48,687 nt of DNA. Source: Candidatus Dormiibacterota bacterium. GTDB lineage: Bacteria > Chloroflexota > Dormibacteria > Aeolococcales > Aeolococcaceae. The notes under the pieces were generated by a model, which worked only from the letters and a program-made list of their open reading frames with translations, was not told the DNA's origin and did not search any database. The first letter of the stretch is position 1. Every line of letters begins with the position of its first letter. The stretch spans positions 1 through 48,687 of the forward strand of contig DATDHG010000047.1 of assembly GCA_036521675.1 (NCBI GenBank). Direction: 5' to 3'. The position numbers and the translations under genes are program-made. This document shows positions 1-48,687 of this stretch, one piece after another.

Positions 1-1088
1 AGCACCGGTGCGATGAGCAGCCCCAGCAGCCTGCCGTTGTGGCGGACGAGCTCGCCGGGGATGTACCCGGTGGCCACCAGCAGCGCCCCCGCCAGCACGG
101 CGGCCAGCCACACGGCGTGGGCCCGCGCGAGCCGCCGCCCCCGGCGGCCCAGGCCGATGGCGGCGAGCACGATCCCCCCGACCGCGGGGAGGAGCAGCTG
201 GTAGTTGTCCTCGGCGGGGCTGTCAAGGATGTGGGTGGCATAGGCCGGGGCCAGCACGAACATGGTGAAGACCGTCACCAGGGCCACGGTGAGCTGGACC
301 AGGCCCAGCTGCAGGACCGGTCGCGCCGCCAGGAGAGCCAGCCCTTCACGCAGCTCGTGGCGCAGGTTGGGCGCATGCGCGTGCGGGCGCCGGGCGGCGC
401 GGAGCCGAGTGTGCATCAGCAGGATGGACGCGGAGGCCACCAGCAGCAGCGCCGCCCCGACGTAGAAGGCCGCGTCGGACCCTTGCAGCTTGATCACCAG
501 CGCTGCCAGCGGCACGCCCACCACCAGCGCTCCCACCACGGTTGTCATGAACAGCGAGGTGGCCAGCATGATCTGGTCGCGTTTGACCAGAAACGGGATG
601 CTGGCCGCCTCAGCGGGAGCGAAGAACTGGCCTACCGCGGCGAAGGCGGTGGTGACGACGATGAGGGGGAGCGCGGTGCTGCCCAGGCGGGGGGTGGCGA
701 GGATGACGGGGATGAGCAGCAGCAGGCCGGCACGGACGAGGTTGGTGCCGAGCATCAGGAAGCGCTTGTCGTGGCGATCGGCGAAGACCCCGGCCGGGGC
801 GCTGAGCAGGATGCTGGGCAGGGTGTAGGCGAGCAGCACCACCGACTGCGTCGAGCTGCGCCCGGTGAGCGTGAAGACGACGATCAGCAGCGTGTACATC
901 AGGAACTTGTCGGCCACCTGCGAGCAGGCCTGAGCTACCCACAGCAGCCGGAAATCGCGGCGCTGCAGCACGCTGAGAAAGGTGACCGCCTCGGGTCCCG
1001 TCGATGGCAGCGCCGGTGGGGCGGCGGCGATCACGGGGATCTCGAGCTCGTCGTCGAGGTCGGCGGCCGTTCCCGCTGCTTTGGTCAC
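1..1088 (-). CDS. MFS transporter (EntS/MFS_3-like), 3' end beyond window edge
   Basis: This gene is absent from the ORF track because no stop codon lies inside the window. Manual minus-strand translation from GTG 1088 gives VTKAAGTAADLDDELEIPVIAAAPPALPSTGPEAVTFLSVLQRRDFRLLWVAQACSQVADKFLMYTLLIVVFTLTGRSSTQSVVLLAYTLPSILLSAPAGVFADRHDKRFLM... The frame stays open to position 1 with successive hydrophobic helices and high GC3. The GTG overlaps the rsmA stop as GTGA. The true start could lie a few codons downstream. Confidence 0.7.
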   Translation of the reverse strand, partial: MTKAAGTAADLDDELEIPVIAAAPPALPSTGPEAVTFLSVLQRRDFRLLWVAQACSQVADKFLMYTLLIVVFTLTGRSSTQSVVLLAYTLPSILLSAPAGVFADRHDKRFLMLGTNLVRAGLLLLIPVILATPRLGSTALPLIVVTTAFAAVGQFFAPAEAASIPFLVKRDQIMLATSLFMTTVVGALVVGVPLAALVIKLQGSDAAFYVGAALLLVASASILLMHTRLRAARRPHAHAPNLRHELREGLALLAARPVLQLGLVQLTVALVTVFTMFVLAPAYATHILDSPAEDNYQLLLPAVGGIVLAAIGLGRRGRRLARAHAVWLAAVLAGALLVATGYIPGELVRHNGRLLGLLIAPV

Positions 1089-1936
1089 AGGGGCGGGGCC
1101 ACTGCCGCGGCGGTGAGCCGCCGCCACTCGTCCAGGTCGAGCTCGCCGGGGCGGCGGCGGGGGTCGATGCCGGCGTCGTCGAGCGCCCGCCGGCCGGCCT
1201 GGGCGTCGCCACCGAGCGCCCTGGTGATGCCGTGGCGCAGGGTCTTGCGCCGCATCTGAAACGCGGGTCTGGCCAGGGCCAGCACCGCGGCCCGCTCGGC
1301 CTGCTCCCAGGGCGCTGCGGGGATCAGGCGCAGCACGCTCGACCAGACGCGCGGTGGCGGCTCGAATGCGGCCGGAGGAACGTCGCCGAGGCGTTCGACT
1401 GTGGCCAGGCTGCGCACCGCCAGCGTCGCCAGGCTCCAGTCACCCGCCCCGGCGGCGAGGCGCGCCGCCACCTCACGCTGAACGAGCAGCACCGCCCGGG
1501 CAGGCGGGTCCGGACGCTCCAGGAGATGGGTGAGGAGCGCCCCCGTGATGGTGTAGGGGATGTTCCCCGCAGCCAGCCAGCCGGGCCCCAGCCCGAGCGC
1601 CGCCGGCTCGACGCGCAGCGCGTCCCCCTCCACCACCTCGACCGCGCCCAGCCCGCGGGTGTGGCGGCGCGCGGCCCGCACGCAGGCGGGGTCGAGCTCG
1701 ACGGCGACCACGCGGGCCGCCCGTCGGGCCAGCTCCACTGTGAGCGTGCCGATGCCGGGACCCACCTCCAGCACCGAGTCGGCCGGCCCCGGCGCCAGGG
1801 CGGCGACGATCATCTCGAGAGCGGCGCGGTCGACGAGCAGGTGCTGGCCGAGCCGGGGCGTGAGGGAGACGCCCGCCCGCCGGGCGGCGCTGAGCGCCGT
1901 TGCGCGATCGGTGAGGTCGAGCGGTGCCGGGGTCAC
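1085..1936 (-). CDS. rsmA: 16S rRNA (adenine1518/1519-N6)-dimethyltransferase RsmA/KsgA
   Basis: The track ORF is 1085..2077. Motifs are RLGQHLLVD, the SAM site LEVGPGIGTLTVELA and GNIPYTITGALL. I set the start at in-frame GTG 1936. The 47 codons upstream of it are Arg/Gly-rich and overlap tatD (stop at 2011). The longest start, GTG 2077, is not excluded. Confidence 0.88.
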   Translation of the reverse strand: MTPAPLDLTDRATALSAARRAGVSLTPRLGQHLLVDRAALEMIVAALAPGPADSVLEVGPGIGTLTVELARRAARVVAVELDPACVRAARRHTRGLGAVEVVEGDALRVEPAALGLGPGWLAAGNIPYTITGALLTHLLERPDPPARAVLLVQREVAARLAAGAGDWSLATLAVRSLATVERLGDVPPAAFEPPPRVWSSVLRLIPAAPWEQAERAAVLALARPAFQMRRKTLRHGITRALGGDAQAGRRALDDAGIDPRRRPGELDLDEWRRLTAAAVAPPL

Positions 1937-2010
1937 GGCTCGACCCGGAACATGAACACCCCCGCCATCATCGCCCCCCGCGCCGCCCCGCGGGGCGCTC
2001 TCACTCCCCC

Positions 2011-2841
2011 TCACCCCGCGACGTGGTCGTCCCCGCTGCGAGGCAGGCCGAAGAGGCGCTCGGCGTTCGCTGTGCACCGCGCCGTCACCACATCGTCCGG
2101 CTCGCCCCGGAGCACGGCCAGCGCGGCGGCGGTGGCGGCCACGTAGCCGGGCAGGTTGGGCCGCCCGCGATGGGGGACCGGGGCGAGAAAGGGAGCGTCG
2201 GTCTCAACCACATGGGCATCGGGGGTGACCGCCCGTGCCGCCGCCCGGATGGCCTCGGTGCGGGGATAGGTCAAGGTGCCCGCGAAGCTGCACAGCATGC
2301 CCAGCTGCTGCGCGCTCGCGACGAGCGCCGGTCCGCCGCTGAAGCAGTGGAACACCCCCGCGGGCCGCCCCCTGGAGCCTCGGGCCGGCAGGCCCGCCGC
2401 GAGCTCGGCGACGACGTCCTCGTGGGCGTCGCGGTCATGGACGACAACCGGTTTGTCGTACGCCACGGCCAGCTCCAGCATCGCCCGCAGCGACCGCTTC
2501 TGCACGTCCGCGGGGACCTCGTGGTACCCCGGGCGCCAGAAGTAGTCGAGCCCGATCTCGCCGACCGCGACCGCGCGGGGATGGCGGAGAAGTTCACCGA
2601 GCGCGCGCAGCTGGGCACGATCGGGAGGGGCGGGAATGTGCGGGTGCCAGCCCACCGTGAACCACACCCCGGCGTGGGCCTCGGCCAGGCGCCGGTTCTT
2701 GTCAGAGTCGTCCAGATCAAGACCGACGGTGACGATCCGCCCGACCCCCGCGGCGGCCGCCGACTCCAACGCCGCCTCCAGCAGCCCCCATTCCTCCAGG
2801 AGCACTAGGTGGCAATGGGTGTCGACGAGGCTGCCCACCAC
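2011..2841 (-). CDS. tatD: TatD-family metal-dependent hydrolase/DNase
   Basis: This is the C-terminal 277 codons of ORF 2011..3198. Motifs are LVDTHCHL, GEIGLDYFW, VVHDRDAHED, HCFSGG and VETDAPFL. The start GTG 2841 lies 1 nt after the metG stop. The upstream part of the ORF overlaps metG. Confidence 0.9.
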   Translation of the reverse strand: MVGSLVDTHCHLVLLEEWGLLEAALESAAAAGVGRIVTVGLDLDDSDKNRRLAEAHAGVWFTVGWHPHIPAPPDRAQLRALGELLRHPRAVAVGEIGLDYFWRPGYHEVPADVQKRSLRAMLELAVAYDKPVVVHDRDAHEDVVAELAAGLPARGSRGRPAGVFHCFSGGPALVASAQQLGMLCSFAGTLTYPRTEAIRAAARAVTPDAHVVETDAPFLAPVPHRGRPNLPGYVAATAAALAVLRGEPDDVVTARCTANAERLFGLPRSGDDHVAG

Positions 2842-2842
2842 C

Positions 2843-4432
2843 CTAGTGGCGAGCCCGGGACGCGCGGTGCCAGTCCTCCAGAACGCGGTCGCGGTCAAGG
2901 CGGGGGAAAAGGATCTCCCCCACCCCCACCGGGTTGCCGGGGACGAGGACGTCGAAGCGCCGCGCCGCCTGCCCGGCTCTGCCATCGAGGGCGACGCCCA
3001 GGTCGTCGGCGACGCGGCGCGTCGCGCGCGGCGCAAACGGATGGAGCAGGGTCGTCGCCACCCGGATGGCCTCGAGCAGGTGATGCAGGACGGTATCGAG
3101 CCGCCCGTCCTGCTCGCGCGCCATGTGCCACGGCTTGGTCTCGTCAATGTACAGATTGGCGCGGGCCACCAGCCGCTGGGCTGCGGCGATGGCGCCACTC
3201 AGGTCGATCGAGTCCATCGCCGCGGCATGTTCCGCGACGGCGCGCAGCGCGACCGCCTCCAGGTCGGCGTCGAGGGCGGTGTGCGGCCCCGGGACCGGGA
3301 CGCGCGCCTGGCGATACCGCTGGGTCATCTTCTCGGTGCGCGACACCAGGTTCCCGTAGTCGTTGGCGAGGTCGGCGTTGTACCGGTCGACGAATGTCTC
3401 GAGCGAGAAGTCGCCGTCGCGATCGAACGGCACCTCGCTGAGGAAGACATAGCGCACCGCATCGCTGCCGAAGCGCTCCACCAGCGTGGCGGGGTCGATG
3501 CGGACGCCCGAGCTCTTGCTCATCTTCCGACCCCCCAGGGTGATGAAGCCGTGGGAGTGCACCCGGGCGGGCAGGGCGATGCCGGCCGCCATGAGCATGG
3601 CGGGCCACATGATCGTGTGGAAGCGGGTGATGTCCTTGCCGATGACGTGGACATCGGCGGGCCAGAACCGGGCGAACTCGGCGTCGTCGGCCGCGAAGCC
3701 CACCCCGGTGATGTACGCGGGCAGGGCGTCGAACCACACGTAGGCGACCTGCTCGGGATCGAAGGGCAGTGGGAACCCCCAGGCGGTGAAGCCGCGCGAG
3801 ATGCTGATGTCCTCGAGGCCGGCGCCGATGACGTTGAGCATCTCGTTGCGACGCGAGCCCGGCGTCAGGAAACCCGGCTGCTCGGCGAAGAGGCGGAGCA
3901 GCGGTTCCTGGAAGGCGCTGAGGCGGAAGAACCAGTTCTCCTCCTCCACCCACTCGACGGCGCTGCCGTGTACCGGACAGTGGCCGTCGATGAGCTCCTT
4001 CTCGGTGTAGAACTGCTCGCAGGACGGGCAGAACCAGGCGGCGTACATCCCCTTGTAGATGTGTCCGCGTTCGTGAACGGTGCTCAGCAACCGCTCGGTC
4101 GTACGCCGGTTGGCCGCACCGCTCGTGCGCACGAAATTCGTGTAGGTGATGTCCAGCCGCTCGAAGAGGGCCTGGAACACCGCCACCTGGCGGTCGCAGA
4201 ACGCCGCCGGATCGAGCCCCTCGGCCCGCGCCGCCCGCTCCACCGACTGGCTGTGCTCGTCACTCCCGACCGTGAAGCGCACCTCGGCGCCCTGAAGGCG
4301 ATGGTGCCGGGCCAGCGCGTCGCAGCCCACCTTCTCATAGGCGTGCCCGAGGTGGGGATCGCCGTTGACGTAGTCGATCGCTGCAGTCAGGTAGAAACGG
4401 CCGTAATGGGCCGCAACAGGCGGATCGCTCAC
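2843..4432 (-). CDS. metG: methionine--tRNA ligase
   Basis: This is part of ORF 2843..4759. Motifs are the HIGH-type DPHLGHAYEK, a literal KMSKS (GGRKMSKSSG) and the zinc knuckle CPSC...CPVHG. The start GTG 4432 overlaps the rsmI stop (GTGA). The stop codon is TAG. Confidence 0.95.
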   Translation of the reverse strand: MSDPPVAAHYGRFYLTAAIDYVNGDPHLGHAYEKVGCDALARHHRLQGAEVRFTVGSDEHSQSVERAARAEGLDPAAFCDRQVAVFQALFERLDITYTNFVRTSGAANRRTTERLLSTVHERGHIYKGMYAAWFCPSCEQFYTEKELIDGHCPVHGSAVEWVEEENWFFRLSAFQEPLLRLFAEQPGFLTPGSRRNEMLNVIGAGLEDISISRGFTAWGFPLPFDPEQVAYVWFDALPAYITGVGFAADDAEFARFWPADVHVIGKDITRFHTIMWPAMLMAAGIALPARVHSHGFITLGGRKMSKSSGVRIDPATLVERFGSDAVRYVFLSEVPFDRDGDFSLETFVDRYNADLANDYGNLVSRTEKMTQRYRQARVPVPGPHTALDADLEAVALRAVAEHAAAMDSIDLSGAIAAAQRLVARANLYIDETKPWHMAREQDGRLDTVLHHLLEAIRVATTLLHPFAPRATRRVADDLGVALDGRAGQAARRFDVLVPGNPVGVGEILFPRLDRDRVLEDWHRASRARH

Positions 4433-5091
4433 GGTTCCACCAGGACTGTGCACTCGCCCCGCGGCGGAGCGGCGGCGAACTCCCCGGCGAGCTGAGCGGC
4501 GGTTCCCACATGGAAGCTCTCGTGGAGCTTGGTGAGCTCGCGCGCCACCACGACCTCGCGCTCGGCGAGCAGCGGCGCCACCTGGCGCAGCGTCCGCGCC
4601 AGGCGCTGCGGCGATTCGAAGAAGACCACGGTGCGGCCCTGGGACAGCGCCTCGGCGAGAGCGCGGGTGAGCTTGCCCGGACTGCGCGGCAGGAAACCCA
4701 GGAAGCAGAAGCCGCCCGCCCCCAGCCCGGCGGCGCTGAGCGCCGCGATCGCAGCGCACGGCCCCGGCACCGGCGTGACCGCGTGGCCGGCGTCGCGCGC
4801 AGCCCGCACCAGGGCCGACCCAGGATCACTCACCAGCGGCGTCCCTCCGTCGCTCACCAGCGCCAGGTGCTCGCCGGCGTCCAGCCGGGCGAGCAGCGCA
4901 GGCACGCGCCGCGCCTCGTCGAAGGCGGGCAGGCTGAGCAGCTGCTTGCCGGTGATGCCATGGTGGCTGAGTAGCCCGCGGGTCCGCCGGGTGTCCTCGG
5001 CGACGATCGCGTCGCAGATGCGCAGCGTGCGCAGGGCGCGCAGCGTGATGTCCTCCAGGTTTCCGATGGGAGTGGCCACAACCGACAGCAC
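4429..5091 (-). CDS. rsmI: 16S rRNA (cytidine1402-2'-O)-methyltransferase RsmI
   Basis: This is the C-terminal 221 codons of ORF 4429..5469. Motifs are VVATPIGNLEDITLRAL, AEDTRRTRGLL, LVSDGGTPLVSDPG and ELTKLHE. The start GTG 5091 lies 4 nt after the nadE stop. Confidence 0.88.
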   Translation of the reverse strand: MLSVVATPIGNLEDITLRALRTLRICDAIVAEDTRRTRGLLSHHGITGKQLLSLPAFDEARRVPALLARLDAGEHLALVSDGGTPLVSDPGSALVRAARDAGHAVTPVPGPCAAIAALSAAGLGAGGFCFLGFLPRSPGKLTRALAEALSQGRTVVFFESPQRLARTLRQVAPLLAEREVVVARELTKLHESFHVGTAAQLAGEFAAAPPRGECTVLVEP

Positions 5092-5095
5092 CCTG

Positions 5096-5956
5096 CTAAT
5101 GACCCCAGTCGCGCGGATAGCGGAAGTCACGGTCGATGGTCCGGTTGCTGAGCTTGGCGATGATCGGCAGCCGCCGTTTGTACTGGTTGTCGCGCAGCCG
5201 CCGCAGCACCCGCTCCACGAAGGCTTCGTCGAAGCCCAGGGCGCGCAGCTCGGCGCGGCTGCGGCGCTCGTCGACGAGGTGGAAGAGGAGACGGTCGACG
5301 TCGGCGTAGGTGAAGCCCAGCTCCTGCTCGTCGCTCTGGCCCTCCCACAGGTCGGCGCTGGGGGGCTTCTCGATGACCGCCGCGGGCAGCCCCAGGTGGC
5401 GGGCCAGCTCGAAAACCTGGGTCTTGTAGAGGTCGCCGAGGGGGTTGAGGGCGTGGGCCATGTCCCCATGGACGGTTCCGTATCCGAGCAGCAGCTCGGT
5501 CTTGTTGCTGGTGCCGATGACCAGCGCAGCGCGCGCCAGGCTGACGTCGTAGAGCACCGACATGCGTTCGCGGGCCATCTTGTTGCCGCGCCGGGCGCGG
5601 TCCGCGTCGGGAAAGCGGTCGAAGTAGCCGTCGACCTGCGGACTGATGTCCACGACCACCGGCGCCAGTCCGTACTGCTCGCACACGGCTCGCGCGTCGG
5701 CCTCGCTGCGCGGGCTGCTGGTGCGATACGGCATGAGCACCGGGGTGACCCGCTCCGGCCCCAGGGCGGCGGCGGCCAGCGCCGCCACCAGGGCCGAGTC
5801 GACGCCGCCGCTCAGCCCCAGCACCACGCCCTCGAAGCCGACCTTGCGGACCTCGTCGCGGATGAACCCCACCAGGATGGTCTTCACCAAGTCGGCATCG
5901 ATGGCGAGCAGATCGGCGGGCGGCGGGGCGGGCTCAGTGGCGATGACGTTCACCAT
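5096..5956 (-). CDS. nadE: NAD+ synthase, stand-alone synthetase (NadE) domain
   Basis: This is part of ORF 5096..6205. Motifs are the PP-loop [27 protein letters not shown] and [12 protein letters not shown]. The start ATG 5956 overlaps the upstream CN-hydrolase gene by 23 nt. The stop codon is TAG. Confidence 0.9.
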
Positions 5957-6875
5957 GCCGCAGCCGCGCTGTCTCGCGGTCGAGGAGGTCGGGCCGGGCG
6001 TCGCGCAGCAGGGGCGTGGCGAGCCGGGCCCGGCGCACCGCCCCGCGTTCGAGGCGGTTCCAGACCAGGGCCTCGTCCGACCCGGCCGGCTCGTGCAGCG
6101 TCTCACCGTCGGGACCCAACACACGCGAGCCGCCCCAGAACCCCACGCCGTCCTCGAAGCCGACGCGGTTGCAGTAGACCACGTACGCGGTCGTGAGCTG
6201 CGCATACGTCCTGGTCATCGCGTCGTAGGAGCGCGCTGTGCCAAGTCCCGCGCCGTCGCGCACGCCGCGTCCCGGAGAAGCGCTGGGAACGATCAGCACC
6301 TCCATGCCCTGACGGGCGAGCAGCGCGATCGCCCCGAGGTGCCAGATGTCCTCGCAGATGAGCATCCCGGCCTGCCAGGGGCGCGCCAGGCCGGCCGCGG
6401 GCGGCGTGAGCTCCAGGGTGCGCAGCCGCTCGCCGGCGGCCAGGTACCGCTGTTCGTCGAACAGCCCATAGGTGGGCAGGAACACCTTGGCGTGCAGAGC
6501 GGCCACCCGCCCGCGGCTCAGATGGACTGCGGCATTGAGGAAGCGGGCGTCACCGGTCTCCAGCACACACCCGACCACCGCGTCGACCTCGGTGCACGCG
6601 GCCGCCAGGGTGGCGAGCTCGGGACCGTCGAGGACGACGGCCACGTCGGGCACCAGGTCGCGCAGGAAGTAGCCGCAGAGGCTCATCTCCGGGAAGACGA
6701 CCAGGTGCGCGCCGCCGCGCGAGGCGTCCTCCAGGATGCCCAGATGGGTTTCGAGGTTGGCGCTGACGTCCCCCAGTCGCGGGGCGATCTGCGCGCACAC
6801 CGCAACAAAGCCGTCCGGGGCACTCGGGGTGAGCTGCGCGCGGCCGGCGCTGGGCAGGTCGCCGGGAAGGGTCAT
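5934..6875 (-). CDS. carbon-nitrogen hydrolase (nitrilase-superfamily), probable glutaminase partner of NadE
   Basis: ORF 5934..6875. The Glu-Lys-Cys triad contexts are [22 protein letters not shown] and MLICEDIWH. The ATG overlaps the dinG stop (ATGA). Confidence 0.85.
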
Positions 6876-9820
6876 GCCACTCCTTGGTCGTCGGGGTGGA
6901 GCGAGTCGTCGAGATCGAGCGCGGGAACGCCGGGCACTGCGAGCCGCAGCCCGTCTGGGATTCTGCCGGTTGCGACGAAATCGCCGACGACTGAGCCTGC
7001 GGTGGAGATCGTCGCACTCACCACCGTAGCCTCGGGCAGGGCGCGCAGAAAGGTCGCACCGTAGTCGCGGTTGAGGACGCGCGCATCGCAGAGCACGACG
7101 ACGCCGCGCTGGTCGCCGCGGCGAATGAGCCGGCCGAAACCCTGCTTGAGACGCAGCACGGCGGTGGGCAGGGCCAGCTCGCTGAACGGATCGCTGAGCT
7201 GCGCAGCGCGCGCCGCTGTGAGCGGATCGCTGGGGACAGGGAACGGGAGCTTGGCGATCACCACGCAGCCCAACGCGTCACCGGCGATGTCCACGCCTTC
7301 CCAGAAGCTGCTCGTGCCCAGCAGAACGCTGCGCTGATTCTGCAGGAAGGCGGCCAGGACCTGGCGCCGCGTGCCATCGAGGCCCTGGCCGAGCACGGCG
7401 ACGCGATCGGCCTCCAGGGTTTTGCCGAGCTGCTGGTGCACGCTGCGCAGCGGGGCGTATGCAGTGAACAGCGCCATGGTCCGCCCACCCAGACGCCTGG
7501 CCACGTCGGCGATCAGGGCCGCGAGCTCGCGGTCGTACCCGGCGGCGTCGTAGGGCGGCATGTCGGACAGCACCACCGTGAGCGCCTGGGTCAGGTAGTC
7601 GAAGGGTGACGCCAGGCGCAGGGTCGCGGCGCCGCGCATCCCCGTGCGCGCGGCCACGAAGTCGAAGGCGCCGGCCACCGAGAGCGTGGCCGACGTGAGC
7701 ACGGCCGCGCTGGTGCGCTCGAAAACGTGCTCGGCGAGCGCATCGGCCACCGCGATGGGGGCCTCGTGGAGCTCCCCCTGCTCGGCGCGCAGCTCCAGCC
7801 AGGCCACGTATCCCGCGCGCGGCTCGAGGAGCACCCGTCCGATCGCGTCCGCGTGAGCGCTCAACGCCGCTGCCGCCAGGGCCAGTTCGTCGTCCCCGCG
7901 ATCCGGCTGGGGGAGCAGCGCCGTCTGCAGCGGCGCCGCGCCCCGCGCGTCGAGCAGGGTGGTGGCTGCGCGACGCAGCCGCAGCGCGGCTGACTGCGCG
8001 GCACGGAGCACCGGCGCCAGCTCGGCGGCGGCCCGCAATTCGTCGCTCAGCCCGACCACGCCGTTGCCCGGGCTGTCACTCCCGAGCAGCCGGCCGATGT
8101 GTCCCTTGACCTCGCCGAAGAGGCGCACTGCCGCCTCGCGCGCGCTCGCCAGCGCGGTGGCCAGCTCCTCGGAACCGGCGGCCGGCTGGCGCAGGCGGTC
8201 GACCACGGTGAGCACGTCGGCGGCCCGCAGCCGCGTGCCGAGCTGGCGCGTGGCGGTCTCCTCGAGGTGCTGCGCCTCGTCGACCACCAGGGCGTCGTAG
8301 CCGGCGAGAACGCGGCCCTGCCGCTCCCAGTCGGCCACCAGCAGCGCCTGGTTGACCACCGCGATGTCCGCCTGGGCAGCGGTGCGGCGGGCGGCGACCA
8401 TGTAGCACCCTCCGTCCCTCCAGTTGGCGCACGCCGCGCCCAGGCAGTCGTCGACGGTGGACTCGACGCGCCGCCACAGCTCCTCCTCGACGCCCCCCAG
8501 GCGCAGCTCGGCCCGATCACCGGTGTGCGTCTCGCCGAGCCAGCAGAGCACGCGAAGCACGAAGCGAACGGAGTCGTGGTCCGGCATGCGGCCCTCCGTC
8601 GGGGTCGCCGAACCCAGGTACCTCTGCCAGCGGCGCAGGCTCAGGTAGTGGTGACGGCCTTTGAGCATCGCCGAGCTCGCCGGGATGCCGAGCCGGGCGA
8701 GCAGCGCGGGCAGGTCGCGCTCGGCCAGCTGTTCCTGAAGGGTGACGGTGTGGGTGGCCACCACCGCGCGCCGCCCGGTGCGCGCCGCCCAGAGCGCCAG
8801 CGGGGTCAGGTAGGCGATCGACTTGCCCGTCCCCGTCCCCGCCTCGACGAGCAGCCGACCGCTGCGTTCCAGCGTCTGCGCGACCGCCCGCGCCATCTCC
8901 ACCTGGGCCTCGCGGAGCTCGTAGCCGGGCAGCCCGGACGCCAGCGGGCCGCCGGCGCCGAGCGCGCGCGCCGCCGCCTCGGGGAGCGGGATGGCCCGGT
9001 CGAGGAGGGGGCTGGGGCTGTCGACCGGCGCCCGCGGCATGGGCTGCGCCCCCGCGCGCGCGGGCTTGAGCGGATCGCCGCCACCACCGACCAGCTCGGA
9101 GAAGAAGCCCGTCAGAGGCATGCCGAGGGGGCGCAGGAGGCCGCGGATGGTGGCCAGCAGCGGGGCCGGCAGAGCCTCCGCCGCCTCGATCAGCCGCAGC
9201 AGGACGCCGCGGGTGGCGTCGGCGTCGCTGCCGGCCCGATGGGGGCGTTCGTGCTCAACTCCGAGCGCGGCGCTGAGGAGCGGCAGACTGTGGCTGGAGG
9301 CGGTGGGCAGAAGGATGCGCGCCAGCTCCAGGGTGTCGAGGCTGGGACGCCGCCCGAAGATCTCGGGAAGCAGCGCCGCGCAGAAAGCCAGGTCGAACGG
9401 CGCCCCGTGGGCGACCAGTTGGGCGGATTCGGCGAAGTCGGCCAGCATGGCGACGGCTTCGGCGGGGGATGATCCACCCCGCAGGTCGGCGTCGCTCAGC
9501 CCGGTGAGGCGCTCGATGGCGAGCGGCACCGGCACGCCGGGGTCGACGAGCACCTCCAGCCGGCCGCGGACCTCACCGGTGGGAGTGAAGCGCACGGCGC
9601 CGATCTCGATGATGCGGTCGCTCTTCGGGGAGAGGCCGGTGGTCTCGAGGTCGAAGGCGACCAGGTCGCCCCGGGGCGCGGCGGTGGAGCTCAGCAGACT
9701 GATGGATACACGCCCCGGTAGCGCTCGGGGAGCAGGCTCGCCACCCGCGCCATGATCTCGTCGGCCGCCTCCTGGCTGGTCACCCGGCGGCCATCGGGAT
9801 GGTGGCGCTGCACCGGGCAC
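6872..9820 (-). CDS. dinG: DinG-family ATP-dependent helicase with N-terminal DnaQ-like 3'-5' exonuclease domain
   Basis: ORF 6872..9820. Exonuclease motifs are AFDLETTG, HGAPFDLAF and HRAGSDADAT. Helicase motifs are Walker A EAGTGTGKS and DEAQHLEE. A Cys cluster (LCW...DDCLGAACANWRDGGC) is consistent with an XPD/DinG Fe-S site. The 5' end is uncertain: GTG 9820 overlaps plsC by 130 nt (see finding). Confidence 0.85.
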   Translation of the reverse strand: MPGAAPPSRWPPGDQPGGGRRDHGAGGEPAPRALPGRVSISLLSSTAAPRGDLVAFDLETTGLSPKSDRIIEIGAVRFTPTGEVRGRLEVLVDPGVPVPLAIERLTGLSDADLRGGSSPAEAVAMLADFAESAQLVAHGAPFDLAFCAALLPEIFGRRPSLDTLELARILLPTASSHSLPLLSAALGVEHERPHRAGSDADATRGVLLRLIEAAEALPAPLLATIRGLLRPLGMPLTGFFSELVGGGGDPLKPARAGAQPMPRAPVDSPSPLLDRAIPLPEAAARALGAGGPLASGLPGYELREAQVEMARAVAQTLERSGRLLVEAGTGTGKSIAYLTPLALWAARTGRRAVVATHTVTLQEQLAERDLPALLARLGIPASSAMLKGRHHYLSLRRWQRYLGSATPTEGRMPDHDSVRFVLRVLCWLGETHTGDRAELRLGGVEEELWRRVESTVDDCLGAACANWRDGGCYMVAARRTAAQADIAVVNQALLVADWERQGRVLAGYDALVVDEAQHLEETATRQLGTRLRAADVLTVVDRLRQPAAGSEELATALASAREAAVRLFGEVKGHIGRLLGSDSPGNGVVGLSDELRAAAELAPVLRAAQSAALRLRRAATTLLDARGAAPLQTALLPQPDRGDDELALAAAALSAHADAIGRVLLEPRAGYVAWLELRAEQGELHEAPIAVADALAEHVFERTSAAVLTSATLSVAGAFDFVAARTGMRGAATLRLASPFDYLTQALTVVLSDMPPYDAAGYDRELAALIADVARRLGGRTMALFTAYAPLRSVHQQLGKTLEADRVAVLGQGLDGTRRQVLAAFLQNQRSVLLGTSSFWEGVDIAGDALGCVVIAKLPFPVPSDPLTAARAAQLSDPFSELALPTAVLRLKQGFGRLIRRGDQRGVVVLCDARVLNRDYGATFLRALPEATVVSATISTAGSVVGDFVATGRIPDGLRLAVPGVPALDLDDSLHPDDQGVA

Positions 9821-10347
9821 GGCTCCCCGTAGAGCACCTCAACGTCGGCGCGATGGGGCAGGGTACGGCCCTTCGGCAGGACGTCCTCCGTGCCCCAGAC
9901 CGCCGCGCCCACCACGGGCGCCCCCGAGCGCAGGGCGAGGAAGCCGACTCCCGGATGCGCGCGCTGCAGGGCGGTGGCCTCGGCGCGCGTCCCCTCGGGG
10001 TACATCACCAGCACGTGGCCCTCGGCCAGGCAGCGCAGGCTGTACCTCAGGGCGGCGCGGTCAGCGCTCTGCCGGATCACGGGAAAGGCGTTCCAGCCCA
10101 CGAGGAGGAAGCGGGCGAAGCGCGTCCGGAATACCTCGGCCTTGGCCATGGAGAAGACGTCGGTGCGCGGGATGAGCGATCCCACCAGGGGTGGATCGAT
10201 GGTGGCGACGTGATTGCCGACCACGATCACCGGCCCCGTCAAGGGGACGTTGGCCAGGTTGCGGACGTGCAGGCGGCGGCCGAGCACGATGAGCGTGAGC
10301 AGGCGCATCAGCGCGCGTTCGGCGGGATATCGCCAATGTGGTCTCAA
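9691..10347 (-). CDS. plsC: 1-acyl-sn-glycerol-3-phosphate acyltransferase
   Basis: ORF 9691..10347. Motifs are the HX4D box GNHVATIDP and MYPEGTRA. The start TTG overlaps the cmk stop (TTGA). Confidence 0.85.
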   Translation of the reverse strand: MRPHWRYPAERALMRLLTLIVLGRRLHVRNLANVPLTGPVIVVGNHVATIDPPLVGSLIPRTDVFSMAKAEVFRTRFARFLLVGWNAFPVIRQSADRAALRYSLRCLAEGHVLVMYPEGTRAEATALQRAHPGVGFLALRSGAPVVGAAVWGTEDVLPKGRTLPHRADVEVLYGEPCPVQRHHPDGRRVTSQEAADEIMARVASLLPERYRGVYPSVC

Positions 10348-11072
10348 ACCGGCTCTCCCGCAAGGCCCCCGGGAACAGCGAGACCGCGAGCGCGGCAGAG
10401 GGCGACGGCCTCGGCCACCATGGCGGTGACGCTGACCGTGCCCGTGTCGATCATATGAGCGTCCGCAGCGGGCCGCAACGGAGAGGCGGCGCGGTCGCGG
10501 TCCAGGGCGTCGCGCCCGGCGATCTCATCGCTGAGCGCCGCTTCGTCGATACCCGTGCCGGCGGCGGCGAGCTGGAGCGCGCGCCGGTGGGCGCGCACCT
10601 CGGGAGCCGCCCAGAGGTAGAACTTGACCATCGCATCGGGAAACACGACCGTCCCGCAGTCCCGGCCCACGGCGACCGCGCCGCACCGCTGCGCGGGGCG
10701 GCGCTGCTGCGTCAGGATGGCCGCGCGGACCCCGGGGATAGCGCTGAGGGTGGAGAGCAGGGTGGCGAGGCGCGGATCGCGGGCCAGCTCGCCCGGGTCG
10801 ACGCCGTCGACGCGCAGCTGCCAGCCGCCCTCGGTCGCCCCTGGATCGGTGTTGACCTCGATCTGTGTGCGCTGCGCCAGGGCGGCGGCACCGTCGCTGT
10901 CGCGGGGGTCGAGCCCGGACGCCACCGCCGCCACCATGACCCCGCGGTAGAAAAGGCCGGTGTCGATGAGGGGCAGGGCCAGCGCGAGCGCCAGACGACG
11001 GCCGAGCGTGGACTTCCCACTTCCCGCCGTGCCGTCGACGGTCACCACCCGGGCGGCGGCGCCCGAGTTCAT
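10344..11072 (-). CDS. cmk: cytidylate kinase
   Basis: ORF 10344..11072. Motifs are the P-loop VDGTAGSGKSTLGRRLA, and IDTGLFYRG. The ATG overlaps the upstream stop (ATGA). Confidence 0.9.
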   Translation of the reverse strand: MNSGAAARVVTVDGTAGSGKSTLGRRLALALALPLIDTGLFYRGVMVAAVASGLDPRDSDGAAALAQRTQIEVNTDPGATEGGWQLRVDGVDPGELARDPRLATLLSTLSAIPGVRAAILTQQRRPAQRCGAVAVGRDCGTVVFPDAMVKFYLWAAPEVRAHRRALQLAAAGTGIDEAALSDEIAGRDALDRDRAASPLRPAADAHMIDTGTVSVTAMVAEAVALCRARGLAVPGGLAGEPV

Positions 11073-11836
11073 GAGGGGGCTCGCACGCGCGCGGGCGGGG
11101 TCAGCCCTACGGCGCCATAGAGGCGCTGTTCCTCCGCCGCGGTCAGCCGGCGCGCCGACCCCTCACGCAGCCGCCCCAGGCGCTGCGGACCGATGGCGAT
11201 GCGCACCAGATCCAACGCAGGCGTGCCCACCGCGGCGCAGAGGCGGCGCACCTCCCGCTTGCGGCCCTCGGTCATCGCGAGCTCGATGACGTCGCCCTCG
11301 CGACCCCGCTCGCGGAGCTCGACCGCGGCGGCTCGGGCCCAGCCGTCCTCCAGCTCCACACCGTGGCGCAGCGCCCGCAGGACGCGCTCGCCGGCCCGGC
11401 CCCGTACTGTCACGAGGTAGCGCTTGACGACCCCGTGGCGCGGATGGGTGAGCCGCAGCGCCAGCTCGCCGTCGGTGCTGAGCAGGATCAGCCCCCGGCT
11501 GGCAGTATCGAGCCGGCCCACCGGGAACAGGCCATGAGCCTCGTCGACCAGGTCGAGCACGGTCGCGCGCCCCTGCGGATCGTGGCGGGTGCTGACCACG
11601 CCGGCCGGCTTGTTGAGCATCAGCGTGCGCCTCGCCAGCGGGGGCGGGAGCGGCCGGCCGTCGACTGTGACCACGTCGCGCCCCGGGTCGACGAGGGTCC
11701 CGGGGACCGCAGGGCGACCGTTGAGCCGGACGCGACCGGCGCCCACGAGCTGATCGGCCCCTCTTCTCGAAGCCACGCCCCGCTCTGCAAGAAGGCGATT
11801 GACGCGCACCGCCTCCACGTCGGGAACCGGGGTCAT
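11069..11836 (-). CDS. rluB: RsuA/RluB-family rRNA pseudouridine synthase
   Basis: ORF 11069..11836. It has the S4 domain RVNRLLAERGVASRRGADQLV, the catalytic block PVGRLDTASRGLILLSTDGEL, and KRYLV. Confidence 0.88.
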   Translation of the reverse strand: MTPVPDVEAVRVNRLLAERGVASRRGADQLVGAGRVRLNGRPAVPGTLVDPGRDVVTVDGRPLPPPLARRTLMLNKPAGVVSTRHDPQGRATVLDLVDEAHGLFPVGRLDTASRGLILLSTDGELALRLTHPRHGVVKRYLVTVRGRAGERVLRALRHGVELEDGWARAAAVELRERGREGDVIELAMTEGRKREVRRLCAAVGTPALDLVRIAIGPQRLGRLREGSARRLTAAEEQRLYGAVGLTPPARVRAPS

Positions 11837-11847
11837 GACCGCTAGCG

Positions 11848-12561
11848 TCAGGCGGAGGTCGGGGCGGGCGCGGCGGGGGCGTCACCGGCCGGCTCGGGCT
11901 CGGCCTCCGCGACCAGCCCAAGGCTCGCGGCGCTGAGCACCGGGGTGGCGCCCGCGGCCAGCGGGGGCAGCTGCTCGACGCGTTCCAGCCCGACGACCTG
12001 GAGAAAGCGCAGGGTCGTCCCGAAAAGCCGGGGCTGCCCCGGCGAGTCCTGGCGGCCCACCTCGGTGATGAGCTCGCGGCGCTCCAGGCTGTCGAGCACG
12101 GCCTCGCAGTTCACGCCCCGGATGGCCTCGATGGACCCCCGCGTGACCGGCTGCCGGTAGGCGACGATCGCCAGCGTCTCCAGTGACGCCCGGCTGAGCC
12201 GACCCGGGCGCTCAGGGTTGAGGGCGCGCTGCACGGCCCAGGCCACCTCGGGCCGGGTCACGAGCTGGATCTCGTCGTGGTGACGCTGGAGCATGAGACC
12301 GCGGCGGCGCAGCTCGGTTGCCACCACCTCGGCGGCTTCGTCCACGGCCGTGGTCGAACGACCCAGGATGGCCGCCACCTCGCCGAGGGTCAGCGCGCGG
12401 TTGAGCGCAAAACAGATCGCCTCGAGCGCGGGGGCCAGGTCGAACGGATCGGCGTCGCGCGCCCAGGCTGGGACCGGATGCATGTCGGCTCGGCCGGCTT
12501 CAGCCGCCGGCTCGAGCACGGGCTCGACCGCTGGCTCGAGGTCCTCGGTCGTGCCCGTCAT
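11848..12561 (-). CDS. scpB: segregation and condensation protein B
   Basis: ORF 11848..12561. Motifs are LEAICFAL...LTLGEVA, ETLAIVAYRQPVTRGSIEAIRGVN and FGTTLRFL. Confidence 0.88.
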   Translation of the reverse strand: MTGTTEDLEPAVEPVLEPAAEAGRADMHPVPAWARDADPFDLAPALEAICFALNRALTLGEVAAILGRSTTAVDEAAEVVATELRRRGLMLQRHHDEIQLVTRPEVAWAVQRALNPERPGRLSRASLETLAIVAYRQPVTRGSIEAIRGVNCEAVLDSLERRELITEVGRQDSPGQPRLFGTTLRFLQVVGLERVEQLPPLAAGATPVLSAASLGLVAEAEPEPAGDAPAAPAPTSA

Positions 12562-13373
12562 CCCTCGCCCTCCGCCGTCACGGTGATCTCTCCGAAGCTG
12601 GATTCCTGGTCGACCCTGGCAGCGCCCTCCTTGACCAGTTCAAGGAGCGCGAGAAAGACGGCCACGGCCTCGAGCCGCGCGGTCACGCCTTCGAAGAGTT
12701 CCTCGAAAGCGAGCCGGCGGCGGGCACCCAGCAGCTCGCGCAGCCCGGCGACCTTGTCCGGAACCGAGAAGGTGACCAGGTCCAGCGGCAGGGGTTCGGC
12801 CTCGGCGATCCTTTCGAGCACCTGCCGCAGGGCCGCCGCGAGACGCTCCGGGGGGATGGACAGCCGCTCGCTCGGGATCACCTCGGCGGCCACCATGCCC
12901 AGGAAGCTGCGCATCCCCTGGTCGGCGGCCTCGGCCAGCAGGGCCTCGGCGGCGGCCCGGAAGAGGCGGTATTCGGCAAGCCGCTCCCCGGGATCGTCGA
13001 AGACCCCGGCCTCGTCGCCCGCCTCCTCGTTGGTCACCTCCAGCGACCCCTCCGGAAGGAGCCGGTTGGCCTTGAGAGCCAGCAGCCGCGAGGCGAGGTT
13101 GAGGAACTCGGCGACGGTGCGAGCGTCGGGTGGCGTGGGGGACGAGAGCTGCTCAGTGAACCCACTGGTGATCTCGGCGACAGGGATGGAGGCGAGGTCG
13201 ATCTCGCCCCTCTGCGCGCGGGCCACCAGCTCATCGAGGGTGCCGGTGAAGCCCTCGACGCTGACCGGGAAGCGGATCTCGGCCTGGCCGTCGGCGAGCA
13301 GGGGCGCAGCCGCGGGGGCCGCCCCTGGGGCCATCTGGCTGGACTGTGCCGCGTGGTTGCCGGGTGCGGTCAT
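12558..13373 (-). CDS. scpA: segregation and condensation protein A
   Basis: ORF 12558..13373. The motif is FTGTLDELVARAQRGEIDLASIPVAEIT. It shows kleisin-like organisation and sits directly upstream of scpB with a 4-nt overlap. Confidence 0.85.
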   Translation of the reverse strand: MTAPGNHAAQSSQMAPGAAPAAAPLLADGQAEIRFPVSVEGFTGTLDELVARAQRGEIDLASIPVAEITSGFTEQLSSPTPPDARTVAEFLNLASRLLALKANRLLPEGSLEVTNEEAGDEAGVFDDPGERLAEYRLFRAAAEALLAEAADQGMRSFLGMVAAEVIPSERLSIPPERLAAALRQVLERIAEAEPLPLDLVTFSVPDKVAGLRELLGARRRLAFEELFEGVTARLEAVAVFLALLELVKEGAARVDQESSFGEITVTAEGEG

Positions 13374-15121
13374 CGACGGCCCATGGTAGGGAGGCGCTCG
13401 CCCGCGTCGACCTGCCCCCCCTCGGCGAGAAGCTCGGTCGCCCGGGCGATCGCCGCAGCCGTGATCCGGCCGGACATCAGCCGGGCGATCTCGTCAGGAC
13501 GCCCCGCTTCGGTGAGGCTCGTGGCGACCGCCTCGGCGCCCCCGGCGCCCTCGCGGCGGGAGAGCAGCACATGGTGCGCGGCCCGGGCCGCGATCTCGGC
13601 GCGGTGGGTCACCACCAGGACCTGGCGCGTCCGCCCGATGGACGCCAGGGCCTCCCCCACCCGCGCCGCGGTCTCGCCGCCCAGCCCGGTGTCGATCTCG
13701 TCGAGCACGAGAGTCGGACACTCGTCAACCAGGGCTGTGACCGCGCGCAGGGCCAGGGCCACTCGGGAGAGCTCACCTCCGGACACGCCCTCATCAAGCG
13801 GCAGCGGGACGCCGTCGGCGGAGGCGGCGAAGCGGAAGTCGACCGCGTCGACGCCCTCGGGGGAGCAGGTCACGGCCTCACCGTCGATGGTCACCCCGGC
13901 CGGGTCCGGACGGCGCCCCAGCACGACTCGGAAGCGGGCTTTGGGCAGGCGCAGCCTGCGCAGTTCCTCGGTCACGGTCCGCTCCAGACGCCTGGCGGCC
14001 GCGACCCGCAGCCCCGAGAGCCGCGCCGCGGCCTCGCCCGCCTCGAGGCGGCGGGCGTCTCGCGCCGCCGTGGCGGCGGCGATGGAGCCACCTCCGGCCT
14101 CGGCGGCGGCGAGCGTCCGCTCCGCGGCATCCAGGGCCGCTATCGCCGCCTCAAGGGAGCCCCCGAAGCGGCGCCGAACGCGCTCCAGGAGGTCGAGTCG
14201 CTCCTCCAACTCGCCGAGCCGGCAGGCGTCCACCTCGATGCCCGCGGCCACGCCGCGCGCCCGGGCGGCGAGGTCGCGGAGCTCCTCCACGGCCGCGGCG
14301 CATCCGTCAAGGACCAGGTCCACAGCGGCGTCGACCCCCATGATCGGGCCGCCCGCGGCGCGGGCCGCAGCCAGGGTGTCGGCGGCGCCGAGCGCCTCGT
14401 CGCCGCCCCCACAGGCGTGGTGGACGCCCTCCATCGCCGCCTGGAGCGCCGCCGCCGCCCGCAGCCGCCGGCACTCAGCCGCGAGCTCGGAGTCCTCGCC
14501 GGCGCGAAGCCTCAGTGGACGCAGGTCTGCGGCGAGCGCCCGAGCCTCAGCCAGCTCGGCGGCGGTGGCGGCGGCCGCGCCGATGGCCTGGGCGCGCGCG
14601 GCGTCAGCCTCGCGCCAGCCCAGCACCGCCGAGGCGACCGCGGTTCGGGACAGGGTGATCGGCTCGCCGCCGAAAGCGTCGAGCAGGGCGCGCTGCCGCG
14701 CCGGCCGGAGCAGGCGCTGGCTCTCGCCCTGCGCAGTGACCTCGATCAGCGTTTCGCCGATGGCGCGCAGCGTCGCCGTGGAGACCAGCGCGCCGTTGAC
14801 GCGGCTGGTGCCGCGGCCGCTGCGTGAGACCTCACGGCAGAGCGTGAGCAGCTCGTCGTCGGGAATGCCGTGCGCCTCCAGCAACGACCGGGCGGCGCCA
14901 GGGACCTCGTCGAAGACGGCGGTCGCCGTCCCCGTGTTCGCGCCGGCGCGGATCAGCTCTGCCTCGATCCTGGCGGCGCCAAGCGCCAGGCGCAGCGCGG
15001 TGATGCACAGCGTCTTGCCGGACCCGGTCTCGCCCGTGACCGCGGTGAGCGCCGGGCCGGGCGTGACCATGACGGCGCCCAGGAGCGCCAGGTTGCACGC
15101 GCGCAGCTCGACCAGCGCCAT
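13370..15121 (-). CDS. recN: DNA repair protein RecN
   Basis: ORF 13370..15121. It has Walker A VTGETGSGKT, a long coiled-coil middle section, the signature SGGELSRVALAL and Walker B LVLDEIDTGLGG. Confidence 0.92.
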   Translation of the reverse strand: MALVELRACNLALLGAVMVTPGPALTAVTGETGSGKTLCITALRLALGAARIEAELIRAGANTGTATAVFDEVPGAARSLLEAHGIPDDELLTLCREVSRSGRGTSRVNGALVSTATLRAIGETLIEVTAQGESQRLLRPARQRALLDAFGGEPITLSRTAVASAVLGWREADAARAQAIGAAAATAAELAEARALAADLRPLRLRAGEDSELAAECRRLRAAAALQAAMEGVHHACGGGDEALGAADTLAAARAAGGPIMGVDAAVDLVLDGCAAAVEELRDLAARARGVAAGIEVDACRLGELEERLDLLERVRRRFGGSLEAAIAALDAAERTLAAAEAGGGSIAAATAARDARRLEAGEAAARLSGLRVAAARRLERTVTEELRRLRLPKARFRVVLGRRPDPAGVTIDGEAVTCSPEGVDAVDFRFAASADGVPLPLDEGVSGGELSRVALALRAVTALVDECPTLVLDEIDTGLGGETAARVGEALASIGRTRQVLVVTHRAEIAARAAHHVLLSRREGAGGAEAVATSLTEAGRPDEIARLMSGRITAAAIARATELLAEGGQVDAGERLPTMGRR

Positions 15122-15122
15122 C

Positions 15123-15304
15123 TAGGAGCCCGTCTCGGTACGCCGCGGCTGATGCGCCGGCCGGGCCGACGAGGTCAAGGAGGTGCACGAGCACCGCTGG
15201 GAGTGGATCAATAGATCCGTGACCGAGGCGCGCAGAAGCCGACGCCGAGATCGGCGAGTCCGGGTGGATGCAGCGGTCGCGTGCATTACCGAGACGGGCT
15301 CCTA
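15123..15304. mobile_element. MITE-like element: 178 bp bounded by perfect 16-bp terminal inverted repeats plus flanking TA/TA (an 18-bp perfect stem in total)
   Basis: Sequence 15123-15140, TAGGAGCCCGTCTCGGTA, is the exact reverse complement of 15287-15304, TACCGAGACGGGCTCCTA. The arms continue as an imperfect palindrome toward the apex GGATC-AATA-GATCC at 15205-15218. The element fills the only large gap (180 nt) in an otherwise overlapping gene series. Confidence 0.45.
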
Positions 15305-16219
15305 AGCGTCCCCGCGCGGAGCCGTCGACTCCGGGCCAGGCGCCGTGGGCGGCTCCGCCCCAGTGGGGTCGCCGCCGGGCTGCTTCAGCGGGGTGCCGAG
15401 CCGCATCTTCTCGCGCAGCCGGCGCAGGAAACTCGGCGACTCCTGCAGGTGCACCACCTCCAACTCGGGTCCGGGGTCGATCATCACACGCATGCCCGCG
15501 CGAAGCGCCACCTCGAGGTAGCCGTCCGCGATCGCGTAAGCGCGGCCGTGGACCAGGGTCACGGCCAGGCTGGTCACCTCCGGGAGGACCACTGCCCTGG
15601 TGAGCACGGCGAAGGCGGCGAGGGGCACGACTGTGACCGCGCGCACGCGCGGATCGACCGGCGGGCCCCCGGCGCTGAGCGCGTATGCGGTGGAGCCGGT
15701 GGCGGTGGCGACGATCACGCCATCGGCGTCGAACTCGCCGAGCAGCTCGCCGTCGGCATCGACGCGCAGGCGCGCCAGGTTGGTCCCGACCGACCTCACG
15801 ACGACCTCGTTGAGGGCATGGGCGTGCGCCTGAAGCGGGCCCGCGGGATCGTCTCCGGGCACGCTCAGCTCGAGGAGGGAACGGCGGTGACTGTGCGCCC
15901 GACCGTCCAGGAAGGCGCGCAGCGCCGCTGGCAGGGCACTCACCTCGATGTCCGTGAGGAAGCCGAGCTGGCCGCGGTTGGCGCCGAGCACGGGGACCCC
16001 GCGTGGGCCTGCCAGCCGAGCGCCGAGCAGGAACGTCCCGTCGCCGCCGACGGTCACCAGCAGCCGGCAACCCCCGAGGCGCTCCCCGAGAACCTGCTCG
16101 GGGTTCTGGCAGGCGACCCAGGCCACCAGCTCGTGGGCCTCCACGACCGTCAGCGCCTCGGCGAGCGCCGCCTCGCTCTCCCGAGGGTGGAGCAGGAAGC
16201 CGACGCTGGGGGCATTCAC
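15302..16219 (-). CDS. nadK: NAD kinase
   Basis: This is part of ORF 15302..16333. Motifs are VTVGGDGTFL, NRGQLGFLT and ATGSTAYALSAGGP. The start GTG 16219 overlaps the tlyA stop (GTGA). The stop codon is TAG. Confidence 0.9.
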   Translation of the reverse strand: MNAPSVGFLLHPRESEAALAEALTVVEAHELVAWVACQNPEQVLGERLGGCRLLVTVGGDGTFLLGARLAGPRGVPVLGANRGQLGFLTDIEVSALPAALRAFLDGRAHSHRRSLLELSVPGDDPAGPLQAHAHALNEVVVRSVGTNLARLRVDADGELLGEFDADGVIVATATGSTAYALSAGGPPVDPRVRAVTVVPLAAFAVLTRAVVLPEVTSLAVTLVHGRAYAIADGYLEVALRAGMRVMIDPGPELEVVHLQESPSFLRRLREKMRLGTPLKQPGGDPTGAEPPTAPGPESTAPRGDA

Positions 16220-16974
16220 CGGGCGGCCCCCTTCAGGGTCAGATGGATCAGCCACTCCCGGTTGCCCTTCTGACCGGTGATGGGCGAAGCGAGCGGTCCG
16301 CTCCCACCCGCCCCCAGCTCTGCGCCCGCCCATGCCAACAGGGCGGTGGCAGCCGCCTCCCCGGCAGCGGGGTCACGGACGATCCCGTTCCGCCCCACCT
16401 GATCGCGCCCGAGCTCGAACTGCGGCTTGACCAGGGCGATCACCTCCCCGCCCGCCGCGGCCAGCGCGGCCACTCGGGGGAGCACCAGGCGCAACGAGAT
16501 GAAGGACAGGTCGAGCGTGGTGAGCGCGGGCGGCTCCCCGGGGAGCGAACGCAGGCTACGAAGATTGGTGCGGTCGAGCACCCGCACCCGCCGGTCGGTC
16601 GCCAGGCGCTGGACCAGCTGGCCATAGCCGACGTCAACGGCGTAGACCATGGCGGCGCCCCGGCTCAGAAGCACGTCGGTGAAGCCGCCGGTGGAGGCGC
16701 CCGCGTCGAGGCAGGTCCTCCCCCCCACGTCAACGCCGAACCCTTCGAGGGCTGCGGCCAGCTTGATCCCTCCCCGGCTGGCCCAGGGGTGGTCGCGACC
16801 GGTCACCACCACCGCCACAGCATCGCTGATCCGCTGCGCGGCGCTGCGCGCGGGGGCCTCCCCAAGTCGCACCAGGCCGGCGGCGATGAGCGCCTGGGCG
16901 CGCTCGCGCGAGGATGCCAGCCCCCGCTCCACCATGGCGAGGTCCAGGCGCTGCCCTCTGGCCGGTGTGGTCAT
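16216..16974 (-). CDS. tlyA: TlyA-family rRNA (cytidine-2'-O)-methyltransferase
   Basis: This is part of ORF 16216..17034. It has the S4-like RLDLAMVERGLASSRERAQALI and the FtsJ-type SAM site CLDAGASTGGFTDVLL. The start ATG 16974 is preceded by GGGGAGGTGGTC (Shine-Dalgarno). The longer start at 17034 remains possible. Confidence 0.88.
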   Translation of the reverse strand: MTTPARGQRLDLAMVERGLASSRERAQALIAAGLVRLGEAPARSAAQRISDAVAVVVTGRDHPWASRGGIKLAAALEGFGVDVGGRTCLDAGASTGGFTDVLLSRGAAMVYAVDVGYGQLVQRLATDRRVRVLDRTNLRSLRSLPGEPPALTTLDLSFISLRLVLPRVAALAAAGGEVIALVKPQFELGRDQVGRNGIVRDPAAGEAAATALLAWAGAELGAGGSGPLASPITGQKGNREWLIHLTLKGAAR

Positions 16975-17046
16975 GACCACCTCCCCGTCAGGCGCATGCG
17001 CGGTGCCCACAGGCGGTTCGGCGAGGTCGGGCACGGCGCCGGCGTC

Positions 17047-17529
17047 TCAGAAGGGGATGTCGTCGAGGTCGAACTCGGCGGCCTCGTCGGAAGGGGGCGG
17101 CGCGGGGCCCGGCTCCAGGCCCCCGAAGAGCCCGGGAGCCGCTGGCGCGCCGGCTTCCGAGGCAGCGGGTTGAGGTCGCTGGGCGCCGCGGGCCCGCAGC
17201 GGCGCGGTCGGCGGGGGCGGGGCCACGGGGGGTGCGGTGGCGCGCGCCGGGCGGACGGCAGCCCCGGAGGCCGCCCCGGCCGCGCCACCCCCGGCCGAGA
17301 AGGGCCGCTCCTCGACAGTCCCCTGGGCGCCCACCACCAGCTGGGTGACCGCCGCCTCGGTGCTGTCGAGCAGGGCCGCACACCGCTGCGCGAGCTGGGA
17401 GCCGCGCTGATAGGCGTTGATCGCGTCGTTGAGATTGATGTCGCCACGCTCGAGCTGAGCGATGAGCAGGTCGAGCTCCGCGAGCGCCTGCTCGTAGCTG
17501 AGGGTTTCGACGTCGCTGGTCGTGCTCAT
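17047..17529 (-). CDS. xseB: exodeoxyribonuclease VII small subunit with long disordered C-terminal extension
   Basis: This is part of ORF 17047..17541. The XseB core is LSYEQALAELDLLIAQLERGDINLNDAINAYQRGSQLAQRC. The ATG at 17529 is preceded by GGTGGAGTCAGCC. About 90 extra Gly/Ala/Pro-rich residues follow the core and end in FDLDDIPF. Confidence 0.85.
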   Translation of the reverse strand: MSTTSDVETLSYEQALAELDLLIAQLERGDINLNDAINAYQRGSQLAQRCAALLDSTEAAVTQLVVGAQGTVEERPFSAGGGAAGAASGAAVRPARATAPPVAPPPPTAPLRARGAQRPQPAASEAGAPAAPGLFGGLEPGPAPPPSDEAAEFDLDDIPF

Positions 17530-17602
17530 GGCTGACTCCACCGCCTGGCATCGGGCCCGGCGTCAACATCGTACATACGTTCGCGACCGCCGTCGAGATC
17601 GG

Positions 17603-18940
17603 TCAGGATTGCACCACCCGGCTGCGCAGCTCGCCGTCGGCGAGGCGGGTGGTGAGCAGGTCGCCCGCAGCGGCGCCGGCGGCGCGGCGGAGCACGGCCC
17701 CGCCCGCGTCCATGGTGATGGAGAATCCGCGCTCGAGCACCCGCTGCGGCGAGAGCGCCTCGAGCCGGGCCGCGGCGGTGTCGAGGCGGGCGCGGCGCGC
17801 GGCGAGCACCCGCGCGGCAGCTGCGCCGAGGTCGCCGCGCCGGCGGCGCAAGGCCTCGCGCTCGCCGGGGAGGCGCCGCTGCGGGGACGCCAGGCGCAGC
17901 GCGGCGGTGGCGGCGTCGAGACGGCGCCGCTTCTGGCCCACCTCGGCGAGCGCGGCGGCTCGCAGCGCGGCCATCCGGCCGTCGAGCCGCTGGCGGAGCG
18001 CGGGCAGCCGCCGCGACGGCGACACCGCGGCCAGGCGGTCCTCGAGGCCCGCCAGGGCGCGACGCTGCGCGGCCAGCTCCGCCCGCAGGCCGCTGCGCAA
18101 CCGCTGGTCACGCGCCAGCAGCTCCTCCCGCAGCGCCCCGAGATCCGGGACGGCGATCTCGGCCGCGTTTGACGGCGTGGCCCCGCGCCGGTCGGCCGCC
18201 AGGTCGGCGATTGTCGTGTCCGTCTCGTGCCCGATGCCGGTCACCACCGGCACCCGCACCGTGCGGATCGCCCGCGCGACGTCCTCCGACTGGAAGGCGG
18301 CCAGGTCCTCGAAGGACCCACCGCCCCGCACGAGCAGGATGACCTCCACCCCGGGCAGCCGCTCCGCCGCGCGGAGGGCGCGCACGATCGAGGCCTCGGC
18401 GCCCTCGCCCTGCACGGGGGTAGGCACCACAACCACCCCCACCGCGCGAGCGCGCCGGCGCGCCACAGTGACCACGTCACGCACCGCCGCGCCCGTCGAC
18501 GACGTCACCACCGCAACCCGTCGCGGGAGCAAGGGAAGCGCCCGCTTGGCGGCGACGTCGAAGACGCCCTCGGCGGCCAGGCGCCGCTTGCGCTGCTCCA
18601 CCGCCAGCGCGATGGCGCCGATGCCGGCCGGCTCCAGGCCGTCCACGTAGAGCTGGTAGCTGCCCTCGGCATCGTACACCTCGACGTGGCCACGCGCGAT
18701 CACCGTCATCCCGGCCTCGGGGTGAAACGGGATGCGCACCGCGTTGCTCCGAAAGCAGACGCAGCGCAGCTGGGCGAGGGCGTCCTTGAGCGTGAAGTAG
18801 AGGTGTCCGCTGCCGGGATTGCGCAGATTGCTGAGCTCTCCCTCGACGAGCACGTCCTCCAGTGCGGGGGCCGCGGCCAGAGCGCCGCGCACCACGCCGG
18901 TGAGCTCGGACACGGTGAACGGGACCCGGGCTGCCGTCAT
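17603..18940 (-). CDS. xseA: exodeoxyribonuclease VII large subunit
   Basis: This is the C-terminal 446 codons of ORF 17603..19393. It has the OB-fold N-terminus FTVSELTG...LYFTLKD, plus VVTSSTGAAVRDV, RGGGSFEDL and TGIGHETD. The ATG at 18940 overlaps the nusB stop (ATGA). Confidence 0.9.
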   Translation of the reverse strand: MTAARVPFTVSELTGVVRGALAAAPALEDVLVEGELSNLRNPGSGHLYFTLKDALAQLRCVCFRSNAVRIPFHPEAGMTVIARGHVEVYDAEGSYQLYVDGLEPAGIGAIALAVEQRKRRLAAEGVFDVAAKRALPLLPRRVAVVTSSTGAAVRDVVTVARRRARAVGVVVVPTPVQGEGAEASIVRALRAAERLPGVEVILLVRGGGSFEDLAAFQSEDVARAIRTVRVPVVTGIGHETDTTIADLAADRRGATPSNAAEIAVPDLGALREELLARDQRLRSGLRAELAAQRRALAGLEDRLAAVSPSRRLPALRQRLDGRMAALRAAALAEVGQKRRRLDAATAALRLASPQRRLPGEREALRRRRGDLGAAAARVLAARRARLDTAAARLEALSPQRVLERGFSITMDAGGAVLRRAAGAAAGDLLTTRLADGELRSRVVQS

Positions 18941-19398
18941 CGGTGGCCGTTGCGGACCGCGCTGGCGGCCCCGGTGGCGATGTGCCCGAGCACTCCGTTG
19001 ACGAAGGGAGCGGCCTCGCTGCCGGCGTAGGTGCGGACCAGCTCGATGGCCTCGTCGATGGCCACGCCCACGGGGATGTCGGGCACATACAGCAGCTCGT
19101 ACGCACCGAGCCGCAGCACCGCGCGCTCCACCTTGCCGATCTCCTCGAGACGCCAGTTGTCGCTGGCGCCGCCGATGGCGGAATCGACCGCGGCGCCGGC
19201 GGCCAGTGTGCCCGTCACCAGCGCGCGGGCGTGGTCGACGACGTCGCGGGTCGCTCCCAGGTCCTCCGCCTGGTAGAGAAGCGCCTCCTCGGCATCGCGC
19301 TGCGTGCCCTCGAGCTCGAAGAGGACGCGCAGCGCCAGCTCGCGCCCCCGATGGCGACGGCCGGCGCCGCCCTCCCGCCGGCGGGGGCCGCACGTCAA
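18937..19398 (-). CDS. nusB: transcription antitermination factor NusB
   Basis: This is the C-terminal 154 codons of ORF 18937..19908. Motifs are RELALRVLFELEG, AVLRLGAYELLY and EAIELVRTYAGSEAAPFVNGVLG. The start TTG 19398 overlaps the asp23 stop (TTGA). Confidence 0.86.
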   Translation of the reverse strand: MTCGPRRREGGAGRRHRGRELALRVLFELEGTQRDAEEALLYQAEDLGATRDVVDHARALVTGTLAAGAAVDSAIGGASDNWRLEEIGKVERAVLRLGAYELLYVPDIPVGVAIDEAIELVRTYAGSEAAPFVNGVLGHIATGAASAVRNGHR

Positions 19399-19790
19399 CT
19401 GAAGGCGACCTCGCTGACGAAGACGTTGACCTCGTGCAGCCCCAGGCCCAGCATGCGATCGATGGCGTCGGCCACCTTGCGCTGCACCTCGGCCCCCATC
19501 CGCGGCAGGTCGGTCCCGGCCTCCATGACCACGTAGAGGTCGAGCCCCAGGCTGTCGTCGTCCCTCAGCTCCACCCGGACGCCGCGATGGGCGCCGGAGC
19601 GGCGCAGGATGCGGTCCAGCTGGCCCTGGTTGCCGCTGGCGTGGTACATGGCGTGCACCCCGCCGACCTCCAGCGCGGTCAGCGCAGCGATCTGCGCGAC
19701 CACCTCGTTGGCCACACGGGTGGCGCCCAGCCGCTGGCGGCCGTCGTCGCCGGGGATGTCGAGCTGGTCGGGGATGGCGGTGTCGGTCAT
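19395..19790 (-). CDS. Asp23/Gls24-family envelope stress protein
   Basis: ORF 19395..19790. Motifs are VANEVVAQIAALTALEVGGVHAM, VRVEL...LGLDLYVVMEAG and VNVFVSEVAF. Confidence 0.82.
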   Translation of the reverse strand: MTDTAIPDQLDIPGDDGRQRLGATRVANEVVAQIAALTALEVGGVHAMYHASGNQGQLDRILRRSGAHRGVRVELRDDDSLGLDLYVVMEAGTDLPRMGAEVQRKVADAIDRMLGLGLHEVNVFVSEVAFS

Positions 19791-20347
19791 CGCACGCGCT
19801 CCATGTAACGGCCCGTCCGGGTGTCCACGCGGATGATCTCCCCGGTCTCGACGAAAAGGGGGACGTCGACGCTGGCGCCGGTCTCGACGGTGGCCGGCTT
19901 CGTGCCACCTGTGGCGGTATCTCCCGCGAATCCGGGTTCCGTGTAGGTCACCTCGAGCTCGACCGCGATGGGCAGCTCGACACCGATCACGCGGCCGTCA
20001 TACATCATCAGGTAAAGCACCTCGCCGTCCTTCAGCCAGCGCAGCACCTCCCCCATCACCGCCTCGCCGACGGTGTGCTGCTCGTAGGTGGAACTGTCCA
20101 TGACCACGTAATGGTCGCCGTCGGCGTAGAGGTACTGGCCCTCGCGGCGTTCGATGCGAGCGCGCTGGAACCTCTCCTCAGGGCGGAAGGTCTCCTCGGT
20201 GACCGCGCCGCTGTTCAGGTTGCGGAACTTGGTGCGCACGATCGCGGTGCCCCGCCCCATCTTGATGTGGTCGAAGCTCAGCACCTGAAGCAGCTCGCCG
20301 TCGCGCTCGACGGTGGTGCCCGCGCGCAGGTCGCCGGCGTCGATCAT
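19787..20347 (-). CDS. efp: elongation factor P
   Basis: ORF 19787..20347. Motifs are DLRAGTTVERDGELLQVLSFDHIKMGRGTAIVRTKFRNL and TATGGTKPATVETGA. Confidence 0.95.
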   Translation of the reverse strand: MIDAGDLRAGTTVERDGELLQVLSFDHIKMGRGTAIVRTKFRNLNSGAVTEETFRPEERFQRARIERREGQYLYADGDHYVVMDSSTYEQHTVGEAVMGEVLRWLKDGEVLYLMMYDGRVIGVELPIAVELEVTYTEPGFAGDTATGGTKPATVETGASVDVPLFVETGEIIRVDTRTGRYMERVR

Positions 20348-20802
20348 GCGCTGGGCTCCTCCTGCTCGGCGGCGATGAGCCGCGTCACCGCCTCGAGCGC
20401 GAGAGCGTAGCCGTACACCCCCAGCCCGGTGACCACCCCCCGCGCCCCGGCGCCCGTGCGCGAGCGCGCTCGGAAGGGCTCGCGCGCATGGATGTTGCTG
20501 ATGTGGACCTCGACCACCGGCCCCGGAAAGGCGCGCATGGCGTCGAGCAGCGCGATGCTGGTGTGACTGAGGGCGCCCGGGTTGACGACCACCCCCTGGG
20601 CACGGCCCGCCTCCTCCTCGAGCAGGTCGAGCAGCCGGCCCTCGTGGTTGCTCTGTTCACAGCGCAGCTCGACGCCGAGCTCGTTGGCGCGGGCGAGCAG
20701 GGTTCGTTCCACGTCGGCCAGGGAGGCGGTCCCATAGATGTCCGGCTCCCGCCTGCCCAGGCTGCCGAGGTTGGGGCCGTTGAGCACCAGGACACGCGTC
20801 AT
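20344..20802 (-). CDS. aroQ: type II 3-dehydroquinate dehydratase
   Basis: ORF 20344..20802. Motifs are VLNGPNLGSLGRREPDIYG, QSNHEG and NPGALSHTS. Confidence 0.93.
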   Translation of the reverse strand: MTRVLVLNGPNLGSLGRREPDIYGTASLADVERTLLARANELGVELRCEQSNHEGRLLDLLEEEAGRAQGVVVNPGALSHTSIALLDAMRAFPGPVVEVHISNIHAREPFRARSRTGAGARGVVTGLGVYGYALALEAVTRLIAAEQEEPSA

Positions 20803-22481
20803 GGCCCCAGGACCTCGCCGACGACGCTGCGCACGACCTCGTCGGCCAGCACGTGCCCCGGGGTGGCGGCGCCGCGGCGCTCCAGCAGCACCCAGCGGAC
20901 GGCGCCCTCCCTTGCCTTCTTGTCACCATGGGTGCGCTCGAGCACAGCCTCCGGGTCGATGCCCGCGACCTCCCCCAACCCGCAGCGACGCAGGCGCCCG
21001 TCCTGCCACTGGATGTCGGAGTTCGGGCAGCCTCTGGCCACAACGCTCAGCCTCCCGGCCACCCGCATGCCCACCGCGACGGCCTCGCCGTGGAGCAGGC
21101 GCTCGAAGCCGGCGACCGCCTCCAGGGCGTGCCCGACAGTGTGCCCGTAGTTGAGGATGGCGCGCCGCCCCGCGTCGCGCTCGTCCTCCCCCACCACCGC
21201 GGCCTTGAGGTTGCAGCAGCTCTGCACCACCGCCGCGAGCGCGGCCGGATCGCGGGCCATCAGTGCATCGAGCCGGTCCTCCAGAAGGGCCCGCAGCGCG
21301 TCGTCGTCGAGGACCATGGCGTACTTGACGATCTCCGCGAAGGCCGCCCGATGGGCTCGCTCCCCGAGGGTGCGGAGCACGTCGAGGTCGCACACCACCG
21401 CGCGCGGCTGCCAGAAGGCGCCGGCGAGGTTCTTGCCACGGGGCAGGTTGACCCCGGTCTTGCCGCCGACGGCGCTGTCCACCATCGCCATCAGGGTGGT
21501 GGGCACGTGCACCACGGCGATGCCGCGCAGGTAGGTGGCCGCGGCGAACCCGGCGACGTCGCCCACGGTGCCGCCGCCGACCGCGACCACGCAGTCGCCC
21601 CGCTCCAGGCGCAGGCGGGCCAGCTCGGTGACCAGCCGGCCGGCGCGGGCCCAGGTCTTGAGCCGTTCGCCGCCGCGCAAAGCCACGATGCGGCCGTAGC
21701 GACCCGTGCCGCGCACGCCGGCCAGGACCCGGCGCCCCGTGCCCAGCACGGCGCGGTCGGTGACCACCGCGACGCGCCGGCTCTCCGGGGGCAGCAGCCC
21801 GGCGAGGTCGGCGATGCATCCGGCCCCGATCAGCACGGGGTAGGACCGCTCCCCGAGCTCGACTCGCACGCCTTCCCCCGCGCCGGGGTCGGGTGGCGCC
21901 GCGGGGTCGCCGTCGGGCGGCAGGCGCACTCCTGCCACGGCGTCCTCGACCCGGTCGGCGATGTCCTCCACGTCGCCCCCGCCCACATCGACGCGCAGCT
22001 GGGCGACCTTGGCGTAGAGCGGCTGCCGGGCGGCGCGCAAGGCGGCGAGGCGGGACGGTGGGTCATCGGCGAGCAGCGGACGGTCACCGGCTGCGCCCAG
22101 GCGGGCGAGCAGCTCGCCGTCGCTGCCGTCCAGCCACACCACCGTGCACGCCGCGGCGAGGCGACGGCGCGCCGCTGCGGTACCGACGATGCCGCCGCCA
22201 CAGGCGACCACCACGGGGCCCTCCGCGGCCAGCGCTTCCTCGAGCGCCTCCACCTCGCGGCGGCGGAAGCCCGCCTCACCCTCGGTCGCGAACACCGCGC
22301 TCAGCGACTGCCCGCTGCGCGCCGCGACGGTCGCGTCGAGGTCTGCGAGCCGCCACCCCCGGCGCTGCGCCAGGGTCCGGGCCACGCTCGACTTGCCGCT
22401 CCCGGGCAGGCCGACCAGGGCGATGCGTTGCGCCGCGCGAGTGTCCACCGGCGTGGTCGTCATCACCTGCGCCAGGCTCAC
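20799..22481 (-). CDS. bifunctional shikimate kinase / 3-dehydroquinate synthase (AroK-AroB fusion)
   Basis: ORF 20799..22481. The N-terminal part is AroK, with P-loop LVGLPGSGKSSVAR and LDATV. The C-terminal part is AroB, with GGGTVGDVAGFAAATYLRGIAVVHVPTTLMAMVDSAVGGKTGVNL and NYGHTVGHALE. Confidence 0.9.
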   Translation of the reverse strand: MSLAQVMTTTPVDTRAAQRIALVGLPGSGKSSVARTLAQRRGWRLADLDATVAARSGQSLSAVFATEGEAGFRRREVEALEEALAAEGPVVVACGGGIVGTAAARRRLAAACTVVWLDGSDGELLARLGAAGDRPLLADDPPSRLAALRAARQPLYAKVAQLRVDVGGGDVEDIADRVEDAVAGVRLPPDGDPAAPPDPGAGEGVRVELGERSYPVLIGAGCIADLAGLLPPESRRVAVVTDRAVLGTGRRVLAGVRGTGRYGRIVALRGGERLKTWARAGRLVTELARLRLERGDCVVAVGGGTVGDVAGFAAATYLRGIAVVHVPTTLMAMVDSAVGGKTGVNLPRGKNLAGAFWQPRAVVCDLDVLRTLGERAHRAAFAEIVKYAMVLDDDALRALLEDRLDALMARDPAALAAVVQSCCNLKAAVVGEDERDAGRRAILNYGHTVGHALEAVAGFERLLHGEAVAVGMRVAGRLSVVARGCPNSDIQWQDGRLRRCGLGEVAGIDPEAVLERTHGDKKAREGAVRWVLLERRGAATPGHVLADEVVRSVVGEVLGP

Positions 22482-23107
22482 CCGGTCAACCCGCCGGACG
22501 GGGGGTTGTAGCCCGGCGGCGGCGGGGTGTACCCCGGGCCCGCGCCGGGCGGGGCGTAGCCGGCGGGAGGGGCCCCCGGAGGCCCGGCGACCGGCGCCCA
22601 GGCGACCGTCGCCTGGCCGGTCCGCATCCCCTGAGCCTGGAGCTGGAGGGCGTCGCTGAACCCGACCGGGTCGAGGATGTGGCGCAGCATGTCGGCTCCG
22701 TCCCGCCCCGCGGACTCGATCTCGACGGTGCCCGCCTGGAACACACGGGCCAGCAGCCCCTGGGTGACGCGAACGTCCTGGACGCGGTCCAGCGCGATGG
22801 ACTTGGTGAAACGAGAGAGCACCCCGCGACTCACCACCACCCGACGGTCGGTGAGCGTGAAGGTGGTGTAGCGCCAGCGCAGGTAGCGCAGCGTGAGCAC
22901 GGCGGCCACGAAGAGCACCGCGACGAGCGCGATCACCTCCTTGGGGAGATTCAGGCTGTGGCCGCCGACGTCGCCCGGCGACACCGCGACGATCGACCCC
23001 GCCACCCCCAGGACGAGCAGAGAAACGGCCAGGGGCGGCAGGAACACGTACCAGTGCTGCCGCGCGGTGCGGATCGCCGTCTCACCCGCCAGCAGGGCCC
23101 TCGCCAT
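22478..23107 (-). CDS. bacterial PH-domain (bPH_2/YdbS-like) membrane protein with Pro/Gly/Tyr-rich tail
   Basis: This is part of ORF 22478..23194. The ATG at 23107 is preceded by GGGAGGACGAG. Two predicted TM helices are followed by YTTFTLTDRRVVVSRGVLSRFTKSIALDRVQDVRVTQGLLARVFQAGTVEIESAG. The C-terminus is PPGAPPAGYAPPGAGPGYTPPPPGYNPP. Confidence 0.7.
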   Translation of the reverse strand: MARALLAGETAIRTARQHWYVFLPPLAVSLLVLGVAGSIVAVSPGDVGGHSLNLPKEVIALVAVLFVAAVLTLRYLRWRYTTFTLTDRRVVVSRGVLSRFTKSIALDRVQDVRVTQGLLARVFQAGTVEIESAGRDGADMLRHILDPVGFSDALQLQAQGMRTGQATVAWAPVAGPPGAPPAGYAPPGAGPGYTPPPPGYNPPSGGLTG

Positions 23108-23145
23108 CTCGTCCTCCCACGGCCGGCCGAGAGGCTGACACCCGC

Positions 23146-23910
23146 CTAGGGACCGGCCGGACCGTGATACATGATGAGCGCCGCGCCGGCGCACAGGAAC
23201 GGCCCATAGGGTATCGGGTCACGAAGGCCCCGAACTCGGGTGGCCAGCAGGATTAGGGCCACCACCCCCGCGCTCAGCGCCGCGGCGATGAGGGCGTAGA
23301 CCGCCCCCAGATGGTCGAGGTCGGTGCCGATCCCCGTGACGGCGCCCACGATCGCGCCCAGCTTGGCGTCTCCCATGCCCAGCACGCTGCCCCCGAGGAG
23401 CAGGCTCTGCAGCATGAAGAAGAGGTAGACGAGCCCGGCCCCGACGACGGCGTTGCGCAGCGTCAACCCCGGCGTCAAGGGGGCCAGCCCGATGGCCACC
23501 GGGATGGCCACGTAGGTGACGCGGTTGAGGATGAGCCGGTGCTTGAGATCGAAGATCGTGATATGCAGAAACACGCTCACCCACAGGAGGTGGATGCCGA
23601 GCTCCAGGGAGATGCCGTCGTGGGCCGCAAAGGCGGCGAAGCCGAGCGCGCCCAGCGCCGGCGCGACGACCCGCTCCAGCCACGTGAAGCCATAGCGCTC
23701 GCCCCGCCACTCGACACCGGGCGGGACGGGGCCGCCCTCCTCCGTGGTGCGGGCGGCCTGGCGGCGCTGGTCCTCGAGGAACTCGTCGCGCTCGGCGATC
23801 TCCTCGGCCTCGAGCCGCTCCACGCGCTCGAAGTAGACCCCGAGGGCTCCGCAGCCGTAGCCCACCGCCGCCCCCGCAAGCGCGGCGGCCCCGGTGAGAA
23901 GGGCGCTCAC
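23146..23910 (-). CDS. A24-family prepilin peptidase-like aspartic protease
   Basis: ORF 23146..23910. The protein is polytopic. The two catalytic Asp contexts are TIFDLKHRLILN and VLGMGDAKLGAIVG. No CxxC zinc/methyltransferase N-domain is visible. The stop codon is TAG. Confidence 0.8.
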   Translation of the reverse strand: MSALLTGAAALAGAAVGYGCGALGVYFERVERLEAEEIAERDEFLEDQRRQAARTTEEGGPVPPGVEWRGERYGFTWLERVVAPALGALGFAAFAAHDGISLELGIHLLWVSVFLHITIFDLKHRLILNRVTYVAIPVAIGLAPLTPGLTLRNAVVGAGLVYLFFMLQSLLLGGSVLGMGDAKLGAIVGAVTGIGTDLDHLGAVYALIAAALSAGVVALILLATRVRGLRDPIPYGPFLCAGAALIMYHGPAGP

Positions 23911-24752
23911 CCCGGGTCGCCGAGAGCCGCGAGCAAGGCCCGGCGGGCGGCTTCGAGCGGGGGCCGGCGCTGCGTCCAGCGCTCGAAGGCGAGCATGCCC
24001 TGATGCAGGAGCATGCTCGTCCCATCGACGGCCTGGCGCCCCGAGGCGCGGGTGGCGGCCACGAGGTCCACGGGGCGGGGACGATAGCGCAGGTCGACGA
24101 CGACGGCCGCCGCCCCCAGCCGATCGGGATCGACGGGGAGCGCCGGCAGACCCGCGGGGGTGGCATTGAGGACCAGCGCCGCCGCGCCGAGCCGGCCGGC
24201 AATCCCGGGGTCGTCGAGGGCCAGCGCACCCACCCGCGCATCGAACCGTGCCGCCAGCGCCGCCGCCCGATCGGAGCGCCGCGCCGCGATCGTCACCGAC
24301 GCCGAGCCAACGCGGAGCAGTCCCAACACGGCCGCCGCGGCCGCTCCCCCGGCGCCGAGGACCACCGCGGGCCCGGCGAGCGGGGCGATCCCCTCCTCGG
24401 CCAGGGCAAGCTCGAGCCCGCGCGCGTCGGTGTTGACGCCGACCAGGTCACCGCCCTCGACGATCAGGGTGTTAACCGCGCCAAGACGCCGAGCGTCACC
24501 CTCGAGGCGGTCGCACGCAGAGGCGGCGGCGTGCTTGTGCGGGGTGGTGACGTTGGCGCCCTGGGCCTCCCCGCGGCGGAGCGCCGCCAGGGCGGCTGCG
24601 AGCCCGTCGCGCGTGCACTCCCGGAGCTCGTAGCCTCCCTCGATACCGGCCGCCGCCAGGGCAGCGTCCTGCATCGCCGGGCTGGGCGAGCCGGCGATGC
24701 CCTCACCCAGCAGCCACAGCCGCAGGCTCACGTCCGTCGCGGCTCCATCCAA
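23907..24752 (-). CDS. aroE: shikimate dehydrogenase
   Basis: ORF 23907..24752 (TTG start in the track). Motifs are GSPSPAMQDAA, NVTTPHK, NTD and VLGAGGAAAA. Confidence 0.87.
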   Translation of the reverse strand: MDGAATDVSLRLWLLGEGIAGSPSPAMQDAALAAAGIEGGYELRECTRDGLAAALAALRRGEAQGANVTTPHKHAAASACDRLEGDARRLGAVNTLIVEGGDLVGVNTDARGLELALAEEGIAPLAGPAVVLGAGGAAAAAVLGLLRVGSASVTIAARRSDRAAALAARFDARVGALALDDPGIAGRLGAAALVLNATPAGLPALPVDPDRLGAAAVVVDLRYRPRPVDLVAATRASGRQAVDGTSMLLHQGMLAFERWTQRRPPLEAARRALLAALGDPG

Positions 24753-24758
24753 CCCGCG

Positions 24759-25856
24759 CTAAGCCGCGCAGGGCGCCCCCACGTAGGTCCTGACGTTCTG
24801 CGCATGCTCGGCCGCGGTCACGGCGTAGTGATTGTGGCCACATCCGTCTGAAACGTAGTAGAGGTAGGCGCTCGGGGTGGGCTGGGCGGCGGCGGTGATC
24901 GCCGCCACGCCGGGGTTGGAGATCGGCGTGGGGGGGAGCCCGGGGTGGAGGTAGGTGTTGTAGGGCGTGTCCTGCTTGAACTCGGCGGCGCTGGGCTCGC
25001 CCGAGCTGTGGCCGAGGCCGTAGGTCACGGTGGCGTCGACCTCCAGGAGCATCCCTGCCGCCAGGCGGTTGTCGATGACCGAGGCCACCAGCCCGCGGTC
25101 CTCGGGGAAACGCGCTTCGCGCTCGACGATCGAGGCGACGGTCACCACCTGGTAGTCGGTCTGCGAGGCGGGCATCTGGGCGAGCAGCGGAGCTGCCTTG
25201 GCGGCGAAGTCGTCCAGCTGCATCTGCACGATGTCGTGCGCGGTCGCGCCGACAGTGACCGAGTAGGTGTCCGGGAAAAGGAAGCCCTCGAGCCCGGCTC
25301 CGGGCGGCCGGTGCGCCAGGAAGGGGGCGGTGAACCGTCCCTTGGTGACCTCGTCCATGTACTGCTGGGCGGTCACCCCCAGCCCCGCCTTGCCGACCAC
25401 GTCCGCCATCTGCCTGGCGGTGAGACCCTCGGGGAAGGTGAGCTGGGCCATACGCGCCTCGGGAGTGGCCTGCAGGAACCCGACGATCCTCGACGCCGAC
25501 ATGCCGCTGTCGAGCGTGTAGCTGCCCGGTTGGACGTCGTTGAGGCCGCGATAGCGCTCATAGAGCGAGAACCAGAACTTCGAACGGATCAACCCGTCGG
25601 CGGCGAGCTGGTCGTTGACGTCGCCGACCGATTCCCCCGGCCTGACGATCAGTGTGACGGAGTGGCTGTTGTCGGGGGCAGGCGCATCGAGCTGATGCCG
25701 CCCATAGACGAACAGTCCAGCGCCCGCCGCCACCATGAGCGCCGCGACAAGCACGAACGCCAGCCCCAGGCTGCAACCGCGCCGGCTGCGCGGCCGCGGC
25801 TCGGCGGCCGGTCTCTCCAGCTCGGCGACGGGGCCACCCCTGGGCTCCCAGCTCAT
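24759..25856 (-). CDS. mltG: endolytic murein transglycosylase MltG (YceG family)
   Basis: This is the C-terminal 366 codons of ORF 24759..26309. It has an N-terminal TM helix (LGLAFVLVAALMVAAGAGLFV), followed by TFPEGLTARQ, ASIVEREA and TPYNTYLHPGLPPTPISNPG. The ATG at 25856 overlaps the ruvX stop (ATGA). Confidence 0.9.
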   Translation of the reverse strand: MSWEPRGGPVAELERPAAEPRPRSRRGCSLGLAFVLVAALMVAAGAGLFVYGRHQLDAPAPDNSHSVTLIVRPGESVGDVNDQLAADGLIRSKFWFSLYERYRGLNDVQPGSYTLDSGMSASRIVGFLQATPEARMAQLTFPEGLTARQMADVVGKAGLGVTAQQYMDEVTKGRFTAPFLAHRPPGAGLEGFLFPDTYSVTVGATAHDIVQMQLDDFAAKAAPLLAQMPASQTDYQVVTVASIVEREARFPEDRGLVASVIDNRLAAGMLLEVDATVTYGLGHSSGEPSAAEFKQDTPYNTYLHPGLPPTPISNPGVAAITAAAQPTPSAYLYYVSDGCGHNHYAVTAAEHAQNVRTYVGAPCAA

Positions 25857-26287
25857 CGCTGCGCCCCGCCGCGCCGGGCGTCCAGCCACGCCTGCAGCAC
25901 CACCGCTGCGGCCACGGCGTCGATACGCTCCCGGCGCCGGCGGCGGCGCACGCCCGCAGCCAGCAGGGCGCGCTCCGCCTCGACGCTGCTGAGCCGCTCG
26001 TCCCAGAGCTCGACCGGCAGACCGGTCTGCTCCCTGGCCTCCTCGGCCAGAGCGCGGGCCGCCGCCGCCGCCGTCCCCTCGACGCCGTCCATCCGCAGCG
26101 GCAGGCCCACGACGATCCCCACCGCGCCGCGCTGTCGCGCCTCGTCGCGCAGCCGCTCCCAGAGGCGCCCCCCATGGCGCCGCTCGAGGACGGCGACCGG
26201 GCTGGCGAGCGTGCCCGTGGGATCCGAGGCCGCCAGGCCCACGCGCACGGTCCCAGCGTCGAGCCCGAGCACCACTCCGCTCAGCAC
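25853..26287 (-). CDS. ruvX: Holliday junction resolvase-like RuvX (YqgF)
   Basis: ORF 25853..26287. Motifs are VLGLDAGTVRVGLAASD, IVVGLPLRMDG and DERLSSVEAE. The GTG start overlaps the upstream stop by 7 nt (GTGCTGA). Confidence 0.9.
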   Translation of the reverse strand: MLSGVVLGLDAGTVRVGLAASDPTGTLASPVAVLERRHGGRLWERLRDEARQRGAVGIVVGLPLRMDGVEGTAAAAARALAEEAREQTGLPVELWDERLSSVEAERALLAAGVRRRRRRERIDAVAAAVVLQAWLDARRGGAQR

Positions 26288-27990
26288 GCCTGGTTGGGCG
26301 AGCGGACACAGATGCTCACCGTGATGCGCGACGAGAAGAAGGGCAGCACGAAGAAGGGGATCGCCTGGGAGATCTGCACCCCCTGGACCGCGGCCCCGTA
26401 CTGGTCCGTGACCGCCTTGGTCACCGCGCTCTTGGTCTTCCCGGTGAAGCTGCTCTTCAGCTTCTCGGTGTCCACCTGGGGGGTGGCATAGCCGCTGCCG
26501 CTGATGCTGAAGACCACGATGCCGTCGTCACCCGCCTGCTGCACCACCGGCTGACCTATGACCTTGCTCTTGTCGTCGAGAACTGCGCCACTCTGCGCCT
26601 GGCTCACGTCGGCGCGCAGCCTGTCCTCGAGCCGGCCCTTGACGTCGGCGGGGTCGTACATGGCGGCGGTGCCGTGGACGGTGACGGTCACCTGCTGGTC
26701 GGGCGGAGCCTGATCGCCGGGGTTGGGCGACGGCGGGCTGGACTCGGTGGTGATGGTCAGCCCCGAGTGGGTGGGGTCGATGGCGAAGACCTTGCCCGGG
26801 ACCTTCGCCTGCATCGCCTGTTTGACCTGGTCCGACAGCGTCTTGGTGGTGGTGTCGAGGCTCTGCTTGTACGCGGCGACGTCGGGGGGGCCGGCGACGG
26901 TGAGGGTCTGGGCGTCGACGCCCCCGCTGGCGGCGCCCGGGTTGGTGACGGCGAAGTCGCTGGGGGCGCAGGCTGGGGCGCCGCCGCCCGGATAGTTGCT
27001 GGGGTTGCAGCCGTTGATCCCGGCGTCGACCTGGTTGATGGCGCCGGCGCCGGCGTTGCCCGCCGCCCCCGCCGTCGAAGCGGTGACCGCGATGACCTTG
27101 CTGGCGGGGCCGAACTGGCCGTTGCTCGACGCGGGCACGAAGACCCCGCTGTCACCGGGGCAGGCAGCGTCGTTCGGCGGACTTGCCGTGGCCGCCCAGC
27201 TGAGCGATCCGCTCTGCGCGAGCACGGTTCCCTTGACGATGTGCAGGCAGAAGGGACTGCTGAACCGGGTGCTGAACTGCACGGCCGACTGGCTTGCGGC
27301 GGCGGCGATGGTCTTGGTGCCGGTGGCCTTGAAATCGAACGTGCCGGTGGCGTCGGAGCTGGTGACCACCGTGAGGACGCGGTCGGCCTGCGTCGCCACG
27401 TTCGGGTCGGGGGTGCCCTGGATGGTCAGGTTGTCCTCCTTGACCGGGGTCGCCTGGAGCACGATGGTCACCTTGGCCGTGGGAGCCACCAGGAAGAGCA
27501 CCAGGACGCCGATCAGGAACAGCGCGGCGGCGGCCACGTACACGCCGGGTCCGCGCGCCCCCGCCCCCCGCCCGTGGGGGCGGGGCGGGGCCGCTCGGGG
27601 CGTGACCGGGGGCGGCGCCGCACCGCTTCCAGGCGCCGAGGCCGGCGCCGCGCCGGCGAGGGCCACGGCCCCCGCCGCCACCCCGGCGCCCACGCCGGCC
27701 GCGGCGGCCACGGCCTCGACGCCACGCTCATACGCGGCAACCGAGGCGAAGACCGGCAGCCCGTTGTCGACGGCCAGCTGCTGCGTGCGCGCGTCGCCGC
27801 TGACGATGGCGGCCGACTTCATGAACGAGCGGGCGTACTGCTGGAGCAGCCGCAGGTTGAGCTCGCTCTGCAGCACTCGCGACCCGTTGGGCAGCACGAA
27901 GACCAGGTCGCCATCGGTCCCGGTGCCGCGCACCCGTTCGACGAGGTCGGTGATCTCCTCGCCCGGTTCGACGTAGATCATCTGCGCCAT
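26281..27990 (-). CDS. uncharacterised 570-aa bitopic membrane protein (small cytoplasmic N-domain, Ala/Gly/Pro linker, one TM helix, large Cys-containing extracytoplasmic region)
   Basis: This is part of ORF 26281..28209. The ATG at 27990 (MAQMIYVEPGEEITDLVERV...) lies 5 nt after the FtsA-like stop. The TM helix is VYVAAAALFLIGVLVLFLVAP. The region downstream of it is about 400 aa and rich in Thr/Ser/Gly/Ala, with several Cys. I recognised no family by eye. GC3 is high throughout. Confidence 0.7.
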   Translation of the reverse strand: MAQMIYVEPGEEITDLVERVRGTGTDGDLVFVLPNGSRVLQSELNLRLLQQYARSFMKSAAIVSGDARTQQLAVDNGLPVFASVAAYERGVEAVAAAAGVGAGVAAGAVALAGAAPASAPGSGAAPPPVTPRAAPPRPHGRGAGARGPGVYVAAAALFLIGVLVLFLVAPTAKVTIVLQATPVKEDNLTIQGTPDPNVATQADRVLTVVTSSDATGTFDFKATGTKTIAAAASQSAVQFSTRFSSPFCLHIVKGTVLAQSGSLSWAATASPPNDAACPGDSGVFVPASSNGQFGPASKVIAVTASTAGAAGNAGAGAINQVDAGINGCNPSNYPGGGAPACAPSDFAVTNPGAASGGVDAQTLTVAGPPDVAAYKQSLDTTTKTLSDQVKQAMQAKVPGKVFAIDPTHSGLTITTESSPPSPNPGDQAPPDQQVTVTVHGTAAMYDPADVKGRLEDRLRADVSQAQSGAVLDDKSKVIGQPVVQQAGDDGIVVFSISGSGYATPQVDTEKLKSSFTGKTKSAVTKAVTDQYGAAVQGVQISQAIPFFVLPFFSSRITVSICVRSPNQAC

Positions 27991-27995
27991 CTGGG

Positions 27996-29261
27996 TCACA
28001 CCTTCATCGCCTTCATGATCCGGCGCATCATGTCCCCGAGGGGCTGCGCCTGCTCGTCGTCGAGGGAGATGGCGTGGTGGGCCAGCGCCATCGGGGTGAC
28101 GTCCTGGCAGCCCGTCAGCAGCCCGGTGGAGTCGTGGAGGCCCCGGATGTCGGCGGGGGTCAGCGTGCGCACCGAAGGATGACGGCCGAAGGGCAGGTAC
28201 TCGGTCCACTCCAGCAGGTCGAGCTGCTGGCTGATCTCCGGCAGGGCGGCTCCGCCCCCGCCCAGATAGATGCTCGGCGGGAGCATCTCGCCCTGGGCCA
28301 TCTCCTCGAGCGCGAGCGCCACGCCCTGGGCGAGCACCTCGGCGTTGGGGGTGACGGCGTTGTGGGCCAGCGCGGCCTGATCGGCCGGCAGCCGGCCCTC
28401 CCCGTGGGCGATCTTGAACTGCTCCGCCTCCTCCAGGGTCATCTCGAGATCTGCGGCGACGCGCCGCGTGAAGGCCCGGCCGCCGAGCGCGAACATGCGC
28501 GTGGCCTCGATCCCCCCGTTGCGCACGAGGGCGATGTCGGTCGTGCCGCCGCCCACGTCGACGAGGATCCCGCCGAATTCGTACACCTCGTCGCTGGCGC
28601 AGGCGCGGGCCATGGCGTAGGGCTCGGCGACTGTGGCCAGCAGCTCAAGGTCGAGTTGCTGCGCGATAGTCTGCAGCGCCCCCACGTGGGTCATCGGCGC
28701 GAAGGTGTTGAAGACCGAGACGTCCAGAACCCGACCCTGGAAGTCGAGGGGATTGCTCACGGCGTAGCCGTCGACGTGAACGCTGGTGATGGCCGAGTGC
28801 ACCAGCTTGACGTTGACCTCCGACACGCCCAGCTCCTGGGACATCTGCCGCACCGCCTCGCGGAGCGCGCGCCTCTGCACCACCTGCAGGCTCTGCGCCA
28901 CCTCGGCCTGGGTGATGCGCGACTGGGGCTGCTGACGCGGGACTGAGACGCTCGTGCTGAACCCCTTGATCTGCTCGCCGGCGATCCCGATCACCGCCTG
29001 GCCGGGGACCATGTGGCACATGTCCTCGGCCTCGGTCAGAGCCCGGTCACAGTTGTCGATCACCGCCTGGATGTCGGCGACCGCCCCGGCCTGCATGTCG
29101 CTGAGCGCCTGGCGCACCCGGCCGGCCCCGATGACGATCCCCTGGTCGCCCTCACGCTTGACCACGAGCGCCTTGACGACCTCGGTGCCGATGTCGATGA
29201 CCGTGTAGTGGCTGTGGAACTCCTCGCGGCGGCGTAGCAGGGAGAACGAACGGCGGGCCAT
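27996..29261 (-). CDS. FtsA-like actin-fold ATPase (SHS2-domain type) with C-terminal amphipathic helix
   Basis: ORF 27996..29261. Motifs are phosphate-1 VIDIGTEVVKALV, an FtsA-style inserted domain (KLVHSAITSVHVDGYAVSNPLDFQGRVLDVSVFNTF), LVDVGGGTTDIALVRNG, ALGGRAFT and YLGGGGAALPE. The C-terminus is DMMRRIMKAMKV. The ATG shares 1 nt with the alaS stop (TGATG). Confidence 0.8.
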   Translation of the reverse strand: MARRSFSLLRRREEFHSHYTVIDIGTEVVKALVVKREGDQGIVIGAGRVRQALSDMQAGAVADIQAVIDNCDRALTEAEDMCHMVPGQAVIGIAGEQIKGFSTSVSVPRQQPQSRITQAEVAQSLQVVQRRALREAVRQMSQELGVSEVNVKLVHSAITSVHVDGYAVSNPLDFQGRVLDVSVFNTFAPMTHVGALQTIAQQLDLELLATVAEPYAMARACASDEVYEFGGILVDVGGGTTDIALVRNGGIEATRMFALGGRAFTRRVAADLEMTLEEAEQFKIAHGEGRLPADQAALAHNAVTPNAEVLAQGVALALEEMAQGEMLPPSIYLGGGGAALPEISQQLDLLEWTEYLPFGRHPSVRTLTPADIRGLHDSTGLLTGCQDVTPMALAHHAISLDDEQAQPLGDMMRRIMKAMKV

Positions 29262-31885
29262 CAGGCCTTGCCGCCCGTGGGGATGTCGCCGTTGAGCAGG
29301 GCGCGCACGGCCGCGAGCGCGGCCTGGCGCTTGGCCGGGTCCGCGATGCCTCCCTGGGCCTTGTCGGGCCGGCCGCCTCCCCGGCCCCCGGCCACGCCCT
29401 GGACGGCGTCGAGCACGCGCCTGGCGTCGAGGCCCCGCGCCCGCGCGTTGCCGCCCGCCTTGGCCAGAACGTAGTCTGCGCCGATCACCACGACGAGGCC
29501 GTCGCCCCCCAGCCGCTCGAACAGGGCGTCGCCCGCGTCGAGCACGCCCTGGCGGTCGAGGTCGACGACGCTGCCCGCGAACTGGAGGTCGCCCACGCTC
29601 ACGACGTCGCCGCCCAGCCCGCCGCCGGTGGCGGCCAGGCGGCGGGCCTCGGCGACATCCTTGTGGAGCTGGCGCACCTGCTGCTGCAGGGCGGCGACGC
29701 GGTCGACAAGCTCCGCGGGCGCTGCGCGGAGCTGCTGGGCGGCGCCGCGGACGCGGGCCTCGGCCTCCTCCCAGTGGGCCTCGGCGGCCTCGCCGACGAC
29801 CATCTCGATGCGCCGGACGCCCTGGCCGATGCTGGACTCGCCGGTGATGATCACCGCCCCCAGGTCGCCGGTGCGCTCCACGTGGGTGCCTCCGCAGAAC
29901 TCCTTGCTGAAGTCACCGAAGCTGACCACGCGGACCTGCTCCGGGTAACGCTCGCCGGCCATGGTGACCGCCCCGGTCCGGCGCGCCTCGTCAAGGGGGA
30001 GAACGGCCACCGAGCGCCGAAGGTTGCGGCGCACCTCATCGTTCACCAGGCGCTCGACGCGGCGCACCTCCGCGTCCCCGAGCGCCCGCGGGTAGCTGAA
30101 GTCGAAGGTGGTGTGGTCCCACTCCACCAGGGAGCCGCGCTGCACCACCGCGTCGCCGAGCTCCTGGCGCAGGGCCTGGTTCAGCAGGTGGGTGGCGCTG
30201 TGGTGGCGCGCGGTCTGGGCGCGGCGCCGGGCGTCGACGCGGGCCAGCACCGCGGTCCCCGCCAGCAACCAGGGGGGGGCGGCGGCGAGACTGAGCACGC
30301 GGGTCTCGGTGCCGGCGAGGAAGCGGCAGTCGGTCACGGCCACCGCCTCGCCATCATGGATGAGGACACCCTTGTCCCCAACCTGGCCGCCCGCCTCCGC
30401 ATAGAACGGCGACGGCTCGATCACCACTTCGCTTCCGGCGGTTCCCACCCAGACCAGCTCGGCTTCGCATTCCAGGGTCTCGTACCCGACGAAGGTGGTG
30501 GGCGGCAGCGCCGGGCCTGCGGCGAATCCGACCCGCGCCACGCTGCGCCGGCTGCGCTCCCGCTGGGCCTCCATGGCGGCCTCGAAGCCCCGGCGATCGA
30601 CCTCGACGCCGCGCTCCCTGGCCAACTCGATGGTCAACTCGATGGGAAAGCCGAAGGTGTCGTGCAGGCGAAAGGCCTCGGCGCCCCCGAGCTGAGCGTC
30701 ACCCGCGCCGAGGAGCGCGTCGAGCCGCTCGGCGCCGTCGGCCAGCGTTCGAGCGAATGCCGCCTCTTCGGTGACCAGGACATTCTCGATGGTGGGCCGG
30801 TGCTCCACGAGCTCCGGGTAGACGGCTCCCATGACCCTCACCAAGTCGCCCACGCCGGCGCCCAGCCCACCCTCGAGTCCAACCCGCCGGCCGTGGATGG
30901 CAGCCCGCCTGACCACCCGCCGGAGCACGTACCCCCGCGACTCGTTGCCGGGCAGCACGCCGTCGGCGATGAGGAAGCAGGCCGCCCGGAGGTGGTCGGC
31001 GAGCACGTTGAAGGAGGCTCGGCGGCGTGGACTCTCGTCGGCCTGGGGGGCGCGTGCCTCGACGCCTGCGACGATGTCGAGGAACAGATCCGTTTGGTAG
31101 ACGCTACGCACACCCTGCAGCACCGCACTCATCCGCTCGAGGCCCATGCCGGTGTCGACCGTGGGCCGCGGGAGCGCCGTGCGGCTGCCGTCCTCAGCCT
31201 GGTCGAACTCCATGAACACGAGGTTCCAGATCTCCGTCCAGCGGTCCCCGCCACACTCGTCCTGCGGCGTGCAGCCTGGGCGGCCGCAAGAGCAGGGCGG
31301 GCCGTGGTCCCAATAGATCTCGCTGTCGTAGCCGCAGGGGCCGGTGGGACCCGCCTGCCACCAGTTGTCCTCCAGGCGGCTGATGCGCTCCCGGGGCACG
31401 CCGATACGCTCTACCCACAGCCGCTCGGCCTCGCCGTCGCCCGGATGAACGCTGGGCCACAGCCGCCCCGGATCGAGGTCGAACGGGCCGGTGAGCAGCT
31501 CCCAGGCGAGGTCGATGGCGCCCTCCTTGAAGTAGTCGCCGAACGACCAGTTGCCCAGCATCTCGAAGAAGGTGAGGTGGGAGACGTCGCCCACCTCCTG
31601 GATGTCGTCGAGCATGCCCGAGCCGCGAAAGCACTTCTGGCACGACGCCACCCGAGGCGCCGGGGCCGGCCTGGTGCCCAGGATGTAGGCCTTGAGCGGC
31701 ACCATGCCGGCCACGGTGAAGAGCACAGAGGGGTCGTCGTGGGTGAGCAGGGGCGCGCTCGGCAGTCGCAGGTGACCCCGGCTGGCGAAGAAGTCGAGAA
31801 AACGTTCCCGGATGTCTGGGCTGCGCACGTCCACCCTGGTGGTGAGATCGGTCCTGCGGGCGTGGGAGACCGCCCCCAGGCCCAT
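29261..31885 (-). CDS. alaS: alanine--tRNA ligase
   Basis: ORF 29261..31885. Motifs are DIRERFLDFFASRGH, FEMLGNWSFGDYFK, the editing-domain HSATHLL and CGGTHV. Alternative in-frame GTG starts at 31834 and 31828 would give the usual short N-terminus before DIRERF. Confidence 0.95.
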   Translation of the reverse strand: MGLGAVSHARRTDLTTRVDVRSPDIRERFLDFFASRGHLRLPSAPLLTHDDPSVLFTVAGMVPLKAYILGTRPAPAPRVASCQKCFRGSGMLDDIQEVGDVSHLTFFEMLGNWSFGDYFKEGAIDLAWELLTGPFDLDPGRLWPSVHPGDGEAERLWVERIGVPRERISRLEDNWWQAGPTGPCGYDSEIYWDHGPPCSCGRPGCTPQDECGGDRWTEIWNLVFMEFDQAEDGSRTALPRPTVDTGMGLERMSAVLQGVRSVYQTDLFLDIVAGVEARAPQADESPRRRASFNVLADHLRAACFLIADGVLPGNESRGYVLRRVVRRAAIHGRRVGLEGGLGAGVGDLVRVMGAVYPELVEHRPTIENVLVTEEAAFARTLADGAERLDALLGAGDAQLGGAEAFRLHDTFGFPIELTIELARERGVEVDRRGFEAAMEAQRERSRRSVARVGFAAGPALPPTTFVGYETLECEAELVWVGTAGSEVVIEPSPFYAEAGGQVGDKGVLIHDGEAVAVTDCRFLAGTETRVLSLAAAPPWLLAGTAVLARVDARRRAQTARHHSATHLLNQALRQELGDAVVQRGSLVEWDHTTFDFSYPRALGDAEVRRVERLVNDEVRRNLRRSVAVLPLDEARRTGAVTMAGERYPEQVRVVSFGDFSKEFCGGTHVERTGDLGAVIITGESSIGQGVRRIEMVVGEAAEAHWEEAEARVRGAAQQLRAAPAELVDRVAALQQQVRQLHKDVAEARRLAATGGGLGGDVVSVGDLQFAGSVVDLDRQGVLDAGDALFERLGGDGLVVVIGADYVLAKAGGNARARGLDARRVLDAVQGVAGGRGGGRPDKAQGGIADPAKRQAALAAVRALLNGDIPTGGKA

Positions 31886-31948
31886 CGGAGTGTACCAGCG
31901 CCCAGTTGAGCCTCCCTGTCGGCGACTGCCTGGCGGCGCCGTGATGGG

Positions 31949-32797
31949 TCAGACGGGGGGCGCCTCGCCGAACTCCCTGCGCATGTGCTCGATGGCGGCT
32001 CGCTGCAGCCGGCTCACGTGCATCTGCGAGATCCCCAACCGCTTGGCGACCTCGGTCTGTGGCAGCTGCTCGACGAACCGCAGCATCATGATCTGGCGCT
32101 CACGCGGCGTCAGATGGGCCATCACCTGGTCGATCACCTGGCGCATCTCCACCCGGTCCAGGTCGACGTCGTCACTCCCCAGCCGCTCGCCCAGCTCGCG
32201 CCCGTCGTCAGGACTGCCGGTGGGCGTGGACTCGAGGCTGAGGGTGTGCTGCGCGGGCGAGACCTCGAGGGCTGCCAGCACCTCGTCCGCAGCCAGGCCG
32301 ACGCGGTCGGCGATCTCGGCGATAGAGGGCTCGCGCCCCAGCTCGGCGCTCAGCTGCTCTCGGCTGCGCACGACGCGCAGGTAGTTCTCCTGGAGCCGGC
32401 GGGGCACGCGCACCGCCCAGGAGCGATCGCGGAAGTGGCGGCGGATCTCGCCGCTGATGGTGGGCGTGGCGAAGGTGGAGAACTCGTTCTCGAGGCTGGG
32501 GTCGAACCGCTCGATGGCCTGGATGAGCCCCAGGAAGCCGACCTGCTCGATGTCCTCGAGCGGCTCGCCGCGGTTGGCGAAGCGACGGGCGATGAAGTGG
32601 ACCAGGTCGCTGTTGAGCTCGACCAGCCGCTCCCTGACCACGGGGTCGCGGGTGGTCCGGTATTCGCGAAGCAGGCGCCGCGTCTCCTCACGCTTGGGGT
32701 CGGGCGCGGGCTTGGGGATGGTCCGCACCGCGCGTCCCCCCGGGCCTGTCCCGGAGCCCACCACGTCGGCACGCGGGCCCCGGGGGCCCGACGTCAC
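31949..32797 (-). CDS. SigB/SigF/SigG-family (group 3) RNA polymerase sigma factor
   Basis: ORF 31949..32797. Region 2 is DLVHFIARRFANRGEPLEDIEQVGFLGLIQAIERFDPSLENEFSTFATPTISGEIRRHFRD. The region 4 HTH is QTEVAKRLGISQMHVSRLQRAA. The GTG overlaps the upstream stop (GTGA). Confidence 0.9.
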   Translation of the reverse strand: MTSGPRGPRADVVGSGTGPGGRAVRTIPKPAPDPKREETRRLLREYRTTRDPVVRERLVELNSDLVHFIARRFANRGEPLEDIEQVGFLGLIQAIERFDPSLENEFSTFATPTISGEIRRHFRDRSWAVRVPRRLQENYLRVVRSREQLSAELGREPSIAEIADRVGLAADEVLAALEVSPAQHTLSLESTPTGSPDDGRELGERLGSDDVDLDRVEMRQVIDQVMAHLTPRERQIMMLRFVEQLPQTEVAKRLGISQMHVSRLQRAAIEHMRREFGEAPPV

Positions 32798-33351
32798 ACG
32801 CGGAACTTGGTGAGCCGCACCCGCAGCCCGCCGGTGCGCTCATCGACCCGGTAGCGGCAGTCGTCGACGAAGAGGCCCATCACCCGCAGGGCGAGGTCCC
32901 GATTGGCCGCGTCGCGTGCCAGCGCCTCGGCGACCTCATGGCTGGGCGGGGTGGTCGCGGGGTGGCGGCGCGCCGGCGACGGGGCCGGTTCCAGGGCGGC
33001 CCCCCGCGGGAGGTCCTCGACGCGCCCGCAGGTGCTGCGCACCTGCACCTCCAGGCGCTGGTCCTCGACGCGGAAGCCGAGTCGGATCTGCGCAGACGGC
33101 AGGGCGCCGGCGGCAGCGGCGCAGCGGATGGCGTTCTCGCAGGCCTGGGCGACGGCGATGCAGAGATCGTCCACCGCCTCGATATCAAGTCCGGCCACGT
33201 AGGCGAAGCCGGCGGCGGCCCGTTTGGCGACGAGTACGTAGGCAGGCGCGGCGGGGATGCGCAACTCCGAGGCGGTGGCCTTCACGACCTCCTGGTCATA
33301 CCCGGGCGCTGCGCTGCCGAAACCGCCGCCGAGCCCGGCGGAGCGGCTCAT
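32794..33351 (-). CDS. RsbW/SpoIIAB-like anti-sigma factor with degenerate ATP-binding motifs
   Basis: This is part of ORF 32794..33438. The ATG at 33351 overlaps the upstream stop (ATGA). The sequence ELRIPAAPAYVLVAKRAAAGFAYVAGLDIEAVDDLCIAVAQACENAI aligns by eye with RsbW [48 protein letters not shown]. The G1 and G2 glycine boxes are not recognisable. Confidence 0.7.
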   Translation of the reverse strand: MSRSAGLGGGFGSAAPGYDQEVVKATASELRIPAAPAYVLVAKRAAAGFAYVAGLDIEAVDDLCIAVAQACENAIRCAAAAGALPSAQIRLGFRVEDQRLEVQVRSTCGRVEDLPRGAALEPAPSPARRHPATTPPSHEVAEALARDAANRDLALRVMGLFVDDCRYRVDERTGGLRVRLTKFRV

Positions 33352-33638
33352 GCGGAGGCGGCTGCGGGGGTGTCGTCGAGGGTCGCGATAGGGATGGCGC
33401 CGGCCCGATCGGTGCCGTGGCCGTTGACGGGTATCCACCGGACCGCCTCGTCGGCGGGCTCGCCGTGGCCGCCGGTGGCGATGCCCTGGCCGATGGCGGT
33501 GCGCACCTCATCATCGACCTCCTCGAGGGATTCGGGGGCGGTGCGGCGCGCCCGCAGGGCGGCGGCGGCGGCGGCGGCGGCGACAGCGATCGCTCCCGCC
33601 ACGGCAGCGCGGCTCAGCAGGCGACCAGTCGAGGACAT
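33348..33638 (-). CDS. small hypothetical protein (96 aa) with N-terminal Ala-rich hydrophobic segment and acidic C-terminal half
   Basis: ORF 33348..33638. The ATG is preceded by CCGGAGGTCCCCC (GGAGG with 5-nt spacing). GC3 is high. It is the first gene of the sigma module. I recognised no family. Confidence 0.55.
   Translation of the reverse strand: MSSTGRLLSRAAVAGAIAVAAAAAAAALRARRTAPESLEEVDDEVRTAIGQGIATGGHGEPADEAVRWIPVNGHGTDRAGAIPIATLDDTPAAASA
33558..33581. repeat. (GGC)8 trinucleotide microsatellite, encoding Ala8 on the minus strand
   Basis: Eight perfect tandem GGC units are read directly at 33558-33581, inside the 96-aa ORF. Confidence 0.9.
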
Positions 33639-33697
33639 GGGGGACCTCCGGGGACGGGCGACCGGGCGACACCGTGGCCGCGCTGGGGAACGGGCGA

Positions 33698-33726
33698 AGT
33701 ATAGGGCGCTTCTCAGAAAGGTCCAA
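33698..33726 (-). promoter_or_regulatory. sigma-70-type promoter candidate, TTGGAC-N17-TATACT, upstream of the small-protein/anti-sigma/sigma operon
   Basis: The minus strand reads GAAGCGCTTGGACCTTTCTGAGAAGCGCCCTATACTTCG. The -35 is at 33726-33721 and the -10 at 33703-33698, with a 17-nt spacer. This lies about 55-60 nt upstream of ATG 33638. GAAGCGC is repeated on both sides of the -35. Confidence 0.45.
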
Positions 33727-33731
33727 GCGCT

Positions 33732-34013
33732 TCATGGTCCATGGCCGTCCCGGCCCGGTGATCCGTGCACGAGGAGCAACGCGGCCGCCTGCAGCGCGGC
33801 GACCACGGCCAGGTCGAGCACCGGGTGCAGTACGCCCACCGACACCCCGGCGAGATGCCCGGATCCGGCCACCAGCTCGCCGAGCACCACCCCGACGCAG
33901 CTGATCCCCAGCGTCCACAGGTAGGGCCCGCGCTCTGGGATCACCAGCCGGGTGACCTGGGTCGCGACGAGCGCCAGCAGGATGGCGAGAACGAGGCCGG
34001 GGCTGGCACGCAC
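33732..34013 (-). CDS. small membrane protein, possibly GlsB/YeaQ/YmgE (transglycosylase-associated) family
   Basis: ORF 33732..34013 (GTG start). GC3 is high. The protein is 93 aa with three hydrophobic Gly-rich helices: LVLAILLALVATQVTRLVIPERGPYLWTLGISCVGVVLGELVAG... The family assignment rests on pattern resemblance only. Confidence 0.45.
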   Translation of the reverse strand: MRASPGLVLAILLALVATQVTRLVIPERGPYLWTLGISCVGVVLGELVAGSGHLAGVSVGVLHPVLDLAVVAALQAAALLLVHGSPGRDGHGP

Positions 34014-34268
34014 TGTGGTGGATCTCGGCGGGTGTGGACGCTGGCGTGGAGGGACTATCCCCGCACCGGCCGCGCCGTCCTGGGCTGAAGCCCGAGGACC
34101 AGGTGGGTTCCCGCACGACGCCGTTCCCCCTCCCCGATGCGGACCGCGGAACGGCCGCGGGGCTCGGGGGCGGGCACCGGATGTTGGGATCCCGATGTGT
34201 ACGGTGTTGGTCCAGCCGCGTGTTGGGCTGCAACCGGCCGGGGACAGGTCGATGGTACGGGTTTTCCC

Positions 34269-34286
34269 GGGCCGGGAGGCCGGCCC
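34269..34286 (-). terminator. GC hairpin directly after the aspS stop (possible terminator; no U-tract)
   Basis: The minus strand reads TGA-GGGCCGG-CCTC-CCGGCCC-GGGAAAAC. This is a 7-bp perfect stem with a 4-nt loop, followed by an A-tract rather than a U-tract. Confidence 0.25.
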
Positions 34287-36062
34287 TCAGCGCGGAGGCT
34301 GCTGGAGCAGTGCGATCCCCAGGTCGGTCAGCTGGCCGGGCTCGACCTCGGCGGGGGCGTCGGTCATGACCTCCTGGGCTTGCTGGTTCTTGGGAAAGGC
34401 GATCACCTCGCGGATGTTCTCCTCACCCAGTCCCTCCATGACCAGGCGCTCGATGCCGGCAGCGAAGCCCCCATGCGGCGGCACGCCGTACTCGAAGGCC
34501 TCCAGCAAGAACCCGAAGCGCCGCCGCGCCGCCGCCCCGTCGATCCCCAGCGCCGCGAACACGCGCCGCTGCAGGGCCGCGTCGGTGATGCGGATGCTGC
34601 CGCTGCCGATCTCGCGACCGTTGAGCACGATGTCGTAGGCCCGGCTGCGCACCCGCAGCGGCTCACCCTCGAGGAGGTGGAGGTCCTCGGCTCGCGGCAT
34701 CGTGAAGGGATGGTGCGCAGGGGAGATGGTCCCCGTCTCCTCGTCGTGGTCGAACATCGGGAACTCGGTCACCCAGATCATGGCCAGCTCATCGGGGTCG
34801 GGGAGCCGCAGCCGGCGGCCGAGGTGGACGCGCAGGGCCGCCAGCGCCGCGTTGACCACCGCGTCGCGGTCGGCCACCATGAGGACGCAGTCGCCCGGCT
34901 CAGCACCGGTGACCGCCCCGATGCGCGCCAGCTCACCAGCGCTGAAGAATTTGGCGATGGGCGCCTCCCACCCGGCCGGCCGCAGCCACAGGTGGGCGAG
35001 CCCCTTGGCGCGTAGCCCGCGCACCACGTCGGTGAGCTCGCCCTCGATGTCGGCGCGGGTCAGGCTGACCCCTCCCTCCACGCGGATGCCCTTGACCACC
35101 CCGCCCCGCGCCACCGCGTCGGCGAAGATCTTGAAGGAGCACCCGCGCGCCACCTCGGTGAGATCCTGCAGCTCCAGGCCGAAACGCACGTCGGGCTTGT
35201 CGGTGCCGTAGCGCCGTACGGCGTCGGCGTGGGACAGGCGGGGGAAGGGCGTCTTGATGGCGCCGCGGAACTCCGCATGGGTCCAGGCGTGGCTGATGGC
35301 CTGCTCGAGGGCGGCGTGGACGTCTTCCTCGTCGACGAACGACATCTCCACGTCCAGCTGGCTGAACTCCGGCTGGCGGTCGGCGCGGAGGTCCTCGTCG
35401 CGCATGCAGCGGGCGATCTGGTAGTAGCGGTCGAGCCCGCCCACCATGCAGATCTGCTTGTAGATCTGCGGCGACTGCGGCAGCGCATAGAACCGCCCGG
35501 GGAAGATGCGGCTCGGGACCAGGTAGTCGCGCGCTCCCTCCGGGGTGGCCCGGATCATCATGGGGGTCTCGATCTCGACGAAGCCCTGCCCGTCCATCGC
35601 GACGCGCAACCCGGTGATGAAGGCGGCGCGGGCGCGCAGGTTGCGCTGCAGTCGCGGCCGGCGCAGGTCGAGGTAGCGGTACTGGAGGCGCAGGCGCTCC
35701 TCGACAGTGGTCTCCTCGTTGACCGCGAAGGGCGGGGTCCGGGCTTCGCTGAGCACCTCCAGCACCTCGGCGCGAAGCTCCACGTCGCCGGTGGGAAGGG
35801 TGGGATTGCCAGCCCCGGCAGCGCGGTCCCGCAGGGTTCCCTTGACCCGGACGACCCACTCGTTGCGGACATGCTTGGCCGCTTCATGGGGCCCGGGCGC
35901 CTCCTCCTGGTTGAGCACGACCTGGAGGATGCCGGTGGTGTCGCGGACGTCGAGGAAGGTGAGGCTGCCGTGGTCTCGGCGCCGGTCCACCCAGCCGAAG
36001 ATCGTGGCCATACGGCCGGCGTCGCCGCGTCGCGGCGCGCCGCAGCGGGTGCGCTCGGTCAT
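34287..36062 (-). CDS. aspS: aspartate--tRNA ligase
   Basis: ORF 34287..36062. It has the OB domain FLDVRDTTGILQVV and the class II motifs CMRDEDLRADRQPEFSQLDVEMSF, GSGSIRI and PPHGGFAAGIERLVM. The ATG overlaps the hisS stop (ATGA). Confidence 0.95.
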   Translation of the reverse strand: MTERTRCGAPRRGDAGRMATIFGWVDRRRDHGSLTFLDVRDTTGILQVVLNQEEAPGPHEAAKHVRNEWVVRVKGTLRDRAAGAGNPTLPTGDVELRAEVLEVLSEARTPPFAVNEETTVEERLRLQYRYLDLRRPRLQRNLRARAAFITGLRVAMDGQGFVEIETPMMIRATPEGARDYLVPSRIFPGRFYALPQSPQIYKQICMVGGLDRYYQIARCMRDEDLRADRQPEFSQLDVEMSFVDEEDVHAALEQAISHAWTHAEFRGAIKTPFPRLSHADAVRRYGTDKPDVRFGLELQDLTEVARGCSFKIFADAVARGGVVKGIRVEGGVSLTRADIEGELTDVVRGLRAKGLAHLWLRPAGWEAPIAKFFSAGELARIGAVTGAEPGDCVLMVADRDAVVNAALAALRVHLGRRLRLPDPDELAMIWVTEFPMFDHDEETGTISPAHHPFTMPRAEDLHLLEGEPLRVRSRAYDIVLNGREIGSGSIRITDAALQRRVFAALGIDGAAARRRFGFLLEAFEYGVPPHGGFAAGIERLVMEGLGEENIREVIAFPKNQQAQEVMTDAPAEVEPGQLTDLGIALLQQPPR

Positions 36063-37342
36063 CGCGGCGCCGGCGCGGTCGACCCGACCACCGCCCTGAC
36101 GGCAGTCTCGAGGTCGGTGAGGGCGACGGTGGCCTGGGTCTCGGCGCGCAGATCCCGGACCGCTGCGCTCCCGCCGGCGACCTCCACCTCACCGATCAGG
36201 ACAGCGGCGATCGCGCCGAGGCCCGCCGCGGCGCGCACCTTGGCGCCCGAACGGCGCTCGGAGGCGTCGAGCACGGTGCGCAGACCGGCCCCCCGCAGGC
36301 GCCGGGCCACGGCCGCGGCCGGGATGACCTGGTCGGGCCCCAGCGCGAGCACGGCCACGTCGACAGAGTCGCTGTCAGAGGGCGCCTGCCCCAGCTCCCC
36401 GGCGACGCTGAGCAGCCGCTCGACCCCGAACGAGTAGCCGACCCCCGGCGTCGCCGGCAAACCGAGTACACCAGCGAGGCCGTCGTAGCGGCCGCCGCCG
36501 CCGAGCGCGTTCTGCGCGCCTTGCAGCGACGGATGCCATACCTCGAAGGCGGTGTGCACGTAGTAGTCGAGCCCGCGCACCAGGCGGTGGTTGCGGATGT
36601 GCTCTATGCCGGCGGCGTCCAGATCGGCGAGGACTGTCGCGAAGGCGCCGGCCGACTCGGGTGACAGCCACCCGTCGATCCGCGGCGCGGCCTCGGCCAG
36701 GGCCGAGTCGGCCTTGCAGTCGAGCAGGCGCAGCGGGTTCTGCTGCAGGCGGCGGCGGCAGTCGGCGCAGAGCTGGTCGCGCACCGGGGTGTAGTACGCC
36801 ACCAGCGCTTCCCGGTAACGCGCCCGGTCGGCGGCGTCGCCCAGGGTGTTGACCTGGACGGTGACGCCGCCGATGCCCAGCGCGGCGAGAAACCCCACCC
36901 CCACCTCGATGACCTCCGCGTCCAGGTGCGCGGAGCGGTCACCCAGGCACTCAATGCCAACCTGCTCGAACTGCCGATAGCGGCCGCGCTGGGGCTTGTC
37001 GTAGCGGAACATCGGACCCGAGTAGCGCACCCGTAGCGGCCTGGCCTGCTGCGCGAGCCCTGCGGAAAGCGTGGCCCGAACCACTCCGGCAGTGCCCTCG
37101 GGGCGCAGCGTGATGGAGCGGTTGCCCCGGTCGATGAAGGTGAACATCTCCTTGTCCACGATGTCCGTCCCGGCCCCGACGGCGCGCTCGAACAGCTCGG
37201 TGTGCTCGATGATCGGCGTCTGCACCAGCTGGTAGCCGAAGCTTGCGGCGATGCGGTCATGGGCCTGGTGCAGCCACTCCCAGGCCCGCGCCTGCGCCGG
37301 CAGGACGTCATGGGTGCCGCGCACCGCGCCGATCGGGGGCAT
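36059..37342 (-). CDS. hisS: histidine--tRNA ligase
   Basis: ORF 36059..37342. Motifs are RPEGTAGVVR, MFRYDKPQRGRYRQFEQVGIE and GGGRYDGL. A C-terminal anticodon-binding domain is present. Confidence 0.95.
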   Translation of the reverse strand: MPPIGAVRGTHDVLPAQARAWEWLHQAHDRIAASFGYQLVQTPIIEHTELFERAVGAGTDIVDKEMFTFIDRGNRSITLRPEGTAGVVRATLSAGLAQQARPLRVRYSGPMFRYDKPQRGRYRQFEQVGIECLGDRSAHLDAEVIEVGVGFLAALGIGGVTVQVNTLGDAADRARYREALVAYYTPVRDQLCADCRRRLQQNPLRLLDCKADSALAEAAPRIDGWLSPESAGAFATVLADLDAAGIEHIRNHRLVRGLDYYVHTAFEVWHPSLQGAQNALGGGGRYDGLAGVLGLPATPGVGYSFGVERLLSVAGELGQAPSDSDSVDVAVLALGPDQVIPAAAVARRLRGAGLRTVLDASERRSGAKVRAAAGLGAIAAVLIGEVEVAGGSAAVRDLRAETQATVALTDLETAVRAVVGSTAPAPR

Positions 37343-37370
37343 GGGCCCCGAGTGTACGGGGCGCGCCGCG

Positions 37371-39542
37371 CTAGCCTGCCTCTCGGGCGACGGTGTGCAC
37401 GTCGCGGATGGATTCGAGCCGTTCGAGGAGACGGCTGAGCTGGGTGAGGCTCTGGATCTCCACGATCGTGGAGATGACCGCTGTCTTGTCGTCGTAGACC
37501 TGCACGTCGGCCCCGCTGAGGTTGATCTTCGACTCCGCGATGACCGCGGCGATGTCGCGCAGGAGGCCGGTGCGGTCCCAGGCCTCGATCTTGATGCCCA
37601 CGGGGTAGAGCTGGCGCGAACCCCGCTCCCACTCCACCTCGACGAGGCGGTCGGGGTCGGCGGCGTGCTCGATGTTGGTGCAGGTGGCGCGGTGCACGGT
37701 CACGCCCTTGCCACGCGTGATGTAGCCGCGGATGGGCTCGCCGGCCACCGGTTTGCAGCAGCGCGCGATGGTGGTGAGGACGTCACCGACGTCGCGCACC
37801 CTGACCTCGCCGGTGGGCGTGGCGGCCCCGGTGAGCGGGATGGTGAGCGGCGGCCCGATCCCGTCGTGGCCGTCGGGCTGGCCCTGCTCCAGGCTGGTGT
37901 ACTTGAGCACCACCGCCCGCGCACTGGTGTCGCCATAGCCCACCGCTGCGATGAAGTCTTCGACGGTCTGGTAGTTGAACTCCCTGGCCAGCTCCACCAT
38001 CCGCTCCTCGCGGATGGTGCCCAGCGCCAGCTGGCGCATGCGCCGGAACTCCTTGTCGAGGAGCTCGCGGCCCTTCTGGATGTTCTCCTCGCGCCGCTCC
38101 TTCTTGAACCAGCCGCGGATCTTCTCCCTGGCCGAGCTGGTCTTGACGAAGTTGAGCCAGTCGCGCGAGGGCCCGTGCGGGCCCTTGGTTGTGAGGATCT
38201 CGACGATCTCACCATTGCCGAGCACGCGGTCGAGCGGCACCATCCGCCCGTTGACCTTGGCCCCGATGCAGCGGTGGCCCACCTCGGTGTGCACCCGGTA
38301 GGCGAAGTCCACGGGGGTGCTGCCCGCCGGCAGGCTGCGCACATCCCCTTTGGGAGTGAAGACGAAGACCTCGTCCTGGAAGATGTCGACCTTGACGGTG
38401 TCCACGAAGGCCTCGGCGTCGAGCAGCTCCTTCTGCCAGTCCATGAGCAGGCGCAGCCAGGAGAAACGCTCGTCGACCTTCGCATCGGGGCGGTCGCTCT
38501 CCTTGTAGCGCCAGTGGGCAGCGACCCCGAACTCAGCGGTCTGGTGCATGTCGACGGTGCGGATCTGCACCTCGATGGGCTCCCCGGTGTGGGAGATCAC
38601 GCTGGTGTGGAGGGACTGATAGCCGTTGCCCTTGGGCATGGCGATGTAGTCCTTGAAACGCCCCGGTATGGGGCGCCACAGCGAGTGGACCACGCCCAGG
38701 ACACCGTAGCAGTCCTTGATGGACTCGACGAGAACGCGCATGGCGAAGAGGTCGTAGATCTCGTCGATCTCCTTGCCGCTGCGGTGCATCTTGTCCCAGA
38801 TCGAGTAGAGGTGCTTGGGGCGCCCCGAGATCTCCGCGTGCATGCCCAGCTCCTCGATCTCGCGGTCGAGGATCTCGCCCATGTCACGCACGAAGCTCTC
38901 GCGCTCCTCGCGCTGCTTGGCGACCTTGTGCTGAATGGTGAGGAAGTTGTCGGGGTCGAGCTGGGCGAAGGCGAGGTCCTGGAGCTCGCCCTTCATCTGC
39001 CAGATGCCCAAGCGGTGGGCCAGCGGAGCGTAGATGTCGAGCGTCTCGCGGCTGACCCGCAGCCGGCGCTCGAGGGGCAGCACCTGCACGGTCCTCATGT
39101 TGTGCAGGCGGTCGCCGAGCTTGATGAGCACCACGCGGATGTCCTCGGCCATGGCCACCAGCATCTTGCGGATGTTCTCCGCCTGCGCCTGCTCGCTGGT
39201 CTGCATGTGGATCTTGCCGAGCTTGGTGACTCCCTGGACCAGCTTGGCCACAGTTGGCCCGAACTGCTCGGCGATGTCCTCGATGCGGACGTCGGTATCC
39301 TCGACGGTGTCGTGGAGGAGCGCGGCCGAGAGGGTGTCGGCGTCCAGGCGCAGGTCGGCGAGGATCCCGGCCACGGCCAGCGGATGCTCGATGTAGGGCT
39401 CGCCGCTGAGGCGCGACTGGCCCTCGTGGGCGCGCTCCGCCACCTTGTGGGCGCGCGCCAGCACCTCCCGGTCGGCGTCCGGGAGGTAGGCGACCTTGTC
39501 GAGGAGCACGCTCACCGGCATCGTGAGAGCGAGTGTACCCAC
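37371..39542 (-). CDS. rel: bifunctional (p)ppGpp synthetase/hydrolase (RelA/SpoT homolog)
   Basis: ORF 37371..39542. It has the HD domain HPLAVAGILADL...HDTVEDT, the synthetase motif GYQSLHTS, the TGS motif VFTPKGDVRSLPAGSTPVDFAY and a C-terminal ACT domain. An alternative start at ATG 39521 (MPVSVLLDK) is possible. The stop codon is TAG. Confidence 0.93.
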   Translation of the reverse strand: MGTLALTMPVSVLLDKVAYLPDADREVLARAHKVAERAHEGQSRLSGEPYIEHPLAVAGILADLRLDADTLSAALLHDTVEDTDVRIEDIAEQFGPTVAKLVQGVTKLGKIHMQTSEQAQAENIRKMLVAMAEDIRVVLIKLGDRLHNMRTVQVLPLERRLRVSRETLDIYAPLAHRLGIWQMKGELQDLAFAQLDPDNFLTIQHKVAKQREERESFVRDMGEILDREIEELGMHAEISGRPKHLYSIWDKMHRSGKEIDEIYDLFAMRVLVESIKDCYGVLGVVHSLWRPIPGRFKDYIAMPKGNGYQSLHTSVISHTGEPIEVQIRTVDMHQTAEFGVAAHWRYKESDRPDAKVDERFSWLRLLMDWQKELLDAEAFVDTVKVDIFQDEVFVFTPKGDVRSLPAGSTPVDFAYRVHTEVGHRCIGAKVNGRMVPLDRVLGNGEIVEILTTKGPHGPSRDWLNFVKTSSAREKIRGWFKKERREENIQKGRELLDKEFRRMRQLALGTIREERMVELAREFNYQTVEDFIAAVGYGDTSARAVVLKYTSLEQGQPDGHDGIGPPLTIPLTGAATPTGEVRVRDVGDVLTTIARCCKPVAGEPIRGYITRGKGVTVHRATCTNIEHAADPDRLVEVEWERGSRQLYPVGIKIEAWDRTGLLRDIAAVIAESKINLSGADVQVYDDKTAVISTIVEIQSLTQLSRLLERLESIRDVHTVAREAG

Positions 39543-39584
39543 GTTCCCGCCGGCGGCCCTAGGGCTCCCTACCGGCGCAGGCGC

Positions 39585-41036
39585 TCAGTACGCGCGGGCG
39601 ATCAGCGCGATGTGCTCCGCGGGCTGCCCGCAGGCGAGGCAGGGGGCGCCCTCGGCGCGGCGGTCGGCGCGCAGGCAGCGCACGGTCACCGCGTGGACCG
39701 CCGCCTTGACGCGGTCCTCGCACTCAGGGCGGTTGCAGAAGGGCGCGTTGGCGAACACCGGCTCGGTGGCGAACGCCTGGCGGAGGCCGTCGAGGTCGCT
39801 CACCTCGCGCGAGCGTTCCGCCAGCAGGGCCTCAGAGCGCGCGCGGATCGTGGCCTGGGCCTCGTCCAGGAGCCCTGGCAGCCGTGCCTCGAGCCCGTCC
39901 AGCGGCAGCACCTGCTGGGCGCCGTCGACGCGCCGCACCACGGTCACGTTGCCGTCGGCCAGGTCCTTGGCGCCCAGCACCACGCGCAGCGGCACGCCGC
40001 GCAGCTCCCAGTGGGCGTACTTCTCCCCGGGGCGGATGCCGTCGCGGCGGTCGACACGCAGCCTTACTGTGTCCGCCGTCGCGCGCTCGATGTGCTCCAC
40101 CGCGGCATCCACCGCGGCGCCGCCCTCGGGATCATTGCTCCTGGTGATCGGGACGACGATGACCTGAACTGGAGCCACCCGGGGCGGCAGCACCAGGCCG
40201 CGGTCGTCGCCGTGGGCCATGATGACCGCGCCGATGATCCGCGTCGACAACCCCCACGACGTCTGGTGGGGGTGCTGCAGGGTGTTGTCCCGGCCCGTCA
40301 CCGCGATGTCGTAGGCGCGCGTGAAGTTCTGGCCGAGGTGGTGCGAGGTCCCCGACTGCAGGGCCAGCCCGTCCGACATGATGGCTTCGATGCTGACCGT
40401 ATACTCCGCGCCGGCGAACCTCTCCGACTCCGTCTTGCGGCCCGCGACGACCGCCATCGCCAGCCAGTCCTCGGCCAGCGCCCGGTAGCAGCCGAGCATG
40501 CGCTCGACCTCCTCGGCGGCCTCGGCGTGGGTCTCGTGGAAGGTGTGGCCCTCCTGCCACCAGAACTCCATGGTGCGCAGGAACAGGCGCGTGCGCTTCT
40601 CCCAGCGAACGACGTTGCACCACTGATTGATGAGCACCGGGAGGTCGCGCCAGGACTGCAGCCAGTCGCGGTAGAGCGTGCAGATGATCGTCTCGCTGGT
40701 CGGCCGCACCGCCAGGCGCTCCTCCAGCTCCTTGCTGCCGCCGTGGGTGACCCAGGCGACCTCGGGGGCGAAACCCTCGACGTGCTCGGCCTCTTTGGCG
40801 AGGAGCGACTCCGGGATAAACAGCGGGAACTGCATGTTCTCGTGCCCGGTGGCCTTGATCATGCCGTCGAGCGCGTCGCGGGTCCGCTCCCAGAGCGCCC
40901 ACCCATAGGGCCGCACCACCATGCAACCGCCCACCGGCGTGTAGTCGGCAAGCTCAGCGCGCAGCACGGTTTCCACGTACCAGCGATCGAAGTCCTCGCT
41001 CTTGGGCGTGATCGCCTTCTCGTCGCGCTTGCTCAC
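39585..41036 (-). CDS. proS: proline--tRNA ligase, archaeal/eukaryote-like type (no INS domain; C-terminal zinc-binding domain)
   Basis: This is the C-terminal 484 codons of ORF 39585..41192. Motifs are DFDRWYVETVLRAELADY, VRPYGWALWE, RTMEFWWQEGHTFH and the Cys-containing C-domain (FCNRPECE...CLACGQP). The protein ends in ...ARAY. The start is GTG 41036; the upstream part of the ORF overlaps ispG. Confidence 0.9.
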   Translation of the reverse strand: MSKRDEKAITPKSEDFDRWYVETVLRAELADYTPVGGCMVVRPYGWALWERTRDALDGMIKATGHENMQFPLFIPESLLAKEAEHVEGFAPEVAWVTHGGSKELEERLAVRPTSETIICTLYRDWLQSWRDLPVLINQWCNVVRWEKRTRLFLRTMEFWWQEGHTFHETHAEAAEEVERMLGCYRALAEDWLAMAVVAGRKTESERFAGAEYTVSIEAIMSDGLALQSGTSHHLGQNFTRAYDIAVTGRDNTLQHPHQTSWGLSTRIIGAVIMAHGDDRGLVLPPRVAPVQVIVVPITRSNDPEGGAAVDAAVEHIERATADTVRLRVDRRDGIRPGEKYAHWELRGVPLRVVLGAKDLADGNVTVVRRVDGAQQVLPLDGLEARLPGLLDEAQATIRARSEALLAERSREVSDLDGLRQAFATEPVFANAPFCNRPECEDRVKAAVHAVTVRCLRADRRAEGAPCLACGQPAEHIALIARAY

Positions 41037-41106
41037 CGCGGCCCGAGTATATGGAGGCCGGCGGGCGCCGCCGCCCCGCCCGCTCCTGGGCTGCTGAGGC
41101 CGGGCT

Positions 41107-42294
41107 CTACGCCGGGTCGGCCAGCACCGGCAGCGGCTGCAGCGGGGTGGGCGTCTCCCCCAGCCCAACGGGCAGCTCGCGCCCTTCGGCAAGGAGCCGC
41201 GCGTCCTCGGCGGCCACCGCCTCCAGCTCCTCGACGAGGGCGTCGATGAGCTGCGCCTCGGGCAGCGTCGCGACCACCCGGCCGTTGCGGAAGAGTGCTC
41301 CCTTCTGACGGCCGCCGGCGATGCCGATGTCGGCGTGCATGCCCTCCCCGGGCCCGTTGACCACGCAGCCCATGACCGACACGGTGAGCGGCCGGCGCAC
41401 CCGGTGGAGCGCCTCCTCGACCCGCGCGACCATGGGATTCATGTCGATCTCCAGCCGCCCGCAGGTCGGGCAGGCGATGAGGTTGGGCCCGCTGACCTGC
41501 GCCTGCAGGTTCTGGAGGATCTGGCGCCCCACGCGCACCTCCTCCTCGGGCTCGCCCACCAGGGACACGCGGATGGTGTCGCCGATGCCCTCGGCCAGCA
41601 GGACGCCGATGCCCATCGCCGACTTCACCGAGCCGCTGAGCACGGGCCCGGCCTCGGTCAGACCGAGGTGGAGCGGATAGCCCTTGGCCTCCTTGGCGAA
41701 CAGCCGGTTGGCAGCCAGGTTGGTGGGCACGTCGCTCGCCTTGAGCGAGACCTTGACCATGCCTAGCCCGAAGCCCACCTCCTCCAGCAGCCCGATGTGA
41801 TGGAGGGCCGCGTCGACCATCCGCCGGGCCGTCTCGTCGAGGCTGGCGCCCCGGCCCTGGGCGAGCTCCTTGCGCCCGGGGATGCTCCCCGAGTTGACGC
41901 CGATGCGGATCGGCACCGCGCGCCGCCTGGCCTCACTGGCGATGTCGCGCACCTTGGCGGGGTCGCCGATGTTGCCCGGATTGAGGCGCAGGCACTGCAC
42001 CCCGGCGTCCAGGGCGGCCAGGGCCAGGGGGGCGTCGTAGTGGATGTCGGCGACGATCGGCACAGGTGATTCGGCCACGATCGTCCGCAACGCCACGGCG
42101 GCTTCCTTGGTGTCACAGGTGACCCGAACCAGGTCGGCACCGGCCTCGGCGGCGCGCCGTATCTGGGCGATGGTCGCAGCGGCGTCCTCCGTCTGCGTCT
42201 TGGTCATCGTCTGGACGCTGATCGGCGAGGCGCCTCCTATGACTACGCCGCCGACGTTGACGGGCACCGTGCGGCGTCGCGGCGGGATGGCCAT
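41107..42294 (-). CDS. ispG: 4-hydroxy-3-methylbut-2-en-1-yl diphosphate synthase
   Basis: ORF 41107..42294. It has a TIM-barrel N-domain (RVTCDT, RLNPGNIG) and the Fe-S Cys contexts ACPTCGR and MGCVVNGPGE. The stop codon is TAG. Confidence 0.95.
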   Translation of the reverse strand: MAIPPRRRTVPVNVGGVVIGGASPISVQTMTKTQTEDAAATIAQIRRAAEAGADLVRVTCDTKEAAVALRTIVAESPVPIVADIHYDAPLALAALDAGVQCLRLNPGNIGDPAKVRDIASEARRRAVPIRIGVNSGSIPGRKELAQGRGASLDETARRMVDAALHHIGLLEEVGFGLGMVKVSLKASDVPTNLAANRLFAKEAKGYPLHLGLTEAGPVLSGSVKSAMGIGVLLAEGIGDTIRVSLVGEPEEEVRVGRQILQNLQAQVSGPNLIACPTCGRLEIDMNPMVARVEEALHRVRRPLTVSVMGCVVNGPGEGMHADIGIAGGRQKGALFRNGRVVATLPEAQLIDALVEELEAVAAEDARLLAEGRELPVGLGETPTPLQPLPVLADPA

Positions 42295-42296
42295 GC

Positions 42297-43574
42297 TCAG
42301 AGTCCCTTGATGTCGTTGATGGTGATGACGATCGCCAGGGTCCCGATCAGGGCGGCCCCGGCGGCGATGAGCGCCATCTCCAGGCGCGCGCCGCTGCCGC
42401 GGCGCATCACCGCCTGGCGAAGCACCAGGACCACCCGCCCGCCGTCGAAGGGAGGGATGGGCAGGATGTTGATGATCCCCAGGCTCAGGCTGATCAGCGC
42501 CACCAGGTCGAGGTAGGCGAGCCAGCCCTGCTGGGCGGCGCTGCTGGCGTCGTGAGCGATGCCGACCGGTCCCTGGAGGCGGGAGACCCCGCCGCTGTTG
42601 GGGGTGGTGAAGACATCCCAGATGGCGCGGACGTTGCCGGCGATCACTCCCGGCAGCGACGTGAAGCCGTGCAGCAGCGCCTGGGGCGCCGGCTCACCGG
42701 CCAGGCCGGGCGCGTAGCCCACATACCAGGCCGCCTGCATGCCTCCGAGCGTCCCCCGTCCGGTGCTCACCCCCGAAACGGTGGCCGCGACCTGCTTGGA
42801 TGCGTCCTTGGGGGACGCCCCCCTCGCGAAGCCCGAGATGCGCACCGCCGACCCGGCTCCGAGCAGGGCGGCCGGGTCGCCCGGCGTGACCCTGCGCCCG
42901 TTGACGGAGAGAACGACGACCTGGTCGACCTGGCTGCCGTCGGCGGCGGTGATCGGCTGGCTGGCGTCCTCGGCGATGAGCACCAGGGACGGGGCCACCT
43001 GCGTGGTGACCGTCGCCGCGCCGGCGGCCCGCCGGTACGTCACCGCGAGCCGGGCTCCCTGACCCTGGTCGGTGGCGTTGTGGAGGGCAGTGGCGACCGT
43101 GTCGGGGTTGGAGGTGTCGACGGGCTGGCCGCCGACGGCCACGATCTGGTCGCCGTCGCGCAGTCCCGCCGCGTAGGCCTGGCCGTCGCTCGGCACCGCC
43201 GAGGGGATGGCGGGGATGCGCAGGACGCCGAAGAGCAGCCCGGCGAGCAGGAAGTTCATGGTCACCCCCGCGACCAGCACGATGACCTGGCGCCCCACGG
43301 GGGCATGCTGGAAGCCGCGCGGGCCGCCGTCGTCCGCCTCCAGGGACGACATCCCGGGCATCTTCACGAACCCACCGAGGGGCAGCGCGCGCACGCTGTA
43401 GACCGTCTCCCCGCGCTGCCGCGACCACAGCCTCGGCCCGAAGCCGATCGCGAACTCGTCGACCCGGATCCCGCTCCACTTGGCGGTGGCGAAGTGGCCG
43501 AGCTCGTGGATGCCCACGACGATCACGATCATGGTCAGGAAGGCGAGCGCGCCGACGACGAAGGTTGTGGGCAT
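42297..43574 (-). CDS. rseP: RIP metalloprotease RseP (M50 site-2 protease)
   Basis: ORF 42297..43574. It has HELGHFATAKW (HExxH), a PDZ region (GLRDGDQIVAVGG) and NILPIPPFDGG. Confidence 0.9.
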   Translation of the reverse strand: MPTTFVVGALAFLTMIVIVVGIHELGHFATAKWSGIRVDEFAIGFGPRLWSRQRGETVYSVRALPLGGFVKMPGMSSLEADDGGPRGFQHAPVGRQVIVLVAGVTMNFLLAGLLFGVLRIPAIPSAVPSDGQAYAAGLRDGDQIVAVGGQPVDTSNPDTVATALHNATDQGQGARLAVTYRRAAGAATVTTQVAPSLVLIAEDASQPITAADGSQVDQVVVLSVNGRRVTPGDPAALLGAGSAVRISGFARGASPKDASKQVAATVSGVSTGRGTLGGMQAAWYVGYAPGLAGEPAPQALLHGFTSLPGVIAGNVRAIWDVFTTPNSGGVSRLQGPVGIAHDASSAAQQGWLAYLDLVALISLSLGIINILPIPPFDGGRVVLVLRQAVMRRGSGARLEMALIAAGAALIGTLAIVITINDIKGL

Positions 43575-43577
43575 GGA

Positions 43578-44741
43578 CTACGCCTTCACCGCGGTGCCGG
43601 CTGCGGCGGCGACCATTCGCCGCGCGGCGGCGTCCAGCTCCATGAGGTCGGCGATGCCGGGCGCCGCCGGCCGCTCCACCCGCTCGAGCGCGAGCTCCAC
43701 CAGCGCCACGATGTCCAGATAGCGGCAGCGGCCCGTCAGGAACGCGGCGACGGCCGCCTCGTTGGCCGCGTTGAGGACGCAGGGGGCGCCTCCCCCCAGC
43801 TCACCGGCGTGGCGCGCGAGTGCGACCGCGGGAAAGCGGCCGGTGTCCACCTCGAAGAACTCCAGGGCCCCGGTGTCCTGGAGCCGGGCCGGCGGACAGA
43901 TGCCCGGGAGCCGCTGCCCGCCGCTCAGCGCGAGCGCGATCGGCACGCGCATGTCGGGCGTGCCCAGCTGAGCCACTGTGGCGCCGTCGACGAACTCCAC
44001 CATGGAGTGAACGATGCTCGCGGGGTGGATCAGCACGGCGATCCGCGCGTAGGGCACATCGAAGAGGAAGTGAGCCTCGATGATCTCCAGCCCCTTGTTC
44101 ATCATCGTGGCCGAGTCGATGGTCACTTTGGGGCCCATGACCCAGGTGGGGTGGCGCAGCGCCTCCTCCACGGTGACCGAGGCCAGGCCGGCCGGCGGCC
44201 GGTCGCGGAACGGCCCGCCGCTGGCAGTGAGGACCAGTCGCTGGACTGCCTCGACGCGCTCGCCGCGCAGGCACTGCCAGAGCGCGCTGTGCTCGCTGTC
44301 GACGGGGAGCAGCGTGGCCCCCCCGGCCTCCGCCCGGGCCCGCACCAGCTCGCCCGCCATGACCAGGACCTCCTTGGTGGCGATGGCGACGTCGCGACCG
44401 GCGTCCAGAGCCGCCAGCGTGGGGAGCAGGGCGGCGGCGCCGGTGATGCCCACGCAGACGACCTCGGCGTCGGTGGCGGCCACCTCGCACGCGGCCGCGA
44501 CGCCCACGCCGCACCAGGCGGGCAGGTCGGTCCCGGGGAGCGGATCCACGATGGCGGCCTGGGTCAGGCGGTGCCGCGCCGCGATCTCGACCAACGCCTC
44601 GGGATCGTGGCCCACGACGGCCCCGACCAGCTCGAAGCGGTCCGGGAAGCGCTCGATGACCTCGAGGGCCTGGCGGCCGATCGAGCCGCTGGCGCCGAGG
44701 AGGACGACGCGCCGGCGAGCCGGAGCGGGCGTTGCGACCAC
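43578..44741 (-). CDS. dxr: 1-deoxy-D-xylulose-5-phosphate reductoisomerase
   Basis: ORF 43578..44741 (GTG start, TAG stop). Motifs are LLGASGSIGRQAL, PVDSEHSALWQC and MNKGLEIIEA. Confidence 0.95.
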   Translation of the reverse strand: MVATPAPARRRVVLLGASGSIGRQALEVIERFPDRFELVGAVVGHDPEALVEIAARHRLTQAAIVDPLPGTDLPAWCGVGVAAACEVAATDAEVVCVGITGAAALLPTLAALDAGRDVAIATKEVLVMAGELVRARAEAGGATLLPVDSEHSALWQCLRGERVEAVQRLVLTASGGPFRDRPPAGLASVTVEEALRHPTWVMGPKVTIDSATMMNKGLEIIEAHFLFDVPYARIAVLIHPASIVHSMVEFVDGATVAQLGTPDMRVPIALALSGGQRLPGICPPARLQDTGALEFFEVDTGRFPAVALARHAGELGGGAPCVLNAANEAAVAAFLTGRCRYLDIVALVELALERVERPAAPGIADLMELDAAARRMVAAAAGTAVKA

Positions 44742-44856
44742 GAGGCGATCCTACCGTCGAGAGATGAAGTCGGCGTGATGTCGCAGGCACGGGGCGCGGC
44801 GCCCGGCGGCCCGGCACCGCCGCGCCGGGCGTGTGGCCACGTGGCTTTCGTCGCCG

Positions 44857-45669
44857 TCAGGGCAGAGCGACCACACGCAGGTAGCAGTACACCACGGGCC
44901 CCAGCAGCACCAGGCTGTCGAGGCGGTCCAGCAGACCCCCGTGCCCGGGGATGAGACGGCTGCTGTCCTTCTCCCCCGCCGCCCGCTTGATCGCCGACTC
45001 GACCAGGTCCCCGCCCTGGGCGGTGACGCCCACCGCCAAACCCAACAGTGCGGACTGCCAGAGGGGCAGCCCCAGCAACCAGGTCTCCCCCACGGTCACC
45101 ACCACCACGCTGGCGATCAGTCCGCCGATGGCGCCCTCGACAGTCTTGCGGGGCGAGATCCGAGGGAAGAAGGGGTGCCGCCCGAGCAGGCGGCCCGCGA
45201 AGAGCGCGCAGATGTCGCCGGCCATGGCCCCCGCCAGGACCACCGCCACGATGCGCAGACCGAAGCGCTGCTGGTCGGCGCCATGCCAGCGCAGCAGGGC
45301 GATGTAGTAGCCGAAGGAGAGGCCGAGGTACAGCGCCCCGCCCACCGCGGTCGCCCAGCGCAGCACAGCTCGATCCCGCAGGGGCAGGACGCTGAGCAGG
45401 CCGAGGGCCACCGCCGCACCCAGCCCGAGCTCCAGGGCGGGAACGTCGGCGGGAAGGAGGTAGCGATACAGCAGCCACCCTCCCAGCGGGTAGAGCACCC
45501 AGGGCGGCGGAGCCGCCTGCATCCGCCCCAGGAGCTGGGAGAGCTCCCAGAGCCCGCCCATCACCGCCAGGCCGAGCACGGTGTAGAGAACGACCCCCCC
45601 AAGGACCAGGGCGGCGGCGAGGGCCCCGGCAAGCACCAGGGCCGACCCCACCCGTACGCCCAGGTTCAC
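44857..45669 (-). CDS. cdsA: phosphatidate cytidylyltransferase
   Basis: This is part of ORF 44857..45717. The protein is polytopic. The signature is SAIKRAAGEKDSSRLIPGHGGLLDRLDS. I set the start at GTG 45669, which overlaps the uppS stop (GTGA). The longer start at 45717 remains possible. Confidence 0.88.
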   Translation of the reverse strand: MNLGVRVGSALVLAGALAAALVLGGVVLYTVLGLAVMGGLWELSQLLGRMQAAPPPWVLYPLGGWLLYRYLLPADVPALELGLGAAVALGLLSVLPLRDRAVLRWATAVGGALYLGLSFGYYIALLRWHGADQQRFGLRIVAVVLAGAMAGDICALFAGRLLGRHPFFPRISPRKTVEGAIGGLIASVVVVTVGETWLLGLPLWQSALLGLAVGVTAQGGDLVESAIKRAAGEKDSSRLIPGHGGLLDRLDSLVLLGPVVYCYLRVVALP

Positions 45670-46484
45670 CCCGTGTGGGCGACCCGATGGCTGGGCCTCA
45701 CCGGTTGCGCCGGCCATGCCTGGTGATGGGCGGCGGGCTCGACGTCGTCATGGTGGACCGCGCCGAACTTGCGCTCGCGCTCGCAGAACGCCGCGATGGC
45801 GGCGCGCAGCTCATTCTCGTCGAAGTCCGGCCAGAGCGCCTCGGTGACGAACAGCTCGGCGTACGCCGCCTGCCAGAGCAGGAAGTTGCTGGTGCGCAGC
45901 TCCCCGGCGGTGCGGATGATGAGGTCGGGGTCGGGCAGGCCTCCGGTGTAGAGGTGACGCGCGAGCGTGGCCTCGTCGAGCTCACGCAGGTCGTGGCCGC
46001 GGGTGGCCAGGTCGCGCACCGTGTCGACGATCTCGCTGCGCCCCCCGTAGTTGATCGCCACGTTGAGCACGCCGGTGCGGTTGTGGCGGGTGAGCTCCTC
46101 TGCGCGCTGGATCTTCGCCTGGAGCCGGCCGCTGAGCTGGGCGCGTCGACCGATCACCCGCACCTGCACGCCGTTGGCGTGAAGCTCATCGATCTCAGCG
46201 TCGATGGTGTCCTCGAAGAGCCGCATCAGCGCGCTGACCTCGGCGCGAGGACGTCCCCAGTTCTCGGTGCTGAAGGCGTACAGGGTCAGGATGTGCACCC
46301 CGAGCCGATCACACGCCTCCATCACGGGGCGTATGGCACGCACCCCGGCGCGGTGCCCGGCAAAGCGCGGCTGGTGGCGGCGGCGCGCCCAACGGCCGTT
46401 GCCGTCCATGATGATCCCGATGTGCCGGGGCAGCTCCGGATGGGCCGGCAGAGGGACGGCGGCGGGCTCGGGGGGGCGGTCCAT
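45666..46484 (-). CDS. uppS: isoprenyl transferase (undecaprenyl-diphosphate synthase family)
   Basis: This is part of ORF 45666..46556, with the start at ATG 46484 (MDRPPEP). Motifs are IIMDGNGRWA, YAFSTENWGRP and RTSNFLLWQAAYAE. Confidence 0.92.
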   Translation of the reverse strand: MDRPPEPAAVPLPAHPELPRHIGIIMDGNGRWARRRHQPRFAGHRAGVRAIRPVMEACDRLGVHILTLYAFSTENWGRPRAEVSALMRLFEDTIDAEIDELHANGVQVRVIGRRAQLSGRLQAKIQRAEELTRHNRTGVLNVAINYGGRSEIVDTVRDLATRGHDLRELDEATLARHLYTGGLPDPDLIIRTAGELRTSNFLLWQAAYAELFVTEALWPDFDENELRAAIAAFCERERKFGAVHHDDVEPAAHHQAWPAQPVRPSHRVAHTG

Positions 46485-46589
46485 GTGCTCCGGTGAACGG
46501 GGGCTGCAGTGGAGTTGTTTCGCCTGCGGGCAGTCTGACGCCTCGGCGCCACGCATGGGGCAGCGTGCCCCGGGGCCCGCGTCGCCAGG

Positions 46590-47147
46590 TCAGACTTCGA
46601 GAATGTCCTGCTCCTTGCGGTGGGCGATCTCGTCGACGCGAGCGACGAAGCGGTCGGTCACCTTCTGGAGCTGGGCCAGGCCGCGGTCGACGTCGTCGAC
46701 GCCGACATGGCCTTCCTTTTCGATCTTGCGAATGTGCTCCATGTCATCACGCCGGATGTTGCGGATGCTCACCCGGGCCTCCTCGGCATGGCGGCGGACG
46801 AGCTTGACGAACTCCTTGCGGCGCTCCTCGGTGAGCGGCGGGATGGGGATGCGGATGATCTGCCCGTCGTTGCTCGGGTTGAGCCCCAGCTCGCCGCTGC
46901 GCAGCGACTTCTCGATGGCCTGGATGCTGGTGCGGTCGTAGGGCTGGACGACCAGCTGCCGCGGCTCGGGTGCGCTGATGGTGGCCAGCGACTGCAGGGG
47001 GGTGGGGCTGCCGTAGTAGTCAACGTGCACGCGCTCGACCAGCGCCGGCGTGGCCCGGCCGGCGCGGATGCCGGCAAGCTCCTTGTGGAGTGCGTCGATG
47101 CTCTTCTCCATGCGCTGCTCGGCGTCCTTGAGCAGATCGTCGATCAC
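46590..47147 (-). CDS. frr: ribosome recycling factor
   Basis: ORF 46590..47147 (GTG start, preceded by GAGGAGGA). Motifs are ELAGIRAGRATPALVERVHVDYYG and IPIPPLTEERRKE. Confidence 0.95.
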   Translation of the reverse strand: MIDDLLKDAEQRMEKSIDALHKELAGIRAGRATPALVERVHVDYYGSPTPLQSLATISAPEPRQLVVQPYDRTSIQAIEKSLRSGELGLNPSNDGQIIRIPIPPLTEERRKEFVKLVRRHAEEARVSIRNIRRDDMEHIRKIEKEGHVGVDDVDRGLAQLQKVTDRFVARVDEIAHRKEQDILEV

Positions 47148-47174
47148 CCTCGTCGTCCTCCTCGCAGCCGCATC

Positions 47175-47948
47175 TCAGCGGCCCGCGCCGTCGTCCACCA
47201 GGGTGCCTATGGCCTCGCCCAGGATGACGCGCTCGATGTTGCCGGGCGTGAGCAGGTCGAAGACCACAATGGGAAGACGGTTGTCCATGGCGAGGGTGAG
47301 CGCGGTGTTGTCCATGACCTCCAGCCCCCGGTTGAGCACCTCCAGGTAGGTCACGTGGTGCAGCTGCTCTGCGCCCTCCTGCTTGTGAGGATCGGCAGTG
47401 TAGATGCCGTCCACCTTGGTGGCCTTCAGCAGCACCTCGGCGCCCAGCTCCGCCGCGCGCAGGGCGGCGGTGGTGTCGGTGGTGAAGAACGGGTTGCCGG
47501 TGCCGGCGCCGAGGATGACGACCCGCCCCTTCTCCAGGTGCCGCCGAGCCCTGCCGGGGATGAAGGGCTCAGCCACCTTGTTCATGTCGATGGCGGACTG
47601 GACGCGGCAGACCAGCCCGCGGCGCTCCAGCGCGTCACGTAGCGCCAGCGCGTTGATCATCGTGGCCAGCATGCCCATGTAGTCGCCGATGACCCTATCG
47701 ACCCCCTGCGCGCTGACCTCGAGGCCGCGCACGATGTTGCCACCGCCCACGACGACGGCCAGCTCGACGTGGTGGACGGCGACCACCCGCTCGATCTCCG
47801 CGGCGATGCGGCCCAGCGTCTCGGCATCGATGCCATACGGGCTGGGGCCCATGAGGGCCTCGCCACTCAGCTTGAGGACGACGCGGCGATACCTGGCCTC
47901 GCGCTGCGTCGCCGGCACCGAGGCGCCGGGCAGCTCGGCGATGCCCAT
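47175..47948 (-). CDS. pyrH: UMP kinase
   Basis: This is the C-terminal 258 codons of ORF 47175..48512, with the start at ATG 47948. Motifs are [20 protein letters not shown] and [19 protein letters not shown]. Confidence 0.92.
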
Positions 47949-47961
47949 GCTCCGCCGCAGC

Positions 47962-48603
47962 CTACTCGGCGGCGCCATCGAGGCCGGCGGCGCCGTTCGC
48001 GGTCGCCTCGCCCACCACGAAGCGCGCGAAGCGGGCGACTGCGATGTTCTCGCCAAGCTTGGCGATGCCCTCCTTGATGAGCTCGTCGACACGCTTGTCC
48101 TTGTCGCGGATCCAGGGCTGCTCGACGAGCACGGTCTCGGCGTACCACGCCTGCAGCTTGCCGGCCACGATCTAGTCGACGATGTTGGCCGGCCTGGCCT
48201 TGGCCTGTTCGCGGTAGATGGCCGTCTCGCGCTCGACCAGATCGGCGGGCACGTCCTCACGGCGCACCCAGCGAGGACTGGCGCCCGCCACCTGCAGCGC
48301 GACCTCACGGGCGAGCGCGTGGAAATCGTCCGTCTTGGCGACGAAATCGGATTCGCAGTTGAGCTCGACCAGTACCCCCAGCTTGGCGCCGCTGCCGCTG
48401 TTGTGCAGGTAGGACACGACGATGCCCTCGTGCGCCGAGCGCGACGCCTTGGCCGCGGCCTTGGCCATCCCTCGGGCGCGGAGCAGGTCGACGGCCTTCT
48501 CGAGGTCGCCATCGGCTTCGACGAGCGCCCGCTTGCATTCCATCATGCCGGCCCCGGTGCGGTCCCGAAGCTGCTTGACCAGCGCTGCGGAGATCTCCAC
48601 CAT
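47962..48603 (-). pseudogene. tsf: elongation factor Ts (short form) interrupted by one in-frame TAG at 48172-48174
   Basis: Track ORFs 48172..48603 (143 aa: [27 protein letters not shown]...[14 protein letters not shown]...ARPANIVD) and 47962..48168 ([21 protein letters not shown]...[16 protein letters not shown]) are in the same frame. They are separated only by TAG-ATC. Joined, they give a complete EF-Ts of about 212 aa. Confidence 0.85.
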
Positions 48604-48613
48604 CCTCTCTCTC

Positions 48614-48687
48614 CTAGGCCTCGGTGGTGGCGGCCGACGCGAACTCCTCGGCAGCCACCGGGGCGATCCCGTCCGGGTTCTCCTCGT
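48614..48687 (-). CDS. rpsB: 3' end of an upstream gene, probably 30S ribosomal protein S2
   Basis: The open minus-strand frame ...[23 protein letters not shown] ends at TAG 48616-48614, 10 nt before the tsf ATG (GGAGAGAGAGG lies between them). The identity is inferred only from the conserved rpsB-tsf-pyrH-frr order and the acidic tail. Confidence 0.45.

Follow-up and report, generated by a model that had tools for sequence, protein, structure and literature searches.

The xseB gene of a Candidatus Dormiibacterota bacterium, from a lineage of soil bacteria, encodes an ordinary small subunit of exonuclease VII (ExoVII) followed by an intrinsically disordered linker, and comparison of homologues shows that this extension ends in a copy of the tip that terminates the lineage's own SSB (single-stranded DNA-binding protein), ...D-[L/P]-D-D-I-P-F-COOH. 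The gene lies in the 48,687-nt stretch of DNA analysed here (contig DATDHG010000047.1), hereafter the window. Its product is not an SSB: Pfam finds no OB/SSB domain (PF00436) in the 160-aa protein, and the tail alone is common to both. The C-terminal tip of SSB serves bacterial genome maintenance as its central address label and, to our knowledge, has so far been treated as a property of SSBs and a few phage proteins. A preliminary description of this locus had called an SSB-tip mimic on ExoVII undescribed, which holds for the literature that we searched, where we found no published account of an SSB-type tip on ExoVII.

A genuine xseB with a disordered tail

The coding sequence (Table 1) has a GGAG 6 nt 5' of its ATG, and the start codon is consistent with the N-termini of homologues. 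The Pfam family Exonuc_VII_S (PF02609) matches residues 12-62 (E 4e-14, the score of 52.7 bits exceeding the cut-off of 24), the NCBIfam xseB profile TIGR01280 scores the window protein at 60 bits against a cut-off of 35, AlphaFold2 predicts helices at residues 12-28 and 33-66 with pLDDT of ~95, and residues 10-66 align to the XseB chain of E. coli ExoVII in 8TXR. Both the identity and the fold of the protein are supported by the concordance of the family HMMs, the predicted fold and the structure solved for E. coli. By homology to E. coli ExoVII (PMC10835039), the window XseB would bind the XseA stalk and be needed for nuclease activity.

Table 1. Features of the xseB locus. Positions are those of the window; (-) is the minus strand.
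Feature	Position	Strand	Description or basis
tlyA-like S4/FtsJ rRNA methyltransferase gene	16216..17034	(-)	Pfam FtsJ + S4
xseB coding sequence	17047..17529	(-)	160 aa, ATG start, TGA stop, open for 160 codons
SSB-type acidic tip FDLDDIPF, aa 153-160, free C-terminus	17050..17073	(-)	conservation, codon variation
Pro/Ala/Gly-rich linker, aa 78-152, predicted disordered	17074..17298	(-)	composition, AlphaFold2
Hydrophobic island GLFGGLEP, aa 133-140	17110..17133	(-)	column conservation 45-82%
Island PPPP-x2-P-x-RAR, aa 104-114	17188..17220	(-)	column conservation
ERPF, aa 74-77, ordinary sub-terminal XseB end	17299..17310	(-)	family conservation
XseB two-helix hairpin, aa 12-67	17329..17496	(-)	Pfam PF02609, AlphaFold2, 8TXR alignment
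16-nt element CGAACGTATGTACGAT, xseA-xseB gap	17568..17583	(-)	38 nt upstream of the xseB ATG
xseA, ExoVII large subunit, 445 aa	17603..18940	(-)	Pfam tRNA_anti_2 + Exonuc_VII_L, E 6e-92

The gene for the large subunit XseA, which is made up of an OB fold, a catalytic domain and a helical stalk, lies directly upstream of xseB in the window, in locus L242 and in 48 of the 54 related loci with enough flanking sequence. On the other side, a same-strand tlyA-like gene that lies outside the feature begins 12 nt past the xseB stop, and such a gene follows xseB in 62 of 77 loci. We identified no known SSB-tip-binding protein within the window; the ORF at 39585-41192 (-), guessed from gene order to be the SSB partner RecJ, is a prolyl-tRNA synthetase by Pfam. 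An Rfam scan of positions 16000-19500 returned no credible RNA family.

Ordinary XseBs are ~75-100 aa long and lack the tip, in keeping with the earlier statement that they usually end near the hairpin without a long tail. The window protein shares with canonical XseBs (80 aa in E. coli; PDB 8TXR, 1VP7) the hairpin, the xseA-xseB order and a sub-terminal acidic PF. Canonical proteins end ~5-15 residues past helix 2 in a short, acidic and disordered stub whose own end is not PF, whereas the window protein adds 83 residues (aa 78-160, linker and tip) and closes with the SSB tip. The sub-terminal motif, ERPF, is retained throughout the tailed family, with E74 invariant and R75, P76 and F77 conserved at 74-91%. 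Pro, Ala, Gly and Ser account for 67% of the tail, for which AlphaFold2 predicts no secondary structure (pLDDT 45-74).

Two islands stand out within this linker. In one, R112, A113 and R114 are ~84% conserved inside otherwise variable sequence; the other, GLFGGLEP in the window, has the family consensus (G/A)LFPGLEP, LLPGL or EQRLFGE. Beta-clamp-binding pentapeptides or hexapeptides begin with Gln and have Leu/Phe at positions 4-5. Set by eye against the beta-clamp consensus, QL[SD]LF or QLxLxL, the second island has the x-L-F core alone in common; Q appears in one subclade (EQRLFG), and other members read LLPGL or ALPGLEP. The support for a beta-clamp motif is too weak for us to claim one.

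The final codons and stop read ttc gac ctc gac gac atc ccc ttc tga on the minus strand, at 17073..17047. The preliminary description had the tip sequence and the FDLDDIPF-stop reading right and placed the start one codon late, at 17070, which is trivial; the architecture that it proposed, an XseB hairpin bearing an SSB-style linker and an FDLDDIPF end, is confirmed by the ORF, the Pfam and NCBIfam matches, AlphaFold2 and the tip codons. D-L-D-D-I-P-F follows the SSB-Ct pattern, being hydrophobic at -3 and acidic at -4, -5 and -7, and, as in SSB, the tip is preceded by a low-complexity linker that is predicted to be disordered. An example sequence of the XseB tail peptide is PSDEAAEFDLDDIPF.

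Conservation of the tail and its match to SSB

Long spurious ORFs are common in 73% G+C DNA, and such a tail might be read-through of GC-rich non-coding DNA or the product of an assembly frameshift. Codon-position GC in the tail (GC1/2/3 = 0.87/0.75/0.87) cannot tell coding from non-coding DNA in a low-complexity stretch, so comparative evidence was used to establish coding status. Across relatives the tail varies from 14 to 106 aa with the frame always kept, and the stop or frameshift past residue 75 whose possibility had been raised at the outset is found in none of them. The DIPF terminus, for which conservation among orthologues had likewise been in doubt, is retained: the closest 120 relatives in the database (protein clusters of 92-181 aa) include 119 with a C-terminal [DE][DE][IV]PF, for which local amino-acid composition gives a chance expectation of ~2.5e-6 per protein. 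The sole exception, P0006, lacks the tip and may be truncated. In a metagenome DNA set that was retrieved independently, the strict tip occurs at 64 of 77 loci and a relaxed tip at 4 more, and 7 of the remaining non-tip loci are short outgroup XseBs.

Residues D156, D157, I158, P159 and F160 are 96-99% conserved in the tailed family, and Phe is the last residue of every tip-bearing XseB. At the metagenome loci the tip codons vary synonymously at every position, and TGA, TAG and TAA are all used as stops. The exact window XseB has no record in public assemblies, and P0001, a 92%-identical relative assembled independently three times, served as comparator; it has the same 160-aa length with no indels, and its tail differs from that of the window by 18 synonymous and 11 non-synonymous codon changes. 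From a tip kept despite a variable linker, its synonymous codons and the synonymous excess against P0001 we conclude that the tail is made as protein and that purifying selection acts on it. Homologue conservation, tip codon variation and the P0001 comparison refute an artefact: in more than 100 clusters the frame runs unbroken through variable linkers up to an invariant terminus, and all three assemblies of P0001 give 160 aa, which leaves a spurious tail next to impossible.

The SSBs of the lineage share this tip and do not carry an unrelated one, a point that had also awaited a check. In a homologue census, an unbiased set that followed a biased genome scan for D[LP]DDIPF* in high-GC codons, [VI]DPDDIPF terminates every one of the 120 Dormibacterota-type SSBs sampled. 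Among XseB ends, DPDDIPF accounts for 58 of 121 and DLDDIPF for 39 of 121; the longest identity spans ten residues, GDIDPDDIPF, between XseB P0007 and SSBs, and in each of two MAGs a tipped XseB occurs together with a tipped SSB (L139/L147 and L161/L142). The window subclade ends in FDLDDIPF as against DPDDIPF in all retrieved Dormibacterota-type SSBs, a set outside which the window organism's own SSB lies, and its Leu in place of Pro at -6 is the same as in a Limnocylindria SSB ending VDLDDIPF. Overall the tip varies a little more in XseB, where I/V at -3, D/E at -4 and L/P at -6 are admitted, than in SSB.

The likeness extends beyond the final residues. Bacterial SSB tails (E. coli ...DFDDDIPF) have the same P/G/A-rich low-complexity linker of variable length, the same D-D-I-P-F and the same free carboxylate, and the last 7-10 residues of the lineage SSB tail ([VI]DPDDIPF) are identical to those of tailed XseBs. 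In contrast to the SSB tail, which extends from an OB-fold ssDNA-binding core, the XseB tail sits on a helical-hairpin nuclease subunit; its tips would sit on a rigid protein stalk, whereas SSB tips sit on an ssDNA-bound tetramer. The PPPP..RAR and LFPGLEP islands are found in the XseB linker alone and not in the linkers of the lineage's SSBs.

Farther from the window protein the tip becomes rare. Among the best 150 representatives at 50% identity, nearly all past the closest ~30 are short and tipless, and IPF-like ends occur in the outlying representatives P0132, P0138, P0140, P0145, P0200, P0208 and P0243. About 38 XseB clusters of Thioalkalivibrio (Gammaproteobacteria, including named species) end in DD[IVT]PF after a linker of 25-30 aa that has no similarity to the Dormibacterota-type linker. 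Judged from these sequences, an SSB-type tip apparently arose on XseB separately in Thioalkalivibrio and in Dormibacterota.

A conserved 16-nt element before xseB

The gap between xseA and xseB contains a 16-nt element (Table 1), which occurs as CGAACnnATGTACGAT upstream of xseB in 74 of 74 tip-family loci and in none of 8 outgroup loci. Its search form is CGAACnnnnGTACG, and the pattern CGAACN4GTWCG has a single exact match in the window, at the element itself. No variation is seen at GAA, TAC or GAT, contrary to what protein-level selection would lead one to expect in a genome of 73% G+C. The element agrees with the Gram-positive Cheo box CGAACRNRYGTTCG (CGAAC-N4-GTTCG) at 13 of 14 positions, the right half being GTAC, not GTTC, in 74 of 74 loci. 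We regard it as a candidate -10 region and LexA-type operator. A promoter and terminator scan of 16900-17750 gave nothing at the scan threshold, and lexA and recA, sought in all fetched loci, were absent from the Dormibacterota loci and present in phage contigs alone.

Possible roles of an SSB-type tip on ExoVII

In E. coli ExoVII, each stalk helix of XseA is covered by six XseB hairpins, which makes 24 in the holoenzyme, and the far C-termini of XseB are disordered and solvent-exposed; what purpose the long XseB-coated stalk serves is a question raised in the same study (PMC10835039). By analogy, and with belief and doubt evenly balanced, we propose that ExoVII would plug through its XseB tails into the pockets that read the SSB tip, which would link it to SSB-tip readers. 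Up to ~24 docking peptides of SSB type would stand out from the stalk like a brush, each on a flexible tether, and the tips would insert into the basic and hydrophobic SSB-tip pockets of genome-maintenance proteins (helicases, nucleases, recombination mediators). In this way ExoVII would be brought together with SSB-interacting enzymes, or recruit them, at ssDNA ends, gaps and protein-DNA adducts, and the linker islands PPPP..RAR and (G/A)LFPGLEP would probably add contacts.

In the structures of the SSB-Ct with ExoI, RecQ and chi, recognition needs a free alpha-carboxylate. In E. coli nucleases such as ExoI and RecJ bear the pocket and SSB bears the peptide; for ExoVII this polarity would be reversed, with the enzyme bearing the peptide rather than the pocket. 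E. coli ExoVII is not known to belong to the SSB interactome; a functional link between ExoVII and the SSB network is therefore without precedent. An SSB-mimicking peptide alone cannot bring ExoVII to SSB-coated DNA; any benefit would therefore come via third parties, and the partner-pocket model is to that extent less direct.

As a tentative possibility, we also consider that ExoVII might be a second SSB-like interaction hub, whose stalks mimic an SSB-coated ssDNA filament and assemble the SSB interactome on the nuclease, with supply set by a dedicated xseB promoter. Its 50-nm XseB-coated stalks would present some two dozen SSB tips together with two further linear motifs, assembly of the interactome, at DNA ends or at adducts of topoisomerase with DNA, would need no SSB bound to ssDNA, and the promoter before xseB might be damage-inducible.

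The acidic tip might instead bind an OB fold rather than partner pockets; the preliminary description had offered partner pockets, the SSB OB fold and the XseA OB fold as speculative targets. Against the N-terminal OB fold of XseA it would compete with ssDNA as an auto-inhibitor and reinforce the closed state in which ExoVII is autoinhibited; against the OB fold of ssDNA-free SSB it would keep ExoVII attached to the pool of SSB or to SSB condensates and release it once ssDNA appears. The tips of SSB do bend back onto its OB fold and contribute to driving its condensation, and the acidic tails of T4 gp32 and T7 gp2.5 are DNA mimics. The sharing of a tip between XseB and SSB is equally expected if the SSB OB fold reads both, XseA does bear an N-terminal OB fold (Pfam tRNA_anti_2), and E. 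coli ExoVII is autoinhibited, with DNA binding opening the complex (PMC10835039). We nevertheless think this unlikely, as the contact between tip and OB fold in E. coli SSB is weak and largely electrostatic and does not obviously require a strict I-P-F-COOH, the XseA OB fold and SSB belong to different OB subfamilies, and tails of such different lengths imply very different reach to the ExoVII head. Alternatively, multivalent tails could be decoys that titrate SSB-tip-binding proteins off SSB and damp or re-route the interactome when XseB is induced, for example by DNA damage. By analogy with E. coli there would be up to ~24 tips per holoenzyme, and the invariant LexA-box-like element before xseB suggests separately regulated expression; however, a pure decoy would have no need of attachment to a nuclease subunit, and the linkage of tip to XseB is conserved in two separate clades, which argues for a benefit to ExoVII itself. 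SSB is normally far more abundant than ExoVII, a further point against a decoy, and we consider this role improbable.

There is, in our view, also a slim chance that the terminus is an elaborated or duplicated form of the sub-terminal [DE]-x-PF motif, contacting XseA within ExoVII, and that its likeness to SSB is convergent. An acidic PF does lie near the end of many ordinary short XseBs: P[FL] falls within the last 22 residues in 49 of 96, PF where present is usually 2-6 residues from the end, and [DE]x0-2PF occurs in 25 of 96. The tailed family retains its ERPF at aa 74-77, and Thioalkalivibrio XseBs lack a second, internal PF, which would fit a shift of the motif to the end. Yet in ordinary XseBs the motif is never at the C-terminus itself, a very-C-terminal motif being confined to the tailed clades, and an identity of 7-10 residues with the lineage SSB tip, including the unusual D-P-D-D, is hard to reach by convergence on a site of XseA inside ExoVII.

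If docking on SSB-tip readers is the role of the tail, the SSB network can be wired in the opposite polarity, with the peptide on the enzyme and not the pocket. A cellular repair nuclease that carries the SSB label in well over 100 sequence clusters and two unrelated clades shows that the label is portable. The tailed XseB would offer a testable handle on the targeting of ExoVII in cells and on the purpose of the XseB-coated stalk, and the named, genome-sequenced species of Thioalkalivibrio make the idea tractable.

Other known systems bear comparison. In phage T7, the tail of the SSB gp2.5 uses the patches to which gp4 tails bind, and its terminal Phe matters. The helicase-primase gp4 is, like tailed XseB, a non-SSB enzyme with an acidic tail resembling that of its cognate SSB, and its tails bind basic patches on the polymerase (PMC12593628). 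The T7 case differs in being viral and in serving a replicative helicase-polymerase contact through tails that are not the bacterial DDIPF motif, whereas tailed XseB is cellular and the accessory subunit of a repair nuclease. DdrB is likewise a non-canonical DNA-metabolism protein with a disordered C-terminus that has been likened to that of SSB, and its C-terminal motif is reported to be dispensable for radioresistance (PMC3834827); in contrast to XseB, which alone binds no DNA, DdrB is itself an ssDNA-binding protein.

Proteins ending in DDIPF are also found in viruses. Among the first 120 DDIPF* ORFs listed from IMG/VR, three cellular OB-domain queries failed to identify 99 as SSB, and many of these may be divergent phage SSBs. 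The viral matches listed include primase-like proteins of 560-680 aa, and none is an XseB; the tip is therefore a portable module.

An XseB protein with an SSB-type tail

The window XseB matches the Pfam family Exonuc_VII_S at residues 12–62 (E 4e-14) and scores 60 bits against the NCBIfam xseB equivalog TIGR01280, for which the cut-off is 35. AlphaFold2, run on a 41-sequence alignment, predicts hairpin helices at residues 12–28 and 33–66 with pLDDT ~95, bearing out the XseB helical hairpin of the preliminary description. Beyond residue 66 pLDDT is 45–74, and the only secondary structure is a three-residue helical turn (residues 155–157). The nearest solved structure is the XseB chain of E. 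coli ExoVII (8TXR), with an alignment limited to residues 10–66. The gene order xseA-xseB-tlyA is kept among related loci, where xseA precedes xseB in 48 of 54 and a tlyA-like gene follows it in 62 of 77; in the window, recN is three genes downstream. Sequence, fold and synteny all place the protein in the XseB family.

Its tail (residues 78–160) is 67% Pro, Ala, Gly and Ser and ends in a tip that the preliminary description read correctly, although it placed the start of the span one codon short (17070–17047). The tip is common to the tailed XseB and SSB, but the OB fold is not; because the window protein lacks an OB fold and holds only the SSB-Ct module, it is not an SSB.

Features of the window around and beyond xseB
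Feature	Coordinates	Strand	Remarks
xseB ORF	17529..17047	-	ATG to TGA, 160 codons; GGAG 6 nt upstream
FDLDDIPF-stop	17073..17047	-	nine final codons, ttc gac ctc gac gac atc ccc ttc tga
16-nt element CGAACGTATGTACGAT	17583..17568	-	xseA-xseB gap, 38 nt upstream of xseB ATG
xseA	17603..18940		directly upstream of xseB; OB fold and Exonuc_VII_L (Pfam, E 6e-92)
tlyA-like S4/FtsJ methyltransferase, NAD kinase, recN		same as xseB	downstream of xseB
nusB, asp23, efp, aroQ			upstream of xseB-xseA
DinG-like helicase	6872-9820	-	982 aa; Helicase_C_2, DEAD; N-terminal RNase_T-type exonuclease domain

Conservation and recurrence of the tail

Codon-position GC is uninformative over the low-complexity, 73% G+C tail, so we assessed the tail by comparison. 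Searching 5.8 billion proteins with the window XseB returned 165 relatives, the named ones being 'Candidatus Dormibacteraeota/Dormibacteria' MAGs. All of the best 120 of these 165 are long (92–181 aa), 119 of them end in [DE][DE][IV]PF and 115 in DDIPF, so the terminus is conserved among orthologues, as the reading in the preliminary description requires. Conservation is concentrated in the hairpin, in E-R-P-F at residues 74–77, in two linker islands (PPPP-x2-P-x-RAR at 104–114, ~84%; (G/A)LFPGLEP at 133–140, 45–82%) and in the nearly invariant terminus [FIV]-D-[LP]-D-D-I-P-F (96–99% column conservation). A second sample, drawn from JGI metagenome DNA with the hairpin motif rather than the tail as seed, comprised 77 loci with an XseB: 64 encode the strict tip, 4 a relaxed one (NEIPF, ADVPF, GDVPF) and 2 a long ORF lacking it (L190, L178), while the 7 most distant are ordinary XseBs of 75–77 aa.

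Across 41 distinct DNA strings encoding the tip, every position varies synonymously (Pro CCC/CCG/CCT/CCA, Phe TTC/TTT, Ile ATC/ATT/ATA, Asp GAC/GAT) and all three stop codons occur, indicating constraint on the peptide and not on the DNA. P0001, a relative with 92% identity that is present in three independent assemblies with the same neighbours, encodes the same 160-aa product without indels; its synonymous and non-synonymous codon differences from the window number 12 and 2 in the domain, 18 and 11 in the tail, and 1 and 0 in the tip. Across the family, the same terminus is reached through linkers of 14 to 106 residues. The frame past residue ~75, which the preliminary description had singled out for checking, is thus sound: this comparative evidence excludes read-through of non-coding DNA, and we consider the chance that the tail is an artefact negligible.

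With the hairpin alone as query, HMMER recovered 4254 XseBs from 1.84 billion cluster representatives. The tip is present in nearly all of the ~30 closest representatives; beyond these lie ordinary XseBs of ~75–100 aa without it, as expected from the earlier statement that XseBs normally stop short, with scattered exceptions that have IPF-like ends (P0132, P0138, P0140, P0145, P0200, P0208, P0243). Since ERPF corresponds to the end of an ordinary XseB, the tail is an addition past that end.

XseBs ending in NPDPDDIPF were also found in Thioalkalivibrio (Gammaproteobacteria; L130, L148) by a scan for D-[L/P]-D-D-I-P-F-stop, written in high-GC codons, across 185,579 species genomes; such a scan selects the tip by construction. 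A search with one Thioalkalivibrio XseB then gave ~38 clusters, with T. paradoxus and named Thioalkalivibrio sp. among their entries. These proteins (P0268–P0307) are 79–127 aa long, with a 25–30-aa linker in which an island of their own, D-P-N-D-S-T-K-V-P-D, is conserved ahead of xDD[IVT]PF; the usual internal PF of XseB is missing, and their next relatives are ordinary XseBs of 76–89 aa. Their linkers are unrelated to those of Dormibacterota, so the fusion apparently had more than one origin. On the sequences compared, the XseB-tip fusion is both conserved and recurrent.

A tip shared with SSB and its possible receptors

The same genome scan yielded 41 loci, which domain-only profiles divide into 26 SSBs, 13 XseBs, one of them truncated at a contig end, and 2 other proteins. 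In Dormibacterota MAGs the SSB terminus is G-D-[IV]-D-P-D-D-I-P-F, and two MAGs hold both proteins: CAZCJX01 (XseB ADIDLDDIPF, SSB GGDIDPDDIPF) and MAS3.bin89 (XseB DDIDPDDIPF, SSB TDIDPDDIPF). As the tip is built into that scan, we followed up with one Dormibacterota SSB as query, and all of its 120 best matches (74–99% identical) end in [VI]DPDDIPF. The lineage SSB, seen here in Dormibacterota genomes other than the window's, thus has the type of tip the preliminary description called for; with the frame and the conserved terminus, all three points on which it had staked its reading of an SSB-type tail came out in favour. XseB family termini are DPDDIPF in 58 of 121 and DLDDIPF in 39 of 121, and some XseBs and SSBs have ten terminal residues in common (GDIDPDDIPF). 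Position −6 is L rather than P in the window's own XseB subclade; the VDLDDIPF-ending SSBs found are all labelled Limnocylindria/Chloroflexia. The RAR and LFPGLEP islands are absent from the lineage's SSB linkers, so only the tip is common to the two proteins. Dormibacterota SSBs fall into at least three types (short Ala/Pro linker; long Gly/Gln/Tyr-rich linker; 'VVANDVQFLETRGA' type), all of which keep [VI]DPDDIPF (L125, L132, L143, L154, L160 versus L126, L128 and others).

Readers of the SSB-Ct tip (ExoI, RecQ, chi, RecJ, RecO) take the Phe in a hydrophobic pocket, contact the free carboxylate through a basic residue and read the Asp residues with a basic ridge. Given a Phe strictly at the C-terminus, identity with the lineage SSB tip and recurrence in two clades, the XseB tail would be read by the same receptors. 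Docking of ExoVII onto SSB-tip-binding enzymes, or their recruitment by it, is our best model, to which we give an even chance; the polarity would be reversed relative to ExoI and RecJ, with ExoVII bearing the peptide. In cryo-EM, E. coli ExoVII is an XseA4.XseB24 assembly in which each XseA stalk helix has a coat of six XseB hairpins and the XseB protomers are disordered at their far C-termini (PMC10835039). XseA is 445 aa long in the window and 456 in E. coli, so the number of XseB sites is likely similar, and the stalk would carry a brush of SSB-type tips.

The tip might instead bind OB folds, in the XseA N-terminal domain or the SSB core, leading to autoinhibition or co-condensation. The E. 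coli holoenzyme is autoinhibited and splits upon DNA binding (PMC10835039); we rate OB-fold binding as unlikely, though ahead of the other alternatives. With SSB partners as receptors, the tails could also be a decoy that titrates them, which strikes us as improbable. An acidic P[FL] motif lies close to the C-terminus, but never at the end, in about half of the ordinary short XseBs (P0121–P0261); PF, where present, is usually 2–6 residues before the end. No role appears to have been described for this motif, from which the terminal tip may have evolved; that the tip itself works inside ExoVII, as a derivative of the ordinary ExPF, is as improbable as the decoy. In the structure of E. coli ExoVII the acidic P[FL] segment is disordered.

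T7 gp2.5 has an acidic C-terminal tail directed at polymerase. That of T7 gp4 has the same target (PMC12593628), and the two are functional analogues of the tailed XseB. So are phage ORFs ending in DDIPF-stop: of the first 120 matches in IMG/VR, 21 are SSB-like and 99 are not recognised by three cellular OB-domain queries (L053, L075, L078, L081, L085 and L117 are examples among viral loci L001–L120). They include 560–680-aa primase-like proteins with a common EW[VI]C..H.GYAR.KAEAWW region, and many, notably the small ones, may be divergent phage SSBs. A Pirellulales MAG fragment cut by a contig end (L159; 31 aa visible, ending EEDLDDIPF) has an 'RIVDCELGP' resembling the primase-like group, and a 123-aa Solirubrobacteraceae MAG protein (L133) ends in ADVDPDDIPF without XseB or SSB similarity in the profiles used. 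The enzyme subunit and the docking peptide are each known; their combination and polarity are undescribed in the literature searched. The preliminary description knew of no precedent, and our full-text search, mostly outside subscription journals, where a prior description is possible, found no paper linking XseB or ExoVII to an SSB-type tail. The tailed XseB is experimentally tractable.

A conserved element upstream of xseB

The 16-nt element matches CGAACN4GTWCG exactly, as no other site in the 48.7-kb window does. All 74 tip-family loci (within L123–L241) have the motif CGAACnnATGTACGAT 30–80 nt upstream of the start of the hairpin, and none of the 8 outgroup loci has it. At its 3' end, the xseA ORF of many relatives extends through a conserved 'E-R/Q-M-Y-D' encoded by this DNA, which in the window is out of the xseA frame. 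GAA, TAC and GAT of the element are invariant despite at least 70% G+C and the flanks are poorly conserved; the conservation is at the DNA level. A generic promoter scan and Rfam around xseB found nothing; the element overlaps a candidate promoter (TCGAC[AG], 17–18 nt, TACGAT). It is a candidate LexA-type operator, agreeing with the Gram-positive LexA box (Cheo box) in 13 of 14 positions; no lexA or recA gene occurs among the retrieved Dormibacterota loci. A Limnocylindria contig (L122) has a perfect palindromic Cheo-type box, CGAACGAATGTTCG, at ~3366–3379, ~3 kb from an ssb gene ending in TVDLDDIPF.

Follow-up and report, generated by a model that had tools for sequence, protein, structure and literature searches.

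The closest described counterparts of the gene pair analysed here are systems that match an actin-like protein with a bitopic membrane partner: FtsA–FtsN, PilM–PilN and MreB–RodZ. In architecture, MreB–RodZ offers the nearest analogy: an actin-like filament is bound by an N-in bitopic partner through the folded N-domain that this protein has in the cytoplasm, and a linker, a transmembrane (TM) helix and an extracytoplasmic domain rich in beta structure follow. FtsA–FtsN joins an FtsA-type ATPase to an N-in single-pass protein that reaches from the cytoplasm to a domain outside it, while in PilM–PilN the gene of an FtsA-like ATPase lies beside that of a bitopic partner, to whose cytoplasmic N-terminus the ATPase is presumed to bind. 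To these must be added the phage baseplate wedge proteins (gpJ/gp47/gp6), whose modules self-associate in phage baseplates and of which TssF of the T6SS is a cellular derivative. The pair described here shares features with all four, and we propose, at a probability of roughly 55%, that it forms a trans-membrane cytoskeletal adaptor acting in division or envelope morphogenesis, by analogy to FtsA–FtsN, PilM–PilN and MreB–RodZ.

The 48.7-kb window, by which we mean the whole stretch of DNA analysed, carries on its minus strand the order alaS, gene 1, gene 2, ruvX, mltG. The flanking genes are assigned by Pfam: alaS (alanyl-tRNA synthetase, 29261..31885) by tRNA-synt_2c (519 bits), tRNA_SAD and DHHA1, ruvX (yqgF, 25853..26287) by RuvX PF03652 (138 bits), and mltG (YceG, 24759..25856) by YceG PF02618 (254 bits). 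Between alaS and ruvX, gene 1 (27996..29261), named 'cell division protein FtsA' in older annotations, encodes a 421-aa actin-like (ASKHA) ATPase of the FtsA superfamily, as placed by Pfam, TIGR01174 and a PDB profile match; gene 2 (26281..27990) encodes a 569-aa membrane protein whose bitopic, N-in character is predicted from an AF2 model and hydropathy. Base 29261 is common to the alaS TGA and the gene 1 ATG (TGATG). Five nucleotides, CCCAG, separate the gene 1 stop (27996-27998) from the gene 2 ATG at 27990. The stop of gene 2 (26281-26283) is part of the stretch GTGCTGA, whose GTG at 26287 starts ruvX, so that the two genes overlap by 7 nt. When TGATG, the 5-nt spacer and the 7-nt overlap were re-read, the sequence-level statements of the original prediction all held. 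The ruvX stop and the mltG ATG also overlap (ATGA at 25853-25856), and aroE/A24 and bPH/aroKB are further coupled gene pairs at the same locus. GC content is even throughout, at about 0.70-0.73, and no intrinsic terminator was found between 22 and 34.5 kb of the window.

In every one of the 73 Dormibacterota species loci, as far as the contig extends to the genes concerned, the order alaS, gene 1, gene 2, ruvX recurs, and Limnocylindria (Chloroflexota) share it; alaS and gene 1 overlap by 1 nt in 35 loci and by 4 nt in 17, and the spacer between genes 1 and 2 measures 2-10 nt in nearly all loci. Another five metagenome loci have the two genes side by side, Limnocylindria among them, with gene 2 at 26% identity there. 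Because 73 independent Dormibacterota species genomes share this order and these tight junctions, the pairing is not a matter of chance: the predicted insertion between alaS and ruvX is real, co-inherited and translationally coupled, and it extends, as synteny outside the source genome, to Limnocylindria. It is best explained as a vertically inherited module of two components, specific to the Dormibacteria/Dormibacterota and Limnocylindria lineages. No description of the pair was found in the searchable literature, so that its billing as uncharacterised stands. At a median identity of 70% (range 67-82% across Dormibacterota), gene 1 exceeds both AlaRS (57%) and gene 2 (34%), and it is under very strong purifying selection. 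The proposed link to MltG fared less well and is not a conserved feature: the mltG query had no tblastn match in 42 of the 73 species loci, and there ruvX and aroE, where both were found, are almost directly adjacent.

Gene 1 resembles FtsA in its ASKHA/actin fold with phosphate-1, phosphate-2 and adenosine motifs, its alignment to FtsA across 1A-1C-2A, its length of about 420 aa and its basic amphipathic C-terminal tail. The motifs DIGTE, VDVGGGTTDIA and LGGGGAALPE are all present, Pfam FtsA PF14450 scores 50.2 bits, and FtsA is the top match in both NCBIfam (TIGR01174, the FtsA equivalog: 110.9 bits, E 7e-32) and the PDB, where the family profile finds 7q6f with an E-value of 3.4e-19 over residues 17-288. 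The tail, GDMMRRIMKAMKV (27999..28037, minus strand), has a hydrophobic moment of 0.64 (rank 11 of 409 13-mers) and four basic residues, and it ends in an MKV that is invariant in 11 of 11 aligned orthologues, Limnocylindria among them. We regard it as a putative membrane-targeting sequence. Unlike in FtsA, the sequence itself is invariant beyond amphipathic character alone. Motifs, Pfam match and amphipathic C-terminus together uphold the earlier description of an FtsA-like protein with a tail of the membrane-targeting type.

Could gene 1 simply be the sole divisome FtsA of this lineage, moved out of the dcw cluster? Gene 2 would then encode a late-division protein peculiar to the lineage that binds FtsA and takes over the function of FtsN or of ZipA-type bitopic partners. 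We consider this possible but doubtful. The top matches, the FtsA-like length and tail, and the name in older annotations speak for it, as does conservation above that of AlaRS, which fits an essential protein. However, the TIGR01174 score stays below the equivalog cut-off of 175.85, Pfam finds no SHS2_FTSA (PF02491) match in gene 1, and the 2B subdomain falls short of that of FtsA by about 29 residues (100 versus ~129 between the phosphate-2 and adenosine motifs) and is not alignable, the FtsA profile alignment stopping at residue 288. The 2B region is the FtsZ-binding part of FtsA. Since this region diverges and the equivalog threshold is missed, gene 1 leans away from being a canonical divisome FtsA. 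Its location points the same way: as originally noted, it is not linked to ftsQ or ftsZ, neither of which adjoins it in the window or across the 80 related loci. As a rule, ftsA-ftsZ sit in the dcw cluster of Chloroflexota (PMC10608941), so Limnocylindria may have both gene 1 and a dcw ftsA.

The fold also brings PilM to mind, and with it the idea that the pair supplies the cytoplasmic and inner-membrane alignment component of an apparatus for pili, competence or secretion, with gene 1 as PilM, gene 2 as a PilN-like protein and a prepilin peptidase alongside. Gene 1 has a domain-level Pfam match to PilM_2 (40.9 bits, cut-off 27), its family profile reaches PDB PilM entries down to 4e-11, an actin-like protein with a bitopic partner follows PilM–PilN logic, and a Peptidase_A24 (prepilin peptidase) gene identified by Pfam lies four genes downstream in the same operon (23146-23910). 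We nevertheless judge such a role improbable. The score against TIGR01175 pilM is 42 bits, far under the cut-off of 133, and the PilM match is confined to the C-terminal half, whereas that to FtsA covers 1A-1C-2A. Gene 2 is unrelated to PilN, the pair comes without pilO, pilP, pilQ or pilin genes, and the genes for PilN, PilO, PilQ, pilin and the ATPase are absent from the window and related loci. Moreover, gene 1 has a putative membrane anchor of its own, and we know of no membrane-targeting tail in PilM. As for the peptidase, the aroE-A24 pairing is probably a synteny ancestral to Terrabacteria that is found in the absence of genes 1 and 2 as well. As for MreB, gene 1 is only weakly MreB-like in the Pfam search (20.6 bits, under the cut-off of 27), and neither mreC nor mreD is found in the neighbourhood of the pair.

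Gene 2 (AF2 model with a pLDDT of 83; 56 homologues found) gave nothing above threshold in direct Pfam and NCBIfam searches, and the original prediction could not place it in any family. This now applies to the N-domain only. Residues 1-92 (27715..27990, minus strand) are modelled as a cytoplasmic alpha/beta domain of four beta-alpha repeats (pLDDT 91), with neither a Pfam/NCBIfam family nor a significant PDB fold match (Foldseek, best E 0.059). Its profile finds at least 3,316 representatives (50% identity clusters) at E<=1e-3, and the domain is N-terminal in 150 of 150 representatives among the matches listed. Judged by these searches, the ~92-aa N-domain is a new cytoplasmic domain outside described families, a folded unit in place of the short peptide of FtsN and alpha/beta rather than helix-turn-helix as in RodZ. 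The weak top fold matches, TM1081 (TM 0.57, E 0.059), SLC26 STAS and RsbS, hint at a STAS-like anti-anti-sigma module that would tie envelope status to an RsbW-like anti-sigma/sigma pair; such anti-sigma and sigma genes lie just upstream of alaS and are syntenic in Dormibacterota, and helix 2 of the N-domain is capped at its N-terminus by a near-invariant Ser or Thr (position 42), at what we take to be the phospho-site position by STAS topology. This connection is very unlikely: no Foldseek match is significant, SpoIIAA/RsbV aligned to the N-domain profile by hhalign yields a probability of 0.04%, structural reasons often put Ser or Thr at a helix N-cap, and genes 1 and 2 persist in Limnocylindria loci, where the sigma/anti-sigma pair is missing.

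The N-domain is followed by an Ala/Gly/Pro-rich linker (residues 93-149, 27544..27714), predicted to be disordered from a pLDDT below 50 over residues 97-149 and variable in length among aligned homologues, and by a single TM helix at residues about 150-172 (27475..27543), where hydropathy peaks (Kyte-Doolittle 2.93 for the 19-mer at residue 150) and the AF2 model places the helix at 151-167. Model and hydropathy, the Arg-rich stretch before the helix and the position of all six Cys within the ectodomain point to an N-in topology. Mean pairwise identity is 62% in both N-domain and TM helix, 42% in the ectodomain and 31% in the linker; that the first two are best conserved fits a cytoplasmic and membrane interface.

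The extracytoplasmic part (residues 173-569, 26284..27474, minus strand), about 400 aa rich in Ala/Val/Ser/Thr/Gly, can be placed. Pfam Baseplate_J PF04865 is matched by 12 of the 26 members of the family (9.5e-6 at best; window protein 0.021), PHROG_6 (baseplate wedge) matches gene 2 at 4.8e-4 and a Limnocylindria relative at 2.8e-13, Foldseek retrieves the baseplates 8kea, 9euf and 9gb2 from the PDB, and of its 24 BFVD matches at <=1e-3 all named ones are baseplate or virion structural proteins. In NCBI, 'baseplate J/gp47 family protein' is already the name given to Limnocylindrales relatives and to some from Dormibacteria. Because four independent routes agree (Pfam on family members, PHROGs, Foldseek against PDB and against BFVD), the ectodomain is homologous, in sequence profile and fold, to phage baseplate wedge protein J/gp47; FtsN has a SPOR domain in its place. 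Unlike the phage proteins, it is held by an N-terminal TM helix that would expose it outside the cytoplasm, is fused to a novel cytoplasmic domain and is embedded in a housekeeping operon; gpW/gpI/TssE/TssG-type partners, sheath and tube genes are absent nearby. The homology might suggest the remnant of a decaying prophage or phage-tail-like particle, adjacent to gene 1 by accident, a notion we find scarcely credible. Apart from gene 2, no phage or tail gene occurs in the 48.7-kb window, which holds housekeeping genes only, or in related loci; gene 2 is intact and sits in the same slot in 73 species and a second class, it combines a conserved non-phage N-domain with a TM helix, no relatives appear among the 2.9 M viral contigs of IMG/VR, and locus GC is uniform. 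Phylum-wide vertical conservation effectively refutes a phage remnant. PADLOC found no match to a defence system.

As a trans-membrane adaptor, the pair would work from the cytoplasm outwards. The basic amphipathic helix at the C-terminus of the gene 1 protein would hold it on the membrane's inner face, where it presumably polymerises. The N-domain of gene 2, on its flexible linker, may dock on this actin-like protein, and the conserved TM helix would pass the connection through the membrane to the ectodomain, a domesticated baseplate-wedge (gpJ/gp47/gp6-type) module that may oligomerise and would have an organising or sensing role in the cell envelope. A cytoskeletal filament would in this way be coupled to an extracytoplasmic domain, most likely for cell division or wall morphogenesis, a process that we infer from family resemblance and neighbours only. 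Speaking against an adaptor, neither alaS nor ruvX is an envelope gene, many relatives have lost the adjacency of mltG, and adjacency and coupling in a long housekeeping super-operon do not necessarily mean functional partners. What survives of the envelope module first proposed is the conserved, coupled pair of a putatively membrane-tethered actin homolog and a bitopic partner; co-expression with MltG drops out as a conserved link.

If gene 1 should be the only FtsA of its lineage, the module would be a divisome variant, not a separate machine. Gene 2, for its part, is another instance of a cell making use of the baseplate-wedge fold.

The original prediction held that two genes, one for an FtsA-like actin-family ATPase (gene 1; 27996-29261, minus strand, 421 aa) and one for a single-pass membrane protein (gene 2; 26281-27990, minus strand, 569 aa), sit between alaS and ruvX and are tightly coupled at every junction; the ORF listing and direct reading of the sequence bear this out throughout. 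Base 29261 is common to the alaS stop and the gene 1 ATG (TGATG), CCCAG separates the gene 1 stop (27996-27998) from the gene 2 ATG at 27990, and GTGCTGA holds the gene 2 stop in a 7-nt overlap with the ruvX GTG at 26287. The true mltG start codon, an ATG at 25856, shares bases with the ruvX stop (ATGA, 25853-25856), so the coupling extends downstream of ruvX; GTGA overlaps also occur at aroE/A24 peptidase (23907-23910) and bPH_2/aroKB (22478-22481). The identities of alaS, ruvX (PF03652) and mltG (YceG) are confirmed by Pfam. Within this minus-strand region of a contig with 72% GC, everything from alaS to aroQ has the appearance of a single super-operon with translational coupling. Internal terminators or promoters that would divide it were considered and rejected: no terminator-like site was found between 22 and 34.5 kb of the window, and the sole promoter-like site lies 5' of the anti-sigma gene.

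Scanning one genome for each GTDB species gave 73 loci, practically all from Candidatus Dormibacterota MAGs, and tblastn with the window proteins as queries recovered the order sigma-alaS-gene 1-gene 2-ruvX in every sufficiently long locus. The alaS, gene 1 and gene 2 junctions are conserved across Dormibacterota: 35 loci show a 1-nt and 17 a 4-nt overlap of alaS and gene 1, the spacer between gene 1 and gene 2 measures 2-10 nt in the large majority, and gene 2 and ruvX lie -10 to +17 nt apart. The order alaS-gene 1-gene 2-ruvX-mltG also recurs in contigs from Limnocylindria, with gene 2 at only 26% identity, and in further metagenome contigs. The presumed linkage to mltG is less constant than first thought: 42 of the 73 Dormibacterota loci gave no mltG match by tblastn, and in these (L015, L020, L023-L032 and many others) aroE comes almost immediately after ruvX, at about 8150-8200. 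The alaS-ruvX-mltG linkage is thus broken in a large sub-clade, while gene 1 and gene 2 stay put.

Conservation is distributed unevenly along the locus. Measured against the window proteins, median identity across Dormibacterota is 74% for the sigma factor encoded upstream of alaS, 70% for gene 1, 57% for alanyl-tRNA synthetase, 55% for RuvX, 50% for AroE and 34% for gene 2. That an FtsA-like protein ranks above an aminoacyl-tRNA synthetase is unusual and suggests that gene 1 is heavily constrained, for example by contacts within a polymer or by a large number of partners. Loci indistinguishable from those of Dormibacterota, with gene 1 at 67-81% identity, also occur in several MAGs of the SMAG series that are labelled Saccharimonadales, Acidiferrales or Angelobacter (L020, L026, L036, L037, L048); these records are probably mislabelled or contaminated bins.

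What kind of actin homologue is gene 1? The nucleotide-binding motifs of the actin/ASKHA fold are present (DIGTE, VDVGGGTTDIA and LGGGGAALPE, all invariant across the family), and the protein passes Pfam FtsA (PF14450; 50.2 bits, cut-off 31.8) as well as, at the domain level only, PilM_2 (PF11104; 40.9 bits, cut-off 27), with weak matches to MreB, EutA and MutL. At the level of FtsA proper, it scores 110.9 bits against the equivalog model TIGR01174 (E 7e-32), under the cut-off of 175.85 and spanning model positions 3-258 of 371 only, and 46.8 against 409 for PRK09472. When a profile of 11 orthologues was searched against solved structures, the best match was FtsA (7q6f, E 3.4e-19) over residues 17-288, corresponding to subdomains 1A-1C-2A; EutJ (9e-14) and PilM (4e-11) matched in the C-terminal half only. 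Pfam SHS2_FTSA (PF02491) gave no match at E<=0.01, yet HMMER alignments to 7q6f cross 1C (query 86-190). Past residue 288 the alignment to 7q6f drops to -0.2 bits, and the phosphate-2 and adenosine motifs are about 100 residues apart, compared with about 129 in 7q6f (about 29 shorter), which together suggest that the 2B subdomain is shortened and divergent. In FtsA, 2B is the part that binds FtsZ, through the FtsZ C-terminal peptide. The C-terminus of gene 1 has been kept: its tail, GDMMRRIMKAMKV, contains four basic residues and ranks 11 of 409 by hydrophobic moment (0.64), the terminal L..MRRVMKAMKV is nearly invariant, and the final three residues are identical in all orthologues, also in Limnocylindria, where overall identity is 48%. 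By these sequence features, the tail would qualify as an FtsA-type amphipathic C-terminal helix with a putative membrane-targeting role.

The genomic setting was foreseen correctly, in that gene 1 stands apart from its classical neighbours: no ftsZ or ftsQ was found in the 48.7-kb window or in any related locus, and the window holds no second ftsA. Among the matches listed, the homologues of gene 1 are orthologues only, each with at least 59% identity; a generic database name for them is 'cell division FtsA domain-containing protein'. A PilM-type protein is disfavoured by the score against TIGR01175 (42.4 bits, cut-off 133) and by synteny, as Pfam families for PilN, PilO and secretin are missing from the window and the related loci. 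Gene 1 is thus best described, from its sequence, as an FtsA-superfamily protein with a membrane-targeting-type tail, and not as a demonstrable FtsA orthologue. The main rival holds that gene 1 is the only FtsA of this lineage, relocated from its usual position, with gene 2 as a lineage-specific divisome partner. It differs from a reading in which the two proteins form a separate adaptor pair mainly in whether a canonical ftsA-ftsZ also exists. Against the rival stand the failed TIGR01174 test, the divergent 2B subdomain and the observation that Chloroflexota generally keep ftsA-ftsZ at the dcw cluster (PMC10608941; the sole Dormibacterota/FtsA paper found, which treats the dcw genes of Dehalococcoidia). 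We consider it rather unlikely that gene 1 is the sole FtsA; the evidence leans toward, and does not prove, gene 1 being a paralogue of canonical FtsA.

Gene 2 is the more variable partner. Its AlphaFold2 model, built from a 26-sequence alignment (pLDDT 83), shows an alpha/beta domain (residues 1-92), a disordered Ala/Gly/Pro linker (97-149), a single TM helix (about 150-172) and an ectodomain of about 400 aa that is rich in beta structure and includes two long helices. An Arg-rich stretch ahead of the TM helix, together with the placement of all six Cys after it, supports an N-in, C-out topology. Mean pairwise identity within the family is 62% for the N-domain and TM helix, 42% for the ectodomain and 31% for the linker. 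Near the C-terminus of the ectodomain, residues 544-556 (26323-26361, minus strand) form a hydrophobic, Pro-containing motif, IPFFVLPFFSSRI, that shows strong conservation throughout Dormibacterota, P545, P550 and R555 hardly varying at all; its shortness and Pro content are incompatible with a TM helix. A database search returned 56 relatives, of which the named ones belong to Candidatus Dormibacteraeota or Chloroflexota.

From sequence alone gene 2 had not been placed in a family, and direct searches of Pfam, NCBIfam and PDB sequences indeed gave nothing significant; the protein could be placed only through family-level Pfam, PHROGs and a fold search. These show that the ectodomain is homologous to the phage baseplate wedge protein J/gp47. 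Pfam Baseplate_J (PF04865) matches 12 of 26 family members (best 9.5e-6) and all Limnocylindria relatives listed, and is precomputed for a few of the database relatives; gene 2 of the window alone stays below threshold (14.6 bits against 21.1, E 0.021). PHROG_6, 'baseplate wedge subunit', matches gene 2 at 4.8e-4 and a Limnocylindria relative (P0056) at 2.8e-13. Foldseek of the model against the PDB returned 8kea_d (1.5e-4), 9euf_I (1.1e-3) and 9gb2_A (probability 1.00) at the top, chains from the baseplates of cyanophage A-1(L), phi812 and phiCD508. The 24 BFVD matches at <=1e-3, where named, are all baseplate or virion structural proteins, mostly 'Baseplate J-like'. Global TM-scores of the fold matches are low (0.15-0.21) because the domains are differently oriented. 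NCBI already labels the Limnocylindrales and some Dormibacteria relatives 'baseplate J/gp47 family protein'; others are 'hypothetical protein'.

A remnant of a prophage or tailocin is disfavoured by the conserved synteny, by the absence of phage genes from the window, by uniform GC and by the lack of any relative of gene 2 among 2.9 M viral contigs (IMG/VR). Tail or baseplate genes are likewise missing nearby, both in the window and in related loci. The phage-free context and the absence from viral contigs argue for a long-domesticated cellular gene. An anti-phage defence system was rejected as well, since no PADLOC model matches either protein.

The cytoplasmic N-domain of gene 2 represents a large, undescribed domain family. 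Its profile matches at least 3,316 representatives of 50%-identity clusters at E<=1e-3 (1,353 at <=1e-10), the domain lies at or near the N-terminus in 150 of the 150 matches listed, in full-length proteins of 520-720 aa, and all named members belong to Dormibacteria/Dormibacteraeota or Limnocylindrales. A family of this size merits a Pfam entry. Its conserved residues include E12, I13, R21, R47-L49 and E88. Modelled alone, the N-domain folds into four beta-alpha repeats (pLDDT 91), and Foldseek finds no significant structural neighbour, the best being the STAS protein TM1081 (E 0.059, TM 0.57). Homology to STAS proteins is nevertheless unsupported: the fold likeness is weak, and hhalign against SpoIIAA/RsbV gives a probability of 0.04%. 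Residue 42 (27865-27867, minus strand), a nearly invariant Ser replaced by Thr in some clades, caps the N-terminus of helix 2, which we take to be the phospho-site position of the STAS topology, an equivalence that the same profile comparison does not support.

The remainder of the window consists of a block of co-directional housekeeping genes from pyrH to ksgA, comprising pyrH, uppS, cdsA, dxr, rseP, ispG, proS, relA, hisS and aspS in one part and xseAB, tlyA, nadK, recN, scpAB, cmk, dinG, nadE, metG, tatD and ksgA in the other; no tRNA and no Rfam family was found in the window. Directly upstream of alaS (31949-33507, minus strand) lie an RsbW-like anti-sigma kinase (HATPase_c_2) and a group-3-type sigma factor, the latter kept at that position across Dormibacterota (70-79% identity); the Limnocylindria loci with genes 1 and 2 are without this pair. 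Two small minus-strand ORFs between aspS and the anti-sigma gene (33348-33638, 96 aa; 33732-34013, 93 aa and very hydrophobic), with a sigma-70-like promoter match between them (33725-33698), may be the counterparts of two Pfam-negative 87-aa genes at the equivalent position (1931-2520) of L001, a related locus. Some differences concern the shikimate genes. In L001 and L004, another related locus, aroC (chorismate synthase; L001 13537-14688) sits between the bPH_2 gene and aroK-aroB; in the window it is missing from this junction (22478-22500), and tblastn finds none in 48.7 kb. Shikimate kinase and 3-dehydroquinate synthase are fused in a 560-aa ORF (20799-22481, minus strand), which shares 59% identity with its fused 552-aa counterpart in L001; in L004 the two genes are separate. 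The DinG-type helicase (6872-9838, minus strand, 980 aa) carries an N-terminal RNase_T (DnaQ-like) exonuclease domain.

Finally, we would like to place the pair into the context of known cytoskeletal systems. FtsA-FtsN, PilM-PilN and especially MreB-RodZ follow the same logic, a peripheral-membrane actin homologue with a coupled N-in bitopic protein, and this likeness favours a trans-membrane adaptor pair. By this analogy, gene 1 filaments would bind the N-domain of gene 2, and the baseplate-wedge ectodomain would have its role in the envelope, with division or wall morphogenesis as the most plausible process; we give this reading a probability of roughly 0.55. In phage baseplates, the wedge fold self-associates. 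A more speculative extension, which we regard as improbable, is a new trans-envelope cytoskeletal machine, core to Dormibacteria and Limnocylindria and separate from a canonical FtsA-FtsZ divisome, in which an inner FtsA-derived filament would be coupled through the N-domain to an outer ring or lattice of baseplate-wedge domains and could, for example, position or gate cell-wall remodelling. If true, cells would here have co-opted phage baseplate parts in a way not covered by T6SS, tailocins and eCIS, and bacterial actin biology would gain a new branch.

Systems of an actin homologue and a bitopic adaptor, to which gene 1 and gene 2 are best assigned, are already known. New in gene 2 are the undescribed cytoplasmic domain family and the membrane-anchored, extracytoplasmic use of a phage baseplate wedge domain; in our literature search, no paper tied an FtsA-like or actin-like protein to a baseplate-J protein, and neither 'FtsA paralog' nor 'FtsA domain-containing protein' appeared in any paper. 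If gene 1 and gene 2 interact, they would form a fourth such system after FtsA-FtsN, PilM-PilN and MreB-RodZ, and a baseplate protein would be seen to serve cells in a role that is neither contractile nor secretory. Among the best-conserved proteins of the locus is gene 1, which fails the definition of FtsA and is hard-wired to a baseplate-wedge membrane protein. Soil and freshwater contain abundant Dormibacterota and Limnocylindria, which are, to our knowledge, essentially uncultured; the pair, two proteins with a proposed interface, gives a tangible starting point for studying how these bacteria divide or form their envelope.
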